Positions 1-64,000 of a stretch of DNA of 64,000 bases are shown one piece after another. The notes beneath the pieces were generated by a model, which did not search any database, was not told where the DNA came from, and saw only the letters and a list, made by a program, of their open reading frames with translations. The stretch lies in IMG/VR virus record IMGVR_UViG_3300023440_000001, positions 1 through 64,000 of that record; one strand, 5' to 3'. Numbering within the stretch: position 1 is the stretch's first letter; every line of letters begins with the position of its first letter. The position numbers and the translations under genes are program-made. The stretch is from a virus.

Positions 1-3000
1 AACAGGTATTTCATCTCCATACTGAAGTCGATTCCATATTGCCCGGCGGGATTCTTCACTCAGGCGACTGATGATATCCTTATATTCTGTTAACCTCAGT
101 ATCCGATACTTTCGAGCATCTCCCAGTGCCCGTCCAATAGGCGTCTGACGAAGTTCGCCTTCACGTATCTCCCGTAACCAGTCTACAGCTTCGAAGAGAT
201 CTTCGATATTATCGATCTGTTCCGGCAGGCTTCCCTTCTTCAGCAGCTTTATGGACTGCTGTATCCAGGCCATGGCTTCCGCAACTGGCATCTTCTGTGT
301 CTTCTGGGACACGTAGGATATACCCAGCCGGCTATCCAGATAGGAGAGCATCTCCAGTGCTTCCGCAGCGGAACCACCGGCCAGCTTCATGGAATTGAGA
401 ATACCTTCTTCAAACAATGTGTAGAAGTACGGCTTAAAACGCGTATGACCCAGCGGTACACCGTAGCGGCTTTCAATCAGTTCATTAATATCTTTATCCA
501 CATAGTCCAGTAGATCCTGCATAACCTGCAGAGAGTCAATGGCTCGAAAACCCATAACCGGCAACAGACGGTCACCAATCTTGTTCAGTTCGATATCAAA
601 CAGTGCCGGCTTGTCCTTCTGGCCCAGGTCCGTGCGAATCTTGCGATAGAACTGCAGCTCTTTCTCCAGGGTGCGCATCTCTTCACCGGAAGTGGTACTG
701 TTAACCCGCTTCTGCAGATCGATAATATGCTGATCCAGCTTCTTGCGATATTCATCAATGGTCTTATTGTAGAGCTCCAGCGCCCGCTGTCGATTCAATC
801 CCATTTGCCGAGCCTGTTTCTGAAAAGACTCCTCCACAAAGCTCCAGGTTATCCCGGTCTTATAAAGTGATTCCAGCAACCGGTCGGGACTGATCATTTC
901 ATATAGCTGCATGGATTGAATGGATGGCAGGCGCACTTCCAGATAGTACTGACCAGGTACTCCGGGCAGCTGACGGGCGACAATGTTCTGAGTACCAGAT
1001 TCGCCCAGAAAGGGACGCAGCGCTTCCCGTGCGGCACGCACCAGGTGGTGTGGATTGCGGTTATAAGTGGGATCATTGTTGAGCTTTAACAGTATACGGC
1101 CAATCTGTACGGAATAGAATGAACCGATTTCGTTTCGACTGCCACCGAACTTGGATCCGACAACCATTGCCACCTGACTGGCAGAAAAGTCCAGTGCCTG
1201 ATTCCGACCACCAAATGTCTGAAAGACCACGGACTTGGCATTCTTGGTAGTTCCGATAGTATACTTCGTGCCCGGTCCGCCTTCCGTAATCGTATCCAGC
1301 ATAATCTGCAGCTTACCGCTCTCCTTATCGATCCGTACATCAACCACTACCGCATCATGACTGCCATCGAACTTCACCGGGCGAGAACTGTGCAGCCGAC
1401 GTGCCAGCCAGATATCGTCTTCCTTATCGGCAAATAACATGTATCGGTGCAATACCGGATCGCTCATTCGCTCTTCCGGCTTCAGCCGATAGTAGCGATC
1501 CATGATTGCTGCCACTTCATGTCTGGAAATCGTGGCGTCGGCATTCACAAAAGCATTCCAGTCCGGTCTGCCGGACAGAAGGTTCAGTCGCCGTTCCAGT
1601 GCCTGGCGGATGGGTTTACCCAGATCACGGCCAATCTCCTGATATATCTGCTGGGGAGATAACATCTCCCATTTCTTGGGTAGGTCGATCTCTATAGTGG
1701 TAATGCTGCCGGCACCACGGAAGTAGCGCGTAATCTTCCGTGCCGCTTCATGCATAACTGCCTGACTCTCCCAGACCAGCTGATGCCCCTCCGGTGCGTA
1801 GAATACCGGCAGCTGCAGGCTAGTATGCAGGCCGCCTCGTTCCAGATCCCGCTGGCCGCGGGCGAAGATATTGCGGAAGGAGTCATAGAGCGCAGCCCCG
1901 TGCGTTGTGGAGAGTACGTTACCAGGCATGTATTGAAATGGGCCTTTGGTGATTTCACTCAGCAGTTCTTTGGTTGGCGGAGCAAACTGCCAGCCCATGA
2001 AGGCCTGATACTTCTGACGCATCAGGTTATTGAGCAGACCAAAGGGAATCAGATGATGCATCTGAAACAGAGAACCGATTAGCTTGGCAGCCTGCTGTTG
2101 GGAGCTGGAGAACAGGGAGATATTGAAGAGACTCTCTTCGTCATCCAGAGCCGTAAAGACGTTGGGCCGGTAGAGATCCATGGCTTCGAATGTTCGGAAC
2201 CAGGCGGTGTTTCCATGCTGCAGAACTTCTCGGGCAACTTCGTGCAGGTGCCAGTACTTGTCAAAGTTATAGGGGAGTTTGCGCAGGTTCTGCTGCTGAT
2301 ACATCAGGACAATTGTATTCAAGGCCACGTCCACACCACCGGCATGGGCGCCTTTCAGAATACTGTCCGTGGCGGTCAATTTCATGCGGCGCACTTTACG
2401 GAACAGTTCCAGAACTCTCTGATAGGGAACGTCATTCTCTTCGGCAATGCGCTTTAGTGCCGCTTCAGGTATCTCTTCGGCTTTGCTGACCTGCGCCTGT
2501 TGCAGAATGGCACCGAATGCCGTATCATCCAGGCCGGTATAAGCCTTGAACTGCGCTTCCAGACTGAGTCCCTGGTTTAACTCACCCAACCCATAGATTC
2601 CGGCAATGGCGAAAGAGTCGATGATACCATCCGTACCGTGCCAGGGATCCATCTTCAGGAAGCGCATCATCTGCGGTTTCAGGGCTTCATAGGTATCCCG
2701 TTCGAACTGATTACCATATTGTAGTTGCTCGAAGAGTGTTTTCAGCAGGACAATATCCGCCCCGGCAATATTATGACCGGCCCGCACCCGTAACGCATTA
2801 TACGGCTCCGCAAAGTCAATCAGATCGCGAATGGCTTCGGCAAAGTTCTTCCGGCGCAGTCGGTTTGGTCCGATCTCGCCGGATGGACCCCGCAGTTCGT
2901 TATTGATAAAGTGTTCGACGTCTTTAGGATCAACACCCTTATTAATATAGAACTGCTTGATATAGTCATACCATTCGGCCTTTCCAGGGTCGATCAGAAT

Positions 3001-4725
3001 ATCAATGCTACCCACTTCTTCCCAGGTAGCCGTGTTGATAATCTTGGCACTGATGTTATAGACTTTGGTGCGCGGATCACGGATGACTTTCTGCGGACCA
3101 ACACCCTTCTGAGCCAGATCAGGGTGCGTAAACTCCAGGTCGAATACCAGCATATGCTCGTTACCAGCACCCAGTTTGGAAAGCTCGTCCAGAGACGGCA
3201 CACCACGGATGAGTCGTCGGTAATCGCGATAACTTCCCTTACCGATGGCCAGATTCAGATCTTCAAAGATGACAGACTGCTGACGGATGATATCCCTGAT
3301 GGTTCCACTGATTGGAGAGGATTGACCGAAGACACGATCCAGTGTTGACTGGACCACGTTTAAAGCTCTTAATGGGACACCTGAATCCGCAATATCATTG
3401 ACGATCTTGTCCGCTACTGCCCGGTACATCTGAGCAACCCGAGAAGTTGGGTCCAGTATGTTATCCGATCCGAAGGGCGCATAACGGGGAGATACGGTGG
3501 GCAACGCATGAGCCCCGCGAGACATGAATGGACCAGTTTCGACCGGGATTCTTAACCGCAGCGGCTGATAATGAGTAGCATTACGGTTGACAACTTCGAT
3601 AATGACGCTTTTATGGGTGAACCCGCCGAAACGTTCATATTGTAGCTTCAGCTGAACATCCAGACCGTCGATGGCATCCATCGCCCGAGAGAACTTCTTA
3701 ACCTGATCCCGCTCTACTGCTTCCCGAAGCAAATCCATGAAGAAGCGGTCCTGACGGTTCTTCAACTCCTGAATCTTGTTGCGCAGTTCATTATAAAGTT
3801 GAGTTATCTCCCGTGCCTGTTGATCAACGTTTGAGCGGGACGTATTGGGTAGGCCCATCAATTTCTGCCAGGCGGACTGGGTGGGTTCCGGTAGATCGGC
3901 ATCCAGAAGAAACTCCCGAACAGTTCTTTCAATGGAGAGATAGCTTTCCTGTCCGGTTGGTGTAAGGTTGCTAATACGAATGGTTCCTGGTTGATGGGTT
4001 GCCAGTTCCGGATAGGGTTTCTGTTCCGGTATTCGACCATATACATCAATGACCAGTTCCCGGTAGAAACGCTGTTCCTGCTCGGCTCGTTTCAGGAGAC
4101 GAATGTAGGACTGACGCAGCTTGGTGTTGCCGGGATCTTTGGATAAGTTATCAAATAGCGTGGCATAGCGATCCAGTAGCTCGAAGGTGATCTGTGACTC
4201 GAAGGCATCTTCCAGACGGAGACCGTATTGCTCTTTATAGGCAAGAAACTTCAGGTATTTGATGATTCGTTCCCGGGCTGGCTGTTGACGCGCCACATCC
4301 ATGAGCGAATGAAACTGTCGCCGGCGGAACTTCTCTTCCAGCAGCAGGATGTTCTCGGCCGAAGTCTTCTCCATCTGCTCCTGAGCCAGTCTGGCAGCCA
4401 CGGCCTGCTCCCGACGGATAAACTCCAGTGTCTGATTGGTACGCTGCTGCCGGGCATTAGTAATGATATCACTACCCTTTCGGGTGAATGCACGCCGGGT
4501 ACTCTCACCGCTACCTTCTATGGTGATTGACTGGCTGGTGCGGATAATGTCTTCAACAATGGGCGTCTGCCCGAAGACCTTTTCGATGACACTGCCCAGT
4601 TTATCAACTCCCCTACCCGCCCACTTCAGAACTTCCGGGTGGAACTTTACTACACCCAGGGCAGTGGGAGTTAAAAGAAGAACGGATTGCAGCTGATCAC
4701 GGTGGGTCTTCTCTTTGGTAGCCAT
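1..4725 (-). CDS. Giant protein, 3' end outside window (>=1575 aa): DEDDh 3'-5' exonuclease domain plus RNA polymerase beta/Rpb2-like region; putative virion RNA polymerase
   Basis: ATG at 4725, 4 nt after the stop of the 2707-aa gene; hand translation (MATKEKTHRDQLQ...) has no stop down to base 1. Exonuclease motifs: VFDLEFT (D529, nt 3141), GHNIAGAD (G650-D657), AHAGGVD (H794/D799). RNAP-like motifs: LIPFGLLNNLMRQKYQAFMGWQ (2052-1987), DAVVVDVRI..GTKY..KNAKSVV (~1356-1228), SRNEIGSFYSVQIG (1140-1099). Confidence 0.85.
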   Translation of the reverse strand, partial: MATKEKTHRDQLQSVLLLTPTALGVVKFHPEVLKWAGRGVDKLGSVIEKVFGQTPIVEDIIRTSQSITIEGSGESTRRAFTRKGSDIITNARQQRTNQTLEFIRREQAVAARLAQEQMEKTSAENILLLEEKFRRRQFHSLMDVARQQPARERIIKYLKFLAYKEQYGLRLEDAFESQITFELLDRYATLFDNLSKDPGNTKLRQSYIRLLKRAEQEQRFYRELVIDVYGRIPEQKPYPELATHQPGTIRISNLTPTGQESYLSIERTVREFLLDADLPEPTQSAWQKLMGLPNTSRSNVDQQAREITQLYNELRNKIQELKNRQDRFFMDLLREAVERDQVKKFSRAMDAIDGLDVQLKLQYERFGGFTHKSVIIEVVNRNATHYQPLRLRIPVETGPFMSRGAHALPTVSPRYAPFGSDNILDPTSRVAQMYRAVADKIVNDIADSGVPLRALNVVQSTLDRVFGQSSPISGTIRDIIRQQSVIFEDLNLAIGKGSYRDYRRLIRGVPSLDELSKLGAGNEHMLVFDLEFTHPDLAQKGVGPQKVIRDPRTKVYNISAKIINTATWEEVGSIDILIDPGKAEWYDYIKQFYINKGVDPKDVEHFINNELRGPSGEIGPNRLRRKNFAEAIRDLIDFAEPYNALRVRAGHNIAGADIVLLKTLFEQLQYGNQFERDTYEALKPQMMRFLKMDPWHGTDGIIDSFAIAGIYGLGELNQGLSLEAQFKAYTGLDDTAFGAILQQAQVSKAEEIPEAALKRIAEENDVPYQRVLELFRKVRRMKLTATDSILKGAHAGGVDVALNTIVLMYQQQNLRKLPYNFDKYWHLHEVAREVLQHGNTAWFRTFEAMDLYRPNVFTALDDEESLFNISLFSSSQQQAAKLIGSLFQMHHLIPFGLLNNLMRQKYQAFMGWQFAPPTKELLSEITKGPFQYMPGNVLSTTHGAALYDSFRNIFARGQRDLERGGLHTSLQLPVFYAPEGHQLVWESQAVMHEAARKITRYFRGAGSITTIEIDLPKKWEMLSPQQIYQEIGRDLGKPIRQALERRLNLLSGRPDWNAFVNADATISRHEVAAIMDRYYRLKPEERMSDPVLHRYMLFADKEDDIWLARRLHSSRPVKFDGSHDAVVVDVRIDKESGKLQIMLDTITEGGPGTKYTIGTTKNAKSVVFQTFGGRNQALDFSASQVAMVVGSKFGGSRNEIGSFYSVQIGRILLKLNNDPTYNRNPHHLVRAAREALRPFLGESGTQNIVARQLPGVPGQYYLEVRLPSIQSMQLYEMISPDRLLESLYKTGITWSFVEESFQKQARQMGLNRQRALELYNKTIDEYRKKLDQHIIDLQKRVNSTTSGEEMRTLEKELQFYRKIRTDLGQKDKPALFDIELNKIGDRLLPVMGFRAIDSLQVMQDLLDYVDKDINELIESRYGVPLGHTRFKPYFYTLFEEGILNSMKLAGGSAAEALEMLSYLDSRLGISYVSQKTQKMPVAEAMAWIQQSIKLLKKGSLPEQIDNIEDLFEAVDWLREIREGELRQTPIGRALGDARKYRILRLTEYKDIISRLSEESRRAIWNRLQYGDEIPV

Positions 4726-4729
4726 CTAC

Positions 4730-7700
4730 CTATTCTCCAAACAATCGAATGGTGTTGGCTCTTGTCACATTGGTTCGCTCACGCTGAATATCGATATTCA
4801 GATGAATGCTATTAGACGAAGTGCTCGGTATACTTCGTATCTGTATGATTGCATTCTGAACACCAAAGGATGCCAGAGCCCCTTCTATTATTGCTTTAAT
4901 GGTCGCCGAATCCATGTCGGTCGCAACTGGTTCCGGAGAAGGTCCATTGATATCAATCGCCTGCAGATTGAAAGGTGAATTCCGTATCCGTTGCTCCTGA
5001 CTCATCCAGCCCAGACCGAAGTCGTGGGCATCAAATCCGGCCTGTTCGGCGGTTAACATCTGCACATCATCCACGTTGACAGCCGGATTCATCACCGGCT
5101 CCATCATGGATGGCAGGTAGTGGTCCTGGAAGTAGCGAGTCAAATCCAGTTCCTTTTTAGATATGTCACGACGCCGATTCCAGGCCATGTTTAATACCAT
5201 GCGCATCTGGGCATCGACCATCTGAAGAATGTTGTCCTGTTCATCGGGTGGAGTGGATAGAAATGGGAACAGGAACGGCCGATCCCAGTACGGCAGCGCA
5301 CGAATGGCCTGACCCATTCGCTGACCATAGGTATCCTGTGGATCCTGATTCTCATTCGATTGTCCACCAACCAGGGCCAGGTTATGATTTACTCCCTGCC
5401 AGGGAGAACCAAAACCGCGGTCCACCCCGAGCCCCTGGGCTTCAGCAGTATGCAACCGGCGCATCAGAGGTTGCATTGTATCCTCCGAACGATTCAACTT
5501 GATACGATTAAACTGAATTGCCATATCACCCCAGCGTACCGAATCGGTGAAACTACCGGCCAGTTTATCCAGTTCTTCATCCGGTAGCTTAGGAAAGAGT
5601 CGCTTGAAAGATGCACGTATATCTTCATAACTGCTGCGCAGAAGTCGAGCCCGATTATACTCGAACTCGTGAGCAATCATCTCTGATACAAACTCGTAAT
5701 CATTCTTCGTATTATATCCACGCTGTTTCAGGAAACCGGCAACCCGCTTTTCCAGTGCGGGAGTCATTCCGGTTTTGCGATAGAATCCGGGTGGATCTAA
5801 TTCCATCAAGGCAGTATGGAAGTACTGGTGGGAACGTTCATGACGAATCAACTGCTTTATACGAGAGAGTTTGGCATTTATATTGTTAGCGATCAGAATC
5901 ATTGGAGAGTCATCGAACTCTTCTATCCATTGACGCAGGGCCTGGCGCTCTTTGTCCAGCAGACGAATCTGACCCACTTCACCATTCAGTAGTTTAACGA
6001 TCCGGTCACGATAGGTGGCATTCAGGATCGGAATAAAAGTACCTATCGCTTCCGCATTGATTTCCCCCTTTGCAATGAAGTTCAGTGCTTTCCTGGATAC
6101 TCCAATAATACCGCGCCATGGCGATCCGAATCCCTGGTCCTTACCGATACCCTGTGCTGCCGGGTTATGCTGTTTGCGGGAACGCGATGCCATCCCGCGT
6201 TCCGACATTGCCGAGATCGTCCAACCAACGGTAGTGCGCTGCATCTCTTTCAGAAACTCCGGGTTCCTGGTAGCCAGATACATCATCTGAGCCTTGTAGA
6301 ATCGCACCCGGTCAAAATACTGGGACATCTCACTCATCTCTTCAAAGCGATCCGGAATGTACCGGGTTCCGGTTATGCCACGATAGATACCATGCATAAT
6401 TCCATAGGCAACACCCAGTGGCGCAGTTATGGAAGCCAGTACCGGACCGCCGAATAACCAGCCACCGATTCCATAAGAGATAGCCCCCTGGATGGGATCG
6501 TCTACCGATCGCAGCCCGCGGCTATAGGGTTCGATCCAGTGCTGATAGGGCTTTGCCCAGTTCTTAAACTCCCGACCATACAGAACAAATCGCTCGTATT
6601 GTTCTTCCGGCGAGTAGAGACCGAATAGCTTGGAATGCAGCGGACTGCGCAGGTGGGTAAACTTCTCCCAGATACTACCCATAATTCGCTCGGGCAGGGT
6701 GTACTCAGCGGCAGCTTTAATGTTCTCATTCAGAGAGAAGTTCTGATATTCCGTATCGGGCGATAGGATCTGAGAGAACTTAAACCGATACGGATACATT
6801 TCCCATTTCCACATCATGGCCCGACGTTGGCGCTGTAGCTTGTTCAGTTCTCTGATCTCGGCTTCCCCCAGTACACCGGCTTCTTTCTGCTGTTGCAGGA
6901 TCTGCCAGGTATCTCGAAACTCCTGACTGAAAGGAGCCGCATTGATGAGTACCTTTGCCCGATCCAGAAAGCTATAAGCCTGTGCCGGATTCCCATACCC
7001 CTGAGCCAGATATTGAGCCGCCAGCTGTCGAGCCGTTTCCAGACGGTTCATCGTCTCTTCGTAAAGACGGGGATCGTAACGTACCTGGAAAGTACGTATC
7101 TGAGTGGGGTCATCACGGTTTACGTATAGCAGGATACCCTTACTCTCGTTGAGAATGTTCAGGTAGACATTGAGCTGGGTAATATGTTTGGATTTGGGCC
7201 AGTGGAGTCTCTTAAATCCCTGTGCTCCGATAGTCTTGATTTCTATCGGCATGTACCCATGACGGGTGTTCTTACTCTGGATCAATATGTCCACATAGCC
7301 CTTAATATTATGATAGGGATCGTATATCAGTGTTTCCGCCTTGGTATTCTTGTTCAGCCGGGTTAGCATCTCCTGTATGATACGGTGAGTTCGGGTCCCG
7401 GCATCCAGGATATCTTCTTCCATCTCTGTCAGCTCATCCCGGATACCAATCATTCGCAGTGCCTGCTCATAGGCGGAGTAACCCAGCTGAGAGGGACCAG
7501 CGGGAAAGGTCAGGCGGACATTTCTGGCAGTTTCATACCCTTCTCCAGGCAGCAGCAGTTCACCGAAGGGAACCTTTGTATTATGAGTACAGGCACCCGG
7601 CACACAGAATGAATCATCTGTATCCACTTCATATCCGTACACTGGACCCCGATAGTGCGCTCTGCGTATGTATTCGATCTCCAGTCGCAACCATTCGTAC

Positions 7701-10700
7701 TCGGTAAACCTGGTGTTCCATTCATATTCATACCAGCTGGTCGGGTCTCCGGGCAGGCCATTTATGTCCATACCACAGAGCATTGCCAGTTCACGAGCTG
7801 CTCGACGGCTGTAGTAAATGCGTCTGTCTTCAATCCATCCCACATAACCATGTTGCACCAGAATGTTCCAGGCCTGATAGGTGATGGCTTCCGTGGGCAG
7901 CTCAAAGTACAAATACTCGTCTGTTTCATCCCGATGGGCAAAAACTGCCATGAATTGGATAAAGACTGTCAGATCCAATCCATAGAAGTTCAGTGGCAAT
8001 CCTTCTTCAATGATACGTACCAGCAGCTTCCGCAGTGGCTCCACCTTATAAATGCCGGAGCTGGGCTGGACATCAAATAGATCCGCCAGTAGTCGGCGCG
8101 CTTCTGGCGCGCATGGCCCGGATAAGGTGAAATGCTGACTGTTCAAACGATCTATGGAAGACAGTAGTAGAGCGATCAACCGCACTATCCTACCGGTAAG
8201 CGGTACGTCGTCATTGACCGTTCCCCGCACCTTTTTCAGATGTAGTACATCGGGCATACTGATCTTTAACAGTGGATAAGTAACCCGCATATCTTCTGTC
8301 AGATCCCGGGCCTTTACCCACTGTTTATCAATCCAGAAGGGATGTTCTTCGGTAACCTTAATCTCCCAGGGCAGACCCCTAATCTTGATGACGTATATCT
8401 CTTCATCTACTTCCCGGATGGCTACTGCCTTTACCGGATAGAAGCGTCCCTTGACGGTACGGATCAGGTCACCTGGCTTAACGGCATCGGCTCGTACCAG
8501 ACTACCGTTTACTTCTACCATTGAGTCAGGTGTCAGACAGTACGGATCGGAGTGTTTAAACTCATCTGGCATCCAGGAAGGCATTTCGTTCCGTATCAGA
8601 CCCACCTTTTCGTAATCCGTTCGGGGACGCGGAAAGAGTCGGCGGAAGCCCTCGTTGATTAGCAACATATCCCCCAGGTTCTCATCCCAGTAGAAGCGAC
8701 GGAAGCTATCCATTTCATCGGCTGAAGCAAACACCGGCTGCTCGCCGGCATAAGGCTCGTTACCGCCCCACATAGCAGCGGAGGTGATGAATCCCATTAA
8801 ACCAGCAGGTTCAATGAATCCCCGATAAACCTGTTCGGCTATCAGCTGACGTGTATCCCATGGAGTGGTAATTTCACCGTGATAGGGAGACATGGTGCCG
8901 GATACGAATTGACCAAACTGCTGACTACCTTCCAGGCCCAATGCCGGAGCCCCGGCATAGATCGGACCATAACCCCACAGCTTTCTCTGATTTTCACTCA
9001 CACCGTCAGCAGTCAATACAGCACGTGCCTCTTCCACATGCATGGGTTTGTTTGAAGCAAACGGATGCAGCAGGTTATACAGCCGACCCACTGTTACACC
9101 CAGCAATGGCCCGACAATGGGCACTTCTGAAAACGGCGTGCTGGGTATAACATAGGGTCGGTCCCGATAGTGTTTCTTTTCCAGATACTGTGGCGCAATA
9201 ATATCACCCAGGCTGAAGTCCAGGAAAGGCAGGTCTTTAAAGATGAACTCTTCTATCTTGGATCCATATAGTGATGGCGACGCTTTGTACTGGGACTTAA
9301 GCCGTACATACCAGTTCGGCACCCAGGCACGGATACGACCACCTTCTATGGGAGTTGTTCCGGTTGTCCAGCCGGCGCCCCTACGATAGGGTACCTCTTC
9401 TTCACCCGAGTATATCTTACGGAGCTCATCATAGGATTTGGTCAGATCAGCAACGAATGGAGCCACCGGCGGTAGTATAGCCAGTGCCGATAATGGACCA
9501 CCTGAGAGCTGAGCCTGGGTATATCGGTTAATGGCCGCCCCTGCCAGCATACCTGGCAGACCACCCATCATAAAGCCCACTGCTGCACCGGGTATAATAC
9601 TGGTGGATTTGGGCATCAGCCCTTCCATGTACTTGGCAAAGTTGGTAATGCCGGCAATATCATAAATGCGGGCTGCCAGTAGTCGTGCGTTAACCGCCTG
9701 ATCGGCAATGGCTACCGTAAGACCTTCATCCAGCGCCGTACCATCGAACATGGGATTGACATCAAAGAAAGTATCCAGGGCATTATAGGCAGTCATCACC
9801 CCACTGAAGAAGAGCGCCCGCTTGGCCATCAGACCGGCAACACCACCCCGCCATTTACCATCTACCTTTTTAGGCAGGAAATGGGAATAACGCGCCCGGT
9901 TGAAGCCCAACCCCATGAAGTCCAGCGCCTGACCAAAGGTATCGTAAACATAGTCCATGGCCAGACTGAACAGCTCACCTTTATCCTTATGCAGTAGCAG
10001 GTATGGATCCGTATCGTATGTCTTTTGAACAATACCATAGATCTGTTCCCGATAGTTATCCGGTGGGCTATATTTAGCCGTCCAGCTTACCTCTTTGGAG
10101 AACGCTTCTAATACTCCGGCGTCGTCAGCCTGCTTCAGTACACCCAGTAACTGGGAAAGCTTCTCATAGTTTTGTTCTACCTCAGCGATCTGACGAATGG
10201 TATCCTGGCTGGTAATATTACGAAAGCGTGCCTGAGTAAAAAGCATCTGAACGAAAGCCTTATCCCGTCTGGTAGCTGTAGAGCCAACCAGATTACCAAC
10301 GGCGTTGATCAGACGGGTTGCCAGTGCACGATCATTTGCCACATCATAGGTGAGTTCCTGAGGAACATTGCTGGCGATGGACGTCAGTCGATAGTTAACC
10401 AGGAAACGCCGGAAACGGTCAGCCAGTGGTTCACCGATCGGATTGTAGAGCTCGTTCCGCAGACCACCCAGTTCCTTGGACTGCAATTCATTAATAGCTC
10501 GGGCAATAGAGCGGAACTCGGGCGTGGCTTCGGCAATCTTAAGACTACCTTTATCGAGTGTTTTGAAGAGCAGTTTTACGGCCTCATAGGCATCTTCGGC
10601 ATTGGCGAGTATGTCAGCATGCTTGCCCTGGATGGCTTCAATGAATTTGATATCCGGATCGCTTTTGGTCAGCTGAAGCGGTTTGAATAACTCCTTGAAC

Positions 10701-12853
10701 ACTTCCGGACGCAAAATAACCTTGGCTTCTTTGTTGATGGTATACAGTGCTGCATCTACATGCTCGAGGTAGGTACTCAGATCGTTAATTAGACCATTGC
10801 GCTGATAGAAATCGAAGTCGTAGCCATACTTGCGAGCAAAACTGCGTTGCCCGAACAGTCGTCGCATATTGTACGGGCCAATTCGTGTCTTCAGATGTTC
10901 CCAGGCACTGGGAGACGCCGTGTCAGCACCAAACAGATCAAGCTGCTCATAAAGATAACGACGTATCTTCCCAATGATACCCTTTGATCTTTTGATCTCC
11001 GGAGGCGTACCAATATCAAGTAACTGGTCGTATTTCTTGGCAAGGATGGAGTAGAGCTTGCTCTGTCCTTCCAGTGGTATGGCTGTTAGACGATGATCGG
11101 TAATGGGAATATAACGGCCAGCATTGCGATCGAGAACAAACAACTGATGGCCTTTGTGTTTGGGACTGTAGACCAGAACACCCACACCCGGCACATCAGC
11201 CCCCTTATACTCAGATCCCATTCCCTTACTGCCACGGAATCGAAAGAGCGGTCCTTTAAAACGGTATTCTTCATTGGTGATTGCAGAGGTGGGAATGATC
11301 TTATGTCCACTCAGAATGGTTACTTTGGGCTGCTGGTGTTCTAGTAGCTGGAATTGAAACAGGCCAAGTGTATCAAAACGTCTGCCAAAGGAAAGCATTC
11401 GCCGCGTCCAGTAAATAGCCCGTCCCAGAACTTCTCGTGGAGATATACCACTCAGATTGACCAGTTTCTTACGGATTGGATCATAGTATATATTCTCACC
11501 ATACAGAAAGTTCAGATGATCCGTCTTGTTACGACCCAGTATTAGCTGAGTCGCTGATCGGCGTATGTGACGTGCTTCCCTCCCGGCAAACCGACGGTTG
11601 TACTCCCTGGCGGTAGCAAGTAGCTGGTCATATATCTGATCGTATAAGTCTTTATTGACTTCCTTAACGTGTCGTAATCGTGCCGGAACCAGCCCTAACA
11701 ATCTGGGCAGAAAGCCCTGCTGCTTTGGTTTTACGGCAACCCGATAGAGATTCTCTGTCAGTTCACTGCCCAGTTTCTGATGTTGTTGGTCTATACTGCT
11801 CAGTACTTGAAATAAAGGAGCTGACTCGTAACCTTCGGTACCCTGGATGAACTGGCGATGAACGGTACTAATGGGCAGGTTACGGCGAATATCCCTGCGT
11901 GCTGCCCGATAACGATCCCGGAAGAGACGGTAGCGAGCAACCAGGGTTTCAACCGGATTCTTGTTCAGTCGGTATTTGGACAGACGTTGATTATCACGGA
12001 TCAGAAACACACCGTACCCGGACTCCCCGCCGGTCTGACGCCAGGCGTATTTATAGGCACTGCCGACACGATGGAGAAATGCTTCCCCACGATCCATGTA
12101 CATAGCAGCCCTTTGCAGTGCCGTCTGGATGAATTCGCCGGTGGGTGAAGCCTTCAGAGCACCTCTGGTTTTCAACTGAAACAGTTCCCGGGCAGCTGGT
12201 GCAAAGTGTATGGCCAGTCGGCCGGGAATATCAAAGGCCATATAAGAAGGCAGCCACTTGGCAAAACGGATGGCGTGTCCGGGCAGGTTCCACCAGGCCG
12301 GTCGTTCATCTTTCTGCCGTTCGCGTGGATCACGATTGAAGATACCAATTGCCTGTTCACCGATATAGAATAGAGGTGCTTCATAGGCCAAAGACTTACC
12401 ATATTCGGCAAAAGCACTCTTCAACAGGTTAACTCTGTCGGGTTGATCCATGCGCCGGAAATCACGGATCATTGCCAGAGTACGGAACCGGCGATCTTTA
12501 TAGTGGGACATGAACTCCTGCGCCGGTCGGGATGCTTCCTCCCAGCGACGGGCAAGCCGGCTGATGGATCCAACATTGGTTTCCTGAAGTAACTGCCAGA
12601 GACCTTTTTCCGGTGCTTTAACAGATGCCTTGCGTAACGTTTGCAGGGCAACGGACTTGATTTCAGAAGACTCGCGCAGTGTCTTCAGGGCAAAAGACTC
12701 CAACCGGCGTAGACCGGCAGTGGCCAGACCATGATAAGCACCCCAGGCAATAAACGATAGCGCTACGCTACCGACTAGCTTCTTCAGTGTATCATGACCC
12801 TGTCCTTCAACACCACCGTGATACTGCTGGATCAGTTCGTCCCTATCTGCCAT
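4730..12853 (-). CDS. Giant polyvalent virion protein (2707 aa) in the tape-measure position, with hydrophobic segments, an intein, a PD-(D/E)XK (Cas4/RecB-like) nuclease and an HExxH domain
   Basis: Follows the chaperone-like genes; Gly-rich hydrophobic stretches; GTRTH..GYVD..PIEIKT..QLNVY nuclease motifs (~7400-7150); HERSH at 5842-5828. Confidence 0.75.
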   Translation of the reverse strand: MADRDELIQQYHGGVEGQGHDTLKKLVGSVALSFIAWGAYHGLATAGLRRLESFALKTLRESSEIKSVALQTLRKASVKAPEKGLWQLLQETNVGSISRLARRWEEASRPAQEFMSHYKDRRFRTLAMIRDFRRMDQPDRVNLLKSAFAEYGKSLAYEAPLFYIGEQAIGIFNRDPRERQKDERPAWWNLPGHAIRFAKWLPSYMAFDIPGRLAIHFAPAARELFQLKTRGALKASPTGEFIQTALQRAAMYMDRGEAFLHRVGSAYKYAWRQTGGESGYGVFLIRDNQRLSKYRLNKNPVETLVARYRLFRDRYRAARRDIRRNLPISTVHRQFIQGTEGYESAPLFQVLSSIDQQHQKLGSELTENLYRVAVKPKQQGFLPRLLGLVPARLRHVKEVNKDLYDQIYDQLLATAREYNRRFAGREARHIRRSATQLILGRNKTDHLNFLYGENIYYDPIRKKLVNLSGISPREVLGRAIYWTRRMLSFGRRFDTLGLFQFQLLEHQQPKVTILSGHKIIPTSAITNEEYRFKGPLFRFRGSKGMGSEYKGADVPGVGVLVYSPKHKGHQLFVLDRNAGRYIPITDHRLTAIPLEGQSKLYSILAKKYDQLLDIGTPPEIKRSKGIIGKIRRYLYEQLDLFGADTASPSAWEHLKTRIGPYNMRRLFGQRSFARKYGYDFDFYQRNGLINDLSTYLEHVDAALYTINKEAKVILRPEVFKELFKPLQLTKSDPDIKFIEAIQGKHADILANAEDAYEAVKLLFKTLDKGSLKIAEATPEFRSIARAINELQSKELGGLRNELYNPIGEPLADRFRRFLVNYRLTSIASNVPQELTYDVANDRALATRLINAVGNLVGSTATRRDKAFVQMLFTQARFRNITSQDTIRQIAEVEQNYEKLSQLLGVLKQADDAGVLEAFSKEVSWTAKYSPPDNYREQIYGIVQKTYDTDPYLLLHKDKGELFSLAMDYVYDTFGQALDFMGLGFNRARYSHFLPKKVDGKWRGGVAGLMAKRALFFSGVMTAYNALDTFFDVNPMFDGTALDEGLTVAIADQAVNARLLAARIYDIAGITNFAKYMEGLMPKSTSIIPGAAVGFMMGGLPGMLAGAAINRYTQAQLSGGPLSALAILPPVAPFVADLTKSYDELRKIYSGEEEVPYRRGAGWTTGTTPIEGGRIRAWVPNWYVRLKSQYKASPSLYGSKIEEFIFKDLPFLDFSLGDIIAPQYLEKKHYRDRPYVIPSTPFSEVPIVGPLLGVTVGRLYNLLHPFASNKPMHVEEARAVLTADGVSENQRKLWGYGPIYAGAPALGLEGSQQFGQFVSGTMSPYHGEITTPWDTRQLIAEQVYRGFIEPAGLMGFITSAAMWGGNEPYAGEQPVFASADEMDSFRRFYWDENLGDMLLINEGFRRLFPRPRTDYEKVGLIRNEMPSWMPDEFKHSDPYCLTPDSMVEVNGSLVRADAVKPGDLIRTVKGRFYPVKAVAIREVDEEIYVIKIRGLPWEIKVTEEHPFWIDKQWVKARDLTEDMRVTYPLLKISMPDVLHLKKVRGTVNDDVPLTGRIVRLIALLLSSIDRLNSQHFTLSGPCAPEARRLLADLFDVQPSSGIYKVEPLRKLLVRIIEEGLPLNFYGLDLTVFIQFMAVFAHRDETDEYLYFELPTEAITYQAWNILVQHGYVGWIEDRRIYYSRRAARELAMLCGMDINGLPGDPTSWYEYEWNTRFTEYEWLRLEIEYIRRAHYRGPVYGYEVDTDDSFCVPGACTHNTKVPFGELLLPGEGYETARNVRLTFPAGPSQLGYSAYEQALRMIGIRDELTEMEEDILDAGTRTHRIIQEMLTRLNKNTKAETLIYDPYHNIKGYVDILIQSKNTRHGYMPIEIKTIGAQGFKRLHWPKSKHITQLNVYLNILNESKGILLYVNRDDPTQIRTFQVRYDPRLYEETMNRLETARQLAAQYLAQGYGNPAQAYSFLDRAKVLINAAPFSQEFRDTWQILQQQKEAGVLGEAEIRELNKLQRQRRAMMWKWEMYPYRFKFSQILSPDTEYQNFSLNENIKAAAEYTLPERIMGSIWEKFTHLRSPLHSKLFGLYSPEEQYERFVLYGREFKNWAKPYQHWIEPYSRGLRSVDDPIQGAISYGIGGWLFGGPVLASITAPLGVAYGIMHGIYRGITGTRYIPDRFEEMSEMSQYFDRVRFYKAQMMYLATRNPEFLKEMQRTTVGWTISAMSERGMASRSRKQHNPAAQGIGKDQGFGSPWRGIIGVSRKALNFIAKGEINAEAIGTFIPILNATYRDRIVKLLNGEVGQIRLLDKERQALRQWIEEFDDSPMILIANNINAKLSRIKQLIRHERSHQYFHTALMELDPPGFYRKTGMTPALEKRVAGFLKQRGYNTKNDYEFVSEMIAHEFEYNRARLLRSSYEDIRASFKRLFPKLPDEELDKLAGSFTDSVRWGDMAIQFNRIKLNRSEDTMQPLMRRLHTAEAQGLGVDRGFGSPWQGVNHNLALVGGQSNENQDPQDTYGQRMGQAIRALPYWDRPFLFPFLSTPPDEQDNILQMVDAQMRMVLNMAWNRRRDISKKELDLTRYFQDHYLPSMMEPVMNPAVNVDDVQMLTAEQAGFDAHDFGLGWMSQEQRIRNSPFNLQAIDINGPSPEPVATDMDSATIKAIIEGALASFGVQNAIIQIRSIPSTSSNSIHLNIDIQRERTNVTRANTIRLFGE
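7580..8539 (-). mobile_element. Intein (320 aa) in the giant virion protein, with an apparently degenerate endonuclease region
   Basis: DPY|CLTPDSMVEV start, block B VTEEHPF, block F VYGYEV, end CTHN|T (+1 Thr). Confidence 0.9.
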
Positions 12854-13416
12854 TATTGTTTCATCCTCAGACGTCGCTTTTCAGCTTCGATTGCAGCTCT
12901 CAGTTGCTCACCATGCGGATCGGCGGCTGCCGTACCGGGAGTAAAGACGTTCTGGCCAATGATGATTTCAATCAACGCCGCCAGTCGCATCAGTTTCTCC
13001 ATGGGTGTGTGAAGTAGCTGCATCAAATCAATAGACTGATAGTGATTGGCAATTGCTACAGCCAGTGCAAAAGCAGCATTCTCCCTGGATACTTTCTGCG
13101 CCCACTGACGGTATTCATCCATCTGAAAGTTACCCTGTGCATCTATGGGCAGACTGGCTTCCATAATAGCATTTCCCAGGGCAAATTCAGTACCGGCCAG
13201 CTCAAACCGGGGATTCTCCGGATGGAGTACGGCCTTCCGACAGATTGCATGATACCAGTCCTTCTCCGGTAGAGCTTTCTCCAGTTCCTGAAAGGCCTGA
13301 ATCTCCCATGGCGTAAGACTGCGAAAGTACACCATCTGTCCTTCCAGTTCCAGGGAGTGTATGGTCCCGTAAACCTCTTTCCAGTCTAACAGTTGTTTCT
13401 CGCTTGGTTGTGTCAT
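12853..13416 (-). CDS. Tail assembly chaperone-like protein
   Basis: WKEVYG..YFRSLTPWE..KAVLHP pattern; lies just upstream of the giant gene; similar to the 13518-13907 product. Confidence 0.55.
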   Translation of the reverse strand: MTQPSEKQLLDWKEVYGTIHSLELEGQMVYFRSLTPWEIQAFQELEKALPEKDWYHAICRKAVLHPENPRFELAGTEFALGNAIMEASLPIDAQGNFQMDEYRQWAQKVSRENAAFALAVAIANHYQSIDLMQLLHTPMEKLMRLAALIEIIIGQNVFTPGTAAADPHGEQLRAAIEAEKRRLRMKQ

Positions 13417-13440
13417 GGTTATCTACTCGTTCTTAATACA

Positions 13441-13474
13441 GAAAAGGCGGAGCCCCTCAAACGGATTCCGCCTT
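13441..13474 (-). terminator. Intrinsic terminator
   Basis: aaggcgga/tccgcctt stem with an A-run on the + strand (U-run on the minus transcript), downstream of 13518. Confidence 0.5.
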
Positions 13475-13517
13475 CGATGATACTGAAAGTTATGACCCAC
13501 AGGTGAGGGTCTCCGGA

Positions 13518-13907
13518 TTACAATTTGACCGGATTGCTGGATGCAATAAATCCAGAAAAGCGCATAATGAACTGTGACAGTGTGGGAATTACACCGGCAC
13601 CTTTGCCATCCCAATCCACACTGTCAAACTCAGGCCATACCAGAAAACGCTTCACAATCTCCTCATCCGCATCCTCTGCCTTTTCCAGAATCTGGTCCTG
13701 AATCATTAGCCGATGCTCTGGACGGGTAATGCGTCGGTAGATGTAGATATCACCGCCAACCTCTACCATCTCCAGATCACCGAACTTATCCTTCAGGGCT
13801 GTGATCTCCTGGTCACTGGGTAATCCTGCCAGTGCGGGAGATACTTCTTCTTCCTGGGTTTGTGGCTGCTCAACAACCTCTTCGGGTTTCATGACTTCTT
13901 CGTTCAT
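13518..13907 (-). CDS. Tail assembly chaperone-like protein
   Basis: LKDKFG..YIYRRITRPEH..FLVWP..GVIPTLSQFIMRFSGF; AGGAG RBS; downstream of tube-like genes. Confidence 0.6.
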   Translation of the reverse strand: MNEEVMKPEEVVEQPQTQEEEVSPALAGLPSDQEITALKDKFGDLEMVEVGGDIYIYRRITRPEHRLMIQDQILEKAEDADEEIVKRFLVWPEFDSVDWDGKGAGVIPTLSQFIMRFSGFIASSNPVKL

Positions 13908-13935
13908 AGAAACACTCCTTTCATTTGGTTCATTA

Positions 13936-13947
13936 TAGTTATGTCAA
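13936..13947 (-). promoter_or_regulatory. Representative copy of the 11-copy motif KTGACATAHCTA (putative late promoter)
   Basis: Copies (lowest coordinate) at 5158, 13936, 17620, 27276, 29156, 31079, 39899, 42687, 51116, 52196 and 53738, all in the same orientation. Confidence 0.75.
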
Positions 13948-13950
13948 TGT

Positions 13951-14748
13951 CTAGGATGGACGTTGCTGGTAGTTTACTTCACCCTGCAGAAGTACATTGT
14001 CTTTTACCTGTCGAGCAATGAATTCATATACTTCACTGACCGGTTCACCGGATGGTGTTACTGCGTGGCTACTACCGGTAAAGTAAACGTCTTCAAGCAG
14101 ATAGGTGGCTGTATACTTCTCCCTGTCACTAAAGTCCAATATGAACTGAACCTGTAAGTCGACCGGAATCGGCATTCCTGACCCGTCATGAGTCAGTTGA
14201 TACAGGTAGAGTGCCTGCTGCAGATCCATACTGATACCTCCCTGGACCAGGTAGTTTCCGGTCATGAGCGTATCCCATTGCTTATTGTTGAAGCTATAGA
14301 CCGGATTATGAGCATGAGATGCCTGCCATTGTATAGTGTTAACATCCAGCGGCAACGGCTCAAACCAGTCATCGCGAAGCAGGTAGACTTCGGCATTGCT
14401 ACCGCAGAAATAGGTATCTCGCAGTACCGGTCGGACCTTCTCTTCCGTATCTGATTCAGCTGAGCCAGTACCCGTATTCTTATTAGTGCTCGATAGAGAC
14501 GGATCCGGCAGGATTACCGTAATGGCATAGGGACCGTTATCTATATTGAATCCGGAGCCATATCCGGGTATGTTGATGATATAGTCGGTCCAGGTATCGG
14601 GAATAATGAAATAGCCGTCTTTATCGACGTTGATGTAACGGCGTTCGGTGGTGGACTGACGGGAAACATCCAGTACCATATTACCCAGACCAATCGGATT
14701 AGACCGGGTAGCATCATCACTGCTGTAGTATATAACGCGTCCCTGCAT
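13951..14748 (-). CDS. Tail tube-like / baseplate hub paralog
   Basis: YFCGSNAEVY..PVYSF..GNYLVQGGI..GEPVSEVYEFIARQV, shared with 15287-16177. Confidence 0.55.
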   Translation of the reverse strand: MQGRVIYYSSDDATRSNPIGLGNMVLDVSRQSTTERRYINVDKDGYFIIPDTWTDYIINIPGYGSGFNIDNGPYAITVILPDPSLSSTNKNTGTGSAESDTEEKVRPVLRDTYFCGSNAEVYLLRDDWFEPLPLDVNTIQWQASHAHNPVYSFNNKQWDTLMTGNYLVQGGISMDLQQALYLYQLTHDGSGMPIPVDLQVQFILDFSDREKYTATYLLEDVYFTGSSHAVTPSGEPVSEVYEFIARQVKDNVLLQGEVNYQQRPS

Positions 14749-15290
14749 TAGCCGGTGAACAGATACTTTAGGATTACACTGGATACCTGGAACACGGTCG
14801 ATCGGAAACTCCGGGAGACCATGTTGCGAATAATCAACGGATCGGTACTAATGCCATTATTGACAGCCATGAAAGGTTCCAGATCCAGCACGTCCGTATC
14901 GGGAATTACCACATGAATGCCGATGTTCTGAAAGATACGCCGATAACGGGATGGATCGGTGGGACTTTTTAACACCTGCTCCTCAAAGTTACGCTGCCGT
15001 ACGGCATGCGTCTTCTGAGTGTTATCACTGTTTATGGCGCTGGCAATGACCGGTATGGCAAATCGCTCTTTATAGATTCCTGATACCCGATACTCTTCCA
15101 TGGCTGGATTCAACTTTACTTCCCCCAGATCGGTCAGATTAAGCGATTTATAGCTGGGAGTATACTGAATCTCACTCTGTACCAATCGCGGATACTGCTG
15201 CTTTATGGTAGAAGAAACAGCATTCGGATCGATAGTAAAGATTATCGGATAGGAGTGGATATAATAGATGATGTCATAGTATTCTTTCAT
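14748..15290 (-). CDS. Hypothetical virion protein
   Basis: 180-aa ORF translationally coupled to both neighbours. Confidence 0.55.
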   Translation of the reverse strand: MKEYYDIIYYIHSYPIIFTIDPNAVSSTIKQQYPRLVQSEIQYTPSYKSLNLTDLGEVKLNPAMEEYRVSGIYKERFAIPVIASAINSDNTQKTHAVRQRNFEEQVLKSPTDPSRYRRIFQNIGIHVVIPDTDVLDLEPFMAVNNGISTDPLIIRNMVSRSFRSTVFQVSSVILKYLFTG

Positions 15291-16177
15291 TGTTCCTCAC
15301 GAAGTGTTGATATGGGCTCCAGCTGACGGGCCAGGAATGTATAGCTCTCCCCTACCGGCTCTCCGGTTGATGTTACAACCTGACCCATTTCGATAATCTG
15401 CGCAGAGCGAATCCGATAGCCGGTATTCACACTGTAGGGATCACTGAAGTCTATGCTATAGAGCAATTCGATATCTATGCGAATTGGTGGAATTGCCTTC
15501 TGATACATGAGATTCATATTATCCGGCGCATAGCTGATGAACTGCCCGTTCCTGTACTGCATGTTATGATGGTCAAACATATAGCTGAAACCGGACTGTA
15601 GACCTTTCTCTATGAACTTCTTCAGAACGAATGAATCCTGCATATTCAGGGTAAAGCTACCCTGAACCAGTACCGAACCGATAGCAATGCCGTCCATATA
15701 TACCGATTTGTAGCCGTATAGTGGCAGTTTGGGATACTGGTAGGTGAAGTTAATGGTAATGATGTCCAGCTCGACCAGTTGCTGACCACCTGGTTTTCCG
15801 ATCACATATACACGCGCATTAGCACCGCTAAAGAGTGGATCCCGGGTAACCGGCGATGTCTGCTCATCAGGTGATTCATCGTTATCGGAACTTGTACCCG
15901 GTGTGGTATCTTTCTCGGCAACAGGTAAGGTTATATCATATGTATAGGTGGTGAGTGACGGATCCGGGCTTAAATAGACTGTCATGTCCTGATAACTTGG
16001 ATGTCTGAATGACATCAGGATCGATGCAGACAGATCCACATTGTAGAGATTATACCTGCCGGAGCTATTGGTTACGGAAGAGACACTCTGGCTACCGTTC
16101 AGAAATTGACAGGTTACCAGTACATTAGCAATCCCATTTCCATCGGTATTCAATACCTGTCCGGATACAGTTGCCAT
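15287..16177 (-). CDS. Carboxypeptidase-regulatory-like beta-sandwich fused to a tail tube-like domain
   Basis: N-terminal VSGQVLNTDGNGIANVLV..TNSSGRY; C-terminal FSGANARVY..PLYGY..VQGSFTLN..GEPVGESYTFLARQL. Confidence 0.6.
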   Translation of the reverse strand: MATVSGQVLNTDGNGIANVLVTCQFLNGSQSVSSVTNSSGRYNLYNVDLSASILMSFRHPSYQDMTVYLSPDPSLTTYTYDITLPVAEKDTTPGTSSDNDESPDEQTSPVTRDPLFSGANARVYVIGKPGGQQLVELDIITINFTYQYPKLPLYGYKSVYMDGIAIGSVLVQGSFTLNMQDSFVLKKFIEKGLQSGFSYMFDHHNMQYRNGQFISYAPDNMNLMYQKAIPPIRIDIELLYSIDFSDPYSVNTGYRIRSAQIIEMGQVVTSTGEPVGESYTFLARQLEPISTLREEQ

Positions 16178-16178
16178 A

Positions 16179-16871
16179 TTACTTGGTGGTTAGTTTATCA
16201 CTCGGGTTTTCATGATAGGGCCAGTACCGCTCTGTCTCCCGACCTTTCGAGATAAAGTCTCGTATGAGCTTACTGCCCAGTGTAAGTACCATCTTATCAT
16301 TGGGTACTTCCATATAGAAGTCTCCCGTCTCGGGATCCGGTCGCAACTCCACGGGCTGCATCAGCGATATATCCCGTGCCAGGTACTGCATGGTGGTTTC
16401 CGGATAGGCTTCATTAACACCCAGTACACCGCCTTCGTCAACAATCTCCACACCGATCAGTTTCATGACTGACATCCGACCGGCTTCATTCATGAACAGT
16501 AGTATCAAGTCGAACGGAGGTAACTGGTCGGTTAAAATAGAGTATGCCGGCAATGCTGCATCCTGGCTGTCATACTGGAAATGCTTGAACAACTCAGCCA
16601 GTGCTGCCGCCTGGAAGTTCACGAATACCAGACTACCAGCAATAGTTCGTGACCCGCGTGTATACCCGGCCGCATAGGTTCTTCCCAGCCGTCGCACGGG
16701 AAACTTCTCCCGGTGAATGGAATAACTTAAGGTATGTGCATTTCCAATATGAATATACTCCGGACCATAGATGGCAATAACCATGATATCCGATCCGGAA
16801 TAAACACTCTGTTCGGCAAATGTCTGACCTTTTTGGAACTGCCGTGAACCGACATTCAGTGCATTGATCAT
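16179..16871 (-). CDS. Tail tube-like protein
   Basis: YSGSDI..LSYSIHREKFPVRRLG..GSRTIAGSL..DQLPPFD; clear paralog of 16933-17568. Confidence 0.65.
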   Translation of the reverse strand: MINALNVGSRQFQKGQTFAEQSVYSGSDIMVIAIYGPEYIHIGNAHTLSYSIHREKFPVRRLGRTYAAGYTRGSRTIAGSLVFVNFQAAALAELFKHFQYDSQDAALPAYSILTDQLPPFDLILLFMNEAGRMSVMKLIGVEIVDEGGVLGVNEAYPETTMQYLARDISLMQPVELRPDPETGDFYMEVPNDKMVLTLGSKLIRDFISKGRETERYWPYHENPSDKLTTK

Positions 16872-16932
16872 ACCGGTGCCTCCGTTAGAAACCGGGCAGG
16901 GGTATTACTGTACCCCTACCCTGCTGTATGGC

Positions 16933-17568
16933 TTAAGTAGTAATGTTGCCGAGACCCTGAAACAGACCATTGTCTTCCAGGTTGATTCCGCGACCTCCCA
17001 GCAGATCAGACCGTCCTTCTTCAGTGTCAGTGAGAGGTTTCCACCATTCGACACCCTGGGCGACAAAGGTGAATTGCGCTTCGGCCACGTTGTCGTCAAC
17101 GGACATACCGGTACCTTCACTGACCAGGTGTACGCCGTAAATACGCATGACCATGGCATTGCCGAATTCGTTCTTGGCTACCAGAGTAATGGTGAAGGGC
17201 GGCAGCTGATCGCTGTAGTTGGGATGGCGTAGCTCGGCATTGATCTCTTCGATCAGGTTGCTATCCTGGGTTACGTCTTCTTTCTTGGCCGCAAAGAGTG
17301 CCTGACGTTTGATATCAAAGAGCGCATCCCGATCCAGGATGGTCATGATTAAACTACCGGCGACACCTCGTTTACCACGGGAGTAGGATAGTACATCCAC
17401 CCGGCCCATGACGAAAACGGGTCGCACTTCACGGTTTACGGATAAGGAAATACCCTGCAGGTTTCCTATCTCAACGTTCTCAAAGTAGGCCTTGATGTCG
17501 CACCCGGAGAACGTGGTCATGGTGCGGGCCAATTCGTTAGACTGAACATTAAATGCTTGTTGAGGCAT
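16933..17568 (-). CDS. Major tail tube protein
   Basis: Directly after the sheath gene; FSGCDI..SVNREVRPV..RGKRGVAGSL..DQLPPFT; start moved to the ATG at 17568 (AGGAG at 17581-17577). Confidence 0.7.
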   Translation of the reverse strand: MPQQAFNVQSNELARTMTTFSGCDIKAYFENVEIGNLQGISLSVNREVRPVFVMGRVDVLSYSRGKRGVAGSLIMTILDRDALFDIKRQALFAAKKEDVTQDSNLIEEINAELRHPNYSDQLPPFTITLVAKNEFGNAMVMRIYGVHLVSEGTGMSVDDNVAEAQFTFVAQGVEWWKPLTDTEEGRSDLLGGRGINLEDNGLFQGLGNITT

Positions 17569-17660
17569 AACGAACACTCCTATAAAAGTGTATTACCAGA
17601 CCCTCATGGGATTCCAGTATAGATATGTCAAAGTAGTCCGTGCGTGTCGTCTCGATATTA

Positions 17661-17689
17661 TAAAAAGGCCCCCGGGAGGTGCGGGGGCC
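17661..17689 (-). terminator. Intrinsic terminator after the sheath gene
   Basis: ggccccc/gggggcc stem preceded by aaaaa on the + strand. Confidence 0.65.
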
Positions 17690-17730
17690 ATTGAGGTTAT
17701 GTGGCAGGGCATTGATGAGGAAGGATACTG

Positions 17731-20439
17731 TTAGAACTGTGCCAGGGCACTTTCATCCGCCTTGAGGATCACCGGTACCTTGATGTCGCGGATCTCGAAT
17801 ACCGGTACCAACACCAGCAGGATCTCCAGCTGACCCAACACACGCTGTTTGGGACTGGATTTGATCTTGAAGGTGAAGGCCTGCAGTCGATTCGGCACCA
17901 TATTGTTCAGCTCGTGTTTCAGGCGGGTCTCCAGTGCCTGCAGGATTTCCAGACTGGCGGGTCGTCCCAGATAATCACCAGCCACTTTCCGGGTGATGCC
18001 CATCGCTTCTTTGACAATCCATAAGGTTGTCAGGCGTTCATAATCGGATCCGGGCTTGGCCAGTGTCGGTCCATCAGTCAGGCGCACGCCGGATGCAGTT
18101 TGAATGGCTGCAATGATGCGCATATCGCCCAGGGCATCCAGCTGACTGCGGCCATCCTTGACTTTATCCGAATAGGCGTAGCGCAGTCCAATGGCACCGG
18201 GAATCTCGTTCAGGTAGATAGATTCATTCGATTGCAACGTTGCCAAATGTCCGGCCACCCAGGCTTCACCGGTCGTGGTGTAGGGCGAACCGCTGGCGAT
18301 GAAGATGGGTTCCACATCCACTGCAATCATGAACTTATTGTCAAAGGGATTCAGGAAGTTGGCTGCTCGCAGCGGATCGCTCAAATCCACTTCAGTCAAC
18401 TTCTCAACCCGACTGGCAACATCCAGGCGAGTAATCGAACCATTGATTCCCGTTCCTTTGAGCGGTTTGAAGCCGATGATACCGACCGCCTCACCGTTGT
18501 AGCTGTTCAGGAAGTTGCTCATCAACAGATGAAACTCGGCGTTGACTTCCTGCGGCAGACCGGTGATTTCGTTGTAGCCGGTCTTGGTGCTATCCAGGTA
18601 GGCACCGGGAACCACAACGATGTCGAATTTGTAGGCATCGAGTCGGTTGTAGGCTTCTACCAGCTCGTCGTAGAGCTGATTGTTGCTCAGGCTAATGCCG
18701 TTAGTACCGCCGGAGAGAGATTTCGCAATGGTTAGCGTAAACATATCCGGTGTTATGGTATACTTAAGGCCGATGATGACGTCATTGATGTTGTCAACTT
18801 TACCACCGGCTGCTCCGGGCTGAATACCAGAACCGATCAGCTTGAGTTTCGGTGCAGTTGCATCCACAATCTCCAGAGTGCTACCTAACTCGTAGTAGCG
18901 TACGGTTGCATGTCGGAACACCAGGTTAGCAGGAGCCGGCGCACCCAACAGGATTTCATTGCCCCGTACGAAGTAATCGGAGAACTGAGCACTGGTATTC
19001 TGCAGTGACGTTAGAGTGGACTTTTCATTCATTACTCCCACGACCGAGTCGAAGGAAATCCGCAGGTCACCGCCGTTGGCAAAGTTGAACAGGTCAGTCA
19101 CCGGCGTGTTGGTTGTTCCGTCCGTTAAGGTAATGGTAAGCGTACCGTTGGACCAGGCTAGACTGAAGTTGCCATCGGATTTACTGATGGGCACTTCCTG
19201 CCAATCATTGGCTGCTGCACCTGCCCGACGATATTCCAGCTTGAAGGGCTTTTCAGTGTCGAAGACCCATCCTTCCGCAGCGTCTTTTGCGGTTGCTACT
19301 GGAGCAACTGCTTTCAAGAGCGCCGGCCCGTCTCCAGCCAGATCGGCTCGAATCGCCTCAACAATCGGTAAGTCATTCGCTGCCGCCCAGCTTGTACCCT
19401 CATGAGCAATACCCCAGGGGGCGTCAACGTTAATCACGTAACTGGCAGGTGGAGTGGAGCCTTGAATATCCACCTTACCCAGATCGACGTTGCGGTGACG
19501 CAGATAGGCCTCACTACCGACCGTACCGGCTGCGGTGTTGGCCAGCTGAGACAGAGTCCCGGATGCATCAGTTGCGTTCAGTATGGTACTGAAACGGGAA
19601 TCCTGCTTCCCATCCAGGGGTAGTTCATCGGTGACAATCTTGGTCAAGCCAGCAACTTCATACTCCTTGACTCCGGATTCACTGATAGCATAGACTTTAT
19701 CGATTGCCACAACTGTTTTGCTCAGGTCCGTGGTATCCGAAAGGTTTGCTGCTCCATCCAGGTAGCGGTTTCCGGTAACCAGATCTGCTGCCAGAGCGGC
19801 ACTGAGATCAATGGTGGTCTGGTTATCATCGGCACTTTCAATAACGGCATCCACCGCGTTGGCTTCGATTTCAAAGTGCAGCTCTTTCTCAATGGCATCG
19901 GCGACCAGGATTTCATTGAGATTGGGATCGGCGTTAATAGCGTCTGCCAGCTCCACCACATTGTGTACATCGACCAGCGAGTTGCTGGCATTGGAATCAT
20001 AAGTGAAGATGGAAAAGGCTTCGGTTTTGGGATTATAGATCTTGATTTCGCTGCCGTCCATGGCGATGGAGATATCGTTGTATATATCACCAGGGTATAA
20101 AGCCTGCAGGGTTAACACCTTATTGGAATTGGTGTCAAACAGATCCAGATAGGCTTTTTGAGCGAACTTCTCGCCAATACGGACAGCAGAGATCTGGGGC
20201 GCACCGCCAGAACCGGCCTGGGCGTCGATGGCTTCTTTAATGGCGCGTACCAGCGATCCCTGACCAAAACGACCGAATACTTCCTGAGCATGAGTCAGGT
20301 CACGGATCTTCACCGGCTCATACACGGGCCCATCTTCAGCCGTTCCAATGATCAGGATGTGGCGATTGAGGGACTGATTGCCAGTCGGACGCTCCAAGTT
20401 CCCATCAAGGAATTGTCTTGTAATTCGTGGTAATGCCAT
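17731..20439 (-). CDS. Contractile tail sheath protein (902 aa)
   Basis: N-terminal ILIIGTAEDGPVYEP..FG, LSGGTNG, C-terminal YERLTT..YLGRP..LVPVFEIRDI typical of sheaths. Confidence 0.88.
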   Translation of the reverse strand: MALPRITRQFLDGNLERPTGNQSLNRHILIIGTAEDGPVYEPVKIRDLTHAQEVFGRFGQGSLVRAIKEAIDAQAGSGGAPQISAVRIGEKFAQKAYLDLFDTNSNKVLTLQALYPGDIYNDISIAMDGSEIKIYNPKTEAFSIFTYDSNASNSLVDVHNVVELADAINADPNLNEILVADAIEKELHFEIEANAVDAVIESADDNQTTIDLSAALAADLVTGNRYLDGAANLSDTTDLSKTVVAIDKVYAISESGVKEYEVAGLTKIVTDELPLDGKQDSRFSTILNATDASGTLSQLANTAAGTVGSEAYLRHRNVDLGKVDIQGSTPPASYVINVDAPWGIAHEGTSWAAANDLPIVEAIRADLAGDGPALLKAVAPVATAKDAAEGWVFDTEKPFKLEYRRAGAAANDWQEVPISKSDGNFSLAWSNGTLTITLTDGTTNTPVTDLFNFANGGDLRISFDSVVGVMNEKSTLTSLQNTSAQFSDYFVRGNEILLGAPAPANLVFRHATVRYYELGSTLEIVDATAPKLKLIGSGIQPGAAGGKVDNINDVIIGLKYTITPDMFTLTIAKSLSGGTNGISLSNNQLYDELVEAYNRLDAYKFDIVVVPGAYLDSTKTGYNEITGLPQEVNAEFHLLMSNFLNSYNGEAVGIIGFKPLKGTGINGSITRLDVASRVEKLTEVDLSDPLRAANFLNPFDNKFMIAVDVEPIFIASGSPYTTTGEAWVAGHLATLQSNESIYLNEIPGAIGLRYAYSDKVKDGRSQLDALGDMRIIAAIQTASGVRLTDGPTLAKPGSDYERLTTLWIVKEAMGITRKVAGDYLGRPASLEILQALETRLKHELNNMVPNRLQAFTFKIKSSPKQRVLGQLEILLVLVPVFEIRDIKVPVILKADESALAQF

Positions 20440-20460
20440 ACCGGTATTCTCCTATTAAGT

Positions 20461-21111
20461 TTAAGATGTCGTACTATCCACTTTCTGAATACGCGTCGCT
20501 ATCCGTTGGATCAGATCAACGGGCTTGACGGTATTCTCCTGTAACTGTACGTAGTACACCAGACTACGAGTCTGGAGTCGGTTGTTAATCTTCAGAAGCT
20601 CGAGATCACGAACTCGTTCATAGAAACGAACGTGTGGGCTTCCCAGTACATGTCCATAGTGAGCCATGAAATCCAGCTGAAACCAGTAGGCAATCCGCTC
20701 GGCTTCCTCGCCGGTCAGTGCCCAGATATCGAATTTGATGAAAGCCTGGAACAGCTGACTCAATAGCTCATACTGTGTGCCATCATTGTAGATAACTTCT
20801 CTGCGCAAACGGGGCTTTACTTCTCGGGTTCCGGTATCCGGATTAGGCCGTGCTTTACCACCCAGCTGATGGGGTGACATGTGTTGAACATCCCAGGTAA
20901 TGGTTGTTCGAAAACGGTCCGCTTTATCCTCATAAAAGAGAACGGTCTCCGGATACGCCGGATAGAAGTCTATATCAGGAGCGAGAATCTCCAGCGCCTG
21001 GCTCAGGTTTCCGATAAAGTCCAGTAAAGACACACTCGGATAGTTCTCCGGAATGTTGGCTACCGGATGCCGGACAATCTCACTCGGTGATTTAAACTGA
21101 AACAGTTCCAT
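20461..21111 (-). CDS. Putative tail terminator/neck protein
   Basis: Position upstream of the sheath; KPRLRRE..FDIWALTGEEAERIAYWF. Confidence 0.5.
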   Translation of the reverse strand: MELFQFKSPSEIVRHPVANIPENYPSVSLLDFIGNLSQALEILAPDIDFYPAYPETVLFYEDKADRFRTTITWDVQHMSPHQLGGKARPNPDTGTREVKPRLRREVIYNDGTQYELLSQLFQAFIKFDIWALTGEEAERIAYWFQLDFMAHYGHVLGSPHVRFYERVRDLELLKINNRLQTRSLVYYVQLQENTVKPVDLIQRIATRIQKVDSTTS

Positions 21112-21542
21112 TAGTAATAACCGTAATCAGGTCTTACATATAAAGTATAGAAGATGACCTTACCATCTTCCCCGCGTTTGGTGTCAATATCCCGTATGCG
21201 AAATACCTGCCGGTGCGGGCTTGATTTGATAACATCATCGCTCACCGCAGGACCATTGTTGCCATTTACTTCAATGATTATATCATGAACCTTGGGATTT
21301 GCATCCGCAGGTAGATAGTAAATCATCCGTCCTTCGTATGCACCTTTTGATCCTCTTACCGATGTAGCACTGTATCGGCACAATATCACCTCATCGGTAT
21401 AGGTCCAACGTTCCCCACCCACACCCTCACGGGTTATCGGACTGTAGTATTCGCTCTTCTGTCCTGTATGATAGCGTCGATAGATGGCCTTGTGGCCATA
21501 TGTCTTCAATATGTCCTCAAATTGTGCCTTCAGATCAATCAT
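21111..21542 (-). CDS. Putative head closure/neck protein
   Basis: Size and position; YGHKAIYRR..GVGGERWTY. Confidence 0.45.
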   Translation of the reverse strand: MIDLKAQFEDILKTYGHKAIYRRYHTGQKSEYYSPITREGVGGERWTYTDEVILCRYSATSVRGSKGAYEGRMIYYLPADANPKVHDIIIEVNGNNGPAVSDDVIKSSPHRQVFRIRDIDTKRGEDGKVIFYTLYVRPDYGYY

Positions 21543-22906
21543 TAATCTATCTCGGGTCCGGGTGTGCGACGTTTAGGTGCCACGTAATCCAGATCTCGCT
21601 TGAAATCCGGATTATATGTCGGATCGGGACGTCCGATAGAAGGAACCAATCCGATGACTCCATAATTGTGCTCACTGGCCATCAAGCTGTAAGCGGGTTG
21701 ATGAATGGGTACATCCCGGGTATCCCCCTTTCGGAGCAGTTCACCGTAGATGTATTCCAGCTGATTAAGCTCTTCTAGATCCGCCTGTAAATCCTGCTGT
21801 TGCTGGACTTTTGCCGGATCGGACAGGGCAACTTTTAAGTCTCCCAGCATGATGCTCTGCGGGGCACCAATAGTCAGATCTCTTCGCTGACGCATATCGA
21901 ATGCGTCTTTAACCAACCGTACCATAACAAACTGCTGAGCATAATAAGGGACTTTGTCAGTGGGAAACTGATTCCCATTACCTGTCCACAGCTGATAGGC
22001 CCGCTTACTTTCTAAATAGATCATTACCGCCAGCTCATCATCTGATGTGAAGACGGCTGATAGACCTTTCAACGTGTACTTGGCTTCTTCTACGGTTATG
22101 AACGATGGTGCCATGTAAGGCAGAAAGGTTAAAGACAGTGTCCCTTCACCGGGAATATTCACCTGAATGGTGTATTCCATGTTTACCGCAAAGTCAAGTG
22201 TGGCAGTTATATCGCTTGCATTTACCATATAGCTCAGAACCGGAATGCTGTCTTCCATCAGCAGCTGCTCGCTTTTCTTTAACAGTCGATCCTGTATGGT
22301 CAGTGGTAGAGTAACGGACGTCGCATCAATAGTAATCTGGGACCCATTGATGACAGGCTGTGCATTGCTGCCCCAGTAATCATCAACTCCCAGATAACCC
22401 AATGGATGTCGACTGGTGATGGTTACCGTGGGAGTAGAAGATGGCGTATCGGATAGATTAATAGTTACCACTCCGTCTTCTGCCGTCCAGGACGCAATGG
22501 ATATCTGCGATGTCAGTGTAGACAGAGAAATACCACTGATCGGTTGTTCGGCTGGCTGCTGGCCTGAAGGATCAGCCAGAGTTGTAAAGTAATACAGATA
22601 ATCCGTACCCAGCGTGCGTCCACTGCTGGATCGGACACCAAAACTGCCACCAGTGACCACCACAATGTATCGAGTCTGGTAGTCCAGCGGATTATCGGGC
22701 ACAAAGCGTATGGTAGTGGAGTCTTTCAGATCCACAGAACCCGTCAGAGCATCAAATGGAGACGAGTCTGCCACCCCCACACTGAGAACAAGATCCGTTA
22801 CAGTAGACGGATCCAGGTCCTCATTGAACCCGATCAGTATTTCAGTAATATTGATATCGACATCGACGGCGTTGGTCGATGGCGTTGTCGAGATTACCTG
22901 AAACAT
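21542..22906 (-). CDS. Ig-like (Big_5-type) domain plus head-tail adaptor-like virion protein
   Basis: VISTTPSTNAVDV..FNEDLDPSTV..FVPDNPL..Y..FTT Ig signature; C-terminal SIMLGDLKV. Confidence 0.6.
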   Translation of the reverse strand: MFQVISTTPSTNAVDVDINITEILIGFNEDLDPSTVTDLVLSVGVADSSPFDALTGSVDLKDSTTIRFVPDNPLDYQTRYIVVVTGGSFGVRSSSGRTLGTDYLYYFTTLADPSGQQPAEQPISGISLSTLTSQISIASWTAEDGVVTINLSDTPSSTPTVTITSRHPLGYLGVDDYWGSNAQPVINGSQITIDATSVTLPLTIQDRLLKKSEQLLMEDSIPVLSYMVNASDITATLDFAVNMEYTIQVNIPGEGTLSLTFLPYMAPSFITVEEAKYTLKGLSAVFTSDDELAVMIYLESKRAYQLWTGNGNQFPTDKVPYYAQQFVMVRLVKDAFDMRQRRDLTIGAPQSIMLGDLKVALSDPAKVQQQQDLQADLEELNQLEYIYGELLRKGDTRDVPIHQPAYSLMASEHNYGVIGLVPSIGRPDPTYNPDFKRDLDYVAPKRRTPGPEID

Positions 22907-22918
22907 CTATCATGCACC

Positions 22919-23620
22919 TTAAATAGCAAATCGTGCTTTCACATTGGGATCGGAGTCTTCATCCTCCATGCTGATGACTCCGGTTAACATGGCGCGTTTT
23001 ACGCCCAACTTCACCAGTTCCTCATTCAGCGCATCAACCACCTGTCGGCGGGGTCCCATCGCCGGATTCAATCCCCGGGTCTCAATAGCCAGCGCTTCCC
23101 GGAGAAACTCGATGGCCCGTTGCTCATCCAATCCGGATAAATACCCGGGCAGACGTTCCAGGACCTGGTGGGCTTGCAGCTTCAGTAATTTGAATGCCTT
23201 GGAGTTCTTATCCACATACTCCATTGTACCAGAAGAGAACTGCGGAGCTTTGGGAATCTGGCGGTTGTTCTTCACGTCTTCCCGGTTTAACTCTCTCCAC
23301 ACATAGCGTGGCGTCTTGCGCCCACCTTCAGGAGCGTTGACTGGCGGCTGATAGTTCTCCGGATCATCAGTGAAGTCCAGTACGCCCAACTCCACAGCTT
23401 TCATCACACGATCTTTCACAGCCTTTTTAAGATTGTTGAAGGCAGCGTAGGGTTTTGCGCCTTTGCGGGTGTGACTTAAAACGAAACTGATATCTTCCTC
23501 ATCGATTTCCCAGTGATTGATGTTTTTCAGTATAACATACTTTCCGGGTTTGACCTTCTGAGAATCGCTTTTGCTGTTTTGATCTTTGGCATTGGTTTTG
23601 GTTGTTTGTTTATTGCTCAT
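22919..23620 (-). CDS. Hypothetical protein downstream of the capsid gene
   Basis: 233-aa ORF with a GGAGG RBS. Confidence 0.6.
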   Translation of the reverse strand: MSNKQTTKTNAKDQNSKSDSQKVKPGKYVILKNINHWEIDEEDISFVLSHTRKGAKPYAAFNNLKKAVKDRVMKAVELGVLDFTDDPENYQPPVNAPEGGRKTPRYVWRELNREDVKNNRQIPKAPQFSSGTMEYVDKNSKAFKLLKLQAHQVLERLPGYLSGLDEQRAIEFLREALAIETRGLNPAMGPRRQVVDALNEELVKLGVKRAMLTGVISMEDEDSDPNVKARFAI

Positions 23621-23636
23621 GGCTTTCCTCCGTTTT

Positions 23637-23670
23637 TAAACCAGGGGCGCCCCTTTGAAGGCGCCCCGGT
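23637..23670 (-). terminator. Intrinsic terminator after the major capsid gene
   Basis: ggggcgcc/ggcgcccc stem with a short A-run on the + strand. Confidence 0.5.
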
Positions 23671-23694
23671 ATATAAGCCTCAGGTCAGTTCAGG

Positions 23695-24981
23695 TTAGGA
23701 TAAGGTAACCTGATTGACGTTTTCGAATACGTAGTTGCGATCGATGGTGATGTTGCGAGCCACAGCCACGCCTTTTCCTTGCTCGAATAACGCCATACCC
23801 CAGCGTTCCTTGATCTTCATGGCGCGGATGTCGCGTTCCGGATCGTTCCACTGGTCGAGACTGACGCCTTCCTTGGTAATCAGGATACCGCAGCGATCGG
23901 AGTCGGCCATGATGATGTCGGATTTGGGTTTGGGCCCGTCAGCATTGAAAGGAACGTGCGGGCTGACGATGACTTTCATCGGCGTTGGTAAGTAGCGCGG
24001 TTCGATGTAGAAGGTGGCTCCCAACGGATTCAGAGTGGTCACAAACGGGTTGTTACCGGCAACCTTGTTGGGATCGTCGAAAGCGATACCGGTAGCCGTG
24101 GTTCGCAGACCCATTCCCTGATGTCCGGTACCGAAACCAGGAGAGTAAGAGCCATTCGGTAAGCGATTGGTAGCCAGGGTCGCGCCCTTCAACACGATTT
24201 CCCGGGTCTCCGGATCAGTCATGAACATCTTCCAGGCCAAGGGGTTCATGAGCAACGTATCAGGAGTGAACCCACGCAGGAATAACCAGGCATACATCTC
24301 GAAGATGTCATCCACGGTCATGGTGTTGTTCTTGGCACCGTCAATGCCGCGTCCGTTGGTAGCACCCAGCTGGGAGCTGGCAGGATCATCATTGTTGAAG
24401 ATGTCATAACCGAAGTCGTTGATCAACTTGATACCGTACTGCTCTTTGTGTCGGGCCAATGCGCGGCCGGCCATCCGTAACCACAAACCGAACACGTCGA
24501 ACAGGTTGTCGGTGATGACTTCTTCAGTAACCCGCATTTTCAAACCGTGTTTCTCGATCCCGACCTGGATCATATCGCCTTCACCGAAGTTGAATTCGGT
24601 TTCCGGATATTCGGCGCCTTCCGGTACGGTGGCTGCATGGAATGCTCCAATAGAGCCGATTTCCACCGAACGACCCGGACCTTCGTAGCGCACTTCCTGG
24701 AACAGGTTGGGCACTACCACCAGGTTGGGCTCTAACGCTTCTCGAATCACCCGGGATACGGAAGTTTCGATGAAGCGGGTTAAGTCTTTGGTCGTAACAG
24801 TGTCTTTTAACTCATCGACTTCTTTGAACGCCTTGGGCAGATCAAAGATGTCGTTAAACTCCAACTTCACGATGTGTTTGTCTTCAGTGGGAAGACCGAC
24901 CACACCGTTGTTGGTGAACGCATCATAGAGGATCTGTTCCAGATGATTGAGCGTCGAGTTGTTTTGACCGATTACCTTCAT
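23695..24981 (-). CDS. Major capsid protein (HK97 fold)
   Basis: VPEGAEYPE..KHGLKMRVTEEVITD..AGRALARHKE..PDTLLMNP..KERWG motifs; head-module position. Confidence 0.88.
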   Translation of the reverse strand: MKVIGQNNSTLNHLEQILYDAFTNNGVVGLPTEDKHIVKLEFNDIFDLPKAFKEVDELKDTVTTKDLTRFIETSVSRVIREALEPNLVVVPNLFQEVRYEGPGRSVEIGSIGAFHAATVPEGAEYPETEFNFGEGDMIQVGIEKHGLKMRVTEEVITDNLFDVFGLWLRMAGRALARHKEQYGIKLINDFGYDIFNNDDPASSQLGATNGRGIDGAKNNTMTVDDIFEMYAWLFLRGFTPDTLLMNPLAWKMFMTDPETREIVLKGATLATNRLPNGSYSPGFGTGHQGMGLRTTATGIAFDDPNKVAGNNPFVTTLNPLGATFYIEPRYLPTPMKVIVSPHVPFNADGPKPKSDIIMADSDRCGILITKEGVSLDQWNDPERDIRAMKIKERWGMALFEQGKGVAVARNITIDRNYVFENVNQVTLS

Positions 24982-25036
24982 TAGTAATGTCTCCTATAAG
25001 TCAGGTTTCCCTTTCAGGGTTTACAATGCGTATGTA

Positions 25037-25063
25037 AAGTGGGGACGCAAAAAGCGACCCCAC
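25037..25063 (-). terminator. Hairpin/terminator between the decoration and capsid genes
   Basis: gtgggg..cgc aaaaa gcg..ccccac stem. Confidence 0.4.
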
Positions 25064-25069
25064 ATTCTG

Positions 25070-26509
25070 TTATCGTGCTGTTAACTGGATGTAGGCGAAA
25101 CCAAACGCACCTTCCTGTACCAGTTCTTTAGCAGCTTTAGCGGCATCCACTCCGTTGAAGCTGTATCCGCCAGCTGTTAACACATCGTTGATGAAGTTGA
25201 ACAGGCTTTCCGGCAATCCTTCGGTTCCGGTTCCGGCAACCCGATGTCCGTAAGGCACTTCCACGGTTTCCAATAAGTCTTTGGGGAACCGGGTGTCAAC
25301 ACCGAGCAAGCGGCCAACAGTCTGGGCAGTACGATTGGCATTCAGGCTGATGTTGTTGGAGTTGGCTACATCGGCTCCGGCAGGTACCCAGTTACCGAAC
25401 AGGTCGGATTGTAACAGCTGACCGGATAATCCGGCGACGGCATTCTGCTCGGAATCGAAATACAGGAAGCTGTACTTCTTCTCAACAGCAATGTATCCGG
25501 CATCATTGGTGGCGTCCATGGTAGCCGCACCGACTTTGTATCCGGATTTGGTGGAACCGGCGTCTTCATCTACGAACTTCACATTGGTTCCCAATGCCCG
25601 CAGTAAACCGAAGTCCACAAACGGAATGCGGATGAACTGCTCGGCCAGAATACCATAGGATTTGTAGAGTTCGTAATTCAAGAAGGCACCACGGATATCC
25701 TGATAGATGTCGTACATGGCTACACCGATAGGAGCGTTGGCGGGAATGGTGTAGGTTTCCCCGACAGCCACCACTGCTTTGGCTCCGGAAGCATCCGGCA
25801 CTAAAGCCGCCACGTCATCGGCATCGTAGGTGATCACCCGGGCAGTTCCGCCATTGGCGGGGACCAGCAATCCCATGATGTCACGGGTATATCCGTAGTA
25901 GCTTCCATCCGCACCGATATACAGAGCGGTGGTGTTATCGATCTGATCCACAACACCAACATAGATGTTGGACTGCGGTTTGTACTGATAGTCTACCGTG
26001 ATACCAGCGCCGTTGGCAGGAGCAGCGTTAAAGGTCACGGAGATTGCTCCGGTGCTGTAGTTGATGGTACCAGAACCACCGGCACTACCGGTTAAGTTAC
26101 CAGCGCCATCGTCACTGAAGGTTTCTGTTCCATCGGTGACTTTCACGGAACCTGCGATCACAGGAGTGTTGGCTAAGGTTCCGGAGAAGTTGACAGCAAC
26201 ACCATCACCGGTTCCCAGGCTTTCGCCGACAACGGCGACTTTGGAACCCAGCATCAGGGGTTCACCGATCACGTCATTCTGAACGGTTACGGCAGAAACG
26301 ATTCGCCCTTTGGGGATAACGACCCACTGTTCGGTAGCAATGTCTTTGAACTTGACATCCAAATACCGAAGCGGAATCAGAGGGAAAGCCGGCCGGATAC
26401 CGTCGGATACTTCGATGTTGGGACGGATGGGGCTTTCTTTATACTTATCAGGCATCGGCTTGATGGGTCGTCTCCGGGCAGTCTGGGCAGTGAAATTCAA
26501 TTTGGCCAT
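25070..26509 (-). CDS. Capsid-associated structural (decoration-like) protein with an inserted beta-rich domain
   Basis: Directly upstream of MCP; VVIPKGRIVS, APIGVAMYD; Gly/Thr-rich insert GTGDG..GTINYSTGAISVTF..VDYQY. Confidence 0.6.
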   Translation of the reverse strand: MAKLNFTAQTARRRPIKPMPDKYKESPIRPNIEVSDGIRPAFPLIPLRYLDVKFKDIATEQWVVIPKGRIVSAVTVQNDVIGEPLMLGSKVAVVGESLGTGDGVAVNFSGTLANTPVIAGSVKVTDGTETFSDDGAGNLTGSAGGSGTINYSTGAISVTFNAAPANGAGITVDYQYKPQSNIYVGVVDQIDNTTALYIGADGSYYGYTRDIMGLLVPANGGTARVITYDADDVAALVPDASGAKAVVAVGETYTIPANAPIGVAMYDIYQDIRGAFLNYELYKSYGILAEQFIRIPFVDFGLLRALGTNVKFVDEDAGSTKSGYKVGAATMDATNDAGYIAVEKKYSFLYFDSEQNAVAGLSGQLLQSDLFGNWVPAGADVANSNNISLNANRTAQTVGRLLGVDTRFPKDLLETVEVPYGHRVAGTGTEGLPESLFNFINDVLTAGGYSFNGVDAAKAAKELVQEGAFGFAYIQLTAR

Positions 26510-26531
26510 AACTTATTACTCCTCTCAAGTT

Positions 26532-27251
26532 TTAGTTATGTTTGCGGCTGATGACTTTCAAGAAGGAGGCCATATCCTTCAATTCGATTTCATCGCCATC
26601 AGACTCCTCTTCAGAAGAGTCCTGTGGGTCTTCAGTTGTTTGTTTGGCACCATCCTTCGTCTGGACGTCTTTGTCTACCGTCTCGGATGGTTCATTTTGA
26701 AAAGCAGCGTGCAGCTCGGCTCTTAATTCGTCGTGGAGTTTCCGGAGTTCGTCGGTTTCCTTCTCACTAAGAGACTCTTTGTAAGCTTTTAAAGAGTCTT
26801 CGACCGCCTCCAGGTTGATCTCCGACTTTCGTAACGCCAGGGCCAGATCGGCAATCTGATCTACCAACATGGTTTTCACCTCGGCTTCCAGATCGGATTT
26901 GGTACCCTGTGCTTTCTTGAGCTCTTCGTTGTCAGCTTTCAGCTGCTGAACATTCTGGTTGGCATCGTCGAGAGAAGTCTGGAGTTCATCGACCTTTCTC
27001 TGCAGTTCAGCCGTTTTCTCAGCTACCACAGAATCGATATACTCCTTCATCCCTTCGACCTGGAGCGCATCCTTTAAGTTGTCTGGCATTTTCGGCTCTC
27101 CTATTGATTTAATGGCTTCGCGGAATGCGTCCTTGACTTCGTCAGACACATCCGATTTCTCGATAATGAGTAAAGCCCGTTTACGCGCATGAGGATTGTC
27201 TAGCAACCCGTCAAGTATGATTTGTGCGTCTTTGGGTAGTTTGAACTTCAT
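26532..27251 (-). CDS. Scaffold-like coiled-coil protein
   Basis: Acidic heptad-rich sequence between the protease and capsid genes; start set at the ATG at 27251 (AGGGGAG upstream). Confidence 0.6.
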   Translation of the reverse strand: MKFKLPKDAQIILDGLLDNPHARKRALLIIEKSDVSDEVKDAFREAIKSIGEPKMPDNLKDALQVEGMKEYIDSVVAEKTAELQRKVDELQTSLDDANQNVQQLKADNEELKKAQGTKSDLEAEVKTMLVDQIADLALALRKSEINLEAVEDSLKAYKESLSEKETDELRKLHDELRAELHAAFQNEPSETVDKDVQTKDGAKQTTEDPQDSSEEESDGDEIELKDMASFLKVISRKHN

Positions 27252-27311
27252 AGCACACATCTCCCCTTGCATAGGTAGTTATGTCAAAGTTGCCCCACGA
27301 ATCAGACGGGT

Positions 27312-28772
27312 TTATGCAAATTCCTCGATCACAGCCAGGAGTTGATAGAGTTGTTCAAGTTCGTCTTTAAAGGGGCAGCCCATTTCCTTGGCTCGACGGC
27401 GAATACAGGAAGCAATACGCTTCTTATCACCCGGGCCTTTATACTTGGGTAACAGGCGCATCGCAAAGCGTGCCTGTTTGCAACTGGTTACTGGAAAGGA
27501 ACGACGTCCTTTGCGTTTGTCCATGGGACCGCAGAACTTGTCGGGGTGTTTCTTTGACAGCTCTTTCTTGGTCTTTTCCTTCATGGGCTTATCGAAAAGC
27601 TCCATATCCTCGCTGTCATCGAAGACCTCTTCGGTCATTTTGTGGGTGTGTCCCTTGACCTTCTTGCCATCTTCACTGTACATTCGTGCCGGTTGAATCT
27701 TACCATCCACAATATCATGCCAGTGATCCAGTACATAATCAGTCGACCCATTGCCAGCTTCATTCATGCGACAGACATGACGATGACGCTTCACGTTCTC
27801 ATCCTTGGCATAGTCTGTTATCATCTTCTTTTCCTTGTCCGTCATGGCTTCAATTTGGTCCGTCAACCAGTCCAGAAGCTGTAAATCGTCCTCGGTGGGT
27901 ACCCACACGTCGGCAGCGTCGATATCACCCGTAAAGCCACCACCGTCATTCACATAGGCTTTAATATGATCCAATGGATCTTCCGCCTGAATGGCATCCC
28001 ACAGACTCGGATTGGCAATGATTTCGGCACCCTCGGCGAGCAAGAAGGCGACCTTCTGATAATCCTCGTTACTCTGAGGCATCCACAGTTTGTTGTCCAT
28101 GAGTATGATTCCTCTGTGCTCTTTGGTATCTTTGACATTGATAGGAACCTCGCCCTCTGCGTCGGCAAACTTCCAGCCGGTTACCACAGCGGCGTGTTCT
28201 TTGGAGGCATCAGCAGGTACGTTGACGAAGGAGACTTCTTTGTAGTCCAGCATCCCTACTTCCCAGTAGCAGACCTTCTTGATGCCATCTTCGGTCTCAT
28301 AAACACTTCCACGCCGGTGACCGCAAAACTCATCGGCTTCCAGAAGGTTTGTTTTACATATACTGCAACGTACGAACTCGACCGGTGTGCCAGAGGTTGA
28401 AACCGTCAGATAACGACCATCCATGATCTTTTCGACGGCACTCTGGTCTGTAATCAGTACGTCCAGCTGAATGAAACCGAACTGATCGTCACCCACATAA
28501 CGGGCGGCTTTAACCCGACCCAGTGGGTCAGTCTCTTTGTTATGATTCCGCAGTACGGGTTTGGGGAAAGGCTCCAGCCAGCTCTTCGTGGCTTTGGCCA
28601 TGGAAGTGGGAACATAATAGTAATAGTTTCGATTGATAAAGCCACCATGGGTGGCATCTATGGTGACCAACAGGCCCTTCTCAGTAGACTCTACGTGGCC
28701 ATCCCGTAGATCCCACTTTACCTGAAAGTCGTCATAGAGAGGTTTTGTATCCGAAGACGTCTTAATCGCCAT
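27312..28772 (-). CDS. Prohead (maturation) protease
   Basis: PVLRNHN..PLGRV..DGRYLTVS..CSIC..CGH..EVSFVNVPAD; C-terminal His-rich and FCGP..RSFPV domains. Confidence 0.8.
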   Translation of the reverse strand: MAIKTSSDTKPLYDDFQVKWDLRDGHVESTEKGLLVTIDATHGGFINRNYYYYVPTSMAKATKSWLEPFPKPVLRNHNKETDPLGRVKAARYVGDDQFGFIQLDVLITDQSAVEKIMDGRYLTVSTSGTPVEFVRCSICKTNLLEADEFCGHRRGSVYETEDGIKKVCYWEVGMLDYKEVSFVNVPADASKEHAAVVTGWKFADAEGEVPINVKDTKEHRGIILMDNKLWMPQSNEDYQKVAFLLAEGAEIIANPSLWDAIQAEDPLDHIKAYVNDGGGFTGDIDAADVWVPTEDDLQLLDWLTDQIEAMTDKEKKMITDYAKDENVKRHRHVCRMNEAGNGSTDYVLDHWHDIVDGKIQPARMYSEDGKKVKGHTHKMTEEVFDDSEDMELFDKPMKEKTKKELSKKHPDKFCGPMDKRKGRRSFPVTSCKQARFAMRLLPKYKGPGDKKRIASCIRRRAKEMGCPFKDELEQLYQLLAVIEEFA

Positions 28773-28774
28773 CG

Positions 28775-29125
28775 CTATTTCTCCTTTGATTGGATAACCA
28801 GTGCTTTACCGGTTTGCGGATCGGTTTCGATCAGTGCTTTGCATCGTGAACACTTCACCTGAATGTGGGTCCCGGGTAGTATCCTGGCCAGTAACTTATT
28901 GCATTTTACCGGCTTGCCCGCTTTCTCACTCTTACGTGGATCAACGTTAGGGCAGCGTAGCTCTTCCAGATTGAGACTGATTACGCTACCACGATAGTTG
29001 ATGTTGTGACAGGTCCGTCGGGTACATTTGATTTCGAAAGCGTAGTTCTCAGACGGCTTATACTTACAGAGCAGCTTGTTACACGGTGGCGTACAGCGAT
29101 ACTCAATCCACTTCTCATTCGTCAT
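28775..29125 (-). CDS. Tandem Com-like zinc-ribbon protein
   Basis: Two units of RC..CNKLL..(I/V)KCx2-4C. Confidence 0.65.
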   Translation of the reverse strand: MTNEKWIEYRCTPPCNKLLCKYKPSENYAFEIKCTRRTCHNINYRGSVISLNLEELRCPNVDPRKSEKAGKPVKCNKLLARILPGTHIQVKCSRCKALIETDPQTGKALVIQSKEK

Positions 29126-29141
29126 CTCACATAAAGCCCTA

Positions 29142-30758
29142 TCACGATTCAGTAGTAGTTATGTCAAAGTTGCTCTCTGCATTCTGTGTATCATACCAGA
29201 ATATCTGCTGACGCAGTTCTTCATAGAAGCGATCAAACTCTTCATCCTTGGCAATCTTGGGTTTTGCCTCCTGTTTGCCATGCTGGTTGACCGGCTGATC
29301 TTTATTGGCAGCCAGTTTCTGCTGAGCGATGAATTGCGATTGTGCTTTATTCTGCATCTTGGACAGTTTTGCCTGTATCATAAAGGCAAAGAGCCGCTTC
29401 TCTTCTTTCGGACTCAGTGTATCCCGGCCGATTTCATTGCGGGCTTCGTCAAAGGTCAGCAGGTTGGACAGGAAGAGATTAAGTACATGGTTTTCCTTCT
29501 TGATCTTATTCTCCAGATCGATTTCCGGTATATGCAGATAAACCATGTTTTCATCGGTGAGTGTCTCTTCAGTATAGCCCAGCTCCAGCAGCAGCTCCCG
29601 GATCATATGGTTTTCAATGGCATCCTTGATGATCTGCTGGAACTTGATAGTTGTATTCTGCATTTCAGCCGCCATAACCTGGGCTGTGTTTCGATTGGCA
29701 GTATTACCCTGTCCAAATCCAACCCGGCTCATACCCAGACCGGCTAGAATGCGGTTCCACCAGTATTCCAGATACTTATCCAGATCCATGACCTGATCGC
29801 CGGAGGCAATGTTTTCGATATTAACCCGACTGGATGTTACGATGACTGCATCAGATGGTAGACTGTCCAGATAAGATGCAGTACCGTCGATCTCCGGCTG
29901 CACTGCCGGACGGTCTCGTTCCCCTACCCTGGCGTGATAGCGGGGAATGGCAAACTTAATAGCCTGCAGAATGGCCAGCTCTTCAGTTTCCCGCAGAGCC
30001 TTGATATCCGGTATGACCGGGATGGCCATGGGCATGGCAAAGAAGTACTGGCTATCGGTAGCGGTGTTATCTTTAAAGAAGATGACATTATCCGGATTCC
30101 ATTCCGGTGTGTCGTAGGAGAACAGAGTGCTGGGTTTCTGCTTCCAGCGGCGAACGTTACCAAACTCGTCCTTGTCCACAATAACACTGGTCGGAGAGAC
30201 CACAAAGTAGGCAGCCACTGGTAACAATTCCTTTCCGTCAAAGGTCTGACGGAGACGACCTCCAGAAGCTTTCAGGCTGCGGCGTTTTACTACAACCACG
30301 TTAGCATAGGCCACCAGCGAGAAGGCGATCTGTTGAAACAGCTGAAGGGTGGTAATACCCGATACCTGGGCAATCTGACGAAACCGTTTGCGGATATACT
30401 TGACGGTATTGGGGTTTCGTCCCACAAACTCAAAACCATTCTTCCATATCTGCTCTACATACTTCTCAATAGCTCTGCGCAGCAGGGACTCCTTTTGAAT
30501 GGCTCGATCCACCTCATTGAAGTCCCATTCCGGATCTTCGTAGTTGTTGCGATATATCTGTGAAACGAACTTGGCAACAGTCTTGCGAATACGCTTGACA
30601 ACACGAGAAGAGCTAATTCGCAGGGGCCGGACATTGGTAGCCGGCGCGTCCTGAAGACCCAGTTCGCTTCGATAGACCTCCCAGCGCAATCGAATGTTCT
30701 GTAGCTCTTCTTGGATGTTTAAGGGTTTGGGTTTTCGGCGCCAAAAACGTAAGTCCAT
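29142..30758 (-). CDS. Portal protein
   Basis: 538 aa near TerL; IEKYVEQIWKNG, RILAGLGMS..GQGNTANRNTA, LLTFDEARNEIG. Confidence 0.8.
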   Translation of the reverse strand: MDLRFWRRKPKPLNIQEELQNIRLRWEVYRSELGLQDAPATNVRPLRISSSRVVKRIRKTVAKFVSQIYRNNYEDPEWDFNEVDRAIQKESLLRRAIEKYVEQIWKNGFEFVGRNPNTVKYIRKRFRQIAQVSGITTLQLFQQIAFSLVAYANVVVVKRRSLKASGGRLRQTFDGKELLPVAAYFVVSPTSVIVDKDEFGNVRRWKQKPSTLFSYDTPEWNPDNVIFFKDNTATDSQYFFAMPMAIPVIPDIKALRETEELAILQAIKFAIPRYHARVGERDRPAVQPEIDGTASYLDSLPSDAVIVTSSRVNIENIASGDQVMDLDKYLEYWWNRILAGLGMSRVGFGQGNTANRNTAQVMAAEMQNTTIKFQQIIKDAIENHMIRELLLELGYTEETLTDENMVYLHIPEIDLENKIKKENHVLNLFLSNLLTFDEARNEIGRDTLSPKEEKRLFAFMIQAKLSKMQNKAQSQFIAQQKLAANKDQPVNQHGKQEAKPKIAKDEEFDRFYEELRQQIFWYDTQNAESNFDITTTES

Positions 30759-30761
30759 ATT

Positions 30762-32015
30762 CTATATCCCCAGATTGTTTAGGATTTCCCGCACTCGTTG
30801 ACTTTCTTCGGCGGACAGACGATCCATGCAGTTGCCGGAGTGACTTGCCTGAACAGCAGCCCGTGCCTCACTCTGCGGTACATTCAGATAGACCGTCAGG
30901 AATCGCTCTAGCTCTGTCGGGCTCGGTCCGTTAAATAACTGTGTTGCATCCACGATCGGCACCCCATATGAAACTCGATCTGCGGAAACAGAGATGGTTT
31001 CGAATCCAGGAAGTGTGACGCTTTCGTCATGCCGGGTACGCTTCCGGCGATCTTCATCATCATCCGTTTCCCGCTCATTAGTTATGTCAAAGTTGTTATG
31101 TTTGGCAGACTGATTGGACGTTTTCCTGGGTGCACAGAATTCATAGGTATCTATAGCCACGATAAGACTATTGACAACTGTAATCATTATGTCCAGCCAT
31201 TTGAGCCAGGACAAATAGGTTGTCTGTTGAATCGTATCGGCCAGCTCTTTGCGCTGACGCAAAAGTAGTGAATATATGACAGAGCGTAGTTTCCAGAAGA
31301 AGCCACTCTGTCCAAACAGGTTACGAATGAACACATCCAGCAGGTTCAGCAGTCCGAAACAGTTTAACCAGCTGCCACCATATCGTCTCAATTCACTGGT
31401 GATCTTGCTTATCAGGTTGAAGCGTAGGTTGGATACGACCACAAAGAACAGACCGGCAAACATGGTGAATATGCCGTCCAGGGCAGACTTTATGAAGTTA
31501 AAGCTGATCTCCAGCGTATAGGATTTCAACCCCTGTCGGGCTATATTGCGCATGGTTTCCAGCATCACTTTCATGACCACCAGTATCCGCCGGTTTGCCA
31601 GCAGTCCTTCCCGTGCCTGTCGGGATAGTTTTAACTGATCCACCTGATCGATCTGTGCCAGGGAGTTGATCAGACAGCAGGCCAGACTCTGCACATCCAT
31701 GCGCGAACGCAGAATAGATAATGCTTCCCGGGTGAAGCTACGAGTTGATTGCAGAGCGAATTGTGTCGTTTTGATCATCAACGACTGCGGATCACGGTTA
31801 TCTTCCTCAGCCGTCTCCTGCAGGTTGGTTTTACGAAAAGACGCTTCCAGCACATCCAGCTTCTTCAACGCTTCACCAGTCATCCAAGTAAACAGGTTTG
31901 GTGTCGTCTGAACCGGTTGACGGGCAATGCTTTCAAGGAGCGCTTCGATGCTGTCGTTTAGGTACTGTGCTCCGGGTACGGCACTTTTAAGACGTTGTTT
32001 AATATTGTCTGGCAT
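30762..32015 (-). CDS. Hypothetical protein between TerL and portal
   Basis: 417-aa ORF coupled to TerL; helical, with a hydrophobic middle. Confidence 0.6.
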   Translation of the reverse strand: MPDNIKQRLKSAVPGAQYLNDSIEALLESIARQPVQTTPNLFTWMTGEALKKLDVLEASFRKTNLQETAEEDNRDPQSLMIKTTQFALQSTRSFTREALSILRSRMDVQSLACCLINSLAQIDQVDQLKLSRQAREGLLANRRILVVMKVMLETMRNIARQGLKSYTLEISFNFIKSALDGIFTMFAGLFFVVVSNLRFNLISKITSELRRYGGSWLNCFGLLNLLDVFIRNLFGQSGFFWKLRSVIYSLLLRQRKELADTIQQTTYLSWLKWLDIMITVVNSLIVAIDTYEFCAPRKTSNQSAKHNNFDITNERETDDDEDRRKRTRHDESVTLPGFETISVSADRVSYGVPIVDATQLFNGPSPTELERFLTVYLNVPQSEARAAVQASHSGNCMDRLSAEESQRVREILNNLGI

Positions 32016-34288
32016 TAGAGTCCTCTACTCCCTCTCTTGCTGAAGCGTGAGCTGCGCGGTTGATGACCGAAACTTGGCAGCAGTCCGACGCCTGAGTCTT
32101 CATCGAAGTTATCCGGTGGCTCACCACGGCCAGGCCAGTTTCCATAATCCCGCACCAGTATTCCGTTTTTGGTATAACGGAATCCCATTGGGGCATTATG
32201 TTCACGTGTTATTAGACGGTTGTGAGCAATGGCGGGCGTTATGTGATCTCCAGCCAGCTGAGGCTGCAGATTAAAGTTATAGCGCAGGAACTGGTCATGC
32301 TCTTTCCCGTAGGCGTACAGAGCCAGCATGAAAGCATCCAGCCGGTGATCTCCGGAAGGACCAGGTTCATATATCTCTCCCTGCTGACCATAGCGAGCAA
32401 TATTGTAGTCTCGCATCTGTGGTACCAGGGCACGCTCGTTGTCTTCAACAGGAGTACCCTTTTCATCGATGGCCGGAATCATGATCATTCCGTTTTCCAG
32501 AACGGCAGAAGTCAACTTGACAATGAAGTTCTTGGCCTTATGTTTCTGTTTGGTCTGTGTGTAAGGATCGATGGTCTCTATGCGACTGCCAAAGTCCAAC
32601 ACATCCATGCGTTCCAGCAGGTGCTTCATGCCGGGGCACTTCTTCCCGGTAGACGTTTCGCCTCGCATCAGTGCCAGACGCAACAGCTCCCAGTTTGTAT
32701 GACCATGTCCGTGATCGAATATTGCATAGTTGGGTGGAAAGTGTTTCATCACTTCAATGACTTCATCCACGGCCCGGGTATTGGTGTATTCCACAGCATC
32801 AATCTCCCAGACCCCGAATATGCGGAACTTCTTCTTAACCACGATTCGGTTCTTAAGGCTCCAATCTCCCTGGTTGTAGGGTATGGCCTCAGCGGGTTCA
32901 TTCAGAAACTCCACCAGAACAATCTGCACACCATTCTTGGCTTCATTCCAGTCCACGCCCAGTGTATAGTAGTTGTTGGGATTGTATTTCAGGTCCCGAT
33001 AGTCGTAGACATACAGGCTCCTGTCGATATCAGCGTGACGGAATACACCTTCGGCCATCTCTCCGAACTCGGCCAGGTACTCGTGTTCATACTGAGTACG
33101 GCTGGTGATGGCTTTTACCAGTGCTTCTTGCTCCGATGTCCATTCGGGAGACATGGTAGAAGGAATGTGATACTCATGAAAGTTGAATTCCGGTTTATGC
33201 TTATTGACGCTTATCTTCCAGAAGAACTCGCGACGCCCGGACGGTGTGGAAGAGAAGATCACCGTGGTATGCTTATATGTAGTGGCGATAGGCCAGATGT
33301 CAGCCAGCAGTACATCCTGGGGTATATAATCCCCTTCGTCGATGATCAGATCATCGGCTGAGTTGTGCACCAGGATACCCCCATTTGATAAACCCGATAT
33401 GGTAAACCCCGATTCTTCCACGTTGGTGGGATAGAAGGCAATGAAATGATGATAATCTGCTACTTCAATATCATAAGTGGGCATCTTGCCAACTGGGTGG
33501 ATGCTGGCTACCCGGGCCCAATTCAGCTGACCAATGGCATCCACTATGGCTATAAAGTGAGCATCGCGCCCATACTCTTCTTTAGTCTTAATCTCTGATA
33601 CTGGCGTCCAGCCATTTGCAAATACAAATAGCGGATGGTTGGCGGTAGCAATCAGTCGTCTGGCGGTTGTGGTACGCAGTTCGTAAACCGGCTTTACACC
33701 GTTTTCATAGAACTGAACCACTTTTCCCTTCTCCGGGATAGTGGTCCGGGGATTAAGCGTAATGACTTCCTCACCCGGTCGGACTTTCTCAATTGGTTTC
33801 CAGCTACCATCGGCCATCCATACCATGGTGCCGGCAATCAGGCACTTACCACGAATGGATGCATTGGCAACCAGACCCCGTATAACCGAGCCATTATTAA
33901 ACCATAGTTCATAGGGTTTCTTGCGGAAACCGGAAATGGAGTCCTTTATGGCTGGTGAGTCAAATGCCATTCGGCGAATTATATCAAACAGACCATCGAT
34001 CTGTGTCTCGTATGCAGCTGTCAGAAGTACCTGTCGGTGGGCATAAGTAAAGGCTTTCCAGAGCGCTTCGATGGCCAGATAGACCGATTTCCCGGTACGT
34101 CTTCCCCACCTGAGCAGTTTGCGATAATGACGATCCCGCAGACACTTTCGCTGGTAGCGACGCAGTTCCAGGGGTGCATCCGGGTTCATGGGATTGCGTA
34201 GGTGCGTCTCCGCCCACAGATCAGGATTGGCAATAATGTGTGCTTCGATGAGTTCTTCTTTGGTCAATCCAGTCGGCTTTGTCGCCAT
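32015..34288 (-). CDS. terL: Terminase large subunit containing an intein
   Basis: Walker A GRRTGKS, Walker B LIIDE, motif III SSTP, nuclease LGVDWN and DHRLDA. Confidence 0.93.
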   Translation of the reverse strand: MATKPTGLTKEELIEAHIIANPDLWAETHLRNPMNPDAPLELRRYQRKCLRDRHYRKLLRWGRRTGKSVYLAIEALWKAFTYAHRQVLLTAAYETQIDGLFDIIRRMAFDSPAIKDSISGFRKKPYELWFNNGSVIRGLVANASIRGKCLIAGTMVWMADGSWKPIEKVRPGEEVITLNPRTTIPEKGKVVQFYENGVKPVYELRTTTARRLIATANHPLFVFANGWTPVSEIKTKEEYGRDAHFIAIVDAIGQLNWARVASIHPVGKMPTYDIEVADYHHFIAFYPTNVEESGFTISGLSNGGILVHNSADDLIIDEGDYIPQDVLLADIWPIATTYKHTTVIFSSTPSGRREFFWKISVNKHKPEFNFHEYHIPSTMSPEWTSEQEALVKAITSRTQYEHEYLAEFGEMAEGVFRHADIDRSLYVYDYRDLKYNPNNYYTLGVDWNEAKNGVQIVLVEFLNEPAEAIPYNQGDWSLKNRIVVKKKFRIFGVWEIDAVEYTNTRAVDEVIEVMKHFPPNYAIFDHGHGHTNWELLRLALMRGETSTGKKCPGMKHLLERMDVLDFGSRIETIDPYTQTKQKHKAKNFIVKLTSAVLENGMIMIPAIDEKGTPVEDNERALVPQMRDYNIARYGQQGEIYEPGPSGDHRLDAFMLALYAYGKEHDQFLRYNFNLQPQLAGDHITPAIAHNRLITREHNAPMGFRYTKNGILVRDYGNWPGRGEPPDNFDEDSGVGLLPSFGHQPRSSRFSKRGSRGL
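33362..33844 (-). mobile_element. Mini-intein (161 aa) in the TerL ATPase domain
   Basis: IRGK|CLIAGT, ATANHP, TYDIEV, ILVHN|S; too short to hold an endonuclease; inserted just before Walker B. Confidence 0.92.
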
Positions 34289-35091
34289 ATGAATAATCCA
34301 TCACAGATGTTGTCCGCTTCTGTCTCAACCACGACCGTCTCCATCAGACCGCGTGGATAGTGGACCCATATCCAGTCCTTCATAGTTGTGTCAATCTTCA
34401 ATGCCCGCGACCTGTAGAATCCCAGTATATTGGCCATTATCTCCTTGGACAGATTGTCGCGTATCTGCAAAGACTGATACTCATTGCGACGCACCCGGAC
34501 ACCGAATCTGGCCAGCAAGTGGGTTAGCAGCCGCCGACTGCGTTCTTCTATACGAGTCAGTCGTATGGTTTTGGTCTTCTTGATAAACCCGCCCTTATGG
34601 ATCCGGATATTCGGATATGCTGATACGAGTATCTGGCGCAACGTCTCCTGTAACGCATCCTGATTCAGGTGTACCAGGAAATCCGGTATGACCAGTTGTT
34701 GCTCGATTATTGCACTCCGGGCGATAGCCTCAATCCAGTCCGCTTCCGGTGCGGTTTCTCCGAAGATAGGTATATGACGGGGAACAATGATCTGGTTATG
34801 TTTTAGTACATGGTGAGTGGACAGTTTCTTATCCGTATAGAAGGTACGAATGTCACGCCATCGGTTTTGATCCAGTAGTTCAATGGGAGAAGCCGGCGAT
34901 ATATAGCGGTAGGAGCCGCTGCGATAGGTGGATATATGTTTCGGCTGACCGAATGTGATGAGAGCCTTCACGGGAACAAACTGCCCCGAATTGAAAGCAA
35001 TCAGCTCCCGCTCACCTATCAGTTTCTCCGCTGGAGCCCAGTTCCCATTGGACTCCAGCAGAAAGTTATCTCTGGCCAGCTCGACACGCAT
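34264..35091 (-). CDS. Free-standing degenerate intein-like protein (Hint plus LAGLIDADG-like remnants)
   Basis: N-terminus aligns with the TerL intein (NGNWAPAEKL vs DGSWKPIEKV); IPDFL..LLTHLLARFGV; lacks Cys1 and terminal His-Asn. Confidence 0.55.
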   Translation of the reverse strand: MRVELARDNFLLESNGNWAPAEKLIGERELIAFNSGQFVPVKALITFGQPKHISTYRSGSYRYISPASPIELLDQNRWRDIRTFYTDKKLSTHHVLKHNQIIVPRHIPIFGETAPEADWIEAIARSAIIEQQLVIPDFLVHLNQDALQETLRQILVSAYPNIRIHKGGFIKKTKTIRLTRIEERSRRLLTHLLARFGVRVRRNEYQSLQIRDNLSKEIMANILGFYRSRALKIDTTMKDWIWVHYPRGLMETVVVETEADNICDGLFIWRQSRLD

Positions 35092-35112
35092 AGCTCATCA
35101 ATCTCTTCCAGA

Positions 35113-35286
35113 CTATCGTTTTCGGCGGAGCCTTTTCCGCCGTCTTCTGGCACTTGGTTTCTCATACTCCAGCGTTTCTTTATACCGTTCAATGATCCTC
35201 TTCCTGTTTATCTGACGGGAGAAACGCTTGATAAGCTTTTCAGCAGGTTCACCGTCACGCAGTTTTAAGAACAGGTTGGTTGCCAT
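35113..35286 (-). CDS. rpsU: Ribosomal protein bS21 homolog
   Basis: 57 aa from the ATG at 35286 (GGAGGA RBS): LRDGEPAEKLIKRF..YEKPSARRRRK. Confidence 0.85.
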   Translation of the reverse strand: MATNLFLKLRDGEPAEKLIKRFSRQINRKRIIERYKETLEYEKPSARRRRKRLRRKR

Positions 35287-35303
35287 GTAGTCCTCCAGTT
35301 GTT

Positions 35304-35597
35304 TTATTGCACCATTTTGCCACTGCTGCCGCAGGTCGTCGACCATGTCGTATAGGGTCGATAGGGACAAATGATAGTACCATCCCACGGGTAGGGTTGC
35401 CATGGAACGTAGGGATATGGATAGTGATCACCTGCCGGTTCTGTCTCGACACTATCACTATCGTCTTCCGAGTCTTCATTAACAATCTTCACCTTAATCC
35501 CATCATCCAGGATCTCAATCTGGATAGCGTCACCCAGCTCTCTGAGCTTTTGTAATAGCTGGGACAGTGTGTCGATCTGTTTGTCGTTCAACTTCAT
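35304..35597 (-). CDS. Hypothetical protein
   Basis: AGGAGG RBS; acidic stretch and Pro/Tyr/Trp-rich tail. Confidence 0.55.
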   Translation of the reverse strand: MKLNDKQIDTLSQLLQKLRELGDAIQIEILDDGIKVKIVNEDSEDDSDSVETEPAGDHYPYPYVPWQPYPWDGTIICPYRPYTTWSTTCGSSGKMVQ

Positions 35598-35609
35598 ACT
35601 GTTACCTCC

Positions 35610-36548
35610 TTATCTGTGATAATATGCTGCTTCATTACCGTACAGACGGCTGGAAGGATTCACCCGGGCTGCATAGATAGCCTGAACAGCACGCTGCCGC
35701 TCGGTTGCAGCATAGTAGTTTTGAAAACTGGGACCCAGATATCCACGTCCCATTTGAAATTGCCTTTGTTCAGCCAGAAACTGCTTGATCAATCCAGCCG
35801 CATTTGTTGCTCTTTGTAGGGCGTAATTGATTAGTGGAGTGGCGGCCATGTTAGCCAGCTCGAACCATGAATAAGCTGTCAGCAGTGTTCCGGTGAACGC
35901 CCATTTAGTTCCCTTCAGGAGAAAGCCACCTTCGGCACTGAACTTGGGAAAGATATGCTCTACCACTTCATCACCCTTCTTGTAGGGAACCCGAATCCAT
36001 TTTGATACGTCTTCGCCCAACCCACCTACAAACCGAAAGAACTTGGGATCTTTCTCCAGCTTGATAATGTCCTCTGTTACTTCCCAAAAGTTGGGCCTCA
36101 GGGAGTTCAAGATTGCACCTTTGTTGCCTGCCAGCGGGGTTATTTCTGCCCCCTGAAGTATAGACTTGCCGCGACCAAAGTATCCTGCCAGACCCAGCTC
36201 CCGGGCATTCTTCGCCCAGGCGGTGAATACATTCCGGTAACCTTTCTCCCAGGCACGTTGTCCAATCGATTCGATGGCGCTCAGTGTAGCATGCCCCAGC
36301 GTAAAACGGGACCAGCCGGTTACCCGTCCGGAGAATAGAGTTCTGTATCCCCAGGCCCCGGAGAAATGAAGTCCTCCTCGATGTATGAGTCCTGCACTGG
36401 TAATAATACCTGTATACAATGAATGATACACCGGCGGTGTCAGGGTACTGATAACCGGAATACCTGCCATCTGTGCACCAACGGCCACACCAAGTGGCAG
36501 GGCGGAAGGTCTGTTGAGACGTTCTCTTATGTCACCTAAAGTCGCCAT
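35610..36548 (-). CDS. Gly-rich hydrophobic protein, putative internal virion/ejection protein
   Basis: 312 aa; C-terminal AATERQRAVQAI..GNEAAYYH. Confidence 0.5.
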   Translation of the reverse strand: MATLGDIRERLNRPSALPLGVAVGAQMAGIPVISTLTPPVYHSLYTGIITSAGLIHRGGLHFSGAWGYRTLFSGRVTGWSRFTLGHATLSAIESIGQRAWEKGYRNVFTAWAKNARELGLAGYFGRGKSILQGAEITPLAGNKGAILNSLRPNFWEVTEDIIKLEKDPKFFRFVGGLGEDVSKWIRVPYKKGDEVVEHIFPKFSAEGGFLLKGTKWAFTGTLLTAYSWFELANMAATPLINYALQRATNAAGLIKQFLAEQRQFQMGRGYLGPSFQNYYAATERQRAVQAIYAARVNPSSRLYGNEAAYYHR

Positions 36549-36561
36549 TTAGCTAACATCC

Positions 36562-37236
36562 TTAAAACATAGATCGATGTCTGGTTCTGTGCATGGCTAA
36601 CACCAGGTCACCGGAAGCACCCAGGTGTCCGACAGGCATGGGTCTGCCGGGCAACTTGGCCCAGGTACGAAATCCGGGACCGCCACTGAAAGCTCGTTTG
36701 TCCACGACAGCAGGTTGCATGCCACGCATTTCCTTATGGATCTGGCTGGCGATCCTACCAATGCCCAGTCCGAATTGTGCTCCTTTATAGGCACCAAAAA
36801 GACCCCCAAACGTACCGGCAATAGCAGCTGCCGATAGTTTACGCATCGCACCTCCACGAATAACCAGACCGGCAATAACGGCAGAGATACTACCCATGCC
36901 GACCGCACCGGCCGTACTGAACGGTGCGATAACACTGGCAGCGGACATCTTCTGGTTGGCAGTTAATGTCTGATAGGTATTCACCAGACTATCCCACATG
37001 GATGGTGTATTGATGTGTGGCAGTCCACCGGTTGCCCAGAAGTACAGGTCCGTGGCCATATTCAGACCTGCACTACCGGTATCCAGTTTACCCTTCTCGA
37101 ACAAATCCACCGGCATGAACAATCGGGCCGCACCAGCACCTAGTGCCAGTGCCACGGTACTACCGCTAATAGCCCATTTGGCAGCTCGCAATCTGGTGGG
37201 ATTCAGTCTCTGCAGTAGTTCTTTCGCACTTGGCAT
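36562..37236 (-). CDS. Gly-zipper membrane-like protein, putative internal virion protein
   Basis: Several GxxxG hydrophobic helices; C-terminal LGASGDLVLAMH. Confidence 0.5.
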   Translation of the reverse strand: MPSAKELLQRLNPTRLRAAKWAISGSTVALALGAGAARLFMPVDLFEKGKLDTGSAGLNMATDLYFWATGGLPHINTPSMWDSLVNTYQTLTANQKMSAASVIAPFSTAGAVGMGSISAVIAGLVIRGGAMRKLSAAAIAGTFGGLFGAYKGAQFGLGIGRIASQIHKEMRGMQPAVVDKRAFSGGPGFRTWAKLPGRPMPVGHLGASGDLVLAMHRTRHRSMF

Positions 37237-37248
37237 GGCAATCGACTC

Positions 37249-37833
37249 CTACATGTTTAGTATATTGCGCAGTGTTGGATTGGACTGAATGCGACTCAAA
37301 CGGCGGGTTAGTTCGCCGTATCGGGCCTGGAATTGCTTGATACGGGCAGCATCCGGGAAGGCACTGCGAATACGTGCTTCACCCCAGTAAGCACCAAGCC
37401 GTCGACCGACAGCACCGCCGGCAACCGTATAACTAATAATGCGTGTCAGAGAAGGGTGCTCTTCACTGTGGTAGGCGGCCATAAATCCGGTTGCCGCACC
37501 CAACCACATTCCTCTCTGGTTATAAAAGCTGCGTATGGATGCTTCATATTGGGGCAATTTCATGGCCCTGTCGAGCACATGCAGGCGGGCAGCCTTCCTC
37601 CATGCTGCCTGACCCAGTTGCAAATCAACCAGTCCTCTGCCACCACGCTTAATACTGCTGGCTCGACTGACCGCTTCCCTGATGCCCCTATTGGCATTCT
37701 CCAGAATGGCAGGAGCTTCTTCCACCAGCCGACCCCAGATGGATTTCAGATGACTGGCTTCTGAAAACATACGTTCCATGGATTTATACTGTCGGCCGGA
37801 GAAGAGATTCTTAACCCAGTTATACGTCGGCAT
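37249..37833 (-). CDS. Basic protein with Gly-rich hydrophobic segments
   Basis: 194-aa ORF in the operon. Confidence 0.5.
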   Translation of the reverse strand: MPTYNWVKNLFSGRQYKSMERMFSEASHLKSIWGRLVEEAPAILENANRGIREAVSRASSIKRGGRGLVDLQLGQAAWRKAARLHVLDRAMKLPQYEASIRSFYNQRGMWLGAATGFMAAYHSEEHPSLTRIISYTVAGGAVGRRLGAYWGEARIRSAFPDAARIKQFQARYGELTRRLSRIQSNPTLRNILNM

Positions 37834-38536
37834 CGTCTTTCTCCTCCACGATCAAAGCATCGGAAACTACATCCGGATTTCTGCGAAGCAGCTCTTCATA
37901 GCGTTTGCGTAACTCGGCCTCATGTCTGGACTTATCCCTTTCTTCATCCACTCTATATTTACGGCGCATCTCACGGGTGGCCAGGAACGCCTTGCGAAGC
38001 TGCTCCTTTCGACGCTGGGCGCGTTCTTTGACTGAAAGAGATGGGCTTTTCTTGCGTTCATAGTAAGCAGTACCTGTTGCCGGGTCAACGGTGGTTACCG
38101 ATTCTTCTATCTGACCACGAATGGCCAGCTCCTTCTGAGCGCGCAACTCCTGCAGTTCGGCATCGATATATTCGGCAATCATATCCAGTTCTACGACGTC
38201 TTCCGGATCCACCTGAAGGTCGCGAACCAGGGCGGGTACCAGCTGATCGATGACGATCATCTCTTCCGGACAGCCGTAACCCTCCGGTGCGATACCGGCT
38301 TTCTCATATATGCATATTGTCGCAAACGGGCAATCTGAGCTCTTGCATACCATTGGCAGACGATGCTTGAGTCCATAGGTACGGTTATCTTCCAGGTGCC
38401 GCTCGATCAGGCGCAGCTTATCCGGCTCAATCATAATCTTGTCCCGCAACTCTTCCGGGTAGTTATCCAGAAGTACCTTCAAGCTACTGCTCTTTACCTT
38501 GCTCAGAGAAACCGGTTTGTCAGCTTTCTTACTCAT
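37820..38536 (-). CDS. Cys-cluster plus coiled-coil protein, possible terminase small subunit
   Basis: PMVCKSSDCPFATIC..GCPEE followed by helices; the function is a guess from position. Confidence 0.35.
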   Translation of the reverse strand: MSKKADKPVSLSKVKSSSLKVLLDNYPEELRDKIMIEPDKLRLIERHLEDNRTYGLKHRLPMVCKSSDCPFATICIYEKAGIAPEGYGCPEEMIVIDQLVPALVRDLQVDPEDVVELDMIAEYIDAELQELRAQKELAIRGQIEESVTTVDPATGTAYYERKKSPSLSVKERAQRRKEQLRKAFLATREMRRKYRVDEERDKSRHEAELRKRYEELLRRNPDVVSDALIVEEKDDADV

Positions 38537-39873
38537 TATATTACAATGCGCAGAATGGTCTGTCCTTCGCCTTTCGTCACAGCCGTCCGGAGACTGTAAG
38601 ACTCCGCATTATCCGGCACCGGATATCCGGAAAACCCATGAGTTTCCTGGAGATCAACCGGTATGGGTGTTATACAGGGATGCTCACTGGCGTTTTCTAC
38701 GATATACATTATCTGGGAGGCACGGGATACGGTACCGATCCGGTGGAAGTTGTAGGCATTGTCTCCCACCAGAGAACCGCTCTGTGCCTGGTCATCGTTC
38801 AGGTACAGGTGATGTTTATGTCCGGTGATCACATAATGGACAATCTTGCCCATCTTATTGTATTTGAGTATTTGCTTGTCAATAGAAATGCGGTTATGAC
38901 CGTGCCAGAAGAGAATGTTAGCACCGTTGATATTGGTTAGCAGTTCATGATCGGTTACGACTTCATGAAAGGCCACATTCTCCTGATTGATCAGTAGCTT
39001 CTGTAGATAGAAATGTAACAGATAGTCCAGGTTGTTGTGGAAGTCCACAGATTGGATCTCCTCATCCAGGCGAGACTCGTTTCCGAATACGGAAATGACT
39101 TCCACATTGAAGCTCTGAGCCAGATCCTGAACGAAACTGCCCACGATATCTGCACCGATCAGAAAGCCTTCTGAGATGGCATACAGGTTCCGAAGTATCT
39201 CATCTTTGCGGCGATTGGAGTTGAACATGTCGCCGGTCATGGCCAGTACAATAGAATCTATCCCCAGCGGCATGAAGAGCAGTCGAATGCGGTCAGCAAA
39301 CTTCTGTAATCGCTTGCTGGCCACATGGAAGTTGAATTCATTCTTGCCCTTGGTATCCCTTAGCAGCACAGCTTCATTCAGATGCAGATCCGTCAGCTGA
39401 ACAATACCAACACGCTTAACATTGTCCGGAGAGGATTGAACCGGCTGAAAGGAAACCGGCTCACGGCTTTTCACGGAGACCAGAATCTGCTTCAACAGGT
39501 CTTCGGTAGCATTGATGACCCGGTCCTGTTCCCGGAACATCTTGCGTAGAATACGGTTCTGGTCCATCAGCCGCTGTCGAGAACGACGCAGTTTGATCAG
39601 GGCCAGCTTCAACTCTTCCTTGGTCATATCGTCCACATCCGAATCAAAGAGAGTCGGCTCGTCCTGATCATCAAAGTCATCCTCTCCCCTACTGCCTTCA
39701 TCAAACTGTATCTTCTTCAGTATTGCTTCACGGTTACGAATCCAGTTATATACGATGGTTTTCGTACCGGCAAAGTCATCCTCTTCACACAGGATATCAT
39801 AGATATCACTGACATTCAAACCTCCCTGCTCATAGAGGTTAATCGCTTTCAGTTTAATGCTTGCATCATACAT
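38536..39873 (-). CDS. HTH plus calcineurin-like metallophosphoesterase
   Basis: TDLH, GD, GNE, HGH and GHKH motifs; N-terminal HTH. Confidence 0.8.
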   Translation of the reverse strand: MYDASIKLKAINLYEQGGLNVSDIYDILCEEDDFAGTKTIVYNWIRNREAILKKIQFDEGSRGEDDFDDQDEPTLFDSDVDDMTKEELKLALIKLRRSRQRLMDQNRILRKMFREQDRVINATEDLLKQILVSVKSREPVSFQPVQSSPDNVKRVGIVQLTDLHLNEAVLLRDTKGKNEFNFHVASKRLQKFADRIRLLFMPLGIDSIVLAMTGDMFNSNRRKDEILRNLYAISEGFLIGADIVGSFVQDLAQSFNVEVISVFGNESRLDEEIQSVDFHNNLDYLLHFYLQKLLINQENVAFHEVVTDHELLTNINGANILFWHGHNRISIDKQILKYNKMGKIVHYVITGHKHHLYLNDDQAQSGSLVGDNAYNFHRIGTVSRASQIMYIVENASEHPCITPIPVDLQETHGFSGYPVPDNAESYSLRTAVTKGEGQTILRIVI

Positions 39874-39881
39874 GACTTCTA

Positions 39882-40136
39882 TTACCCATTGTTTTTGATA
39901 GGTATGTCAATCTGGAGTACCTGCTGAGCGCTCGGGAAGTCTTCGATATACATAAGCGTTGCAATCTTGGTCAGGTACACACATTCCCGGCCCATAATAT
40001 GGTACATCTTGTTGAAGGAATCCCAGTAGCGGTTTCCTTTCAGTGCTTCGGGTAAGTATTCTGGAGCATCACAAAGATCAGCTAGCTTGTTACGGAGCAG
40101 GAGAATATCCTGTCGTACATTGAAGTCTAGATCCAT
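39882..40136 (-). CDS. Hypothetical protein
   Basis: 84-aa ORF in the operon. Confidence 0.45.
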   Translation of the reverse strand: MDLDFNVRQDILLLRNKLADLCDAPEYLPEALKGNRYWDSFNKMYHIMGRECVYLTKIATLMYIEDFPSAQQVLQIDIPIKNNG

Positions 40137-40510
40137 CTTGATCCCTCTTCATCCCATTCATACGGTTTCTGACGAATCATCTTGCTTTCGTATTCATGGC
40201 GCTTGGCACGAATCCAGGCTTCATTTACAGGTGTGAAAGCAAGTATGGAACGCCTGATACGGAACGGATCGTGATCGATTAGCTCACTGGCGATCATCCG
40301 TTCATAGTCACCCACTGCCACCAGGTACCACTTCTCGTATTTGCGATCGAATACCAGCTGAAATACCACTTCTTCCTCGGAGCGCAGATCAGCGATTTCA
40401 TCTTCTGTCATTTCCACAATAACCGGTGCATATGGATCCGAGTCCAGAAAGGCAAGCGCCAGTACACGTAGTGGTTTGGGCAATACATCGATTCCCTGAA
40501 TAACCTTCAT
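40127..40510 (-). CDS. Hypothetical protein
   Basis: 127 aa, GAGGAGG RBS, overlaps neighbours. Confidence 0.55.
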   Translation of the reverse strand: MKVIQGIDVLPKPLRVLALAFLDSDPYAPVIVEMTEDEIADLRSEEEVVFQLVFDRKYEKWYLVAVGDYERMIASELIDHDPFRIRRSILAFTPVNEAWIRAKRHEYESKMIRQKPYEWDEEGSRWI

Positions 40511-41052
40511 ATAACCTCCTCGCTTATTTCATGAACCAATCCGATTTGCTTCGCATCTTGTGCAAACAGGTAGGTTTCCTGCTGCATATACTTCTCAATT
40601 AGCTCTTTGTCTGATACCAGATACGTCAGCATTTCCTGCCAGGCATTAGAGAGTTGAATAACAAAGTCGCTGTAACCCTTGAAGTCGGATACCGGTGCGT
40701 AATCCGGAAAGGAACTCTTCATGTTATGAATTAGAAATGAACCATGTGGCAGAGTTATGCGTCGATCGCAAGCCAGGTAAGGCAACATGGCACCGGAATA
40801 TACCTTGCCCATATTGATGCCAACCGTCTCAGTAGGAATGCTCTTGACCAGATGATACAGGGTAAGTGAGGTAATGGTATCTCCGCCAATGGAATTAAAG
40901 TAGATATACACCGGAACTTCCATCTGCCGGGCAGCAACCAATATATCTATGAAAGATGTAATGATCTCTTCTTCAATCTCTTCTACAAGGTAGATACGCA
41001 GCGGATCGGTACTACTCCGGTTGGTCGAATTGATACTTGATGATTCCGACAT
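40507..41052 (-). CDS. ClpP-like serine protease
   Basis: NSIGGD, YSGA (catalytic Ser), FLIH, AQDAKQIGLVHEI. Confidence 0.8.
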   Translation of the reverse strand: MSESSSINSTNRSSTDPLRIYLVEEIEEEIITSFIDILVAARQMEVPVYIYFNSIGGDTITSLTLYHLVKSIPTETVGINMGKVYSGAMLPYLACDRRITLPHGSFLIHNMKSSFPDYAPVSDFKGYSDFVIQLSNAWQEMLTYLVSDKELIEKYMQQETYLFAQDAKQIGLVHEISEEVI

Positions 41053-41284
41053 AGCGTACTTTCTCCAGTTGTCGTCTCACAGCATACATTTGCGAATCCA
41101 GATCTATCCATTCGGAGGGAATCACCTGAACCTCCACATCCAGGATTCCGAATTCCTGATCTCGATATTGTTGTGCCAGCTCACCCAAACGGTTATTCAG
41201 CTGACTCTGAAAGCTCTGATTGTCATCGTCTACCTCTATAATCTCAACACGAGTAATCGTTTTGATAGTACTTGCCATTGCCAT
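41012..41284 (-). CDS. Hypothetical protein
   Basis: 90 aa with a GGAGG RBS. Confidence 0.5.
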   Translation of the reverse strand: MAMASTIKTITRVEIIEVDDDNQSFQSQLNNRLGELAQQYRDQEFGILDVEVQVIPSEWIDLDSQMYAVRRQLEKVRYVGIIKYQFDQPE

Positions 41285-41290
41285 TTCCTC

Positions 41291-41506
41291 CTAAAAGTCT
41301 CTCAGTAGAAGATCTTCCGGATCGGCACTGGTTGCCCAGTCCACTCTCACCTGCGTCTCCAGCCAGTAGATACGGCCGCAACGATGGCAGGTCTCGGCTC
41401 CGTCCGACAGCACTTCCAGCAGTTCTCCACAGAGACAGCGGACGTTGACCTTCTGATTGTTCCATTCGAATTCCCACATATCGGAATAATACTCTTCACC
41501 CATCAT
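41291..41506 (-). CDS. Small zinc-ribbon protein
   Basis: CLCG..CHRCG. Confidence 0.55.
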   Translation of the reverse strand: MMGEEYYSDMWEFEWNNQKVNVRCLCGELLEVLSDGAETCHRCGRIYWLETQVRVDWATSADPEDLLLRDF

Positions 41507-42627
41507 TTACCCTTTCTAATGTTGATAATACTTCGATTGAAATACCGGTTGGCCATGGATGGCTCACGCATGGTATTTTCATGAAGCTGATTACGCTTCT
41601 CCTGAAACTCTTCCGTTTGTGGTATAATGATATCCAGATTAAACTTGGTGGCTTCATGTAGGCTCTGTTGACGCTCTAACATCAATCTTAACGGAATGGC
41701 ATGTGGATTGACGCTATTGTTTTCAGCTGATTCGGTTGATGGAGTATGCAATGCCCAGTGAGTGGCATAGTTGATTACTTCCGTGGCCGCCTGAATACAA
41801 TCGATTGCCTGGTTACCGGACTGGGTAACCTCACCTTCCATTAGACCGCTCAGATCCGGATCGTCAAACTCCTCTCCGCCATCCCATTTGAATACGTTGC
41901 CCTTCTGTACCCATTCAAACATGCGTCTGGCTTTCTTCTCCAGTTTGCGGCGTATCCGCTTTACCACCCGACCGGCAATGGGAACCTTTTCCAGCTTGGT
42001 CTTCTTAATCAGGCCGGCCATAAACTGATAGACAAACCCCAGCAACATTCGCCACAGTATCTTCAGCAGACTGAAACGGGTTACTCGCTGTCGATCCTCT
42101 ATTATGGATTCCAGTGTTCGGGTTTCAGCCGGTAACTGCATGTCCATCAGGTTCAGTTCGGCTACGTCACGGCAGCTCATATCATCCGGAAATCGCACGT
42201 CTGGCACACGGTAACCATCCGGACCGGGCTCGGTAAAGAGCAATTGTGATGGCTCAAACCCATACTGAGCCAGAAAGGCATTGTTCATGATGCGCACCGC
42301 CCGATCGAATACTTCATATGTAATACTGTTTGTATCATCATTTCCCAAACGTCGTACGGCTTCAGCCAGTCGGGGACGTTCTGCAGCGTCTACCGGTATG
42401 GAAAGTGCTTCGAGTTGCCGGTCAATCTCTTCCCGCAATTCCCGGAGTTCCTGATCCGCCTGAAGCGCATCGTCGAGCAGCTGCTGATAGGTCTGCTTTT
42501 GTTGCCGCTCTTCTTCGGTGGGTTCATCCTCCAGGCGTACTTCAATCTTCGGGTCGCCCATTACCCTTGGTCGTTCATACTCAATTTCGGGTCGATAGTC
42601 CAGTATTCCAGTCTTCTTGCGTGCCAT
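41503..42627 (-). CDS. Hypothetical protein (probably late/virion)
   Basis: 374 aa, GAGGTG RBS, preceded by the promoter-like motif at 42687. Confidence 0.6.
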   Translation of the reverse strand: MARKKTGILDYRPEIEYERPRVMGDPKIEVRLEDEPTEEERQQKQTYQQLLDDALQADQELRELREEIDRQLEALSIPVDAAERPRLAEAVRRLGNDDTNSITYEVFDRAVRIMNNAFLAQYGFEPSQLLFTEPGPDGYRVPDVRFPDDMSCRDVAELNLMDMQLPAETRTLESIIEDRQRVTRFSLLKILWRMLLGFVYQFMAGLIKKTKLEKVPIAGRVVKRIRRKLEKKARRMFEWVQKGNVFKWDGGEEFDDPDLSGLMEGEVTQSGNQAIDCIQAATEVINYATHWALHTPSTESAENNSVNPHAIPLRLMLERQQSLHEATKFNLDIIIPQTEEFQEKRNQLHENTMREPSMANRYFNRSIINIRKGK

Positions 42628-42700
42628 TCGTCACCTCATTTTATCAGTGAGCCGGCTCTTAGTAAATGACTCAGAGCGGCTCACTATAGATATGTCACAC

Positions 42701-43285
42701 TTAGTTCGGCAGTGTGTCCTGCTGAGGGACGATTTTGCAGATGATCAGCTCCTGGACAGTACTGGTTTTCAGGACTCTAAAAGATACCAGTGCATCGAAC
42801 TGGCGACCGTTGCGCCCCATGATACGGGCACGGATCTCGCCTTTTCGTGGTACATCGACGGTGGGCAGCCAGTAGAGGATATTCAGGAAGGGAATCTCAT
42901 CCTTGCGGTATCCGGTATATGTGAGAAACCGGCGGTTGGTCTCCATGATATAACCGGATCGGTTTACAAGAATGACCGGGCAATCGAACTCTTCAGCCAT
43001 GGTATGCCAGAGTTCTCTCAGGGTCTCTAATTGTTTGGTGGGAGAAACATCTTCGACGTATTCAGGATTAACCAGCTGGGCCACATCACAGTCCAGTTCC
43101 TTGGCCAGTCGCATGAGCGTATCCAGCGACACATTGGTACGTGTACCGTTTTCGATCTTGGATACATATGTGCGGTGTAATCCGGCACGAATGCTGAGCT
43201 GCGCCTGGCTGATATTCTTCAGGATTCGCAGGTCGCGAATGCGTTGAGCGATATGCTCGGCGGGTACCTTCTTAACAAACGACAT
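42701..43285 (-). CDS. XRE-family HTH plus PAS-domain regulator
   Basis: ISQAQLS..LHRTYVSKIENG HTH; C-terminal PVILVNRSGYIMETNRRFLTYTGY PAS start. Confidence 0.8.
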   Translation of the reverse strand: MSFVKKVPAEHIAQRIRDLRILKNISQAQLSIRAGLHRTYVSKIENGTRTNVSLDTLMRLAKELDCDVAQLVNPEYVEDVSPTKQLETLRELWHTMAEEFDCPVILVNRSGYIMETNRRFLTYTGYRKDEIPFLNILYWLPTVDVPRKGEIRARIMGRNGRQFDALVSFRVLKTSTVQELIICKIVPQQDTLPN

Positions 43286-43440
43286 GTGAATTCCTCCAGT
43301 GAATAGTGTAATACCATTGTGAGATCGTGTAACAAGGGATTGATGCCTTGTTTATTGTAAAGGTGGAGCCAAAAAGTGCTTGCATGTTTCGCCAATATGT
43401 TGTATATTTCAGCCATCATAATAAACAAAATGAACAATAC

Positions 43441-43459
43441 ATTATCCATATTGGATAAT
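43441..43459. promoter_or_regulatory. Palindromic operator candidate ATTATCCA-TAT-TGGATAAT
   Basis: Perfect 8-bp arms in the divergent intergenic region; near-copies at 47555 and 47616. Confidence 0.5.
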
Positions 43460-43490
43460 CAAATATACATAACAGAGGAGGAGATTGCAA

Positions 43491-44060
43491 ATGGTTTTTC
43501 AAATCGATGAGACCAGACAGGCCGTCCTTGACATAGAACAGGAGCTTCAACCCCTTTACGAGAAGTTTGCCCAGAACGAAGAGGAAGAGTCCGACATCCA
43601 GGAGTACGAACAGCAGATCCGGGAGTTCTTCAGCCGCAATGTAGCATTTCTGCGGCAATATCTGGGGTTTGTCACTCGCATGGAAGCGTTCAGCCGAGAT
43701 GAGTTTGCTGAATTACTGGGTGTTTCACCGGCTACGGTTAAATGGTGGGAACTGGCCAAAGGACTTCCCAACTATTCTTCTGTGCGAGCTCTGCTGCGAT
43801 TGACGAATAAGGTATTACAACTGGAACAACCTTTCCATTACGGCGATATCTACTGCCGTAACATTGCTCGTTCGATCATTCAAAAAGTACCCGCTCGCCT
43901 GAATGGCATCAATGCACTCGTTCAAGCGCTGTCGGGTATGCCACAAGAGGAGCGCCGACGGTTTATCACTTCGGCCCTGAATAACATCAGCGAACTAAAA
44001 CGTTTCGTGGAGGAAGAACATGCCAACAGCAACAGAGAAGCACCCAACACTGGTCCTTGA
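43491..44060 (+). CDS. XRE-family HTH regulator
   Basis: SRDEFAELLGVSPATVKWWELAKGLP; ATG at 43491 after AGGAGGAG; paralog of the N-terminus of 44446. Confidence 0.8.
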   Translation: MVFQIDETRQAVLDIEQELQPLYEKFAQNEEEESDIQEYEQQIREFFSRNVAFLRQYLGFVTRMEAFSRDEFAELLGVSPATVKWWELAKGLPNYSSVRALLRLTNKVLQLEQPFHYGDIYCRNIARSIIQKVPARLNGINALVQALSGMPQEERRRFITSALNNISELKRFVEEEHANSNREAPNTGP

Positions 44061-44439
44061 TGTTAAAGGCAAAGTTATTGATTGTGATCCGCAATTTGAA
44101 CACTTCCTGGGCTTTCCCTATATGCGTCTTATAGGGGAGCCGCTGACTGCTATTACACGCTCTATTGAGAACCTATCCGACTTCCTCAGGCAGGTGATAC
44201 AGAGCGGTCCCATCCGTGGCTGGTGGGACATAAAACTGAGTGGAGATCGCCGGATATATGGATTCTATAAGATGGTCTTTGATGCGCAGAAGTACAGATA
44301 TTATGTGTATATCCACGACTTCAAACTTCATATGGATATCAACACCGCTCTATCATCTCTGATTGCCGAGTTTGAAAATGAAGACATCCTGCAACTTCTG
44401 GCACTGGCTGGTCAGCTTATAACCCACAAACAACAATGA
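44020..44439 (+). CDS. Stand-alone PAS-domain protein
   Basis: LVLDVKGKVIDCDPQFEHFLGF..LIGEPL. Confidence 0.6.
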   Translation: MPTATEKHPTLVLDVKGKVIDCDPQFEHFLGFPYMRLIGEPLTAITRSIENLSDFLRQVIQSGPIRGWWDIKLSGDRRIYGFYKMVFDAQKYRYYVYIHDFKLHMDINTALSSLIAEFENEDILQLLALAGQLITHKQQ

Positions 44440-44445
44440 TGTAAT

Positions 44446-45666
44446 ATGACTGATGAGATATTCATACCGGTAAAGGTAGAAGAAAGACTCGCCGAACTGT
44501 ACAACAAAATGGTCAGCGAAGAGGAAACCAGTAGCGACATTGATAAACATGAAGATGACATTAAGATTCTATTCAGCAAGAACCTGCAATTCCTGAGAAT
44601 GTATCTGGGATTCTGGGCGGTCGGGGAACCGTATACCCGGACTGAGTTTGCCAGCATGCTGAACGTATCAGTACCGACACTTAAGAACTGGGAGCTGGGA
44701 TACTCCCTACCGAATCACTACTCCCTGAAGCGTATCATATCGGTCGTCAAGAAGGTTCTAAATGTTGAACTGCGTCCAGAACAGCTCTACTGCAAATCCA
44801 TCTCCCACATCATATCTGCCCTTCAGCTGGGTATGGATGAAGTTTCCTACAAGACCATATCCGAGGGTGTGGAAAAGGTCGGTGCGAATGAAATGTTGAA
44901 CATCATTCTTAACCGTTCCGTCGAGTACCATGACATCTTTCATATCCTGGTAGAACACGCGCCCATCGGCGTCTATATGTTTCAGGATTACCGGCTTATG
45001 TTCGTTAACCCGGCCATGGCAAATGGGCTCGGTTACCAGCCTGAAGAACTTATAGGAAAGTCCATAATGGAGCTTATTCATCCAGATGACACTGCCCTGG
45101 TGAACAGGATGATACAGGAACGGCTCGTCGGGAGAATGGAGTTTGTGGAGTATACCCTGAGATTGCTTTCCAAGGACGGACATATACGTTACTGGCGGGT
45201 AAAGGGATCGGTCACTCTATATAAAGATAAGCCGGCCATCATCGGTACGGCTGTGGACTTTGGACACTTTATAACGTCATCTTCTCTGTTTGAAGGGTGT
45301 ATGAATCGCAATCCACTGAGTTTGCGACCGTTCATTAATGAAGCATCCCAGGCGACGGTTGTCATGCGTTGCGTCGGTACCCGTGCTAACAAATGTGAAG
45401 ACTTTGTGATATCGGTTTTCAATGATAAGGCTGACGCCTTTCTCCGGCAATTCGGAATTGTTCTTCAGCCCGGTATTCGCGTTAGTCAGCTGCTAATCAA
45501 TCATCCGGATGTGGTTCGGGAGTTATGCAATATATACTGTAATGACAAATACCGGGTATACCGTCGATTAAAGCTTAAGGCACCAAATGAGACGATCGTA
45601 AACACACGGTTTCGGGTGATTCGTTTCCCACTAACCGAATATATTGTTGTGCAGTTTGAAATATAG
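44446..45666 (+). CDS. XRE HTH plus PAS (and a second PAS-like domain) regulator
   Basis: HTH TRTEFASMLNVSVPTLKNWELG; PAS FVNPAMANGLGYQPEELIGKSIMELIHPDD..KDG. Confidence 0.85.
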   Translation: MTDEIFIPVKVEERLAELYNKMVSEEETSSDIDKHEDDIKILFSKNLQFLRMYLGFWAVGEPYTRTEFASMLNVSVPTLKNWELGYSLPNHYSLKRIISVVKKVLNVELRPEQLYCKSISHIISALQLGMDEVSYKTISEGVEKVGANEMLNIILNRSVEYHDIFHILVEHAPIGVYMFQDYRLMFVNPAMANGLGYQPEELIGKSIMELIHPDDTALVNRMIQERLVGRMEFVEYTLRLLSKDGHIRYWRVKGSVTLYKDKPAIIGTAVDFGHFITSSSLFEGCMNRNPLSLRPFINEASQATVVMRCVGTRANKCEDFVISVFNDKADAFLRQFGIVLQPGIRVSQLLINHPDVVRELCNIYCNDKYRVYRRLKLKAPNETIVNTRFRVIRFPLTEYIVVQFEI

Positions 45667-45723
45667 TATTGCGTAATTAGGGGCACTTTAGTATATTCTC
45701 CTAAAACCAGGAGGATATACATT

Positions 45724-46590
45724 ATGAAAAAGCGCCCTATAGTTCTGAGTATAAGCAACCAAAAGGGTGGAGTTGGGAAGACCACAACCGTATGCGCACT
45801 GGCGGAGACCTTTGCCCATAAGGGTTTTCGTGTTGGAGTGATCGATACGGATCCCCAATCTAATACTACCAGCATACTGGGTAAACCCCCTTATTCACAG
45901 GCCGAAAACATCATTGCCGTCCTGGATCCGGAGTTTGATCGACCTATCTCTGCCCTGTTTGTAGAGTCTCCGAAGATTAAGAACCTCTATCTCCTACCCT
46001 CTTCCATAAAGGCGGCTGGAATGTGGCCCGGTCTGTATGGACGTCTGAACGAATATATGATTAATATATACAGTTTATTGGCCAGGTACCTTTCGCAAGA
46101 TGCAACAATCAATGAGGACTTTGATGTCATAATAATAGATACACCACCCTCACTGGATCTGCCCATGATTAACGCACTGTCTTCCTCTGACTACGTAATA
46201 ATCCCCGTGCAGTCCGGAGACCCCTTCTCCCTAGACGGGTGGTCCGAGCTTTATCTCACCATTCAGAAGGTAAAGAAGAACACCAACGAGCGACTGGAGA
46301 TCCTGGGTATCCTGATTACCTATCACGATCCCAGATTTAACGTATGCAAATCCAACTACAGCTATATCCATGATCGTTTTCGTAGAGAAGGTATTCGGGT
46401 CTTTAATACCTACATCAGTGCTTCAGTGGAAGTCAAACTGTCTCACGTGACGAGAAAACCCATCACCATCTTTAATAAGAGTCATAAAGTCAGCGAACAG
46501 TACCGCGAGCTGACAGATGAAATCATTCAAATCCTAGGAGGTCAAATTGGCAAGGAAGAAACCAAAGAAGTCGAAGAGGCCAACAGTTGA
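45724..46590 (+). CDS. parA: ParA/Soj partition ATPase
   Basis: NQKGGVGKTT, IDTDPQSN, IIDTPPSL. Confidence 0.93.
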   Translation: MKKRPIVLSISNQKGGVGKTTTVCALAETFAHKGFRVGVIDTDPQSNTTSILGKPPYSQAENIIAVLDPEFDRPISALFVESPKIKNLYLLPSSIKAAGMWPGLYGRLNEYMINIYSLLARYLSQDATINEDFDVIIIDTPPSLDLPMINALSSSDYVIIPVQSGDPFSLDGWSELYLTIQKVKKNTNERLEILGILITYHDPRFNVCKSNYSYIHDRFRREGIRVFNTYISASVEVKLSHVTRKPITIFNKSHKVSEQYRELTDEIIQILGGQIGKEETKEVEEANS

Positions 46591-47443
46591 CGACATCAAT
46601 CAAATGTGGGGTGTTAGTGATGAGATACGCTCCGATGGTGATGTACTGGATGAATTCCCTGGCTTCGTAAAGAATAGTGTACAAAAAGACACGTACCCAC
46701 AGGATACAGGAGACGTACCTGGTACATACGACATACCACGTACGCCAGACGTACCCGATACTACCGACGTATTGCATACAGGAGACGTACCCGATACAAA
46801 AGACGTACTACATACTCCTGATGTATCCAATACACCTGACGTGCCAGGTACATCAGATGTGCCACATACGACTGGTGTGCCGGATACAGATAGTGTACGC
46901 CGACCGTCAGACGTACCCAGAAAGTACGTCAGACGTACCTCCTCACTGGACAAATATCAATGGAGCATCGATGTATATCGTCGCTGCATTCCAGATCAGA
47001 AGTCCAGAATCAAGCGCCTCTTGTTAAGGGGTATAGGTAAGTTCGTACCAAACAAACGATCTATGTTAACCCGTCGGCTATTCTCGACCATGGTTTTCGA
47101 TGAACTGTCTGATTTATTAAAAGGCAACTGGAAGATGAAGCGGGATATACCTTACTACAGGAAGGTGTGGAAAAGCCTACAGCGCGAAGGATATCTATCC
47201 TTAATCGATATGAGATTAGATGGACCACTCCATGAGCGTGGTTCGATATTTAAGGTCAAGTTTCCTTTATGGGTCGATACAAACAAAGACGTGAAGAAAG
47301 TCAGCACCAGACGCCTGATACTGGATTGTATATTGTGTACAGAATACCTAAAAGACGGCGATCTATCGGTCTTGCCTTACTTTGATATGGTTCAAAAAGA
47401 GTTGAAGAAGCGAAAGATAGATACAGAACCATTATGTTCCTAA
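46547..47443 (+). CDS. ParA partner candidate with a hexapeptide repeat tract and basic C-terminal domain
   Basis: Overlaps parA; basic N-terminus; about 13 T-x-D-V-P/L-x repeats. Confidence 0.55.
   Translation: MARKKPKKSKRPTVDDINQMWGVSDEIRSDGDVLDEFPGFVKNSVQKDTYPQDTGDVPGTYDIPRTPDVPDTTDVLHTGDVPDTKDVLHTPDVSNTPDVPGTSDVPHTTGVPDTDSVRRPSDVPRKYVRRTSSLDKYQWSIDVYRRCIPDQKSRIKRLLLRGIGKFVPNKRSMLTRRLFSTMVFDELSDLLKGNWKMKRDIPYYRKVWKSLQREGYLSLIDMRLDGPLHERGSIFKVKFPLWVDTNKDVKKVSTRRLILDCILCTEYLKDGDLSVLPYFDMVQKELKKRKIDTEPLCS
46702..46940 (+). repeat. Degenerate 18-bp tandem repeat (coding)
   Basis: Recurrent gacgtac/gatgtg cores with 18-nt periodicity. Confidence 0.8.
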
Positions 47444-47721
47444 AGGGTCGCTTACTGGTTCTCAAGGGGTCGTTAAGATGTTCCTAAAGGGTCGCTTAAT
47501 TGTACCCAACTGGTCGTCAGCTGACCAACTATTTGCTATTTTGCTTGACTAATTGGTATCCATATTAGATATTAATCGCTCTTTTGTATATAGGCTTATT
47601 GATTATGGCTAAATCATTATCCATATTGGACAAAGTTAAGCGACCCTTTAGGTACGTTCAAACGACCCTTTAGGTACCTGCATGCGATACCCTGGGTACC
47701 ACTAAGCGACCCTTTAGGTAC
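47434..47721. repeat. Iteron-type replication origin: four direct 22-bp-period repeats and four in inverted orientation
   Basis: ATGTTCCTAAAGGGTCGCTTA-like at 47434, 47456, 47478 and 47500; reverse-complement TAAGCGACCCTTTAGGTAC-like at 47637, 47659, 47681 and 47703; AT-rich spacer and flank; adjacent to rep. Confidence 0.8.
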
Positions 47722-47876
47722 GTAGTCAATTGGAAGTATAAGAATCGTAAGTATTATAATAGCATTGGTTATATATATGGACGTTTCTTTTGCACATAGA
47801 ATCGTTATGCTCTAATCAATAAATGAATATATACTACTTAGTTATACTTGATTAATTAGTTAATTGGAATTTCAAT

Positions 47877-49358
47877 ATGAAAGACAACAAACAACTGATC
47901 GCACCGGATATCGTATCCTTTACCCACTATCCATTTGGGTTCTTGAAGACACCCGAGAATCGTCCCCATCATATTATTGATATTCGTGGGCGTATTACCT
48001 ATGATGGAAAGGTAAACGAATATCGCTGGGTTGTTAAGGGAGATAAAGTTGCCGGACTCCCGGTTGGTTCTGAAAATGACCTGGAAGCATTCGTCCATAT
48101 TGAGCAAGCCCGCAGTGCCAGCACCGATAGTTTCGAAGTCAGCAAACAGCACATACTCCACCAACTTGGCTATCCAAATAACGGAAAGTACCATCTCATC
48201 ATTAACAATGCTATTACCAAGTTTCGAAAACTGAACATAACCGCATTCAACTGTCTGATGGATCCTAAACGGGGTAAGTTCTATAAGGCACTGACTTTCC
48301 CATTCTTTGATTCAGTTGGCATTCTGGGCCGTGGAGATGCTGTCAACGAGATCGATATGAGCATTGATGCCGAGCAGGTACTGGAGCAACTGTCTTCCAT
48401 GCGGCACGTTGCCTTTGTCTTTACCCTATCAAAGCCACTTCGAAGGCTGTTGGATTCTTCAAACGCCATCCCGCTGGATTGGGATATCTATGTAAGTCTG
48501 CCCGAGATTAAAAGCCGCATGTTATACCGTACTGTGAATAAGTTGAGTCATTTTAACATTGACTATATTGAACTTCGGGAAATGGGGAAGCTGCTTTCTT
48601 TGGCCTTTTATCGTAACTCTCGTATTCGAGCATCGCTGGAGAAACCCCTGGACGTACTGAAACAGGCTGGTGTCATTCATGACTATCGATTTACCGAAGA
48701 CAATGGTATCCATTTTAAGTTTAACCCCATTCGGACACAGGTTAAATCCAGCGACAGTACCCGTAAGCACCCACTTTATGAATATCTTGTCAACAAAACC
48801 AATGTGAATCCGCGCTCGGCTCGAGACTGCGTGGAGAGCTTATATTGGCGTGAGGAAGACAAAAGATGGGTCATTCGTTTCTATGAATCTCATAAGAAAC
48901 AACGTGGCTGGAATGACGGGATGCTGGTATTACTACTGAAGGGAGACCAGGAAAAGGTAAAGGATGAACTTCTGGAAGCTCGTCAATGGATCGATCAGAT
49001 GAAAGCGCAGACCAAATCAAAGGAAAGTGAACAGGAAGCCCGGGAGTATTCGAACAAACTTGATGAAATGCTGGTCAAAGCAGTTACTGAGCTTACAGAA
49101 GATGAGCTGAAAGCCCTCTACGAGTGGTCTGTTGAGAATCTTGATAACTTCAGTGTCGAACACCTGAGAAAGAATATGGCTGCAGTAAACAGTGTTCGAG
49201 AGTTGCTCGCATCACCCATCTGCAAAGGATACTTCATAAAGGCATTTCAGGAAGTATATCCGGAAAGGTTCAGAGAGATGCAAAACGCAGCCAGGAATGG
49301 CAAACGAAAGGGTAGGGAAGTGGTCAGAAATGCTATACAGCGTTCCTTATTCGAATAA
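47877..49358 (+). CDS. Plasmid-type replication initiator (RepA-like, winged helix)
   Basis: YPF..GLP..D..LGY..GKY..SRMLYR pattern resembling RepA initiators; next to iterons and parA. Confidence 0.7.
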   Translation: MKDNKQLIAPDIVSFTHYPFGFLKTPENRPHHIIDIRGRITYDGKVNEYRWVVKGDKVAGLPVGSENDLEAFVHIEQARSASTDSFEVSKQHILHQLGYPNNGKYHLIINNAITKFRKLNITAFNCLMDPKRGKFYKALTFPFFDSVGILGRGDAVNEIDMSIDAEQVLEQLSSMRHVAFVFTLSKPLRRLLDSSNAIPLDWDIYVSLPEIKSRMLYRTVNKLSHFNIDYIELREMGKLLSLAFYRNSRIRASLEKPLDVLKQAGVIHDYRFTEDNGIHFKFNPIRTQVKSSDSTRKHPLYEYLVNKTNVNPRSARDCVESLYWREEDKRWVIRFYESHKKQRGWNDGMLVLLLKGDQEKVKDELLEARQWIDQMKAQTKSKESEQEAREYSNKLDEMLVKAVTELTEDELKALYEWSVENLDNFSVEHLRKNMAAVNSVRELLASPICKGYFIKAFQEVYPERFREMQNAARNGKRKGREVVRNAIQRSLFE

Positions 49359-49529
49359 GTCTATGTACCGGTCTGCTTGATAGTAACGATCCGCATTGTC
49401 TTCGTTCTTCTCCAGAGCTGTGATCAGTCGAAAGGCAATGTGCCTTTCTTCTTTTCGGAGTATTCCCACCATTTTGTTCTTTACCGATAGCAAGTATGAT
49501 AACTCCTTTATAATATCAGTGTTATTCAT
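49347..49529 (-). CDS. Small hypothetical protein
   Basis: AGGAGG RBS. Confidence 0.5.
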   Translation of the reverse strand: MNNTDIIKELSYLLSVKNKMVGILRKEERHIAFRLITALEKNEDNADRYYQADRYIDLFE

Positions 49530-49538
49530 AACACCTCC

Positions 49539-50504
49539 TTAAAATGGCAACTCTACATCTTTATCATCTATTATTACTTCATCCAGTTTATCCAGCACCT
49601 CATCGGTGGAAGGCTCCTTCTTCTGGCGCTTTCCCAGAACCAGTGTTTCCCAGACCCGCCGATCTGTCTCTTCCCGCTTTCCCCAGCACAGATTCTTAAA
49701 CTCACACCAGTAACATTCCTGACTATTCTGTTCGACCTTCGGAAAGTCACCATTAACCGTATATTTGGTTATGGCTTCAGCTGCTTCAACAACCGTATCG
49801 TTTAGTCTGTCGAAGTGCTCTTTCTTCCGGGTAGCGGTAAAGGTTCTGGCAACAGGCCAGAGTTTCTCCACGACAACAGGTCGTCCGTTCCGATCCCGCT
49901 TGATTCGACCATGCTTATCCTTCACTTCTTTGCGTCGCAACTCAAACCAGTGCAGGTTAAAACCCACCTTCTTCTTCCCCGTGGCAAAAGCATACAAGGT
50001 CAGCTGCATATCTTCATCCGGATCATAGTTCTTTAATGGGTTCTTTGCCGAGAACTTGAACTTGTGATCCAGAATGTACTCGGATGTCTCCAGGTCCACG
50101 TATCCCAGTATGGGCACACCATCAAACTCCAGGCGAATCTCCATTTCAGTGCTGATGGGATCTACAGAGCCTGCCAGATGTTTCATATGAGCCGCCAGCA
50201 TGGCACGTCCCATAGCAACAAACTCTTCTTCGCTCTTGTTTACCCAGTTATCAATCCGGTGTTTGTTTCTGGCAAACTCTTCCTGGAATACCCGTAACAC
50301 TTCATTCAGCGGCAGGTCTTCACCCGTCTCTATCTTGTGGATATAGTTCTTCTCCAGCGCCGTATGTGTTGCCCCGCCAGCAACCAGATAGGGGGTGATA
50401 GAGCCCAGTCCTTCAACATAGTTGAAGTAATACTTCCGTGGACAGGCCTTCAGCAGCTTAATCTGCGATATCGATAAATGTGGCTTTGGTAATATATAAT
50501 CCAT
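49539..50504 (-). CDS. PD-(D/E)XK nuclease (RecB/AddB/Cas4-like)
   Basis: LSISQI..CPRKYY, GYVD, DHK, QLTLY, CYWCEFKNLC. Confidence 0.85.
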   Translation of the reverse strand: MDYILPKPHLSISQIKLLKACPRKYYFNYVEGLGSITPYLVAGGATHTALEKNYIHKIETGEDLPLNEVLRVFQEEFARNKHRIDNWVNKSEEEFVAMGRAMLAAHMKHLAGSVDPISTEMEIRLEFDGVPILGYVDLETSEYILDHKFKFSAKNPLKNYDPDEDMQLTLYAFATGKKKVGFNLHWFELRRKEVKDKHGRIKRDRNGRPVVVEKLWPVARTFTATRKKEHFDRLNDTVVEAAEAITKYTVNGDFPKVEQNSQECYWCEFKNLCWGKREETDRRVWETLVLGKRQKKEPSTDEVLDKLDEVIIDDKDVELPF

Positions 50505-50506
50505 CC

Positions 50507-50782
50507 CTAGTTCTTCCTATCCGAACGTGTCATGAAAGACAGCGTCTTCTGCATGACCAGAATATCGAAGCGATCATCCTGGCCGCTTACCCATTTCAGG
50601 CAGGAGATATACCCCTGCAGAAGAAACATGTTCATGGTCATCTCGTATGACGGCCGTGACATGCGCATCTTGCTGTTCAACTCACCCAGCAGTTTCTCCA
50701 GTACTGCCAGTTTCTGCTCAATCTCTTGAGGGCTTCGAGTCACTTTTGTCCCCTTCGCTCTTTTTACTAACATAAAGTGCAA
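50507..50782 (-). CDS. Hypothetical protein
   Basis: ORF abutting the nuclease gene; start uncertain. Confidence 0.45.
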   Translation of the reverse strand: MHFMLVKRAKGTKVTRSPQEIEQKLAVLEKLLGELNSKMRMSRPSYEMTMNMFLLQGYISCLKWVSGQDDRFDILVMQKTLSFMTRSDRKN

Positions 50783-50796
50783 ATTCTGTACCTATC

Positions 50797-50827
50797 GTGT
50801 AAGTGTATGGTATTACTACACTTACAC
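50797..50827. repeat. Perfect 11-bp inverted repeat
   Basis: GTGTAAGTGTA-N9-TACACTTACAC, intergenic. Confidence 0.6.
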
Positions 50828-50879
50828 CCGACAAGTGGCAAAGCCCTCATTTCAGGCCCTTTTGGACGTATTGTCCAAA

Positions 50880-51059
50880 TTAGCGAATGTCTCTACCAAG
50901 ATACTCGATCTGCTTGACTTTCCATCTCGAATCCGAAGCTCGATATGCTCGGTAAGCATTAGCGATAGCACTGTTTTCGTCTTCTCCGAGTACCACAACA
51001 GAGACTTCATCGCCCTTATCAGTTAAAAAGGTCACCTTGTAGTGGCTCAATTCCGACAT
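50880..51059 (-). CDS. Small hypothetical protein
   Basis: MSELSHY...; GAGGGG upstream; motif at 51116. Confidence 0.5.
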   Translation of the reverse strand: MSELSHYKVTFLTDKGDEVSVVVLGEDENSAIANAYRAYRASDSRWKVKQIEYLGRDIR

Positions 51060-51163
51060 TGATCCAGAGCCCCTCACAAATGATTAAACGGACCCCTCCA
51101 GAGGGGGTCTCATAGTAGGTATGTCAATCGAAGGGTGCCTGGAAGGCCTGTGTGGAAAGGTTT

Positions 51164-51772
51164 TTACACTCCGTGTCTGCGGCGTATCCGTCCCACGGTG
51201 GTGTGGCTACATTTCAGCTTGCGGGCAATCTTGCGGTTGGACCAATCCGGATGGGCTTTGGCCAGTTCAATGATCTTCTGTTCCAGTTGTTCACGTGGTG
51301 GAACGACAGTTTCCACTTCCATGTCCACTTCGTTGGACTCGATGGAACGTACCGTTCCGGTTAGCCACCCAAACAGCACCAGCATGGACGGAATCAGCAC
51401 GCCGACCACCGTACCGATAACCCGGGGGAACAAGCCATCAGGTGCATATATGATCATGTAATAGACATTCAGCGCCACACTGACGATACTGGAGAGTATC
51501 AAGATAAGCTTGGCAGAAGTCGAACGAACTCCCAGACGCTGGGCATATACGGTATACTGCACCGAATAATAGATACTCAGATCCAGTGCCAGAACGAGCA
51601 TCACATTGCTCAGTGTGGAGAGATTTACCCCGAACAGTATCAGTCGGGCATCGAAGTGGCGAAGGGTGGCAAAGTTGTGTTCGAAGGTGGCCATGATATA
51701 GAACAGTGGCAATAGTTTCAGCCAAAAGCTATTAAAGCGTTCGAAGCGTTCAGCAATAGATTTCATCACCAC
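51164..51772 (-). CDS. Multi-pass membrane protein with a C-terminal HTH
   Basis: Four hydrophobic helices, then PDWSNRKIARKLKCSHTTVGRIR. Confidence 0.7.
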   Translation of the reverse strand: MVMKSIAERFERFNSFWLKLLPLFYIMATFEHNFATLRHFDARLILFGVNLSTLSNVMLVLALDLSIYYSVQYTVYAQRLGVRSTSAKLILILSSIVSVALNVYYMIIYAPDGLFPRVIGTVVGVLIPSMLVLFGWLTGTVRSIESNEVDMEVETVVPPREQLEQKIIELAKAHPDWSNRKIARKLKCSHTTVGRIRRRHGV

Positions 51773-52152
51773 TTCCTTCCATCAATCATCACCTTCAGGT
51801 TTTCCAGATACCAGATACCCTCTTCCATGGATTCAAAGACCACATCAGCAGCGGCCACCGGCATGCGAAAGTACTTCCTGGGTTCCGGCAATACCAGCAC
51901 GACCGGCTTCCCCAGGGCGCGGGCGTAACCGATTTCAAATGCCAGGTCATAGCCGCCGGGGTTGTCTTTCTCCAGATAAGCAAACAGCACATCAGTTGCT
52001 TCAATTCCGGCAATGTCGACGGGAGTGAACTGGTCTTGATCGGTGAGATTGTGATTGCGGGGATCAATCCAGACAACGCCTTCCAGAGACAGGCGCTTCT
52101 TAATGCGATCCTGCCAGCCACTCTTTAGACCGCCGGCTAGATAGACTTTCAT
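51766..52152 (-). CDS. Nucleoside 2-deoxyribosyltransferase-like protein
   Basis: VYLAG, D..GI..TDV, FEIGYARALGKPV. Confidence 0.8.
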   Translation of the reverse strand: MKVYLAGGLKSGWQDRIKKRLSLEGVVWIDPRNHNLTDQDQFTPVDIAGIEATDVLFAYLEKDNPGGYDLAFEIGYARALGKPVVLVLPEPRKYFRMPVAAADVVFESMEEGIWYLENLKVMIDGRKW

Positions 52153-52486
52153 CTACGCACCTCCATCTGTTTGTTTAATGCTCGTCTTCACGAATTAGGT
52201 ATGTCAATGATGAGCAGCTGAGATAGGGAGTGGGGGAGGATTTTGAACCAACCAGGTTGCCACAGCGATACGAAAACGTTATAGAATTAATACCCGGGGA
52301 TACCACTGCCAAAGTCAGGTGTGTAGAATGGGCACAAAATGCGTAGACTGACAGTCAACAGATAAGTAGTTGTATTTGATGGATATATGTAATTTCAGTA
52401 CCTGTGTTCGATACCATTCACTATTACACGATTCTTCGACATACCAGCAGTTGAGTGTCTTTGACATGGTAATAAGTGGGTCCTAA

Positions 52487-52800
52487 TGCGTTCCATCCCG
52501 TCCCCGAATCAATGGGACAAATGGAAAAACGCAGATACCGAATCAGAGCCAGACATCCTGATCGGTGAGAGTACTCACAACGGGCGAGGGGGCAACGGTA
52601 CGCGGGACGACCCCCGAAAAGCCGACAGAGCGATGAGGAACCGCTCGAACAGTCCGGGAGAAGCCGGGCCCCGTTCGCGGGGTGGTGCTGGCATCATTCC
52701 TCTATTGACCAGCACGCGGGTACGGAGTCTCCGGTGAGTGCTCGCCTCCCTTACGGGAGCGCCAGGGCCGGCTCTACAGAGAGTCGGTTTATATACCCGT
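52487..52800 (+). ncRNA. Candidate large structured non-coding RNA
   Basis: Multiple hairpins and long-range complementarities with G-U pairs favouring the + strand; family unidentified. Confidence 0.45.
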
Positions 52801-52861
52801 GGTACACCCTGTTCAAAACGTCTGCACTTATTGATAAGTGTGTGCACTTTGAACGGATGGA

Positions 52862-53719
52862 TTATGGTTTAAGTATGACAAATCGCCCACGATGCTGTTG
52901 ATTGTCTGCTCTTACCTGATAGAAGTAAGTCCCCGCCGGTAGACTACGCATATCCAGTTGCCGAATATGTCGCCCGGGGCCCAGCCTGCCGTATTCCCGG
53001 TGAAGAACTTCCCGACCCAACACATCATAAACTGATAATGCCACGTTGACTGCTTCCGGTATGGATAGCAGCACTGTGCCAATGGAAGTTACCGGATTGG
53101 GGTAGATAGCAATCATAAATCCCTTCGGTGGCGCCGGTGGTGTATTATCAACGACTGTCGGCGCTTCGATATTAAAGCGAACATGAGTGCTGTCCCACAA
53201 ACCCATCGTATCTGTTACAATCATCACAAACCCAGCCGGACCATAGTAATCCCCCGGATCCGGCTCCACATATAACACTCCCACCGAATCATATACCCGC
53301 ACATGATCCAAATCCTTATATAATAACACCAGCTGACCAATCGTATTATCCGGATCATACAGTATTGAATCCAGGACGGCTGAATACACCTGACCAAAGG
53401 GCAGGGTGGTTATGCTCAGCTGAACATCCGGAACACCAGCTGACACCGTATCAGAGGGGTCCGACTCATTGCCGGCACTATCCACAGCCGTCAGATAATA
53501 CACATAGAGATTCCCCGGCTGCACATCTTTATCCACCGCATGTGTATCCGGATGGGCAATCGTCTGATAGTGTGAAAACACCATCTCATTAACCGCCCGA
53601 TACAATCGATAGGAGTGCATATCCGGCTCCTTATTAGGACTCCAGTAGATGTTCAGTGAATCGGTCTGCGCATAGCCCAGAGACAGTCCGATCAGCAGCA
53701 TCATAATCCAGCGCATCAT
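52862..53719 (-). CDS. Secreted FN3-domain protein with a T9SS (Por) C-terminal sorting domain
   Basis: Signal peptide MMRWIMMLLIGLSLGYA (AGGAGG RBS), YYLTAVDSAGNES, C-terminal YPNP..VYDVLGREV..LPAGTYFY. Confidence 0.8.
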   Translation of the reverse strand: MMRWIMMLLIGLSLGYAQTDSLNIYWSPNKEPDMHSYRLYRAVNEMVFSHYQTIAHPDTHAVDKDVQPGNLYVYYLTAVDSAGNESDPSDTVSAGVPDVQLSITTLPFGQVYSAVLDSILYDPDNTIGQLVLLYKDLDHVRVYDSVGVLYVEPDPGDYYGPAGFVMIVTDTMGLWDSTHVRFNIEAPTVVDNTPPAPPKGFMIAIYPNPVTSIGTVLLSIPEAVNVALSVYDVLGREVLHREYGRLGPGRHIRQLDMRSLPAGTYFYQVRADNQQHRGRFVILKP

Positions 53720-54021
53720 GTAACCTCCTGTTTTCTCTAGATATGTCACAGATGCGCCTATATAGGGACCCAAATTCACTTCTCTCATATTTCAGACAAC
53801 GCAATGGCAAACGAATCCCGGCTCCCGAAAACGTGCCCCCCGGGTCTTACCATCGAACTTTGCGAACTACTGAATACAGCTGAAGTAGAGGAGTGGTAAG
53901 GACTTACGCCATCGAACTTGTGGAGCAGGTTCGGTAATACTCCCCTGGTATTAACTCTGTAAGGTATTCACACCAACCCACTGGTACTGATATCCCCGGG
54001 TATTGACTCTGTATCCTATTC

Positions 54022-54070
54022 GCGATCCACTAACGCCACTTTTCGTCGAAAGGTGCCATTAGTGGATCGC
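54022..54070. repeat. Long hairpin in the divergent intergenic region
   Basis: GCGATCCACTAA..CACTTTTCG/CGAAAGGTG..TTAGTGGATCGC. Confidence 0.6.
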
Positions 54071-54324
54071 TGATAGATGAGTGCGGCCTTAATAGGGGTG
54101 TGAAAAGCGGTGCGGTGAGGGAAGAGGTGCGCTTAATAGGGCCTTCAAAAGTTGTGCGGCGAGGGGAGTAGTAGGTAGTGAAATGATATAGGACCCGTGG
54201 AGCTCGGCGTTTCGAGCCCCCCGGGTTCTTTTGTTTGTACCCTACCTGAGAATACGAGTCCGCTCCGGTAGGGGTGTAGGTAAAAGGGACTCATCAACGT
54301 GCCAAAACAAAAGGAGGAACAGTT

Positions 54325-55278
54325 ATGGCACGATTAAGTGAGTTAGTTAGTAGCAGATCATTAAAAGCCCTGCAAAAGATGCAGGGTAAAATCCAAGAGG
54401 GGCGTCATCTCTCCGAGCTGGAGAGACATGGCTCCTACTGGAGAACAACAAAGGGCCGCAAAGAGGCAGAAGACGCGGCCTGGAAGTACTGGAGCCAGGA
54501 CCCGCTCCTAACAACGGATTGGGTCATGCGCAAGCATGACAAGCTGCAAGAACGCCGTGGTAGAAAGCGGTCTGAATGGGTCCAGCTTGCTCAGGCTGAA
54601 CCGCAGCTGAGGCAGGCTGAATCTCAGCTGGATCAGGCCGCTGAGCGCCTGGAGGAGTCCAAATCGGATCCAGTCTATCGCCATCGCCGGCCTCGTCATC
54701 GACGCTGGAAACAGCTCTACGCAGAGCTGTTGAAAGCCCAGGCCAAGTATAACGAGACCTGGCAGCGATACATGGATGCTCTAGAGAGAATGGAACGTCT
54801 GGAGCAATCCATAAGAGACATAGACCGCAACGCTGACAAGTTGCAGCGTAGGGTTAGTAAGCTGCAGCATAAGCTTGCGGTAATATTCGCCTGGGCCAGC
54901 TCTGAAGCGGTTGCCCAACGCAATAGGGCCACTTCTAAAGCAGCCGTTAAGACTGCTAGGGCTGCCACCAAGGCTGCAAAAGCTTCCACTAAGCCTACTC
55001 CTACTACTACTACTACTACTACTACTGCCCCTGCTGTTACTCAGGAAGCTGTGGCAGTGAAGAAACAGTCTTTTAAGTTACCGAAGTTTGAGACTGCTGG
55101 GATTGTTTCCAGGAAAGTCTCTTCGGTAATCAAGAAACGCATTATTTGGGTACTCGACGGTTTAAGAGTGCTCAAATATCGCAATAAAGACAACAAGAAA
55201 GTCATGGAACTGCTCGCAACATATACTTACAGCTCCATGGCTGAGGCTCGCCGAGCACTCAGTGTAGCTATGGCCTAG
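54325..55278 (+). CDS. Basic coiled-coil protein with a poly-Thr linker; first gene of the + strand arm
   Basis: AAAGGAGG RBS; (ACT)n tract at ~55002-55026. Confidence 0.7.
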   Translation: MARLSELVSSRSLKALQKMQGKIQEGRHLSELERHGSYWRTTKGRKEAEDAAWKYWSQDPLLTTDWVMRKHDKLQERRGRKRSEWVQLAQAEPQLRQAESQLDQAAERLEESKSDPVYRHRRPRHRRWKQLYAELLKAQAKYNETWQRYMDALERMERLEQSIRDIDRNADKLQRRVSKLQHKLAVIFAWASSEAVAQRNRATSKAAVKTARAATKAAKASTKPTPTTTTTTTTAPAVTQEAVAVKKQSFKLPKFETAGIVSRKVSSVIKKRIIWVLDGLRVLKYRNKDNKKVMELLATYTYSSMAEARRALSVAMA

Positions 55279-55376
55279 CAGAGATGAGCAAACAACTAAA
55301 CAACGCCTTGCCCATGGGACGTGACCCCATGAACAAGGCAAAACCACAAACACAAACATCCAGAAAGGAGGATATC

Positions 55377-58067
55377 ATGGCTAATTTAAGTCATGCAATC
55401 CGCGTAGGCAACAAGGAATATACGTTGCCTCGCGCTGGTCTCCGTCTTCAGCTGACCATCCGTGAACTGGAAGACGGTCAGTTGGAGATTACGGAGCAAC
55501 ACGTCCCGACGCGGCCCTATCTGGACCACGTTCTGGGAGAGGACTACATTGTAGTTACCTCGAACAGTAAGGTCTGGTTCCAGCGAGCCGTTGTTGGGAT
55601 GGAACCCACCATTGCCGGGTGGAGTGTGGCCGCCGGTTATTTCAAGACCGGCTGGGTTACGCTCTTCCTGACGCCTGGTAGGAAAGAGTTTCTCTGGGCT
55701 CGGGATAAACTCGGCTTACTGGTCGAGGGTAACCTGGATAAGGCGTTCAAGTACGTCAAACGGTTATATGCGCCTTATCAGGCTCACACCTTCGTACCAG
55801 TGAGCGATGTCAAGTATCGTATCATTGAGTACGATGGTGACCTCGGCCGTGTACTGGAGGGTGCTGTTCTTATTCGCCATTCTGCTGCCAACAAATGGTT
55901 TGGCGGCAACATCAAGGTAGGTGAAATCCTGAAGTTCACCGCCTTGACAGTTGAAGGGATGGTGAAGGGTCACGCCCTCGTCTTACCAGATTCCCGTTTG
56001 AGCTACGACTTCGTGTCGTATGAAATCAAACGGGAAGTACGATCAACATCCGGTGAGATGTTTGTCGGTATGATTGGTCGTGCTATTGGCCACGATTGGG
56101 CTAGGACTGATATTCAGTCCTTGACCAATTTCGAGTTGGCCAGTTTCTTCCATGAAGAAACCAGGGCCTTCTTGGATGAGGTCGAGACCCACATCATGGA
56201 TCCAGAGTGGCTGCGTGAAAAGCTGGCGGTTTATGCCACTCTGGATGACGATCCTGATGCTGGTCAGACTGCAATGAAGCTTGTACAGGCTTTAAAGCAG
56301 TTTGACAATCCTCTAGAGTTTCCGTTCATGAAACGGTCCATCATCAATACATTCCTGAAGATGATGACTGATCCTGGACGGGGACGAGTCATCACCCATA
56401 AAGCCATAAAACGCTATCTCTTCCCGGATATGACCGCCTTTAATCATAAAGGCGAGTTCATGGGAGAAGGTAGCGGCGTGCTTGGCCATGCCAGCGTATT
56501 CGCCGGAAGCAATGTGGAAGGCGATGTGGTATTTCATCGCCAACCCAATGCGGAAGGCGAGTACTATCCGGCTGTGGCCATAGTCAGCGAAAAGCTGGCT
56601 GAACTTGAGGGTCACGCACTGTTTTACAGTGTGGCTGACCTGAAAGAGGCGGCCTATATGCTGGAAGTGCTGGGTGGTGGTGATAATGATGATGGTGTCA
56701 TCGTCTGGTATGACCCGGATGTTGTGGAGCACTTTCTGGATCTGCCCATGGTGGATCCGGATAAGCGCTTTGGTAATCCGGAGAAGAAGGATGTGGTTGA
56801 GATCCCAATAGGTCTTACACCGCAGAACTTCTTCCGCCTTGTCAACGAGAAGATTGGTATGCGCGACTTCATTGGTAAAGTCGTGAATGCCATGTTTATC
56901 GGCAAGGCCCCTGTGTCTGGACCAAGCATTTGGTTTGGTGCCAACCAGGAAAGTCTCATTGATACCAACGTAAAGATGGGACAGCTGGATGGTACCGAAC
57001 ATCCGCTAGTGGCTCTGGCAAATGAGCAGGATGAGACGATCAAGGTCGTTGCTGCTCATACTAGAGGTCGTTGGTCCAAACGGCTCCGGGAGCGTGTTGA
57101 GGCCGGTGAGGTTCAAGTGATCGAAACTGAACTCACCAAAGCTCTCAACTATGCCTGGGAACGGGTGAGTGCGATTGAAAAAGAGATCAATCGCAGCACT
57201 CTATATCCTCAGGTGCCAATGGATGTCTTGCGTGTGCCTGAAGATAAAGTAGCAGCTGGTGCTGCAAAGGATATCCGGGTGCTCTGGGGTAAGTTCTGGG
57301 CTGAACATCGTCCAGAAGACGATGAACAGTTCCGAGAACTGTATCGCCAGGCGAGCGAGCTCGTGGTACTAGAACTTGCTCAGTACAGCTACAGCACACA
57401 GATCTATATTGTGGCTGAGTTGTACAAATGGGTGTATTTCACCCGCGAGCTCAATACCGAAGTTCTAACAAAGATCGCCGCCGGTGAGGCTAGTTACCCG
57501 GACGGCGTCTTGTGGACCTCAGATGTGGAAGAGATGCGTGGAACAGCCACCTTGCTGTTCGACCTCTTCCGCATGTTAGGCACGGGCTTCATCTGGCGGA
57601 AGGTCTCTAACCTGAAGCCGGATTATCGGAAAGGTGAGTTTGAAGTCATCGTTGCCCGCAATGAGGTCAAACTGGCATCCGGCCGTGTCATCGGATTTGT
57701 GAAAGCACCGAATGGTCGCTTTACGATGAAACACGGCTGGATTGCCGTGCCACAGACATTCTACACTGTGCCTGAGTCTACAAAGGCTGTGACCATCGTC
57801 AACGGGTGGTCGTCGGCTATTAAAGCAGGCCAGGCATCTGAAGATGATGTCGAGGCATGGAAGGCAGCCAACGCAGACAAAGTCGCTGAGCTGGTCTACA
57901 CAACTTACAACAATAAGCCTGCCGTCGAAGTTCGAGTTGATGGCGAGCTTATCGGGTATGTGGCCATCAGCGGCGTTAATACTCTGCGCATGGCAGGCAA
58001 TCCAACCCAGGTTAAAATCACCCGGCAGGGATCTTCTCAGATGACCCTGCTGGGTCTGATTCAGTAA
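55377..58067 (+). CDS. Single-chain two-barrel RNA polymerase (YonO / eukaryotic RdRP-like), 896 aa
   Basis: In order: EGAVLI, K..KGHAL (55932-55967), FHRQP (56532-56546), LGGGDNDDG (56670-56696), IGKVVN, SLIDTNVK; AAAGGAGG RBS before the ATG at 55377. Confidence 0.72.
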   Translation: MANLSHAIRVGNKEYTLPRAGLRLQLTIRELEDGQLEITEQHVPTRPYLDHVLGEDYIVVTSNSKVWFQRAVVGMEPTIAGWSVAAGYFKTGWVTLFLTPGRKEFLWARDKLGLLVEGNLDKAFKYVKRLYAPYQAHTFVPVSDVKYRIIEYDGDLGRVLEGAVLIRHSAANKWFGGNIKVGEILKFTALTVEGMVKGHALVLPDSRLSYDFVSYEIKREVRSTSGEMFVGMIGRAIGHDWARTDIQSLTNFELASFFHEETRAFLDEVETHIMDPEWLREKLAVYATLDDDPDAGQTAMKLVQALKQFDNPLEFPFMKRSIINTFLKMMTDPGRGRVITHKAIKRYLFPDMTAFNHKGEFMGEGSGVLGHASVFAGSNVEGDVVFHRQPNAEGEYYPAVAIVSEKLAELEGHALFYSVADLKEAAYMLEVLGGGDNDDGVIVWYDPDVVEHFLDLPMVDPDKRFGNPEKKDVVEIPIGLTPQNFFRLVNEKIGMRDFIGKVVNAMFIGKAPVSGPSIWFGANQESLIDTNVKMGQLDGTEHPLVALANEQDETIKVVAAHTRGRWSKRLRERVEAGEVQVIETELTKALNYAWERVSAIEKEINRSTLYPQVPMDVLRVPEDKVAAGAAKDIRVLWGKFWAEHRPEDDEQFRELYRQASELVVLELAQYSYSTQIYIVAELYKWVYFTRELNTEVLTKIAAGEASYPDGVLWTSDVEEMRGTATLLFDLFRMLGTGFIWRKVSNLKPDYRKGEFEVIVARNEVKLASGRVIGFVKAPNGRFTMKHGWIAVPQTFYTVPESTKAVTIVNGWSSAIKAGQASEDDVEAWKAANADKVAELVYTTYNNKPAVEVRVDGELIGYVAISGVNTLRMAGNPTQVKITRQGSSQMTLLGLIQ

Positions 58068-58147
58068 TAAACTAACCAAGAACATTGAGAAGACCCCGAT
58101 AGCCATTCAGGTTGTCGGAGTTTTCTGTTAGAAAAGAGGTAAAGACA

Positions 58148-59203
58148 ATGTTAGAAGCCCTCAAATCCTGGTGGGTCATCGTCCAGAACACAGGAAAGTG
58201 CTTTGGATGTGCCTACTGTATCATTTCACAACGAAAGGATTTAGGTGGGATGTATGCAGAGGTGGCTATCGGTGACTTGCCATCGAAGTATCTGGGTGAT
58301 CGTGGACGTGACATCCCCGTGGTTATTGATAACTACTTCGGGGATCCGTCCACACAACAGGATCACCTGAGACAGGCCCTGATGGCCTTAAAAGAAGACG
58401 GCCATCGTGGACCTATTGGCATCATCACAAAAGGGAAGTTCGGCCGACAGACGATTGATCTGTTGGCCAGCATTCCCAATGTGGTGGTGCTGCAGTCCAT
58501 ATCGGGACTGCCTAGAAGCATAGAACCCGCAAAACTGGAGACGCGTGTCGAGAATATGCGTCGTCTGGTGGAGGCAGGGATTAAGACTATCGCTTACCTG
58601 CGACCAATTATCGCAGGGTATAATGATAGCCCAGAATCCCTGCAACGGGTTCTGAATCTAATTAAGCTCACCGGAGTCGATACCGTTGTGTACTCCGGCT
58701 TCCGGATAACAGAAGAGACCCGGAAACTGATGGAAGCCAACGGTATTGACATGTCTGGTTTCAAGGAAGATCCGGAACACAAACAGATGCCGGAAGAGGC
58801 TCGTGAATTCATCGAGACTTACGGACACTCAATCGGATTGAAGGTGTTCCGGAAGACTTCCTGCGGGGTTAGCTATCTGTTGGGCACGTCAGACTATAAT
58901 GCCCACTGGAGTAATCCCACAAAGTACGAGTGCCAGAACTGCCCAAATCTCGGCAAATGTTTGCCGAAGTTAAAGTCAGTGGCAGTCCGGGAATCCGTAT
59001 GCAAACCCAAATGTCCACACCAATGTTCCAGTTGCCCATTCTTGAAGGACAACCAGGTACATCTGACTGGTAAATGGACCCTGGGTGAGTTATCAGTAGC
59101 CCGGTGGATACTTGGTCAGCAGGTAACGGCTGGGGAGATTATTAACACGCCGGGTATACTGAATGTTGAAAAGCTCCGCAACTTAAAGAAGGAGGTGAAA
59201 TAA
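58148..59203 (+). CDS. Radical SAM protein (SplB-like) with extra C-terminal Cys clusters
   Basis: CFGCAYC, IITKG, SISGL..IEP, LRPIIAGYND; C-terminal CQNCPNLGKC and CPHQCSSC. Confidence 0.75.
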   Translation: MLEALKSWWVIVQNTGKCFGCAYCIISQRKDLGGMYAEVAIGDLPSKYLGDRGRDIPVVIDNYFGDPSTQQDHLRQALMALKEDGHRGPIGIITKGKFGRQTIDLLASIPNVVVLQSISGLPRSIEPAKLETRVENMRRLVEAGIKTIAYLRPIIAGYNDSPESLQRVLNLIKLTGVDTVVYSGFRITEETRKLMEANGIDMSGFKEDPEHKQMPEEAREFIETYGHSIGLKVFRKTSCGVSYLLGTSDYNAHWSNPTKYECQNCPNLGKCLPKLKSVAVRESVCKPKCPHQCSSCPFLKDNQVHLTGKWTLGELSVARWILGQQVTAGEIINTPGILNVEKLRNLKKEVK

Positions 59204-60141
59204 TGAAGACCTTCTTTAAGCCCAGTGGAGCTGCATGTCCACAAGGCTGTGCGTATTGCATTGTGGACATGAATCCCAACCGCCGGAAGGAGTATCTGGA
59301 GTCAGTTCTGTACTTCATGAACTCCTTCGTGGCGATAAACATCATGCCTGAACGGAGGGACCAACATCTTGAAGAGATTCGAAACCTCGATTGGTCCCTC
59401 TTTTCGGGTGACTATCTGGGATTCCAGGGTGCATCAGAACCATTAATGTACAAACGTACCCTGTTTGATATCCTGGGCAAGGCCAGGCAATTCGGCTTCA
59501 AGGTAGCGATTTGTTCCAAGCTATCCATCGGCCGAAGATTGGCAAAAGAGCTGGCCGAGTTTCGGGATGTCTTGGACATTGAGATTTCATATGCCAAGCT
59601 CTCGGAACTGGAAAGGTCGGACGCCAAACGCCTGGCATCGATAGGAAATGCCCTGGAAGCTGGTTTCGACGTGCTGACAGTCATTCAGCCGTTTATATAC
59701 GGTTTGACGGATGTCAGACTCGAAGAGCTGATCCGGGAGCTGAAGAGCGTGGGAGCCACCTACGTCTCTGTGAATGGCTTCCGATATTCCAAGGCAATGG
59801 AATGGTGGGCCAGGCAGGTACTTCCACATCACATACTCCAGATGTATAGGGAGAATGAGGGTGTGGAATACCTGCCTGATCGGGGTCAGATAGAAGCCCG
59901 ACTAACAGCGGCCGGGTTCAAGGTAACCAAGATCTCTAAATGGTTACGAAGGAATGAATCCGGACGCTACAAGGACCCTGCCGAGGTGATTTCGAATATG
60001 AAACGTCTGGTTGGATTTAAAAGTCAAATAGACCCTTCTAATCCTGATTGGAGGGTCTGCGATAACGAACATCTTCGCGTAGCAAGCGATAGCAATAGTG
60101 AGATGCTTGCAAAGATGTTCGAAAGGAGAATGAACTTCTAA
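59203..60141 (+). CDS. Radical SAM protein (SplB-like)
   Basis: CPQGCAYC, ASEP, IQPFIYGLTD; coupled to the previous gene. Confidence 0.75.
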   Translation: MKTFFKPSGAACPQGCAYCIVDMNPNRRKEYLESVLYFMNSFVAINIMPERRDQHLEEIRNLDWSLFSGDYLGFQGASEPLMYKRTLFDILGKARQFGFKVAICSKLSIGRRLAKELAEFRDVLDIEISYAKLSELERSDAKRLASIGNALEAGFDVLTVIQPFIYGLTDVRLEELIRELKSVGATYVSVNGFRYSKAMEWWARQVLPHHILQMYRENEGVEYLPDRGQIEARLTAAGFKVTKISKWLRRNESGRYKDPAEVISNMKRLVGFKSQIDPSNPDWRVCDNEHLRVASDSNSEMLAKMFERRMNF

Positions 60142-60163
60142 ACAAAGAAAGGAGGTGATAACT

Positions 60164-60340
60164 ATGCGATACTACTGGCGCTGTCCGAGCTGTGCGCCGG
60201 ATGAGCAACACCCATGTGCTTCTCTCGAAGAAGCTCGTAAAGAACTTGAGAAGCACGAACGGGAAGTCCATAAAGGACGACCTGTGGGTGTGTTTGGTAA
60301 ATACTTTGCTCCTCCCTCCGCTTCGCTCCGCTCAAAGTAA
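60164..60340 (+). CDS. Small Zn-finger-like protein
   Basis: AAGGAGGT RBS; CPSC..HEREVH. Confidence 0.5.
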   Translation: MRYYWRCPSCAPDEQHPCASLEEARKELEKHEREVHKGRPVGVFGKYFAPPSASLRSK

Positions 60341-60371
60341 GTGCACACACGTAGTCTTTTAAGTTAACGCA

Positions 60372-60626
60372 ACTACCATTACGCACGCGGCGGCGCTGTC
60401 GCGCCTAAATCCTGTGGTAGGTTTCGGCCTACCATTCGTGGTTACCCGCACCACGGAGTAGCGTCCGAAGCGGGTAGGGACACTCCAGCCTGGCTGGAAT
60501 CCCTAGGGCTGCGCCGCACAGCCCGACGTGCCTTCTGGGTTAACGGAGGCACCTGGATCAAGCTCTGCTTGGCGGCAAAACCGGAGAAACGGCTGAGACT
60601 CCGGGCCTGGCAGAGCACGCGGTAGT
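60372..60626 (+). ncRNA. Candidate multi-hairpin structured RNA
   Basis: Seven nearly abutting hairpins closed by ACTACC/GGTAGT. Confidence 0.45.
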
Positions 60627-60659
60627 CCTCCCTAACTAACAAAGTTAAGGAGGTATGCT

Positions 60660-60932
60660 ATGAATAGCCGTGAAATCAAGTTCTTCTGGGGCGATAAGCT
60701 CATCGCCCGTATCTATCCGCTCAAAAAGGGCGGAGTTACGGTTGACTTATCGCCCTACGTCAACCGGTGCGGTATGCCGGGCCACCGGGTTGACGGAATG
60801 CACAAACCGGCACACGTCTTGGCCGGGATCGACCGGCTGTTGTCAAAATACAACGGCCATAAGATCCGGGCCAATTGCTCCGTTGCGGTCGCGGAGCAGA
60901 CCCTTCGGAAGTATATCGAAGGAAAGATATAA
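60660..60932 (+). CDS. Hypothetical protein
   Basis: TAAGGAGGT RBS. Confidence 0.65.
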   Translation: MNSREIKFFWGDKLIARIYPLKKGGVTVDLSPYVNRCGMPGHRVDGMHKPAHVLAGIDRLLSKYNGHKIRANCSVAVAEQTLRKYIEGKI

Positions 60933-60941
60933 GACCGCACA

Positions 60942-60989
60942 TGCCCCGCCTCGCTATCAGGCGACACCGGCTCGCGACCGAGCGGGGCG
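60942..60989 (+). repeat. 48-nt structured element, copy 1
   Basis: Homologous to 63693-63740 with compensatory changes. Confidence 0.7.
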
Positions 60990-61193
60990 CTAATGAGGCC
61001 TCCTCTCTGGGGGTCCGGGCAGAGTTTCCTCCTCCTTTTGCTCACCCGGGCTCCCAGTGAGTAGGTTCGCCCATCCGACTTACACCGCTATTCATAGGTG
61101 ACTGCCCCTAGGTTGGGGTCAGTCGGCAATGGGCACTGTGGCACCACGCCGGGCATGTCGCCGAAGTGGTGTCCAGCCATGGAGGAGTATACC

Positions 61194-61520
61194 ATGGCTA
61201 TCTATAATATGGAATTGAGTCAAACTTCAATGTCCGCCCCGAACGGTGGACCTGTATTCTTATTAAAGGTCGGGTTCGGCGACCCGGCAACCAACGCCGA
61301 GATCGTTCCGTTCGTCGCCGAAAACGCTCCCGACGCAAACGGCGCAGTACTGTTAATTAACGGGCCCGCCAGCCTTCCGGTGGCAATGGCGCTGGCTCAC
61401 AAATACGCTCATGTATTCGGGGCCGTGGCGGCCTTCGACCCGAAGTTATCCGGGTACGTAGTCGCCATTAGCCACGATCCCGAGTTACCGGTCGGCAAAG
61501 TGCTGAAGTTCGATATGTAA
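61194..61520 (+). CDS. csx3: Csx3/Crn3-like cyclic oligoadenylate ring nuclease
   Basis: 108 aa (GGAGGAG RBS): LLINGPASLPVAMALAHKYAH..FDPKL..YVVAISH. Confidence 0.75.
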   Translation: MAIYNMELSQTSMSAPNGGPVFLLKVGFGDPATNAEIVPFVAENAPDANGAVLLINGPASLPVAMALAHKYAHVFGAVAAFDPKLSGYVVAISHDPELPVGKVLKFDM

Positions 61521-61644
61521 TATGCCGACCGGCGACCTGGGCATGTCGTTAAACTGCCCCGTCGACCGGGCGACGTAAAATAGGCCTTAGGCCCGGTGCG
61601 GCTCCGCTTCGGCGGAGCGTGGTAACCAAACAACAGAGGTGACC

Positions 61645-62004
61645 ATGATCGATATTAAACGTGCCACATCGGGCGTCTATGCCGCTGGGCGCCTGATGAA
61701 TGACATAACTGCGGCGGCAATTCGCCTTGCGGATGAGCCGGCTGTCCGCGAGGCTATCAAAGCCGGGAAGGAAGTCATCGTTGATGTAGACTTCCGGACC
61801 GGTGAAGTCCGGCTGATAACCAACCCCAGCCGGGTCGGTGAATACCTGGCAAAGGCCGAACGTGTCTTCGAGCCCAGCCAGGTCACCGAAATGCCCTGGC
61901 CGCATTGGTGCCATGCCATGTGCGAAGCCGGGGCACAATGGACGGACTTCATCTACAAAGATGACATTGTAAATGAAGTCCGTGCCTGGCTGGATCAGCT
62001 GTAA
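61645..62004 (+). CDS. Hypothetical protein
   Basis: GAGGTG RBS. Confidence 0.6.
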   Translation: MIDIKRATSGVYAAGRLMNDITAAAIRLADEPAVREAIKAGKEVIVDVDFRTGEVRLITNPSRVGEYLAKAERVFEPSQVTEMPWPHWCHAMCEAGAQWTDFIYKDDIVNEVRAWLDQL

Positions 62005-62014
62005 GCTCGTCACT

Positions 62015-62061
62015 GCCACCGGTCTGGTGACCCGGAACGGGTTCGATTCCCGTTCGGTGGC
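62015..62061 (+). ncRNA. Minimal tRNA-like element without an anticodon arm
   Basis: GCCACCG/CGGTGGC stem, GTC-TGGT-GAC hairpin, ACGGG-TTCGATT-CCCGT T-arm. Confidence 0.5.
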
Positions 62062-62082
62062 CTAAGTGATTAAAGGAGGGAC

Positions 62083-62514
62083 GTGATGAAACGCATTGAA
62101 ATCAATGGAATGTCTCCGACACAGATAATGGAACGCTATGGCGTTCACCGCGGAACGGCTTATCGTGCCGTAAAGCGCGGGTATCTGTGCCTGGATTATC
62201 ATAAACGGCAGATTGTGATCGATCCGGCACGCGCCGAGGAGAACCTCGACCTGATTCAGATGGTCGTGGAGCAAACCCTCTGGCGTAAGTTCGGGTGGAT
62301 CCGCAATAAAGCCGACGCCCGCAGCGAAGCCATTCTCGGCCTGCTGGAGCTGACGGGTCATCCAGACTTTGGCAATAAGAACTGGATGATCACGGTTGTC
62401 CAGAATCGGCTGCGGGATTTCGCCAAGAAAGAACGTAATTACCTGCGCCGAGCCAGCAGCCTCGACGCAATGCCCAATTATGAGGCACTGCTGGTAGTGG
62501 CGCCTGAACTATAA
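62083..62514 (+). CDS. HTH plus sigma70 region-2-like protein
   Basis: N-terminal YGVHRGTAYRA; DARSEAILGLLE..WMITVVQNRLRDFAKKE..SLD. Confidence 0.45.
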   Translation: MMKRIEINGMSPTQIMERYGVHRGTAYRAVKRGYLCLDYHKRQIVIDPARAEENLDLIQMVVEQTLWRKFGWIRNKADARSEAILGLLELTGHPDFGNKNWMITVVQNRLRDFAKKERNYLRRASSLDAMPNYEALLVVAPEL

Positions 62515-62536
62515 ACCCAAAACACAGGAGGTACTT

Positions 62537-63124
62537 ATGAGACCCGTAAAGATCCTCACTCGGTTTACCGAAGACTTTGCGCGCATCTGGGAACCCATGT
62601 GGTTCGAAAACCCAGATGAAACGCGCCAGACAAACAGCTTCCGCGTGGCCAGAGAGTATTGCAAACGCCCACACCACCCGCCGGCAGTTTATCTGCGCCT
62701 TCCAGATGGTATGACACCTGACGATATGATTGGGAAGCTAGTAAACATCGTGATTACTGACGGGCCTAATGCCCGCGGTACAGAACGGATTCTCAAACTT
62801 CGTGTGTTCGAGGCCACCATCGCCACAACACCGAAGTATGAAACCGTTGTAGTAGGTTGGGGTGCTTACGGAAAGTGCGAGCCGGGTTATAAGGAACATA
62901 CTCCAGTAATCGGTAACATAGCTCAGACGATCGATTCCGCTGGTCGAGTTGAGGTAGCTGGTAACTTCGCCATTGTCCATCTGAGTCTGAGAACCTATTC
63001 CAGTACCGGTCGTGCCTGGTCTGATCTACACGTCCTGTTCAAGAAACCGGATATCGATATACCTGTATGGGACTACTGGCGCGGTATGAACCAAATTGTG
63101 CGCGACGAGATCTACCATGTCTGA
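62537..63124 (+). CDS. Hypothetical protein
   Basis: AGGAGGT RBS. Confidence 0.65.
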   Translation: MRPVKILTRFTEDFARIWEPMWFENPDETRQTNSFRVAREYCKRPHHPPAVYLRLPDGMTPDDMIGKLVNIVITDGPNARGTERILKLRVFEATIATTPKYETVVVGWGAYGKCEPGYKEHTPVIGNIAQTIDSAGRVEVAGNFAIVHLSLRTYSSTGRAWSDLHVLFKKPDIDIPVWDYWRGMNQIVRDEIYHV

Positions 63125-63273
63125 TATACAGATTGTGGGAGCTGCGGCTCCCCACAACCGGGTGCATCTGAGATAAGGTGTACCCAGTTGTGACTATTAA
63201 ACTGAGGAGGTGTGTCATGCCGCCTCAATTCCGGAGGCTTATGTTGAGCCAATTCAATTGGAGGAAACAGCCG

Positions 63274-63474
63274 ATGAAGCCAACTTATAATCTTAAGACC
63301 GCTCGACGGATCAACGACATCAAGTACGCCCGTAAGTATGCAAAACGGGCCGACCGTCGCAGCTACCGTCGTGGAATTGCCCGTGAATCACGGGCTATCA
63401 ATAAGGCCATCCGCCAGGAAGGCAAGATGCTTATTCGCCAGGCTCTGGAAGAGCTAGAACTGTACTACTATTAA
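63274..63474 (+). CDS. Small Arg/Lys-rich protein
   Basis: GGAGG before the ATG at 63274; start uncertain. Confidence 0.5.
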   Translation: MKPTYNLKTARRINDIKYARKYAKRADRRSYRRGIARESRAINKAIRQEGKMLIRQALEELELYYY

Positions 63475-63488
63475 ACCATGGAGGTACT

Positions 63489-63683
63489 ATGGAACACCTG
63501 TATCTGATTTCCAAGCACAACTACCAGTCCCTCGCGGACATGAAAGCAGCTGTTGATTTAATCCGTGAGATGGGTGCCAAGAACCGTGGTGTTTTCTACC
63601 CACTGTCTGGTTTTGTGTTTGCGCTTCCACGGCAGCTCAAGCCGTCTGAGAAGGAAGCGCTGCAGGTAGTTGATTTCAAGTAA
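63489..63683 (+). CDS. Small hypothetical protein
   Basis: GGAGGT RBS. Confidence 0.6.
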   Translation: MEHLYLISKHNYQSLADMKAAVDLIREMGAKNRGVFYPLSGFVFALPRQLKPSEKEALQVVDFK

Positions 63684-63692
63684 GCCGATTAA

Positions 63693-63740
63693 TGCCCCAC
63701 TTCGTTATCAGGCGACGCTGGTTCGCGACCAGGTGGGGCA
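63693..63740 (+). repeat. 48-nt structured element, copy 2
   Basis: Homologous to 60942-60989. Confidence 0.7.
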
Positions 63741-63772
63741 CTATCCACTAAAACAATGGAGGTGCAACTAGA

Positions 63773-64000
63773 GTGACCTACTACCACATCTCGCATATTC
63801 CTGGCCTGCGGGAACTGCGCCCGTTTCAAGGCCGGGTTTACGTTACCACCAGAGGCTGGATCGCCTACTGGGCTGCCTGGGTCTCCGGTAAGCACGATCG
63901 CCCGCATGACGAGCTGTATGTCTATCGGGTCGACGTACCGGATGACGCTGTTATCGGTTGCGGTATCGAAAGCGCTGTGGTGGGTGACTTCTACGTCGAA
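63773..64000 (+). CDS. Partial ORF, possible ADP-ribosyltransferase-like fold
   Basis: GGAGGT plus GTG; MTYYHISHIPGLRELRP..RVYVT..LYVYRVD; open to the window end. Confidence 0.4.
   Translation, partial: MTYYHISHIPGLRELRPFQGRVYVTTRGWIAYWAAWVSGKHDRPHDELYVYRVDVPDDAVIGCGIESAVVGDFYVE

Follow-up and report, generated by a model that had tools for sequence, protein, structure and literature searches.

The regulator genes

The window, the 64,000-nucleotide stretch analysed here, comes from a myovirus-like virus record of 136 kb, 72% complete, and covers its first 64 kb. It holds a locus in which g1 (42701-43285, minus strand) diverges from three genes on the plus strand, g2 (43491-44060), g3 (44020-44439) and g4 (44446-45666), the last of which ends directly upstream of parA (45724-46590, plus strand). 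A region of about 200 bp, with two different perfect palindromes and candidate face-to-face promoters, separates g1 from a rightward unit: g2, g3, g4, parA, a gene for a repeat protein, iteron-like repeats and a candidate rep gene. On one side of the locus lies the structural-gene arm and on the other the par/rep (early/replication) arm; GC content dips over 44-50 kb. The initial annotation had described an HTH-PAS gene diverging from HTH, PAS and HTH-PAS-PAS genes just upstream of parA. Our analysis bears out the four reading frames and their placement, and also the view that a phage here has divergently arranged regulators in which several PAS-type domains are joined to, or lie beside, HTH domains. 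The order g1, g4-type gene, parA is conserved in a syntenic metagenome relative, L007, indicating that these genes are real.

The g1 protein (194 aa) has an XRE-type HTH (residues 9-72), a linker helix (84-99) and a PAS-like domain (100-187). The HTH scores 53.5 bits against HTH_3 (PF01381; cut-off 23, E 2.5e-14), which places it in the XRE/Cro-C1 class; it matches C.AhdI in Foldseek (41% identity over 63 aligned columns, TMt 0.90) and is called a Control_protein HTH by PADLOC (E 6e-14). The C-terminal domain reaches 21.5 bits for Pfam PAS, below the cut-off of 22.6, and is barely above that of TIGR00229 (23.1 versus 22.9); PAS, PAS_9 and PAS_8 are the only PAS-related Pfam families at E <= 0.1. 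The AF2 model, from a two-row alignment (mean pLDDT 71.5; 70-83 in the PAS-like domain), gives residues 100-187 a PAS-like b-b-a-a-a-b-b-b topology of five strands and three short helices. Its best Foldseek match is MltR, an XRE plus PAS-like protein (3pxp, E 1.2e-8), and it also matches the PAS domains 3olo (TMt 0.76) and 3mfx (0.70). From the model, g1 is predicted to be a repressor-type XRE-HTH protein whose C-terminal domain is PAS-like and not an S24 peptidase. A CI/LexA-type cleavable repressor was looked for and rejected: Peptidase_S24 (PF00717) had 0 matches in the 136-kb record (72% complete), in a search that was positive in 10 of 14 control genomes. Given the completeness of the record, another repressor, or an integrase, may sit in the missing part.

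The g2 protein (189 aa) consists of a single HTH domain followed by a conserved C-terminal helical tail. Its start is placed at the ATG at 43491, 8 nt after GGAGGAG; a TTG at 43485 is a less likely alternative. The initial annotation took it for a paralog of the g4 N-terminus, a relationship that held firm, with 48 of 118 residues identical (41%, E 6e-27) and the quoted motifs found. Both proteins fall below the HTH_3 cut-off of 23 bits (g2 19.0, g4 18.3), which their relatives P0092 (27.1 bits) and P0095 (27.5 bits) pass, and the profile of the family matches the HTH of the HigA-2 antitoxin (E 3e-4). Six residues of this N-terminal domain (N46, R51, G55, W82, E83 and P89 in g4 numbering) are invariant in a 24-row family alignment, and all six are present in g2 and g4. 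The domain, of about 130 aa, defines a family in which it is usually followed by PAS domains, mostly one to four: at least one PAS family match was found in 15 of 22 selected full-domain relatives and none in 7, five of which are 172-185 aa long. It forms about 22 clusters among 1.84 billion representatives and occurs in 3 of 86 genomes of one phylum, and also on the chromosome in Calditrichia genomes. Judged by sequence, this appears to be a rare, unnamed family of HTH-PAS(n) one-component regulators, which the locus reveals to be common to bacteria and this phage lineage.

The largest of the four proteins, g4 (406 aa), carries the family HTH at residues 4-130, a PAS_3 domain at 165-272 (PAS1) and a PAS-like region at 285-406. 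PAS1 is clearly a PAS domain, with 53.9 bits for PAS_3 (cut-off 25.6), 48.1 for PAS (22.6) and 62.8 for TIGR00229 (22.9); VIA-align gave Z 16.3-16.2 to the PAS domains 3lyx/8px4. In the AF2 model (24-row alignment) the N-domain is all helical (pLDDT 89-98) and PAS1 exceeds 90, and the C-terminus is poorly modelled (30-54). Residues 285-406 have no match in a Pfam search and are PAS-like in the ESM Atlas model alone (TM 0.66-0.76 to PAS regions). PAS1 is a generic PAS_3 domain; among solved structures its nearest relatives by sequence are PAS-B domains of the ARNT type. The ARNT PAS-B domains are mainly protein-protein dimerisation modules, and dimerisation or hetero-dimerisation may be the sole role of the PAS domains at this locus.

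Between g2 and g4 lies g3, encoding a stand-alone PAS-like protein of 139 aa. Its Pfam matches to PAS_4, PAS and PAS_8 are all sub-threshold (E 0.007-0.02), and its ESM Atlas model (features 0.96, pLDDT 0.74) has a TM of 0.58-0.63 to PAS regions. Its standing as a real gene rests on a strong SD, GGAGGAAG, its length and its PAS-like features; a homolog search found none anywhere.

The control region and its counterpart in L007

The divergent control region (43286-43490) was read directly and is 205 bp long. The palindrome nearer g1, O1 (43331-43352), is a perfect AACAAGG-N8-CCTTGTT with no second copy in the 136 kb; it may serve as an operator or, alternatively, fold as a hairpin in the leader RNA of g1. 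O2 (43441-43459; 17-bp core 43442-43458) is the perfect palindrome ATTATCCA-TAT-TGGATAAT. A candidate promoter for g1, P_L (43462-43490, minus strand), reads TTGCAA-17-TATATT (9/12), with O2 just downstream of its -10. It stands face to face with P_R (43380-43408, plus strand), a TTGCAT-17-TATATT picked out by eye, and O2 also lies within the spacer/-10 of a 9/12 rightward match found in the scan (43431-43459, plus strand). These promoter calls are consensus matches, of which the window has 13 when 11.4 are expected from shuffles, not above expectation.

Near-copies of O2 occur at 47617 (one mismatch), at 124930, before thyX (two), and at 47556 (three), when composition predicts 0.0145 such sites at up to two mismatches and 0.22 at up to three. 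Both the 47617 and the 47556 site fall within promoter-like sequences ahead of the rep candidate, the latter in the spacer/-10 of a TTGACT-17-GATATT match.

Of 21 window proteins compared, 15 are collinear in L007, which keeps the core order of a g1-like gene, a control region, one fused HTH-PAS gene and ParA; the g2 and g3 pair is absent. The fused regulators are 43-45% identical in the N-domain and the ParA proteins, directly after them, 52%. The g1 ortholog is 24-25% identical (E 6e-18), making g1 the most diverged of the genes common to both. Immunity repressors usually diverge most. The control region of L007 is 192 bp long and has the same layout. Its promoters, both 11/12, are face to face with a geometry matching the window; one, at 9858-9886, shares the 9-mer TTGTATATT with P_R, and the counterpart of P_L (9958-9929, minus strand) contains an O2-type palindrome in its spacer. 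At the O1 position stands a different perfect palindrome, 8-N5-8 (9833-9853). The palindromes of the two phages are entirely different, as expected for immunity specificity.

A proposed control hub and its alternatives

Downstream of the regulators lies what resembles a plasmid maintenance module. ParA is a partition-type Walker ATPase (AAA_31 E 1e-42, phrog_164 E 2e-54, NF041546 ParA_partition) that begins directly with its Walker A motif, without an N-terminal HTH. The next gene (46547-47443, plus strand; TTG start after AGGAGG) encodes a 298-aa protein with PDVPxT-like repeats, contains a tandem 18/36-nt repeat at 46703-46815 and is a candidate for ParB by position; searches detected no Pfam or PDB relative and no relation to ParB. 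It is followed by an iteron- or centromere-like array (47434-47721) of five 12-nt cores in units of about 22 bp, in two opposed groups. The array holds 5 of the 11 matches to the core at up to two mismatches in the 64 kb (four exact, one with one mismatch), as well as two of the O2-like sites (47556-47572 and 47617-47633). A 493-aa protein (47877-49358, plus strand) is, by its position alone, a candidate initiator of plasmid-type replication, with no relative in Pfam, PHROG, NCBIfam, PADLOC or PDB. Of the features that define a phage-plasmid, the tailed-phage structural genes are present (sheath, major head, portal and terminase, by PHROG matches), and of a partition system, ParA and the repeats.

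We put at about even the chance that this is a phage-plasmid-like element, a large myovirus-like phage with a plasmid-type maintenance module, and that the locus is its hub of transcriptional control. The locus occupies the kind of position where a lifestyle switch would be expected, and the label of lysis-lysogeny switch is plausible. In such a hub, the HTH proteins would bind the palindromes as dimers, with the PAS domains providing dimerisation. Binding of one of the proteins to O2 would silence transcription from the g1 promoter and from those ahead of the rep candidate, with a further action at the site before thyX, so that shared O2 sites would couple the regulators' own expression to replication and maintenance genes. 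The opposition of g1 and g4 across face-to-face promoters could give two states, quiet maintenance or lytic development. The HTH without PAS (g2) and the PAS without HTH (g3) would be extra modulators, found in this phage and not in L007, most likely affecting g4 or g1 through competition for DNA or PAS partners.

A more modest reading is that the cluster does plasmid-module housekeeping: g2-g4 would autoregulate par/rep, g1 would be an unrelated regulator of leftward genes, and there would be no bistable decision. The lack of an HTH in ParA fits this, with g2-g4 taking the role of the N-terminal HTH of a type Ia ParA or of small ParB/KorA-type repressors, as do the fused regulator just 5' of parA in both phages, the O2-like sites in the par-rep intergenic region and the lower GC of the module, as if acquired as a block. 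We nevertheless consider this reading unlikely: both phages retain g1 along with the fused regulator, the two sharing face-to-face promoters, one O2-like site stands far from the module before thyX, and parA in L007 has a near-consensus promoter-like site of its own (11/12) and so need not be under g4 control.

The phage may also be strictly lytic, or a large phage in a carrier state, with the cluster timing early versus late transcription, ParA positioning DNA, and no lysogeny. Its replication and nucleotide-metabolism genes (PolA, primase, RecD2, RNR, ThyX) form the full set typical of large virulent phages, and the locus sits exactly between the structural and the early/replication arms. 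No tyrosine integrase or serine recombinase was found in the 136-kb record (72% complete), and 0 of 86 genomes of the candidate-host phylum hold a relative as a prophage or plasmid; the record itself was found in only two DNA metagenome runs and in no RNA run. Yet a missing integrase fits an episomal prophage equally well, ParA with iteron-like repeats is a signature of plasmid maintenance, and divergent genes for repressor-type HTH proteins, with palindromes that vary between relatives, resemble immunity regions. This reading is, on balance, doubtful.

Phage lifestyle switches known so far respond to DNA damage (through S24 repressors), to peptides (arbitrium) or, in the case of VP882, to an autoinducer of the host. 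The initial annotation proposed a multi-input small-molecule-sensing lysis-lysogeny switch, which would use a distinct ligand for each PAS domain. Up to four PAS-type domains across three proteins speak for it, and the 136-kb record (72% complete) has no S24/RecA-type input domain, and therefore some other input would be needed. MltR, the closest solved architecture to g1, holds a fatty acid (PMC3406030). The probability of this scheme is nonetheless low in our view, as the nearest solved sequences to g4 PAS1 are the dimerising ARNT PAS-B domains, the g1 PAS is compact and truncated, and three of the four PAS calls lie under curated sequence thresholds. Quite improbable, too, is a fuller scheme for a RecA/SOS-independent, all-PAS circuit of an episomal phage, in which g1 and g4 are opposed across face-to-face promoters, g2 (a DNA-binding decoy) and g3 (a free PAS partner) form a naturally split pair of antagonists in the manner of SinI/SinR, and the PAS domains read the redox, metabolite or light state of a microbial-mat host, which the shared O2 operator couples to plasmid-type replication and partition.

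The remaining question is whether g2 and g3 together are a split version of g4, as had been claimed. The domain order agrees with this claim; the similarity of g3 to either g4 PAS does not bear it out, being not significant (hhalign probability 53%). In the tree, the sister of g2 is P0061, a stand-alone protein of 185 aa (UFboot/SH-aLRT 95/98), and the split between g2 and g4 is older than that between g2 and P0061. The g2 tail aligns to the tail of P0061 and to the linkers of fused members. The first 41 nt of g3 overlap g2, in the +1 frame, and upstream of its ATG the g3 frame stays open for just 6 codons. Because g3 has this short upstream frame and its own SD, and g2 a stand-alone sister, we read the pair as two intact genes in an old arrangement and not as the product of a recent fission. 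That g2 and g3 are decaying, functionless halves of a duplicated g4-type gene, as the single fused gene of L007 and the lack of any g3 homolog might suggest, is very improbable, since both reading frames are intact with strong SDs and no frameshift remnant, g2 retains every invariant residue of its family, P0061 has a g2-like tail, and the divergence from g4 came first.

Comparison with known systems

The VqmA(Phage)/Qtip system of vibriophage VP882 was the parallel drawn initially, and it is similar in that a phage-plasmid there relies on a transcription factor with a PAS domain when deciding on lysis. VqmA carries its PAS at the N-terminus and its HTH at the C-terminus, and the PAS of VP882 VqmA serves both ligand binding and protein dimerisation (PMC8284805). 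In g1 and g4 the order is HTH then PAS, which sets them apart from VqmA-type quorum-sensing receptors as that source describes them; because the domain order is reversed, VP882 VqmA is kept as an analogy only. A tblastn search with g4 (E 1e-3) likewise had no match in 50,697 phage records, of which VP882 is not necessarily one. VqmA also activates an antirepressor gene, whereas the HTH here is N-terminal and, in g1, of the XRE type, and no Qtip-like partner was identified at this locus.

The architecture of g1 agrees with that of the MmyB-like regulators such as MltR: an XRE-type N-terminal HTH and a C-terminal PAS-related ligand-binding module, with a fatty acid in the PAS-like domain of 3pxp (PMC3406030). 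The whole chains superpose poorly (TM 0.38/0.27, rmsd 12 A), the g1 domain is much shorter, and MmyB-like proteins, unlike g1, are chromosomal pathway regulators of actinomycetes. In its HTH, g1 is closest to the controller (C) proteins of R-M systems, which bind palindromic boxes as dimers; these are HTH-only proteins of about 80 aa beside R-M genes, whereas g1 adds a PAS-like domain and has no adjoining R-M genes. In SinR/SinI of Bacillus subtilis, an XRE HTH regulator carrying an oligomerisation domain is antagonised by a small neighbour consisting of only that domain. In a similar way g3 (PAS only) and g2 (HTH only) could influence g4 or g1, although the oligomerisation domains of SinR/SinI are unrelated to PAS. 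The SinR/SinI structure 1b0n is among the Foldseek matches of the g1 model.

P1 and N15 combine tailed-phage genes, a partition ATPase and repeats by a replication gene with the lack of an integrase, and have repressor operators at maintenance and replication genes. The phage described here shares with them the tailed-phage genes, ParA, repeats by a candidate rep gene, putative repressor operators at the maintenance and replication genes (the O2-like sites) and, in its 136 kb, the absence of an integrase. It differs in having no recognisable ParB, Rep or protelomerase and no sequence relation to them, and in a much larger lytic-type replication apparatus, whose full set is unusual for known phage-plasmids. 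If our reading is correct, one operator touches both the regulators' own promoter and the replication and maintenance module of a phage-plasmid-like element. The parts are small, which makes them testable in a heterologous host although phage and host are uncultured.

In layout the locus resembles the switches of lambdoid phages (CI/Cro) and of 186/P2, with divergent HTH genes, a short control region, and palindromic operators whose sequences vary between relatives; the promoters of coliphage 186 are likewise face to face. Here, in contrast, g1 ends in a PAS-like domain in place of an S24 peptidase, and it is opposed by an HTH-PAS-PAS protein of 406 aa, not by a small Cro or Apl. If true, this would be a different switch design, in which every partner domain of the repressor-type HTH proteins is a PAS.

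Domain architecture of the four regulators

The four regulator genes lie where the initial annotation had placed them, followed by parA (45724-46590, + strand). g1 (42701-43285, - strand) encodes 194 aa. On the + strand are g2 (43491-44060, 189 aa), whose ATG lies 8 nt past GGAGGAG, g3 (44020-44439, 139 aa), the first 41 nt of which lie within g2 in the +1 frame, and g4 (44446-45666, 406 aa). The naming HTH-PAS, HTH, PAS and HTH-PAS-PAS is correct as a description and is borne out by the domain evidence, with two of the four PAS calls being soft.

The HTH of g1 is strongly XRE (HTH_3, E 2.5e-14). It is closest to the controller proteins of R-M systems (C.AhdI, 41% identity; PADLOC control protein, E 6e-14), and is also close to phage repressor PHROGs. 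The C-terminal 100 residues give PAS scores at the edge of the threshold. Modelled from a two-row alignment, this part forms a compact PAS-like sheet (pLDDT 70-83) that matches PAS domains with TMt 0.70-0.76. The best whole-chain match of the g1 model is 3pxp, MltR, described as an XRE plus PAS-like regulator (PMC3406030). The HTH+PAS combination of g1 was not found in GenBank phages, where 21 records matched and none reached 80% query coverage, and a word-based homolog search with g1 matched g1 alone.

g4 begins with an all-helical HTH region (residues 4-130, pLDDT 89-98), which we call the N-domain, followed by a canonical PAS_3 domain (165-272, pLDDT >90). The latter aligns to 3lyx and 8px4 (VIA-align Z 16.3 and 16.2, respectively), and by sequence its closest relatives of solved structure are ARNT PAS-B domains. 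Residues 285-406 are poorly modelled (pLDDT 30-54), and the ESM Atlas model of this part resembles PAS regions (TM 0.66-0.76). The word-based search with g4 returned 58 proteins besides itself, every one through the PAS region only. Among PLSDB plasmids, the 12 listed of 52 matching records align only from residue 108 of g4 on, none of those listed at 80% coverage. The PAS likeness of g3 comes from sub-threshold Pfam matches, ESM Atlas features and structure (TM about 0.6); as a query in the word-based search, g3 found itself alone.

The N-domain, a syntenic locus and the origin of g2 and g3

The proposed paralogy of g2 with the N-terminus of g4 holds, with 48 of 118 residues identical over the first ~125 residues of g4 (E 6e-27). 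The g2/g4 N-domain profile, searched against 1.84 billion representatives, matched 226 proteins at E <= 1e-3; of these, 42 reach <= 1e-10 and 3 reach <= 1e-30. Thirty proteins with a single matched stretch were chosen among the 150 matches listed. The whole ~130-aa domain is present and N-terminal in 22 of them; 15 of these carry one to four PAS domains behind it (GAF once), and seven lack PAS, five being 172-185 aa long. The other eight were put aside as short generic XRE proteins. Six residues are invariant in a 24-row alignment (N46, R51, G55, W82, E83 and P89, g4 numbering), and the HTH core shows likeness to the HigA-2/MqsA subtype. All ten clusters looked up are metagenomic, with 1-4 members each. 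Proteins with the N-domain constitute a new HTH family.

Of 15 loci obtained in a metagenome scan, L007 alone has the whole N-domain. The others were dropped as ~100-aa generic XRE proteins. A locus from another search, L024, was dropped because its match was limited to the PAS part. L007 and the window are collinear: of 21 window proteins compared, 15 have counterparts that keep the order, with identities of 24-62%, including the conserved 374-aa protein (44%) and ParA (52%). The g1 ortholog is recognizable at 24-25% identity (E 6e-18), with conservation extending through the PAS-like part, and g1 is the most diverged of the proteins common to both. Between its control region and ParA, L007 carries a single fused gene of 423 aa, P0062, laid out as N-domain, middle region and PAS; counterparts of g2 and g3 are absent from this interval. 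The comparison, which covers L007 to 0.6 kb past the ParA start and stops short of the rep side, thus defines a conserved core of g1, control region, fused HTH-PAS gene and parA. By the same comparison, the phage of the window has gained g2+g3 as an extra pair.

With P0091 left out as too short, a tree of the other 23 rows places g4, P0062, g2 and the stand-alone 185-aa P0061 in one group (support 91/88), with P0061 as the sister of g2 (95/98). The duplication that produced g2 and g4 therefore predates the split of g2 from P0061. The initial annotation had read g2+g3 as a split version of g4. The first half of this reading stands in the match of g2 to the g4 N-terminus, but g3 has no significant similarity to g4 in a sequence comparison, and a recent break is not borne out. 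Upstream of its ATG, the g3 frame stays open for no more than six codons, and g3 has its own ribosome-binding site, GGAGGAAG; these features make g3 a gene in its own right rather than the second half of a recently broken one. The same two features rule out both a single frameshift-broken gene and the joining of g2 and g3 through programmed frameshifting. A complex prediction for g2+g3, run without controls, scored 0.02 and bears on their interaction neither way.

Control DNA and the par/rep region

The control region of L007 has two sigma-70-type promoter matches (each 11/12) placed face to face, rightward at 9858-9886 and leftward at 9958-9929. A perfect 7-N1-7 palindrome (9939-9953) occupies the spacer of the leftward promoter, and a perfect 8-N5-8 palindrome (9833-9853) adjoins the -35 of the rightward one. 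The window has the same geometry between g1 and g2. A leftward candidate promoter (43490-43462) matches the consensus as TTGCAA-17-TATATT, and a rightward candidate (43380-43408), read by eye, is TTGCAT-17-TATATT; the latter has the 9-mer TTGTATATT in common with the L007 rightward promoter. These scans are consensus matches, and their count in the window is not above shuffle expectation. A perfect palindrome, O2 (43441-43459), lies where the leftward promoter would start transcription, and a second, O1 (43331-43352, 7-N8-7), lies between the rightward -35 and g1. The palindromes of the window and of L007 are unrelated in sequence. L007 has a third match (11/12 with TG, 11260-11288) between the stop of the fused regulator and the start of ParA. 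The likely ParA ATG there (11317) is 53 nt downstream of the regulator stop codon, which excludes an overlap of the two. In the window, the 57-nt gap before parA holds a weaker look-alike, TTGCGT-17-TATATT, seen by eye.

The 17-bp core of O2 recurs at 47617 with one mismatch, at 47556 with three, within the spacer/-10 of a TTGACT-17-GATATT match, and at 124930-124946 of the whole virus record with two, 43 nt ahead of thyX. By composition, 0.0145 such sites are expected in 136 kb at <=2 mismatches and 0.22 at <=3. The copy before thyX suggests that the O2 regulator also touches nucleotide metabolism.

Two of the O2 copies are interleaved with a repeat array (47434-47721) just upstream of the gene for a 493-aa protein, the rep candidate by position. 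The array holds five copies of a 12-nt core, four of them exact and the fifth with a single mismatch, in ~22-bp units forming two opposed groups, and looks like iterons or a centromere. The ParB position is taken by a 298-aa ORF (46547-47443) with an 18/36-nt tandem repeat (46703-46815) coding PDVPxT-like hexapeptides; because every reading frame is open at this repeat, it is uncertain which one is coding. When the 298-aa and 493-aa proteins were searched against PDB and family collections, and the locus proteins with PADLOC, only HTH or P-loop parts came up; the same searches detected no family for the 493-aa protein.

Genome setting, proposed working and relation to known systems

The virus record is 136,294 bp long and rated 72% complete; the window is its first 64 kb. 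Left of g1 lie the 374-aa protein, a ClpP-like protease and an SbcD-like exonuclease, and further on terminase, portal, major head protein and tail sheath. Two giant ORFs (1-12853, - strand), one of 2707 aa and one of >1575 aa that is cut off by the end of the record, close the structural arm. Right of the par region are SSB, a RecA-like protein, PolA, primase, a RecD2-type helicase, RNR and ThyX. PolA is a 940-aa family A DNA polymerase (93952-96774 of the record; L004:11952-14774) with an N-terminal uracil-DNA-glycosylase-superfamily domain fused to exonuclease and polymerase domains. The phage also encodes, beyond the window, a Whirly-domain protein (90130-90585 of the record; L004:8130-8585; PF08536, E 1.4e-31), of a family known mainly as plant organelle ssDNA-binding factors. 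A T4-type RNA ligase + PNKP pair and two separate AAA_5 + VWA/CobT-like gene pairs are found at 75949-77939, 108298-111374 and 117018-120243 of the record. GC drops across 44-50 kb from about 0.50 to 0.425-0.46, and no tRNA genes were found. At the DNA level, 42600-49400 matched no GenBank phage and no PLSDB plasmid. Searches of viral contigs by the exonuclease, the N-domain alignment and the 374-aa protein alignment gave no related locus each, and no RNA run was among the sequencing runs listed as holding the phage.

Two N-domain members occur in Calditrichia MAGs. One sits in a 772-kb contig, where its neighbors are genes for glycoside hydrolases, a sugar kinase, Fur and rubrerythrin, which indicates a chromosomal rather than phage-like gene. 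In the phylum of these MAGs, 3 of 86 genomes have N-domain genes, and none of the 86 holds a prophage or plasmid relative, which makes the host hint weak. A 308-aa protein (52862-53788, - strand) has a type IX secretion C-terminal sorting domain (Por_Secre_tail, E 3e-10). It hints at an FCB-group host, in only loose agreement with the Calditrichia relatives of the regulator family; Bacteroidota proper are made less likely by the phage's strong SD use.

The gene order and domains, the g2/g4 paralogy, the core conserved in L007, the palindromes and the recurrence of O2 are shown; the working that follows is proposed. Dimeric HTH proteins would bind O1 and O2, with a dimer interface provided by PAS domains, as reported for VqmA (PMC8284805). 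One argument favors g1 as the palindrome-binding protein: g4, g2 and P0062 have almost the same recognition-helix region in the 24-row alignment, the palindromes differ completely between the two loci, and g1 is the most diverged of the shared proteins. The O2-binding protein would block the g1 promoter, act also as a block to rightward transcripts, and repress promoters upstream of the rep candidate; acting at both places, it would couple regulator levels to the maintenance genes. g1 and g4 would be mutual opponents. g2 (DNA-binding part and linker helix) and g3 (PAS and C-terminal helix) could rebuild a two-piece regulator. Alternatively, they could antagonize g4/g1 in the fashion of SinI/SinR, an antagonist-regulator pair of Bacillus subtilis. 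Ligand sensing and lysogeny are unproven, candidate readings of the locus.

The comparison with VqmA of phage VP882 drawn in the initial annotation holds as an analogy. The domain order of VqmA is reversed (PMC8284805), and g4 gave no tblastn match in the phage records searched; the locus is not a member of that family. In a literature search for PAS-containing phage repressors, the studies of VqmA and of the MltR structure were the sole relevant items, which does not prove absence from print. Nor is the locus a member of the S24 repressor family: the record, 72% complete, contains no S24 peptidase domain, tyrosine integrase or serine recombinase. Divergent switches are known from CI/Cro and 186, and maintenance modules from P1 and N15. 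By likeness to these systems, the locus would work as a divergent switch of the CI/Cro or 186 type, linked to a maintenance module like those of P1 and N15.

Follow-up and report, generated by a model that had tools for sequence, protein, structure and literature searches.

Viral ring nucleases constitute the main known viral route against the cyclic-oligoadenylate (cOA) signalling of type III CRISPR immunity. The first ring nuclease recognised as a viral anti-CRISPR was AcrIII-1/Crn2 (DUF1874, PF08960), a small enzyme of phages that destroys cA4 and thereby blocks all cA4-dependent type III effectors. The published phage surveys consulted found AcrIII-1, Csx16, Csx20 and Crn4b, besides a SAVED protein of viral type, with 36 cases of AcrIII-1, four of Csx20 and two of Csx16 in a survey of 28,114 phage genomes, while Crn3 was reported neither in this nor in the other surveys. 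Csx16, Csx20, Crn4b and the viral SAVED protein AcrIII-2 are cellular cOA-degrading or cOA-binding modules carried by phages and are presumed to be anti-CRISPRs. They belong to families that differ from Csx3, although AcrIII-2 resembles Csx3 in that cA4 is sandwiched in a composite head-to-tail active site. Csx15 shares with Csx3 the head-to-tail multimerisation on cA4, but it has a CARF fold, and none has been observed in phage genomes.

The closest characterised systems for the gene described here are Crn3/Csx3 of Archaeoglobus fulgidus (AfCsx3, AF1864; PDB 3WZG, 3WZH, 3WZI, 6VJG and 6YUD) and Csx3 of M. mazei, the two archaeal proteins to which Csx3 assays in the literature consulted are confined. 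AfCsx3 degrades cA4, and in a recombinant E. coli system, type III immunity mediated by cA4/Csx1 was partly lost when M. mazei Csx3 was expressed (PMC7371418). AcrIII-1 has an unrelated fold and belongs to a different family; it needs no metal and has a single dimeric site, whereas the site of the Mn-dependent Csx3 is shared between two dimers. A second, bacterial type, 'Csx3-AAA' or Csx3', is represented by slr7080 of Synechocystis plasmid pSYSA; in cells it comes as a module with a P-loop partner of about 200 aa, either in type III loci, among others in cyanobacteria, or, in Patescibacteria, with TrmB/MoxR genes. Deletion of slr7080 left interference unaffected, and the function of the Csx3/P-loop fusion is called uncharacterised in the literature consulted.

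We analysed a csx3-like gene, whose product is termed P0001, on a large uncultured contractile-tailed phage. The phage record comprises 136,294 bp, of which the stretch of 64,000 nucleotides first analysed is referred to as the window. The record is classed as a virus record and holds genes for tail sheath, portal, large terminase and major head protein; it is linear, without end repeats and about 72% complete (CheckV-type estimate). Its large terminase shows at most 31% identity to that of any deposited phage. The phage further encodes an Rnl1/PNKP/RlaP RNA-repair set and a T9SS-sorting-domain protein, one relative of which is labelled Calditrichaeota. The gene and its putative ribosome binding site are located as follows:

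61194..61520, plus strand: csx3/crn3-like gene encoding P0001 (108 aa; ATG at 61194, TAA at 61518-61520)
61181..61187, plus strand: Shine-Dalgarno-like GGAGGAG, 6 nt 5' of the csx3 ATG, as read from the sequence

A GTG start at 61098 would give a longer frame, but homologues start at the position of the ATG. The translation agrees with the open reading frame that the initial annotation had placed at these coordinates, and all four motifs quoted there are found, namely NGPASLPV (residues 56-63), LAH (67-69), FDPKL (81-85) and VVAISH (89-94). The Pfam family Cas_csx3 (PF09620), to which the archaeal proteins also belong, matched P0001 with 30.7 bits (gathering score 21; E 2.9e-7), residues 51-105 covering positions 25-78 of the 78-position profile; a six-frame search of the phage record returned the same result for the gene, and no other Pfam family matched P0001 at E<=10. 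A search of 5.8 billion proteins yielded 493 candidates, of which 476 were relatives at E<=1e-3, a result which together with the Pfam score indicates that the likeness in motifs exceeds chance. Of the Csx3 profiles, suggested earlier as a check on this gene, PF09620 was passed, while P0001 scored 28.9 bits with the NCBIfam equivalog TIGR02579 and thus missed its cut-off of 55.4. P0001 is therefore assigned to the Csx3 family in its wider sense and not regarded as an equivalog of AfCsx3. PF08960 matched neither P0001 nor any part of the 136-kb record, and the statement that AcrIII-1 belongs to a family other than Csx3 agrees with its assignment to DUF1874; the initial statement that Csx3 degrades cA4 is likewise correct. 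A tblastn search of 50,697 deposited phage records with P0001 gave no match, PHROGs contained no family for it, and BFVD contained no structural match at E<=1e-3.

The predicted structure is in agreement with the family assignment. The AlphaFold2 model of P0001 (pLDDT 95.4, pTM 0.87) gave 13 Foldseek matches in the PDB at E<=1e-3, and the top ten were all AfCsx3 (TM-scores of 0.64-0.73 normalised to the query and 0.66-0.79 to the target); the best of them, including the cA4 complex 6YUD, reached TM-scores of 0.73-0.79 with an rmsd of 2.4-2.5 Å. By sequence, too, the best PDB matches were five AfCsx3 chains (phmmer). A homodimer model of P0001 scored 0.89 against 0.17 for the best control, a score that may mirror likeness only, since the similar AfCsx3 dimer is already solved; among solved proteins, the mark applied to dimer models is attained by 20 of 30 pairs and by one of 23 single chains. 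Contacts agreed to 100% between runs with a partner pLDDT of at least 94, and the predicted interface includes residues 57-69 and 72, with H69 at the dyad. The model thereby places the His-bearing helix at the dyad as in AfCsx3, where H57 and H60 occupy this position (PMC7371418).

The two proteins are of similar length (about 104 aa for AfCsx3 and 108 aa for P0001) and share about 27-31% identity. In the phmmer alignment, N56, G57, P58, L61, H69, A72, H73, D82, K84 and H94 of P0001 correspond to S44, G45, R46, I49, H57, H60, H61, D69, R71 and H80 of AfCsx3, respectively. The equivalents of D69, H57 and H80 are thus present as D82, H69 and H94, and those of G45 and I49 are kept as well; D69, R71, H80 and H57 are shown or proposed to matter in catalysis or binding (PMC7371418). 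In the clade of P0001, D82, K84, H94 and G57 are each found in 88 of 88 aligned members, H69 in 85 and H73 in 84, and P0001 carries all six. Arg46 is replaced by Pro58, and Arg71, which the AfCsx3 paper calls 'absolutely conserved', by Lys84. His60, likewise termed 'absolutely conserved' there and essential, with H60A being inactive, corresponds to Ala72, and His never occurs in this column of a 38-sequence alignment. His73, one position further on, is invariant in this alignment and may take over the function of His60. Sequence and model taken together place P0001 in the Csx3 family, with a predicted Csx3 fold in which most key residues are kept.

Our analysis favours P0001 being a Mn-dependent cA4 ring nuclease that is used by the phage as an anti-type III CRISPR factor, to which we assign a probability of roughly 0.6. 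The initial annotation had put forward such an anti-type III ring nuclease. Part of this proposal gained support, from the Csx3 family and fold, from a phage record in which no type III genes were found, from clade members residing in type III loci and from a viral relative adjoining a gene of the AcrIII-1 family, while the alanine at the His60 position and the missed TIGR02579 cut-off speak against it.

Its cellular relatives define the clade to which P0001 belongs, which by sequence is bacterial and corresponds to the Csx3-AAA type: the invariant NGPASLP, HxxxH, DPK and SH motifs are common to both. P0001 is 41-60% identical to cellular clade members and 34% identical to the slr7080 region of pSYSA. 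Counting Cas10, RAMP, Cmr3/5, Csm2/4, Cas6, Csx1 and Card1 within 10 kb, 32 of 80 cellular loci are linked to type III cas genes, distributed over 17 of 27 cyanobacterial loci, 15 of 25 other loci outside the Patescibacteria and none of the 28 Patescibacteria loci. The remaining 48 loci, among them all 28 from Patescibacteria, are devoid of a cas gene within 10 kb; in its place they have MoxR/VWA genes or, in 18 loci, a TrmB-type HTH protein, and for this reason the clade may also work outside CRISPR. By extension, P0001 could act on another nucleotide signal, for instance a CBASS-like cyclic oligoadenylate, or in a non-CRISPR conflict system or Csx3-P-loop pathway, as the Patescibacteria relatives may do. 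Replacement of R46 and R71, both of which contact cA4 in AfCsx3 (PMC7371418), would be compatible with such a role. However, AfCsx3 is cA4-specific according to the same source, the 32 loci mentioned above embed the clade in type III surroundings, and viral csx3 copies co-occur with genes of the AcrIII-1 family, which is specific for cA4. We consequently judge this explanation unlikely.

The cellular clade also raises the question of how P0001 would act alone. A P-loop NTPase is usually paired with or fused to cellular Csx3, and in 46 of the 80 loci the joint cluster is represented by a member of at least 180 aa. With an HMM derived from 25 such partners, neither the phage ORFs nor the eight viral loci gave a hit at E<=1. 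Since cellular copies usually have this NTPase and the phage does not, solo activity of P0001 is putative.

Full-length csx3 relatives are found on seven other viral contigs. In one of these (L008), csx3 is followed after 120 nt by a STIV_B116-like gene matching PF08960 (52.1 bits, cut-off 26) and then by an HD_4 hydrolase gene, B116 being a member of the DUF1874/AcrIII-1 family. In a second phage (L006), a small SAVED-domain gene lies about 1.1 kb 5' of csx3, and the record holds a PF08960 gene at another place. Radical-SAM genes accompany csx3 in three phage lineages and may belong with it to one counter-defence cassette, as its second component. In three viral relatives (L010-L012) both His69 and His73 are lost, being replaced by Lys and Ala, respectively, and a prophage-like copy from Nostoc (L061) has Pro at position 73; the other 78 cellular copies retain both histidines throughout.

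These substitutions bear on the possibility that P0001 binds and polymerises around cA4 without turnover and thereby sequesters the signal. Catalytically dead AfCsx3 H60A, a variant at the position of Ala72, crystallised as cA4-sandwiching filaments (PMC7371418), and a precedent is offered by Csx15, which sponges cA4 well but is very slow as a ring nuclease. Against sequestration by P0001, the alanine is a clade-wide feature and not a loss specific to the phage, and H69, H73, H94, D82 and K84, invariant or nearly so in the clade including its copies in CRISPR loci, are all kept. The Csx15 paper moreover argues that the cOA output of type III systems is too large for effective sponging. Sequestration as the mode of action of P0001 therefore appears improbable, to about the same degree as another signal. 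A somewhat wider, tentative proposal, which we consider doubtful, is that phages keep their own solo Crn3-type lineage without the P-loop NTPase, split into catalytic forms (P0001 and L006-L009) and forms such as L010-L012, which have lost both putative metal-binding histidines and would silence type III immunity by polymerising around cA4.

As to the origin of this lineage, a quick tree suggested two to four changes. Several independent acquisitions by phages were considered and set aside, since a tree with the eight viral rows held together scored 31.5 log-likelihood units above the free search (p-AU 0.885); one origin and several are both compatible with the data. The direction of transfer from host to phage, expressed in the earlier wording as co-option of a host ring nuclease, is beyond the resolution of this tree.

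Within the phage genome, csx3 sits about 7 kb into a long plus-strand block of small unknown ORFs, which is followed by replication and nucleotide-metabolism genes. The placement of the gene among small early genes is plausible by this position. With 55% G+C against 47.5% for the genome, csx3 is among the G+C-rich ORFs (4 of 139 are equally rich), a sign of an acquired accessory cassette. No sigma-70-like promoter site was found between 60,000 and 62,200. The neighbouring ORF at 61639-62004 gave no lead in Pfam, PHROG, NCBIfam or Atlas, and the HTH protein encoded two genes 3' of csx3 matched HTH_23 weakly, with 24.5 bits just under the cut-off of 24.6. Two RNA elements flank the gene:

61560..61624, plus strand: pistol self-cleaving ribozyme (Rfam RF02679; 62.5 bits, gathering score 34.5, E 5.5e-9, full model 1-68)
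60941..60992, plus strand: 52-nt hairpin-forming element, about 200 nt 5' of csx3 (repeat search, blastn, MFE folds)

The ribozyme lies 40 nt 3' of the csx3 stop codon and 15-21 nt 5' of the next ORF. Its self-cleavage would separate csx3 from the downstream gene on the transcript and fix where the csx3 mRNA ends on its 3' side. None was detected at the gathering score beside csx3 in the viral loci L006-L013. A second copy of the hairpin at 63692-63743 is 81% identical and shows one compensatory stem change from G-C to A-U; the element matched no Rfam family at E<=1. It may serve in RNA processing or as a terminator that delimits the cassette, and its part in the finding is uncertain. A tRNA-like minihelix also flanks csx3.

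This RNA-rich neighbourhood and the RNA-repair set of the phage would fit P0001 being a Mn-dependent deadenylase or exoribonuclease acting on phage or host RNA, and Mn-dependent deadenylation of RNA was the activity for which AfCsx3 was first described (Yan et al. 2015, cited by PMC7371418). The apparent KD of AfCsx3 is, however, below 100 nM for cA4 as compared to about 10 uM for RNA, as stated in the same text, and the deadenylase view was superseded by the ring-nuclease view in the later literature consulted, so that we regard an RNA-processing role as very improbable.

The proposed anti-type III function further relies on the phage itself being free of CRISPR-Cas genes. The absence of cas genes and of an array, claimed initially for the window, was confirmed there and extends to the whole record, in which a phage-borne type III locus was looked for. 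Six-frame searches of the record gave no match to the Cas10 palm (PF22335) or RAMP (PF03787), and the same held for four further viral records with csx3, of which one is 98% complete; control searches matched in seven and five of 14 genomes, respectively. Pfam or PHROG scans identified no cas family in the 61 ORFs of the window and the 98 ORFs beyond it, and no 18-mer was repeated three or more times at CRISPR-like spacing in the 136 kb. Two PD-(D/E)XK domains matching a PHROG labelled 'CRISPR/Cas system associated' are Cas4/RecB-type nuclease folds and do not constitute a CRISPR system. A solitary CRISPR repeat in the csx3 leader was likewise looked for, and nine repeat units from arrays or repeats of the cellular loci gave only chance matches of 8-15 nt in the phage genome. 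Known acr genes were absent from the window. It is hence scarcely credible that P0001 serves to switch off a type III system of the phage's own, encoded in the unseen part of a linear, incomplete record without end repeats, given that Cas10 palm or RAMP occurs in none of the five Csx3-carrying viral records and no array in the 136 kb. The csx3 record accordingly presents a virus-encoded gene without a cognate CRISPR system in the 136 kb, a situation expected of an anti-CRISPR, and differs in this from AfCsx3, whose gene lies beside a type III-B operon.

We propose a model in which the phage would produce a stand-alone Csx3/Crn3-type protein during infection, and in which P0001 would remove cA4, the second messenger made by type III CRISPR-Cas upon detection of phage RNA; its proposed job would thus be the same as that of AcrIII-1. 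By analogy with A. fulgidus Csx3, P0001 is expected to be a homodimer, and two such dimers would stack head-to-tail around one cA4. The active site would be shared, with Asp82/Lys84 contributed by the face of one dimer and His69/His73/His94 by that of the next, would probably be Mn-dependent, and would cut the cA4 ring into linear di-adenylates. cA4-activated effectors (Csx1, Can2, Card1 and Cam1-type) would consequently stay off. Since Csx3/Crn3 destroys cA4 in cells and the phage carries no CRISPR genes, the phage probably silences the cA4 alarm with P0001. For P0001 itself, we infer cA4 binding, cleavage, metal dependence, tetramer formation and expression timing, and for its host cA4 signalling.

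If active, a phage Crn3 would add to the anti-CRISPR repertoire a metal-dependent enzyme with an inter-dimer active site. It would also be the first member of the large bacterial Csx3 clade, with the canonical catalytic histidine shifted by one residue, for which enzymology is available, and would imply that this clade is able to act without its P-loop partner. The viral relatives that have lost both histidines constitute a natural test of cleavage versus sequestration. If P0001 were inactive on cA4, the copies in Patescibacteria and phages would point to a non-CRISPR role of the family.

By analogy with AfCsx3 (AF_1864), the Archaeoglobus fulgidus ring nuclease acting on the type III CRISPR signal cyclic tetra-adenylate (cA4), we consider the csx3 product to be, with a probability of roughly 0.6, a ring nuclease with which the phage would counter type III CRISPR, working like AfCsx3. 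The gene lies where the initial annotation had placed it, at 61194..61520, running from ATG to stop on the + strand, and all motifs quoted there are found in the translated ORF. A longer, GTG-started frame from 61098 is not needed, since the alignment gives the product (P0001) and its homologues a common start, Met-x-x-Tyr-Asn, at the ATG.

61194-61520, + strand: csx3 ORF of 108 aa (ATG 61194, stop 61518-61520), from translation of the window
61181-61187, + strand: GGAGGAG, six bases 5' of the csx3 start

The assignment to Csx3, for which an HMM check had been suggested, holds at the Pfam level: PF09620 (Cas_csx3) is the sole Pfam family at E<=10 and reaches 30.7 bits (gathering score 21), whereas for the stricter NCBIfam equivalog TIGR02579 the protein stays below the cut-off (28.9 versus 55.4 bits). 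In phmmer searches the five best PDB-chain matches are all AfCsx3, with 6YUD at the top (E 0.0032). An AlphaFold2 model built from a 38-sequence alignment (mean pLDDT 95.4, pTM 0.87) likewise returned AfCsx3 in all top Foldseek rows against the PDB, the best chains having TM 0.73-0.79 and rmsd 2.4-2.5 Å, followed by the CARF part of Cat1 and then by noise-level matches only. The two-copy complex model scored 0.89 versus 0.17 for the best control; of proteins with a solved pair structure 20 of 30 attained that mark, of those with a single-chain structure 1 of 23. Because AfCsx3 dimers are already solved, the score would indicate likeness to AfCsx3 and not independent proof of a dimer. Contacts agreed by 100% between runs, partner pLDDT was >=94, and the modelled dimer has helix 57-69 on its two-fold axis.

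At E<=1e-3 we found 476 relatives among 493 candidates, with 44-65% identity among the matches listed. The best 80 of 142 cellular loci (one genome per species) comprise 27 from cyanobacteria, 28 from Patescibacteria/CPR and 25 others (Poribacteria, Beggiatoaceae, Planctomycetota, Acidobacteriota, MAGs); their 1,511 neighbouring ORFs were clustered, and the 52 clusters found in at least three loci were annotated. Type III genes (Cas10, RAMPs, Cmr3, Cmr5, Csm2, Csm4, Cas6, Csx1/APE2256, Card1, RT-Cas1) lie within 10 kb of Csx3 in 32 of the 80 loci, in 21 of the 46 with near-full flanks, and by group in 17/27 cyanobacterial, 15/25 other and 0/28 Patescibacteria loci, counts that hinge on greedy ORF calls and single-linkage clusters and form a lower bound, the annotation being confined to those 52 clusters. 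A P-loop protein of about 200 aa adjoins or is fused to Csx3 in many cellular loci (46/80 hold a member of at least 180 aa of the joint single-linkage cluster), an arrangement matching the "Csx3 fused to an AAA+/kinase-like domain" of cyanobacteria and slr7080. P0001 is 34% identical to the slr7080 region of pSYSA, and its 12 plasmid matches among 72,556 records are all cyanobacterial. Within 10 kb of Csx3 in the 28 Patescibacteria/CPR loci (e.g. L016, L020, L029, L044, L084) there are no cas genes; in their place stands a TrmB-type HTH protein, recurring in 18 loci overall, sometimes with MoxR/VWA genes, and Csx3 often has a P-loop partner. This suggests a role of Patescibacteria/CPR Csx3 outside CRISPR, and these copies are what raises the reading that P0001 itself acts on another signal or a non-CRISPR system, which we regard as improbable.

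The active site was mapped by phmmer alignment to PDB chains, with a six-residue tag offset that places H60A of 6YUD correctly, for the AfCsx3 positions described in PMC7371418.

Table. AfCsx3 positions and aligned residues of P0001
AfCsx3: P0001
S44: N56
G45: G57
R46: P58
I49: L61
H57: H69
H60: A72
H61: H73
D69: D82
R71: K84
H80: H94

According to that paper, the substitutions H60A and D69A leave AfCsx3 dead and R71A and H80A reduce it strongly, while H57, H60, H80 and R71 are described as absolutely conserved (PMC7371418). P0001 keeps the Asp face, with Lys replacing Arg, and two of the three histidines at aligned columns, while an invariant His sits one residue past the His60 column. Column 72 is never His in the 38-sequence alignment, where H73, D82, K84 and H94 are invariant; among 88 domain sequences from the loci, G57, D82, K84 and H94 each occur in 88, H69 in 85 and H73 in 84. 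As judged from these alignments, the absent His is a property of the whole clade and not a phage-specific defect. Both HxxxH and HxxH pairs span about one helical turn, and His73 may therefore, as a reasonable inference, serve as a shifted metal ligand. In three viral copies (L010, L011 and L012, each at 5869-6303) the putative metal-binding histidines 69 and 73 are replaced by Lys and Ala, and a copy in the Nostoc locus L061 (9980-10357) has Pro at 73; both His are kept in all 84 other sequences. These four copies may be natural non-cleaving (sponge) forms, but that P0001, with His69 and His73 in place, is itself a non-cleaving cA4 sponge appears unlikely.

For the ring nuclease reading, P0001 dimers would stack on cA4 as in AfCsx3, and cA4 would be cut in a Mn-dependent site shared between stacked dimers; more speculatively, the linear A2 products might be broken down further by the DHH/DHHA1 protein of the phage. 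In trans, Csx3 of M. mazei can weaken cA4/Csx1 immunity (PMC7371418). That P0001 is an RNA deadenylase is very unlikely.

The window makes up the first 64 kb of a linear record of 136,294 bp, whose estimated completeness is 72%. A − strand block at 1-43 kb encodes homologues of tail sheath, portal, large terminase, head protease and major head protein; a + strand block from about 54 kb begins with small unknown ORFs and later holds SSB, a RecA-like protein, PolA, primase, RNR, ThyX, dUTPase and the Rnl1/PNKP/RlaP RNA-repair set with the DHH/DHHA1 phosphoesterase. By large terminase the nearest deposited phages are at most 31% identical.

1-4725 (cut off by the window edge, at least 1,575 aa) and 4730-12853 (2,707 aa), − strand: two giant ORFs at the end of the structural block
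43485-49358: regulatory/maintenance block with HTH proteins, a PAS-domain protein (44446-45666) and a ParA-like ATPase (45724-46590)
47637/47703: 21-nt direct repeat in the regulatory block
52862-53788, − strand: protein with fn3-like region and T9SS type A C-terminal sorting domain (TIGR04183, 46 bits)
75949-77939, 88468-89679 and 134640-135662 of the record, past the window (L002, L003, L005): T4 Rnl1-like ligase, PNKP kinase-phosphatase and RlaP nucleotidyltransferase, plus the DHH/DHHA1 phosphoesterase

The sorting-domain protein hints at a host in the Bacteroidota/FCB group, and the regulatory block suggests partition as in plasmids, or else lysogeny or pseudolysogeny. Within the 2,707-aa ORF, residues ~1787-1945 form a Cas4/RecB-like PD-(D/E)XK nuclease domain (phrog_1706, phrog_2506). 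The reported absence of cas genes and arrays from the window extends to the whole 136-kb record: no cas family occurs among 61 window ORFs and 98 ORFs past it, six-frame searches gave no Cas10 palm or RAMP, and there is no CRISPR-like array. It is thus highly improbable that P0001 is the off-switch of an unseen phage-borne type III system.

With 55% G+C (GC3 65%) versus 47.5% for the genome, csx3 has a composition matched by 4 of 139 ORFs of at least 300 nt and common to its small neighbours at 60.6-62.5 kb, which is consistent with a horizontally acquired cassette. No sigma-70-like promoter occurs in 60,000-62,200, so csx3 is probably co-transcribed with its neighbours.

60600-62500: G+C-rich islet of csx3 and small neighbours (54-57% versus 47.5%)
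58112-59203 and 59203-60141: two divergent radical-SAM genes with weak similarity to rSAM mobile pair B/PA0069/Rv2578c, located 1 kb upstream of csx3
60941-60992 and 63692-63743: G+C-rich hairpin repeat of 52 nt, present in two intergenic spacers
61560-61624, + strand: full-length pistol self-cleaving ribozyme (RF02679, 62.5 bits versus gathering score 34.5)
62015-62062, + strand: tRNA-like acceptor/T-arm minihelix in the next intergenic spacer, with a 7-bp acceptor stem and a T-arm with GGGUUCGAUUCCC, without anticodon arm

The ribozyme occupies the spacer between csx3 and the next ORF. Pistol ribozymes cut at a conserved G-U junction, which together with the model alignment would put cleavage near 61619/61620, and the csx3 mRNA would thereby be separated from the cistron that follows. 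Neither the eight other Csx3-carrying viral loci nor the scanned stretches L002 and L003 of our record (63-102 kb) hold another. Pistol ribozymes cluster near phage genes (PMC4604425), and this one is therefore ordinary in itself. ARAGORN called no tRNA at the minihelix, whose Rfam matches are weak (mascRNA-menRNA, 21 bits, E 0.67) and which may be an RNase P/Z processing signal. The hairpin copies are 81% identical with one compensatory change, G-C to A-U; a third copy is absent from the 136-kb record, and Rfam gave no match. The search for a CRISPR repeat in the csx3 leader was negative for the nine repeat units used, which came from the cellular loci and matched the phage genome over 8-15 nt at chance level.

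Homologues of both radical-SAM genes adjoin Csx3 in L010 (7032-8246, 9068-9949), and a 103-aa match to the first alone lies beside it in L011 and L012 (6808-7119), despite these phages being otherwise unrelated to ours. In IMG/VR, 8 of 25 pattern matches encode a Csx3 relative, seven full-length, and none of these eight loci has a P-loop partner. L006 and L007 (154-155 kb records) have a terminase distantly related to that of our phage (32-35% identity), three other records share none with it, and the four Csx3-carrying records tested contain no Cas10 or RAMP. In a quick, poorly resolved ML tree (88 rows, 104 columns) P0001 groups with L006/L007 (SH-aLRT 86), with two Nostoc loci that lack cas genes, L033 and L061, as the sister of this group (SH-aLRT 92). 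The latter look prophage-like, with a cI-type HTH, a Rad52-like annealing protein and DUF5131; the gene directly preceding Csx3 encodes a PNK3P phosphatase in L033 and a DHH phosphoesterase in L061, the second being homologous to the phage DHH/DHHA1 protein (24% identity, E 1e-5). A tree holding all eight viral rows together was unrejected and scored above the free search (p-AU 0.885), and we therefore claim neither one nor several acquisitions, nor a direction of transfer.

Among the papers listed by our literature search, none describes a phage Csx3. A survey of 28,114 phage genomes with Crn1-3, Csx15, Csx16 and Csx20 profiles lists AcrIII-1 in 36, Csx20 in 4 and Csx16 in 2, with Crn3 unreported in its accessible text (PMC12409355); Crn4b is known from 11 phages (Crn4 paper), Csx15 is absent from phages (Csx15 paper) and a viral SAVED ring nuclease has been described (AcrIII-2 paper). 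"Csx3" is absent from the text of a bioRxiv paper on orphan viral cas genes, whose IMG/VR query figure could still count csx3. Searches of 50,697 deposited phage records gave no relative of P0001, which also has neither a PHROG family nor a BFVD structure match. The record of our phage has no gene of PF08960 (DUF1874), the AcrIII-1 family to which STIV B116 belongs (bioRxiv 10.1101/778746), and no SAVED gene. In L008, one block (4634-8085) joins an upstream PNK3P phosphatase, a 226-aa ORF with an N-terminal Csx3 domain, 120 nt later an STIV_B116-like PF08960 gene (52.1 bits, cut-off 26) and then an HD_4 hydrolase. L006 (3347-6288) has in order a further radical-SAM gene (3347-4198), a small SAVED-domain gene, an unknown gene and Csx3, with a PF08960 gene elsewhere in the record, away from Csx3. 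The blocks of L008 and L006 look like clusters of signal-destroying anti-defence genes.
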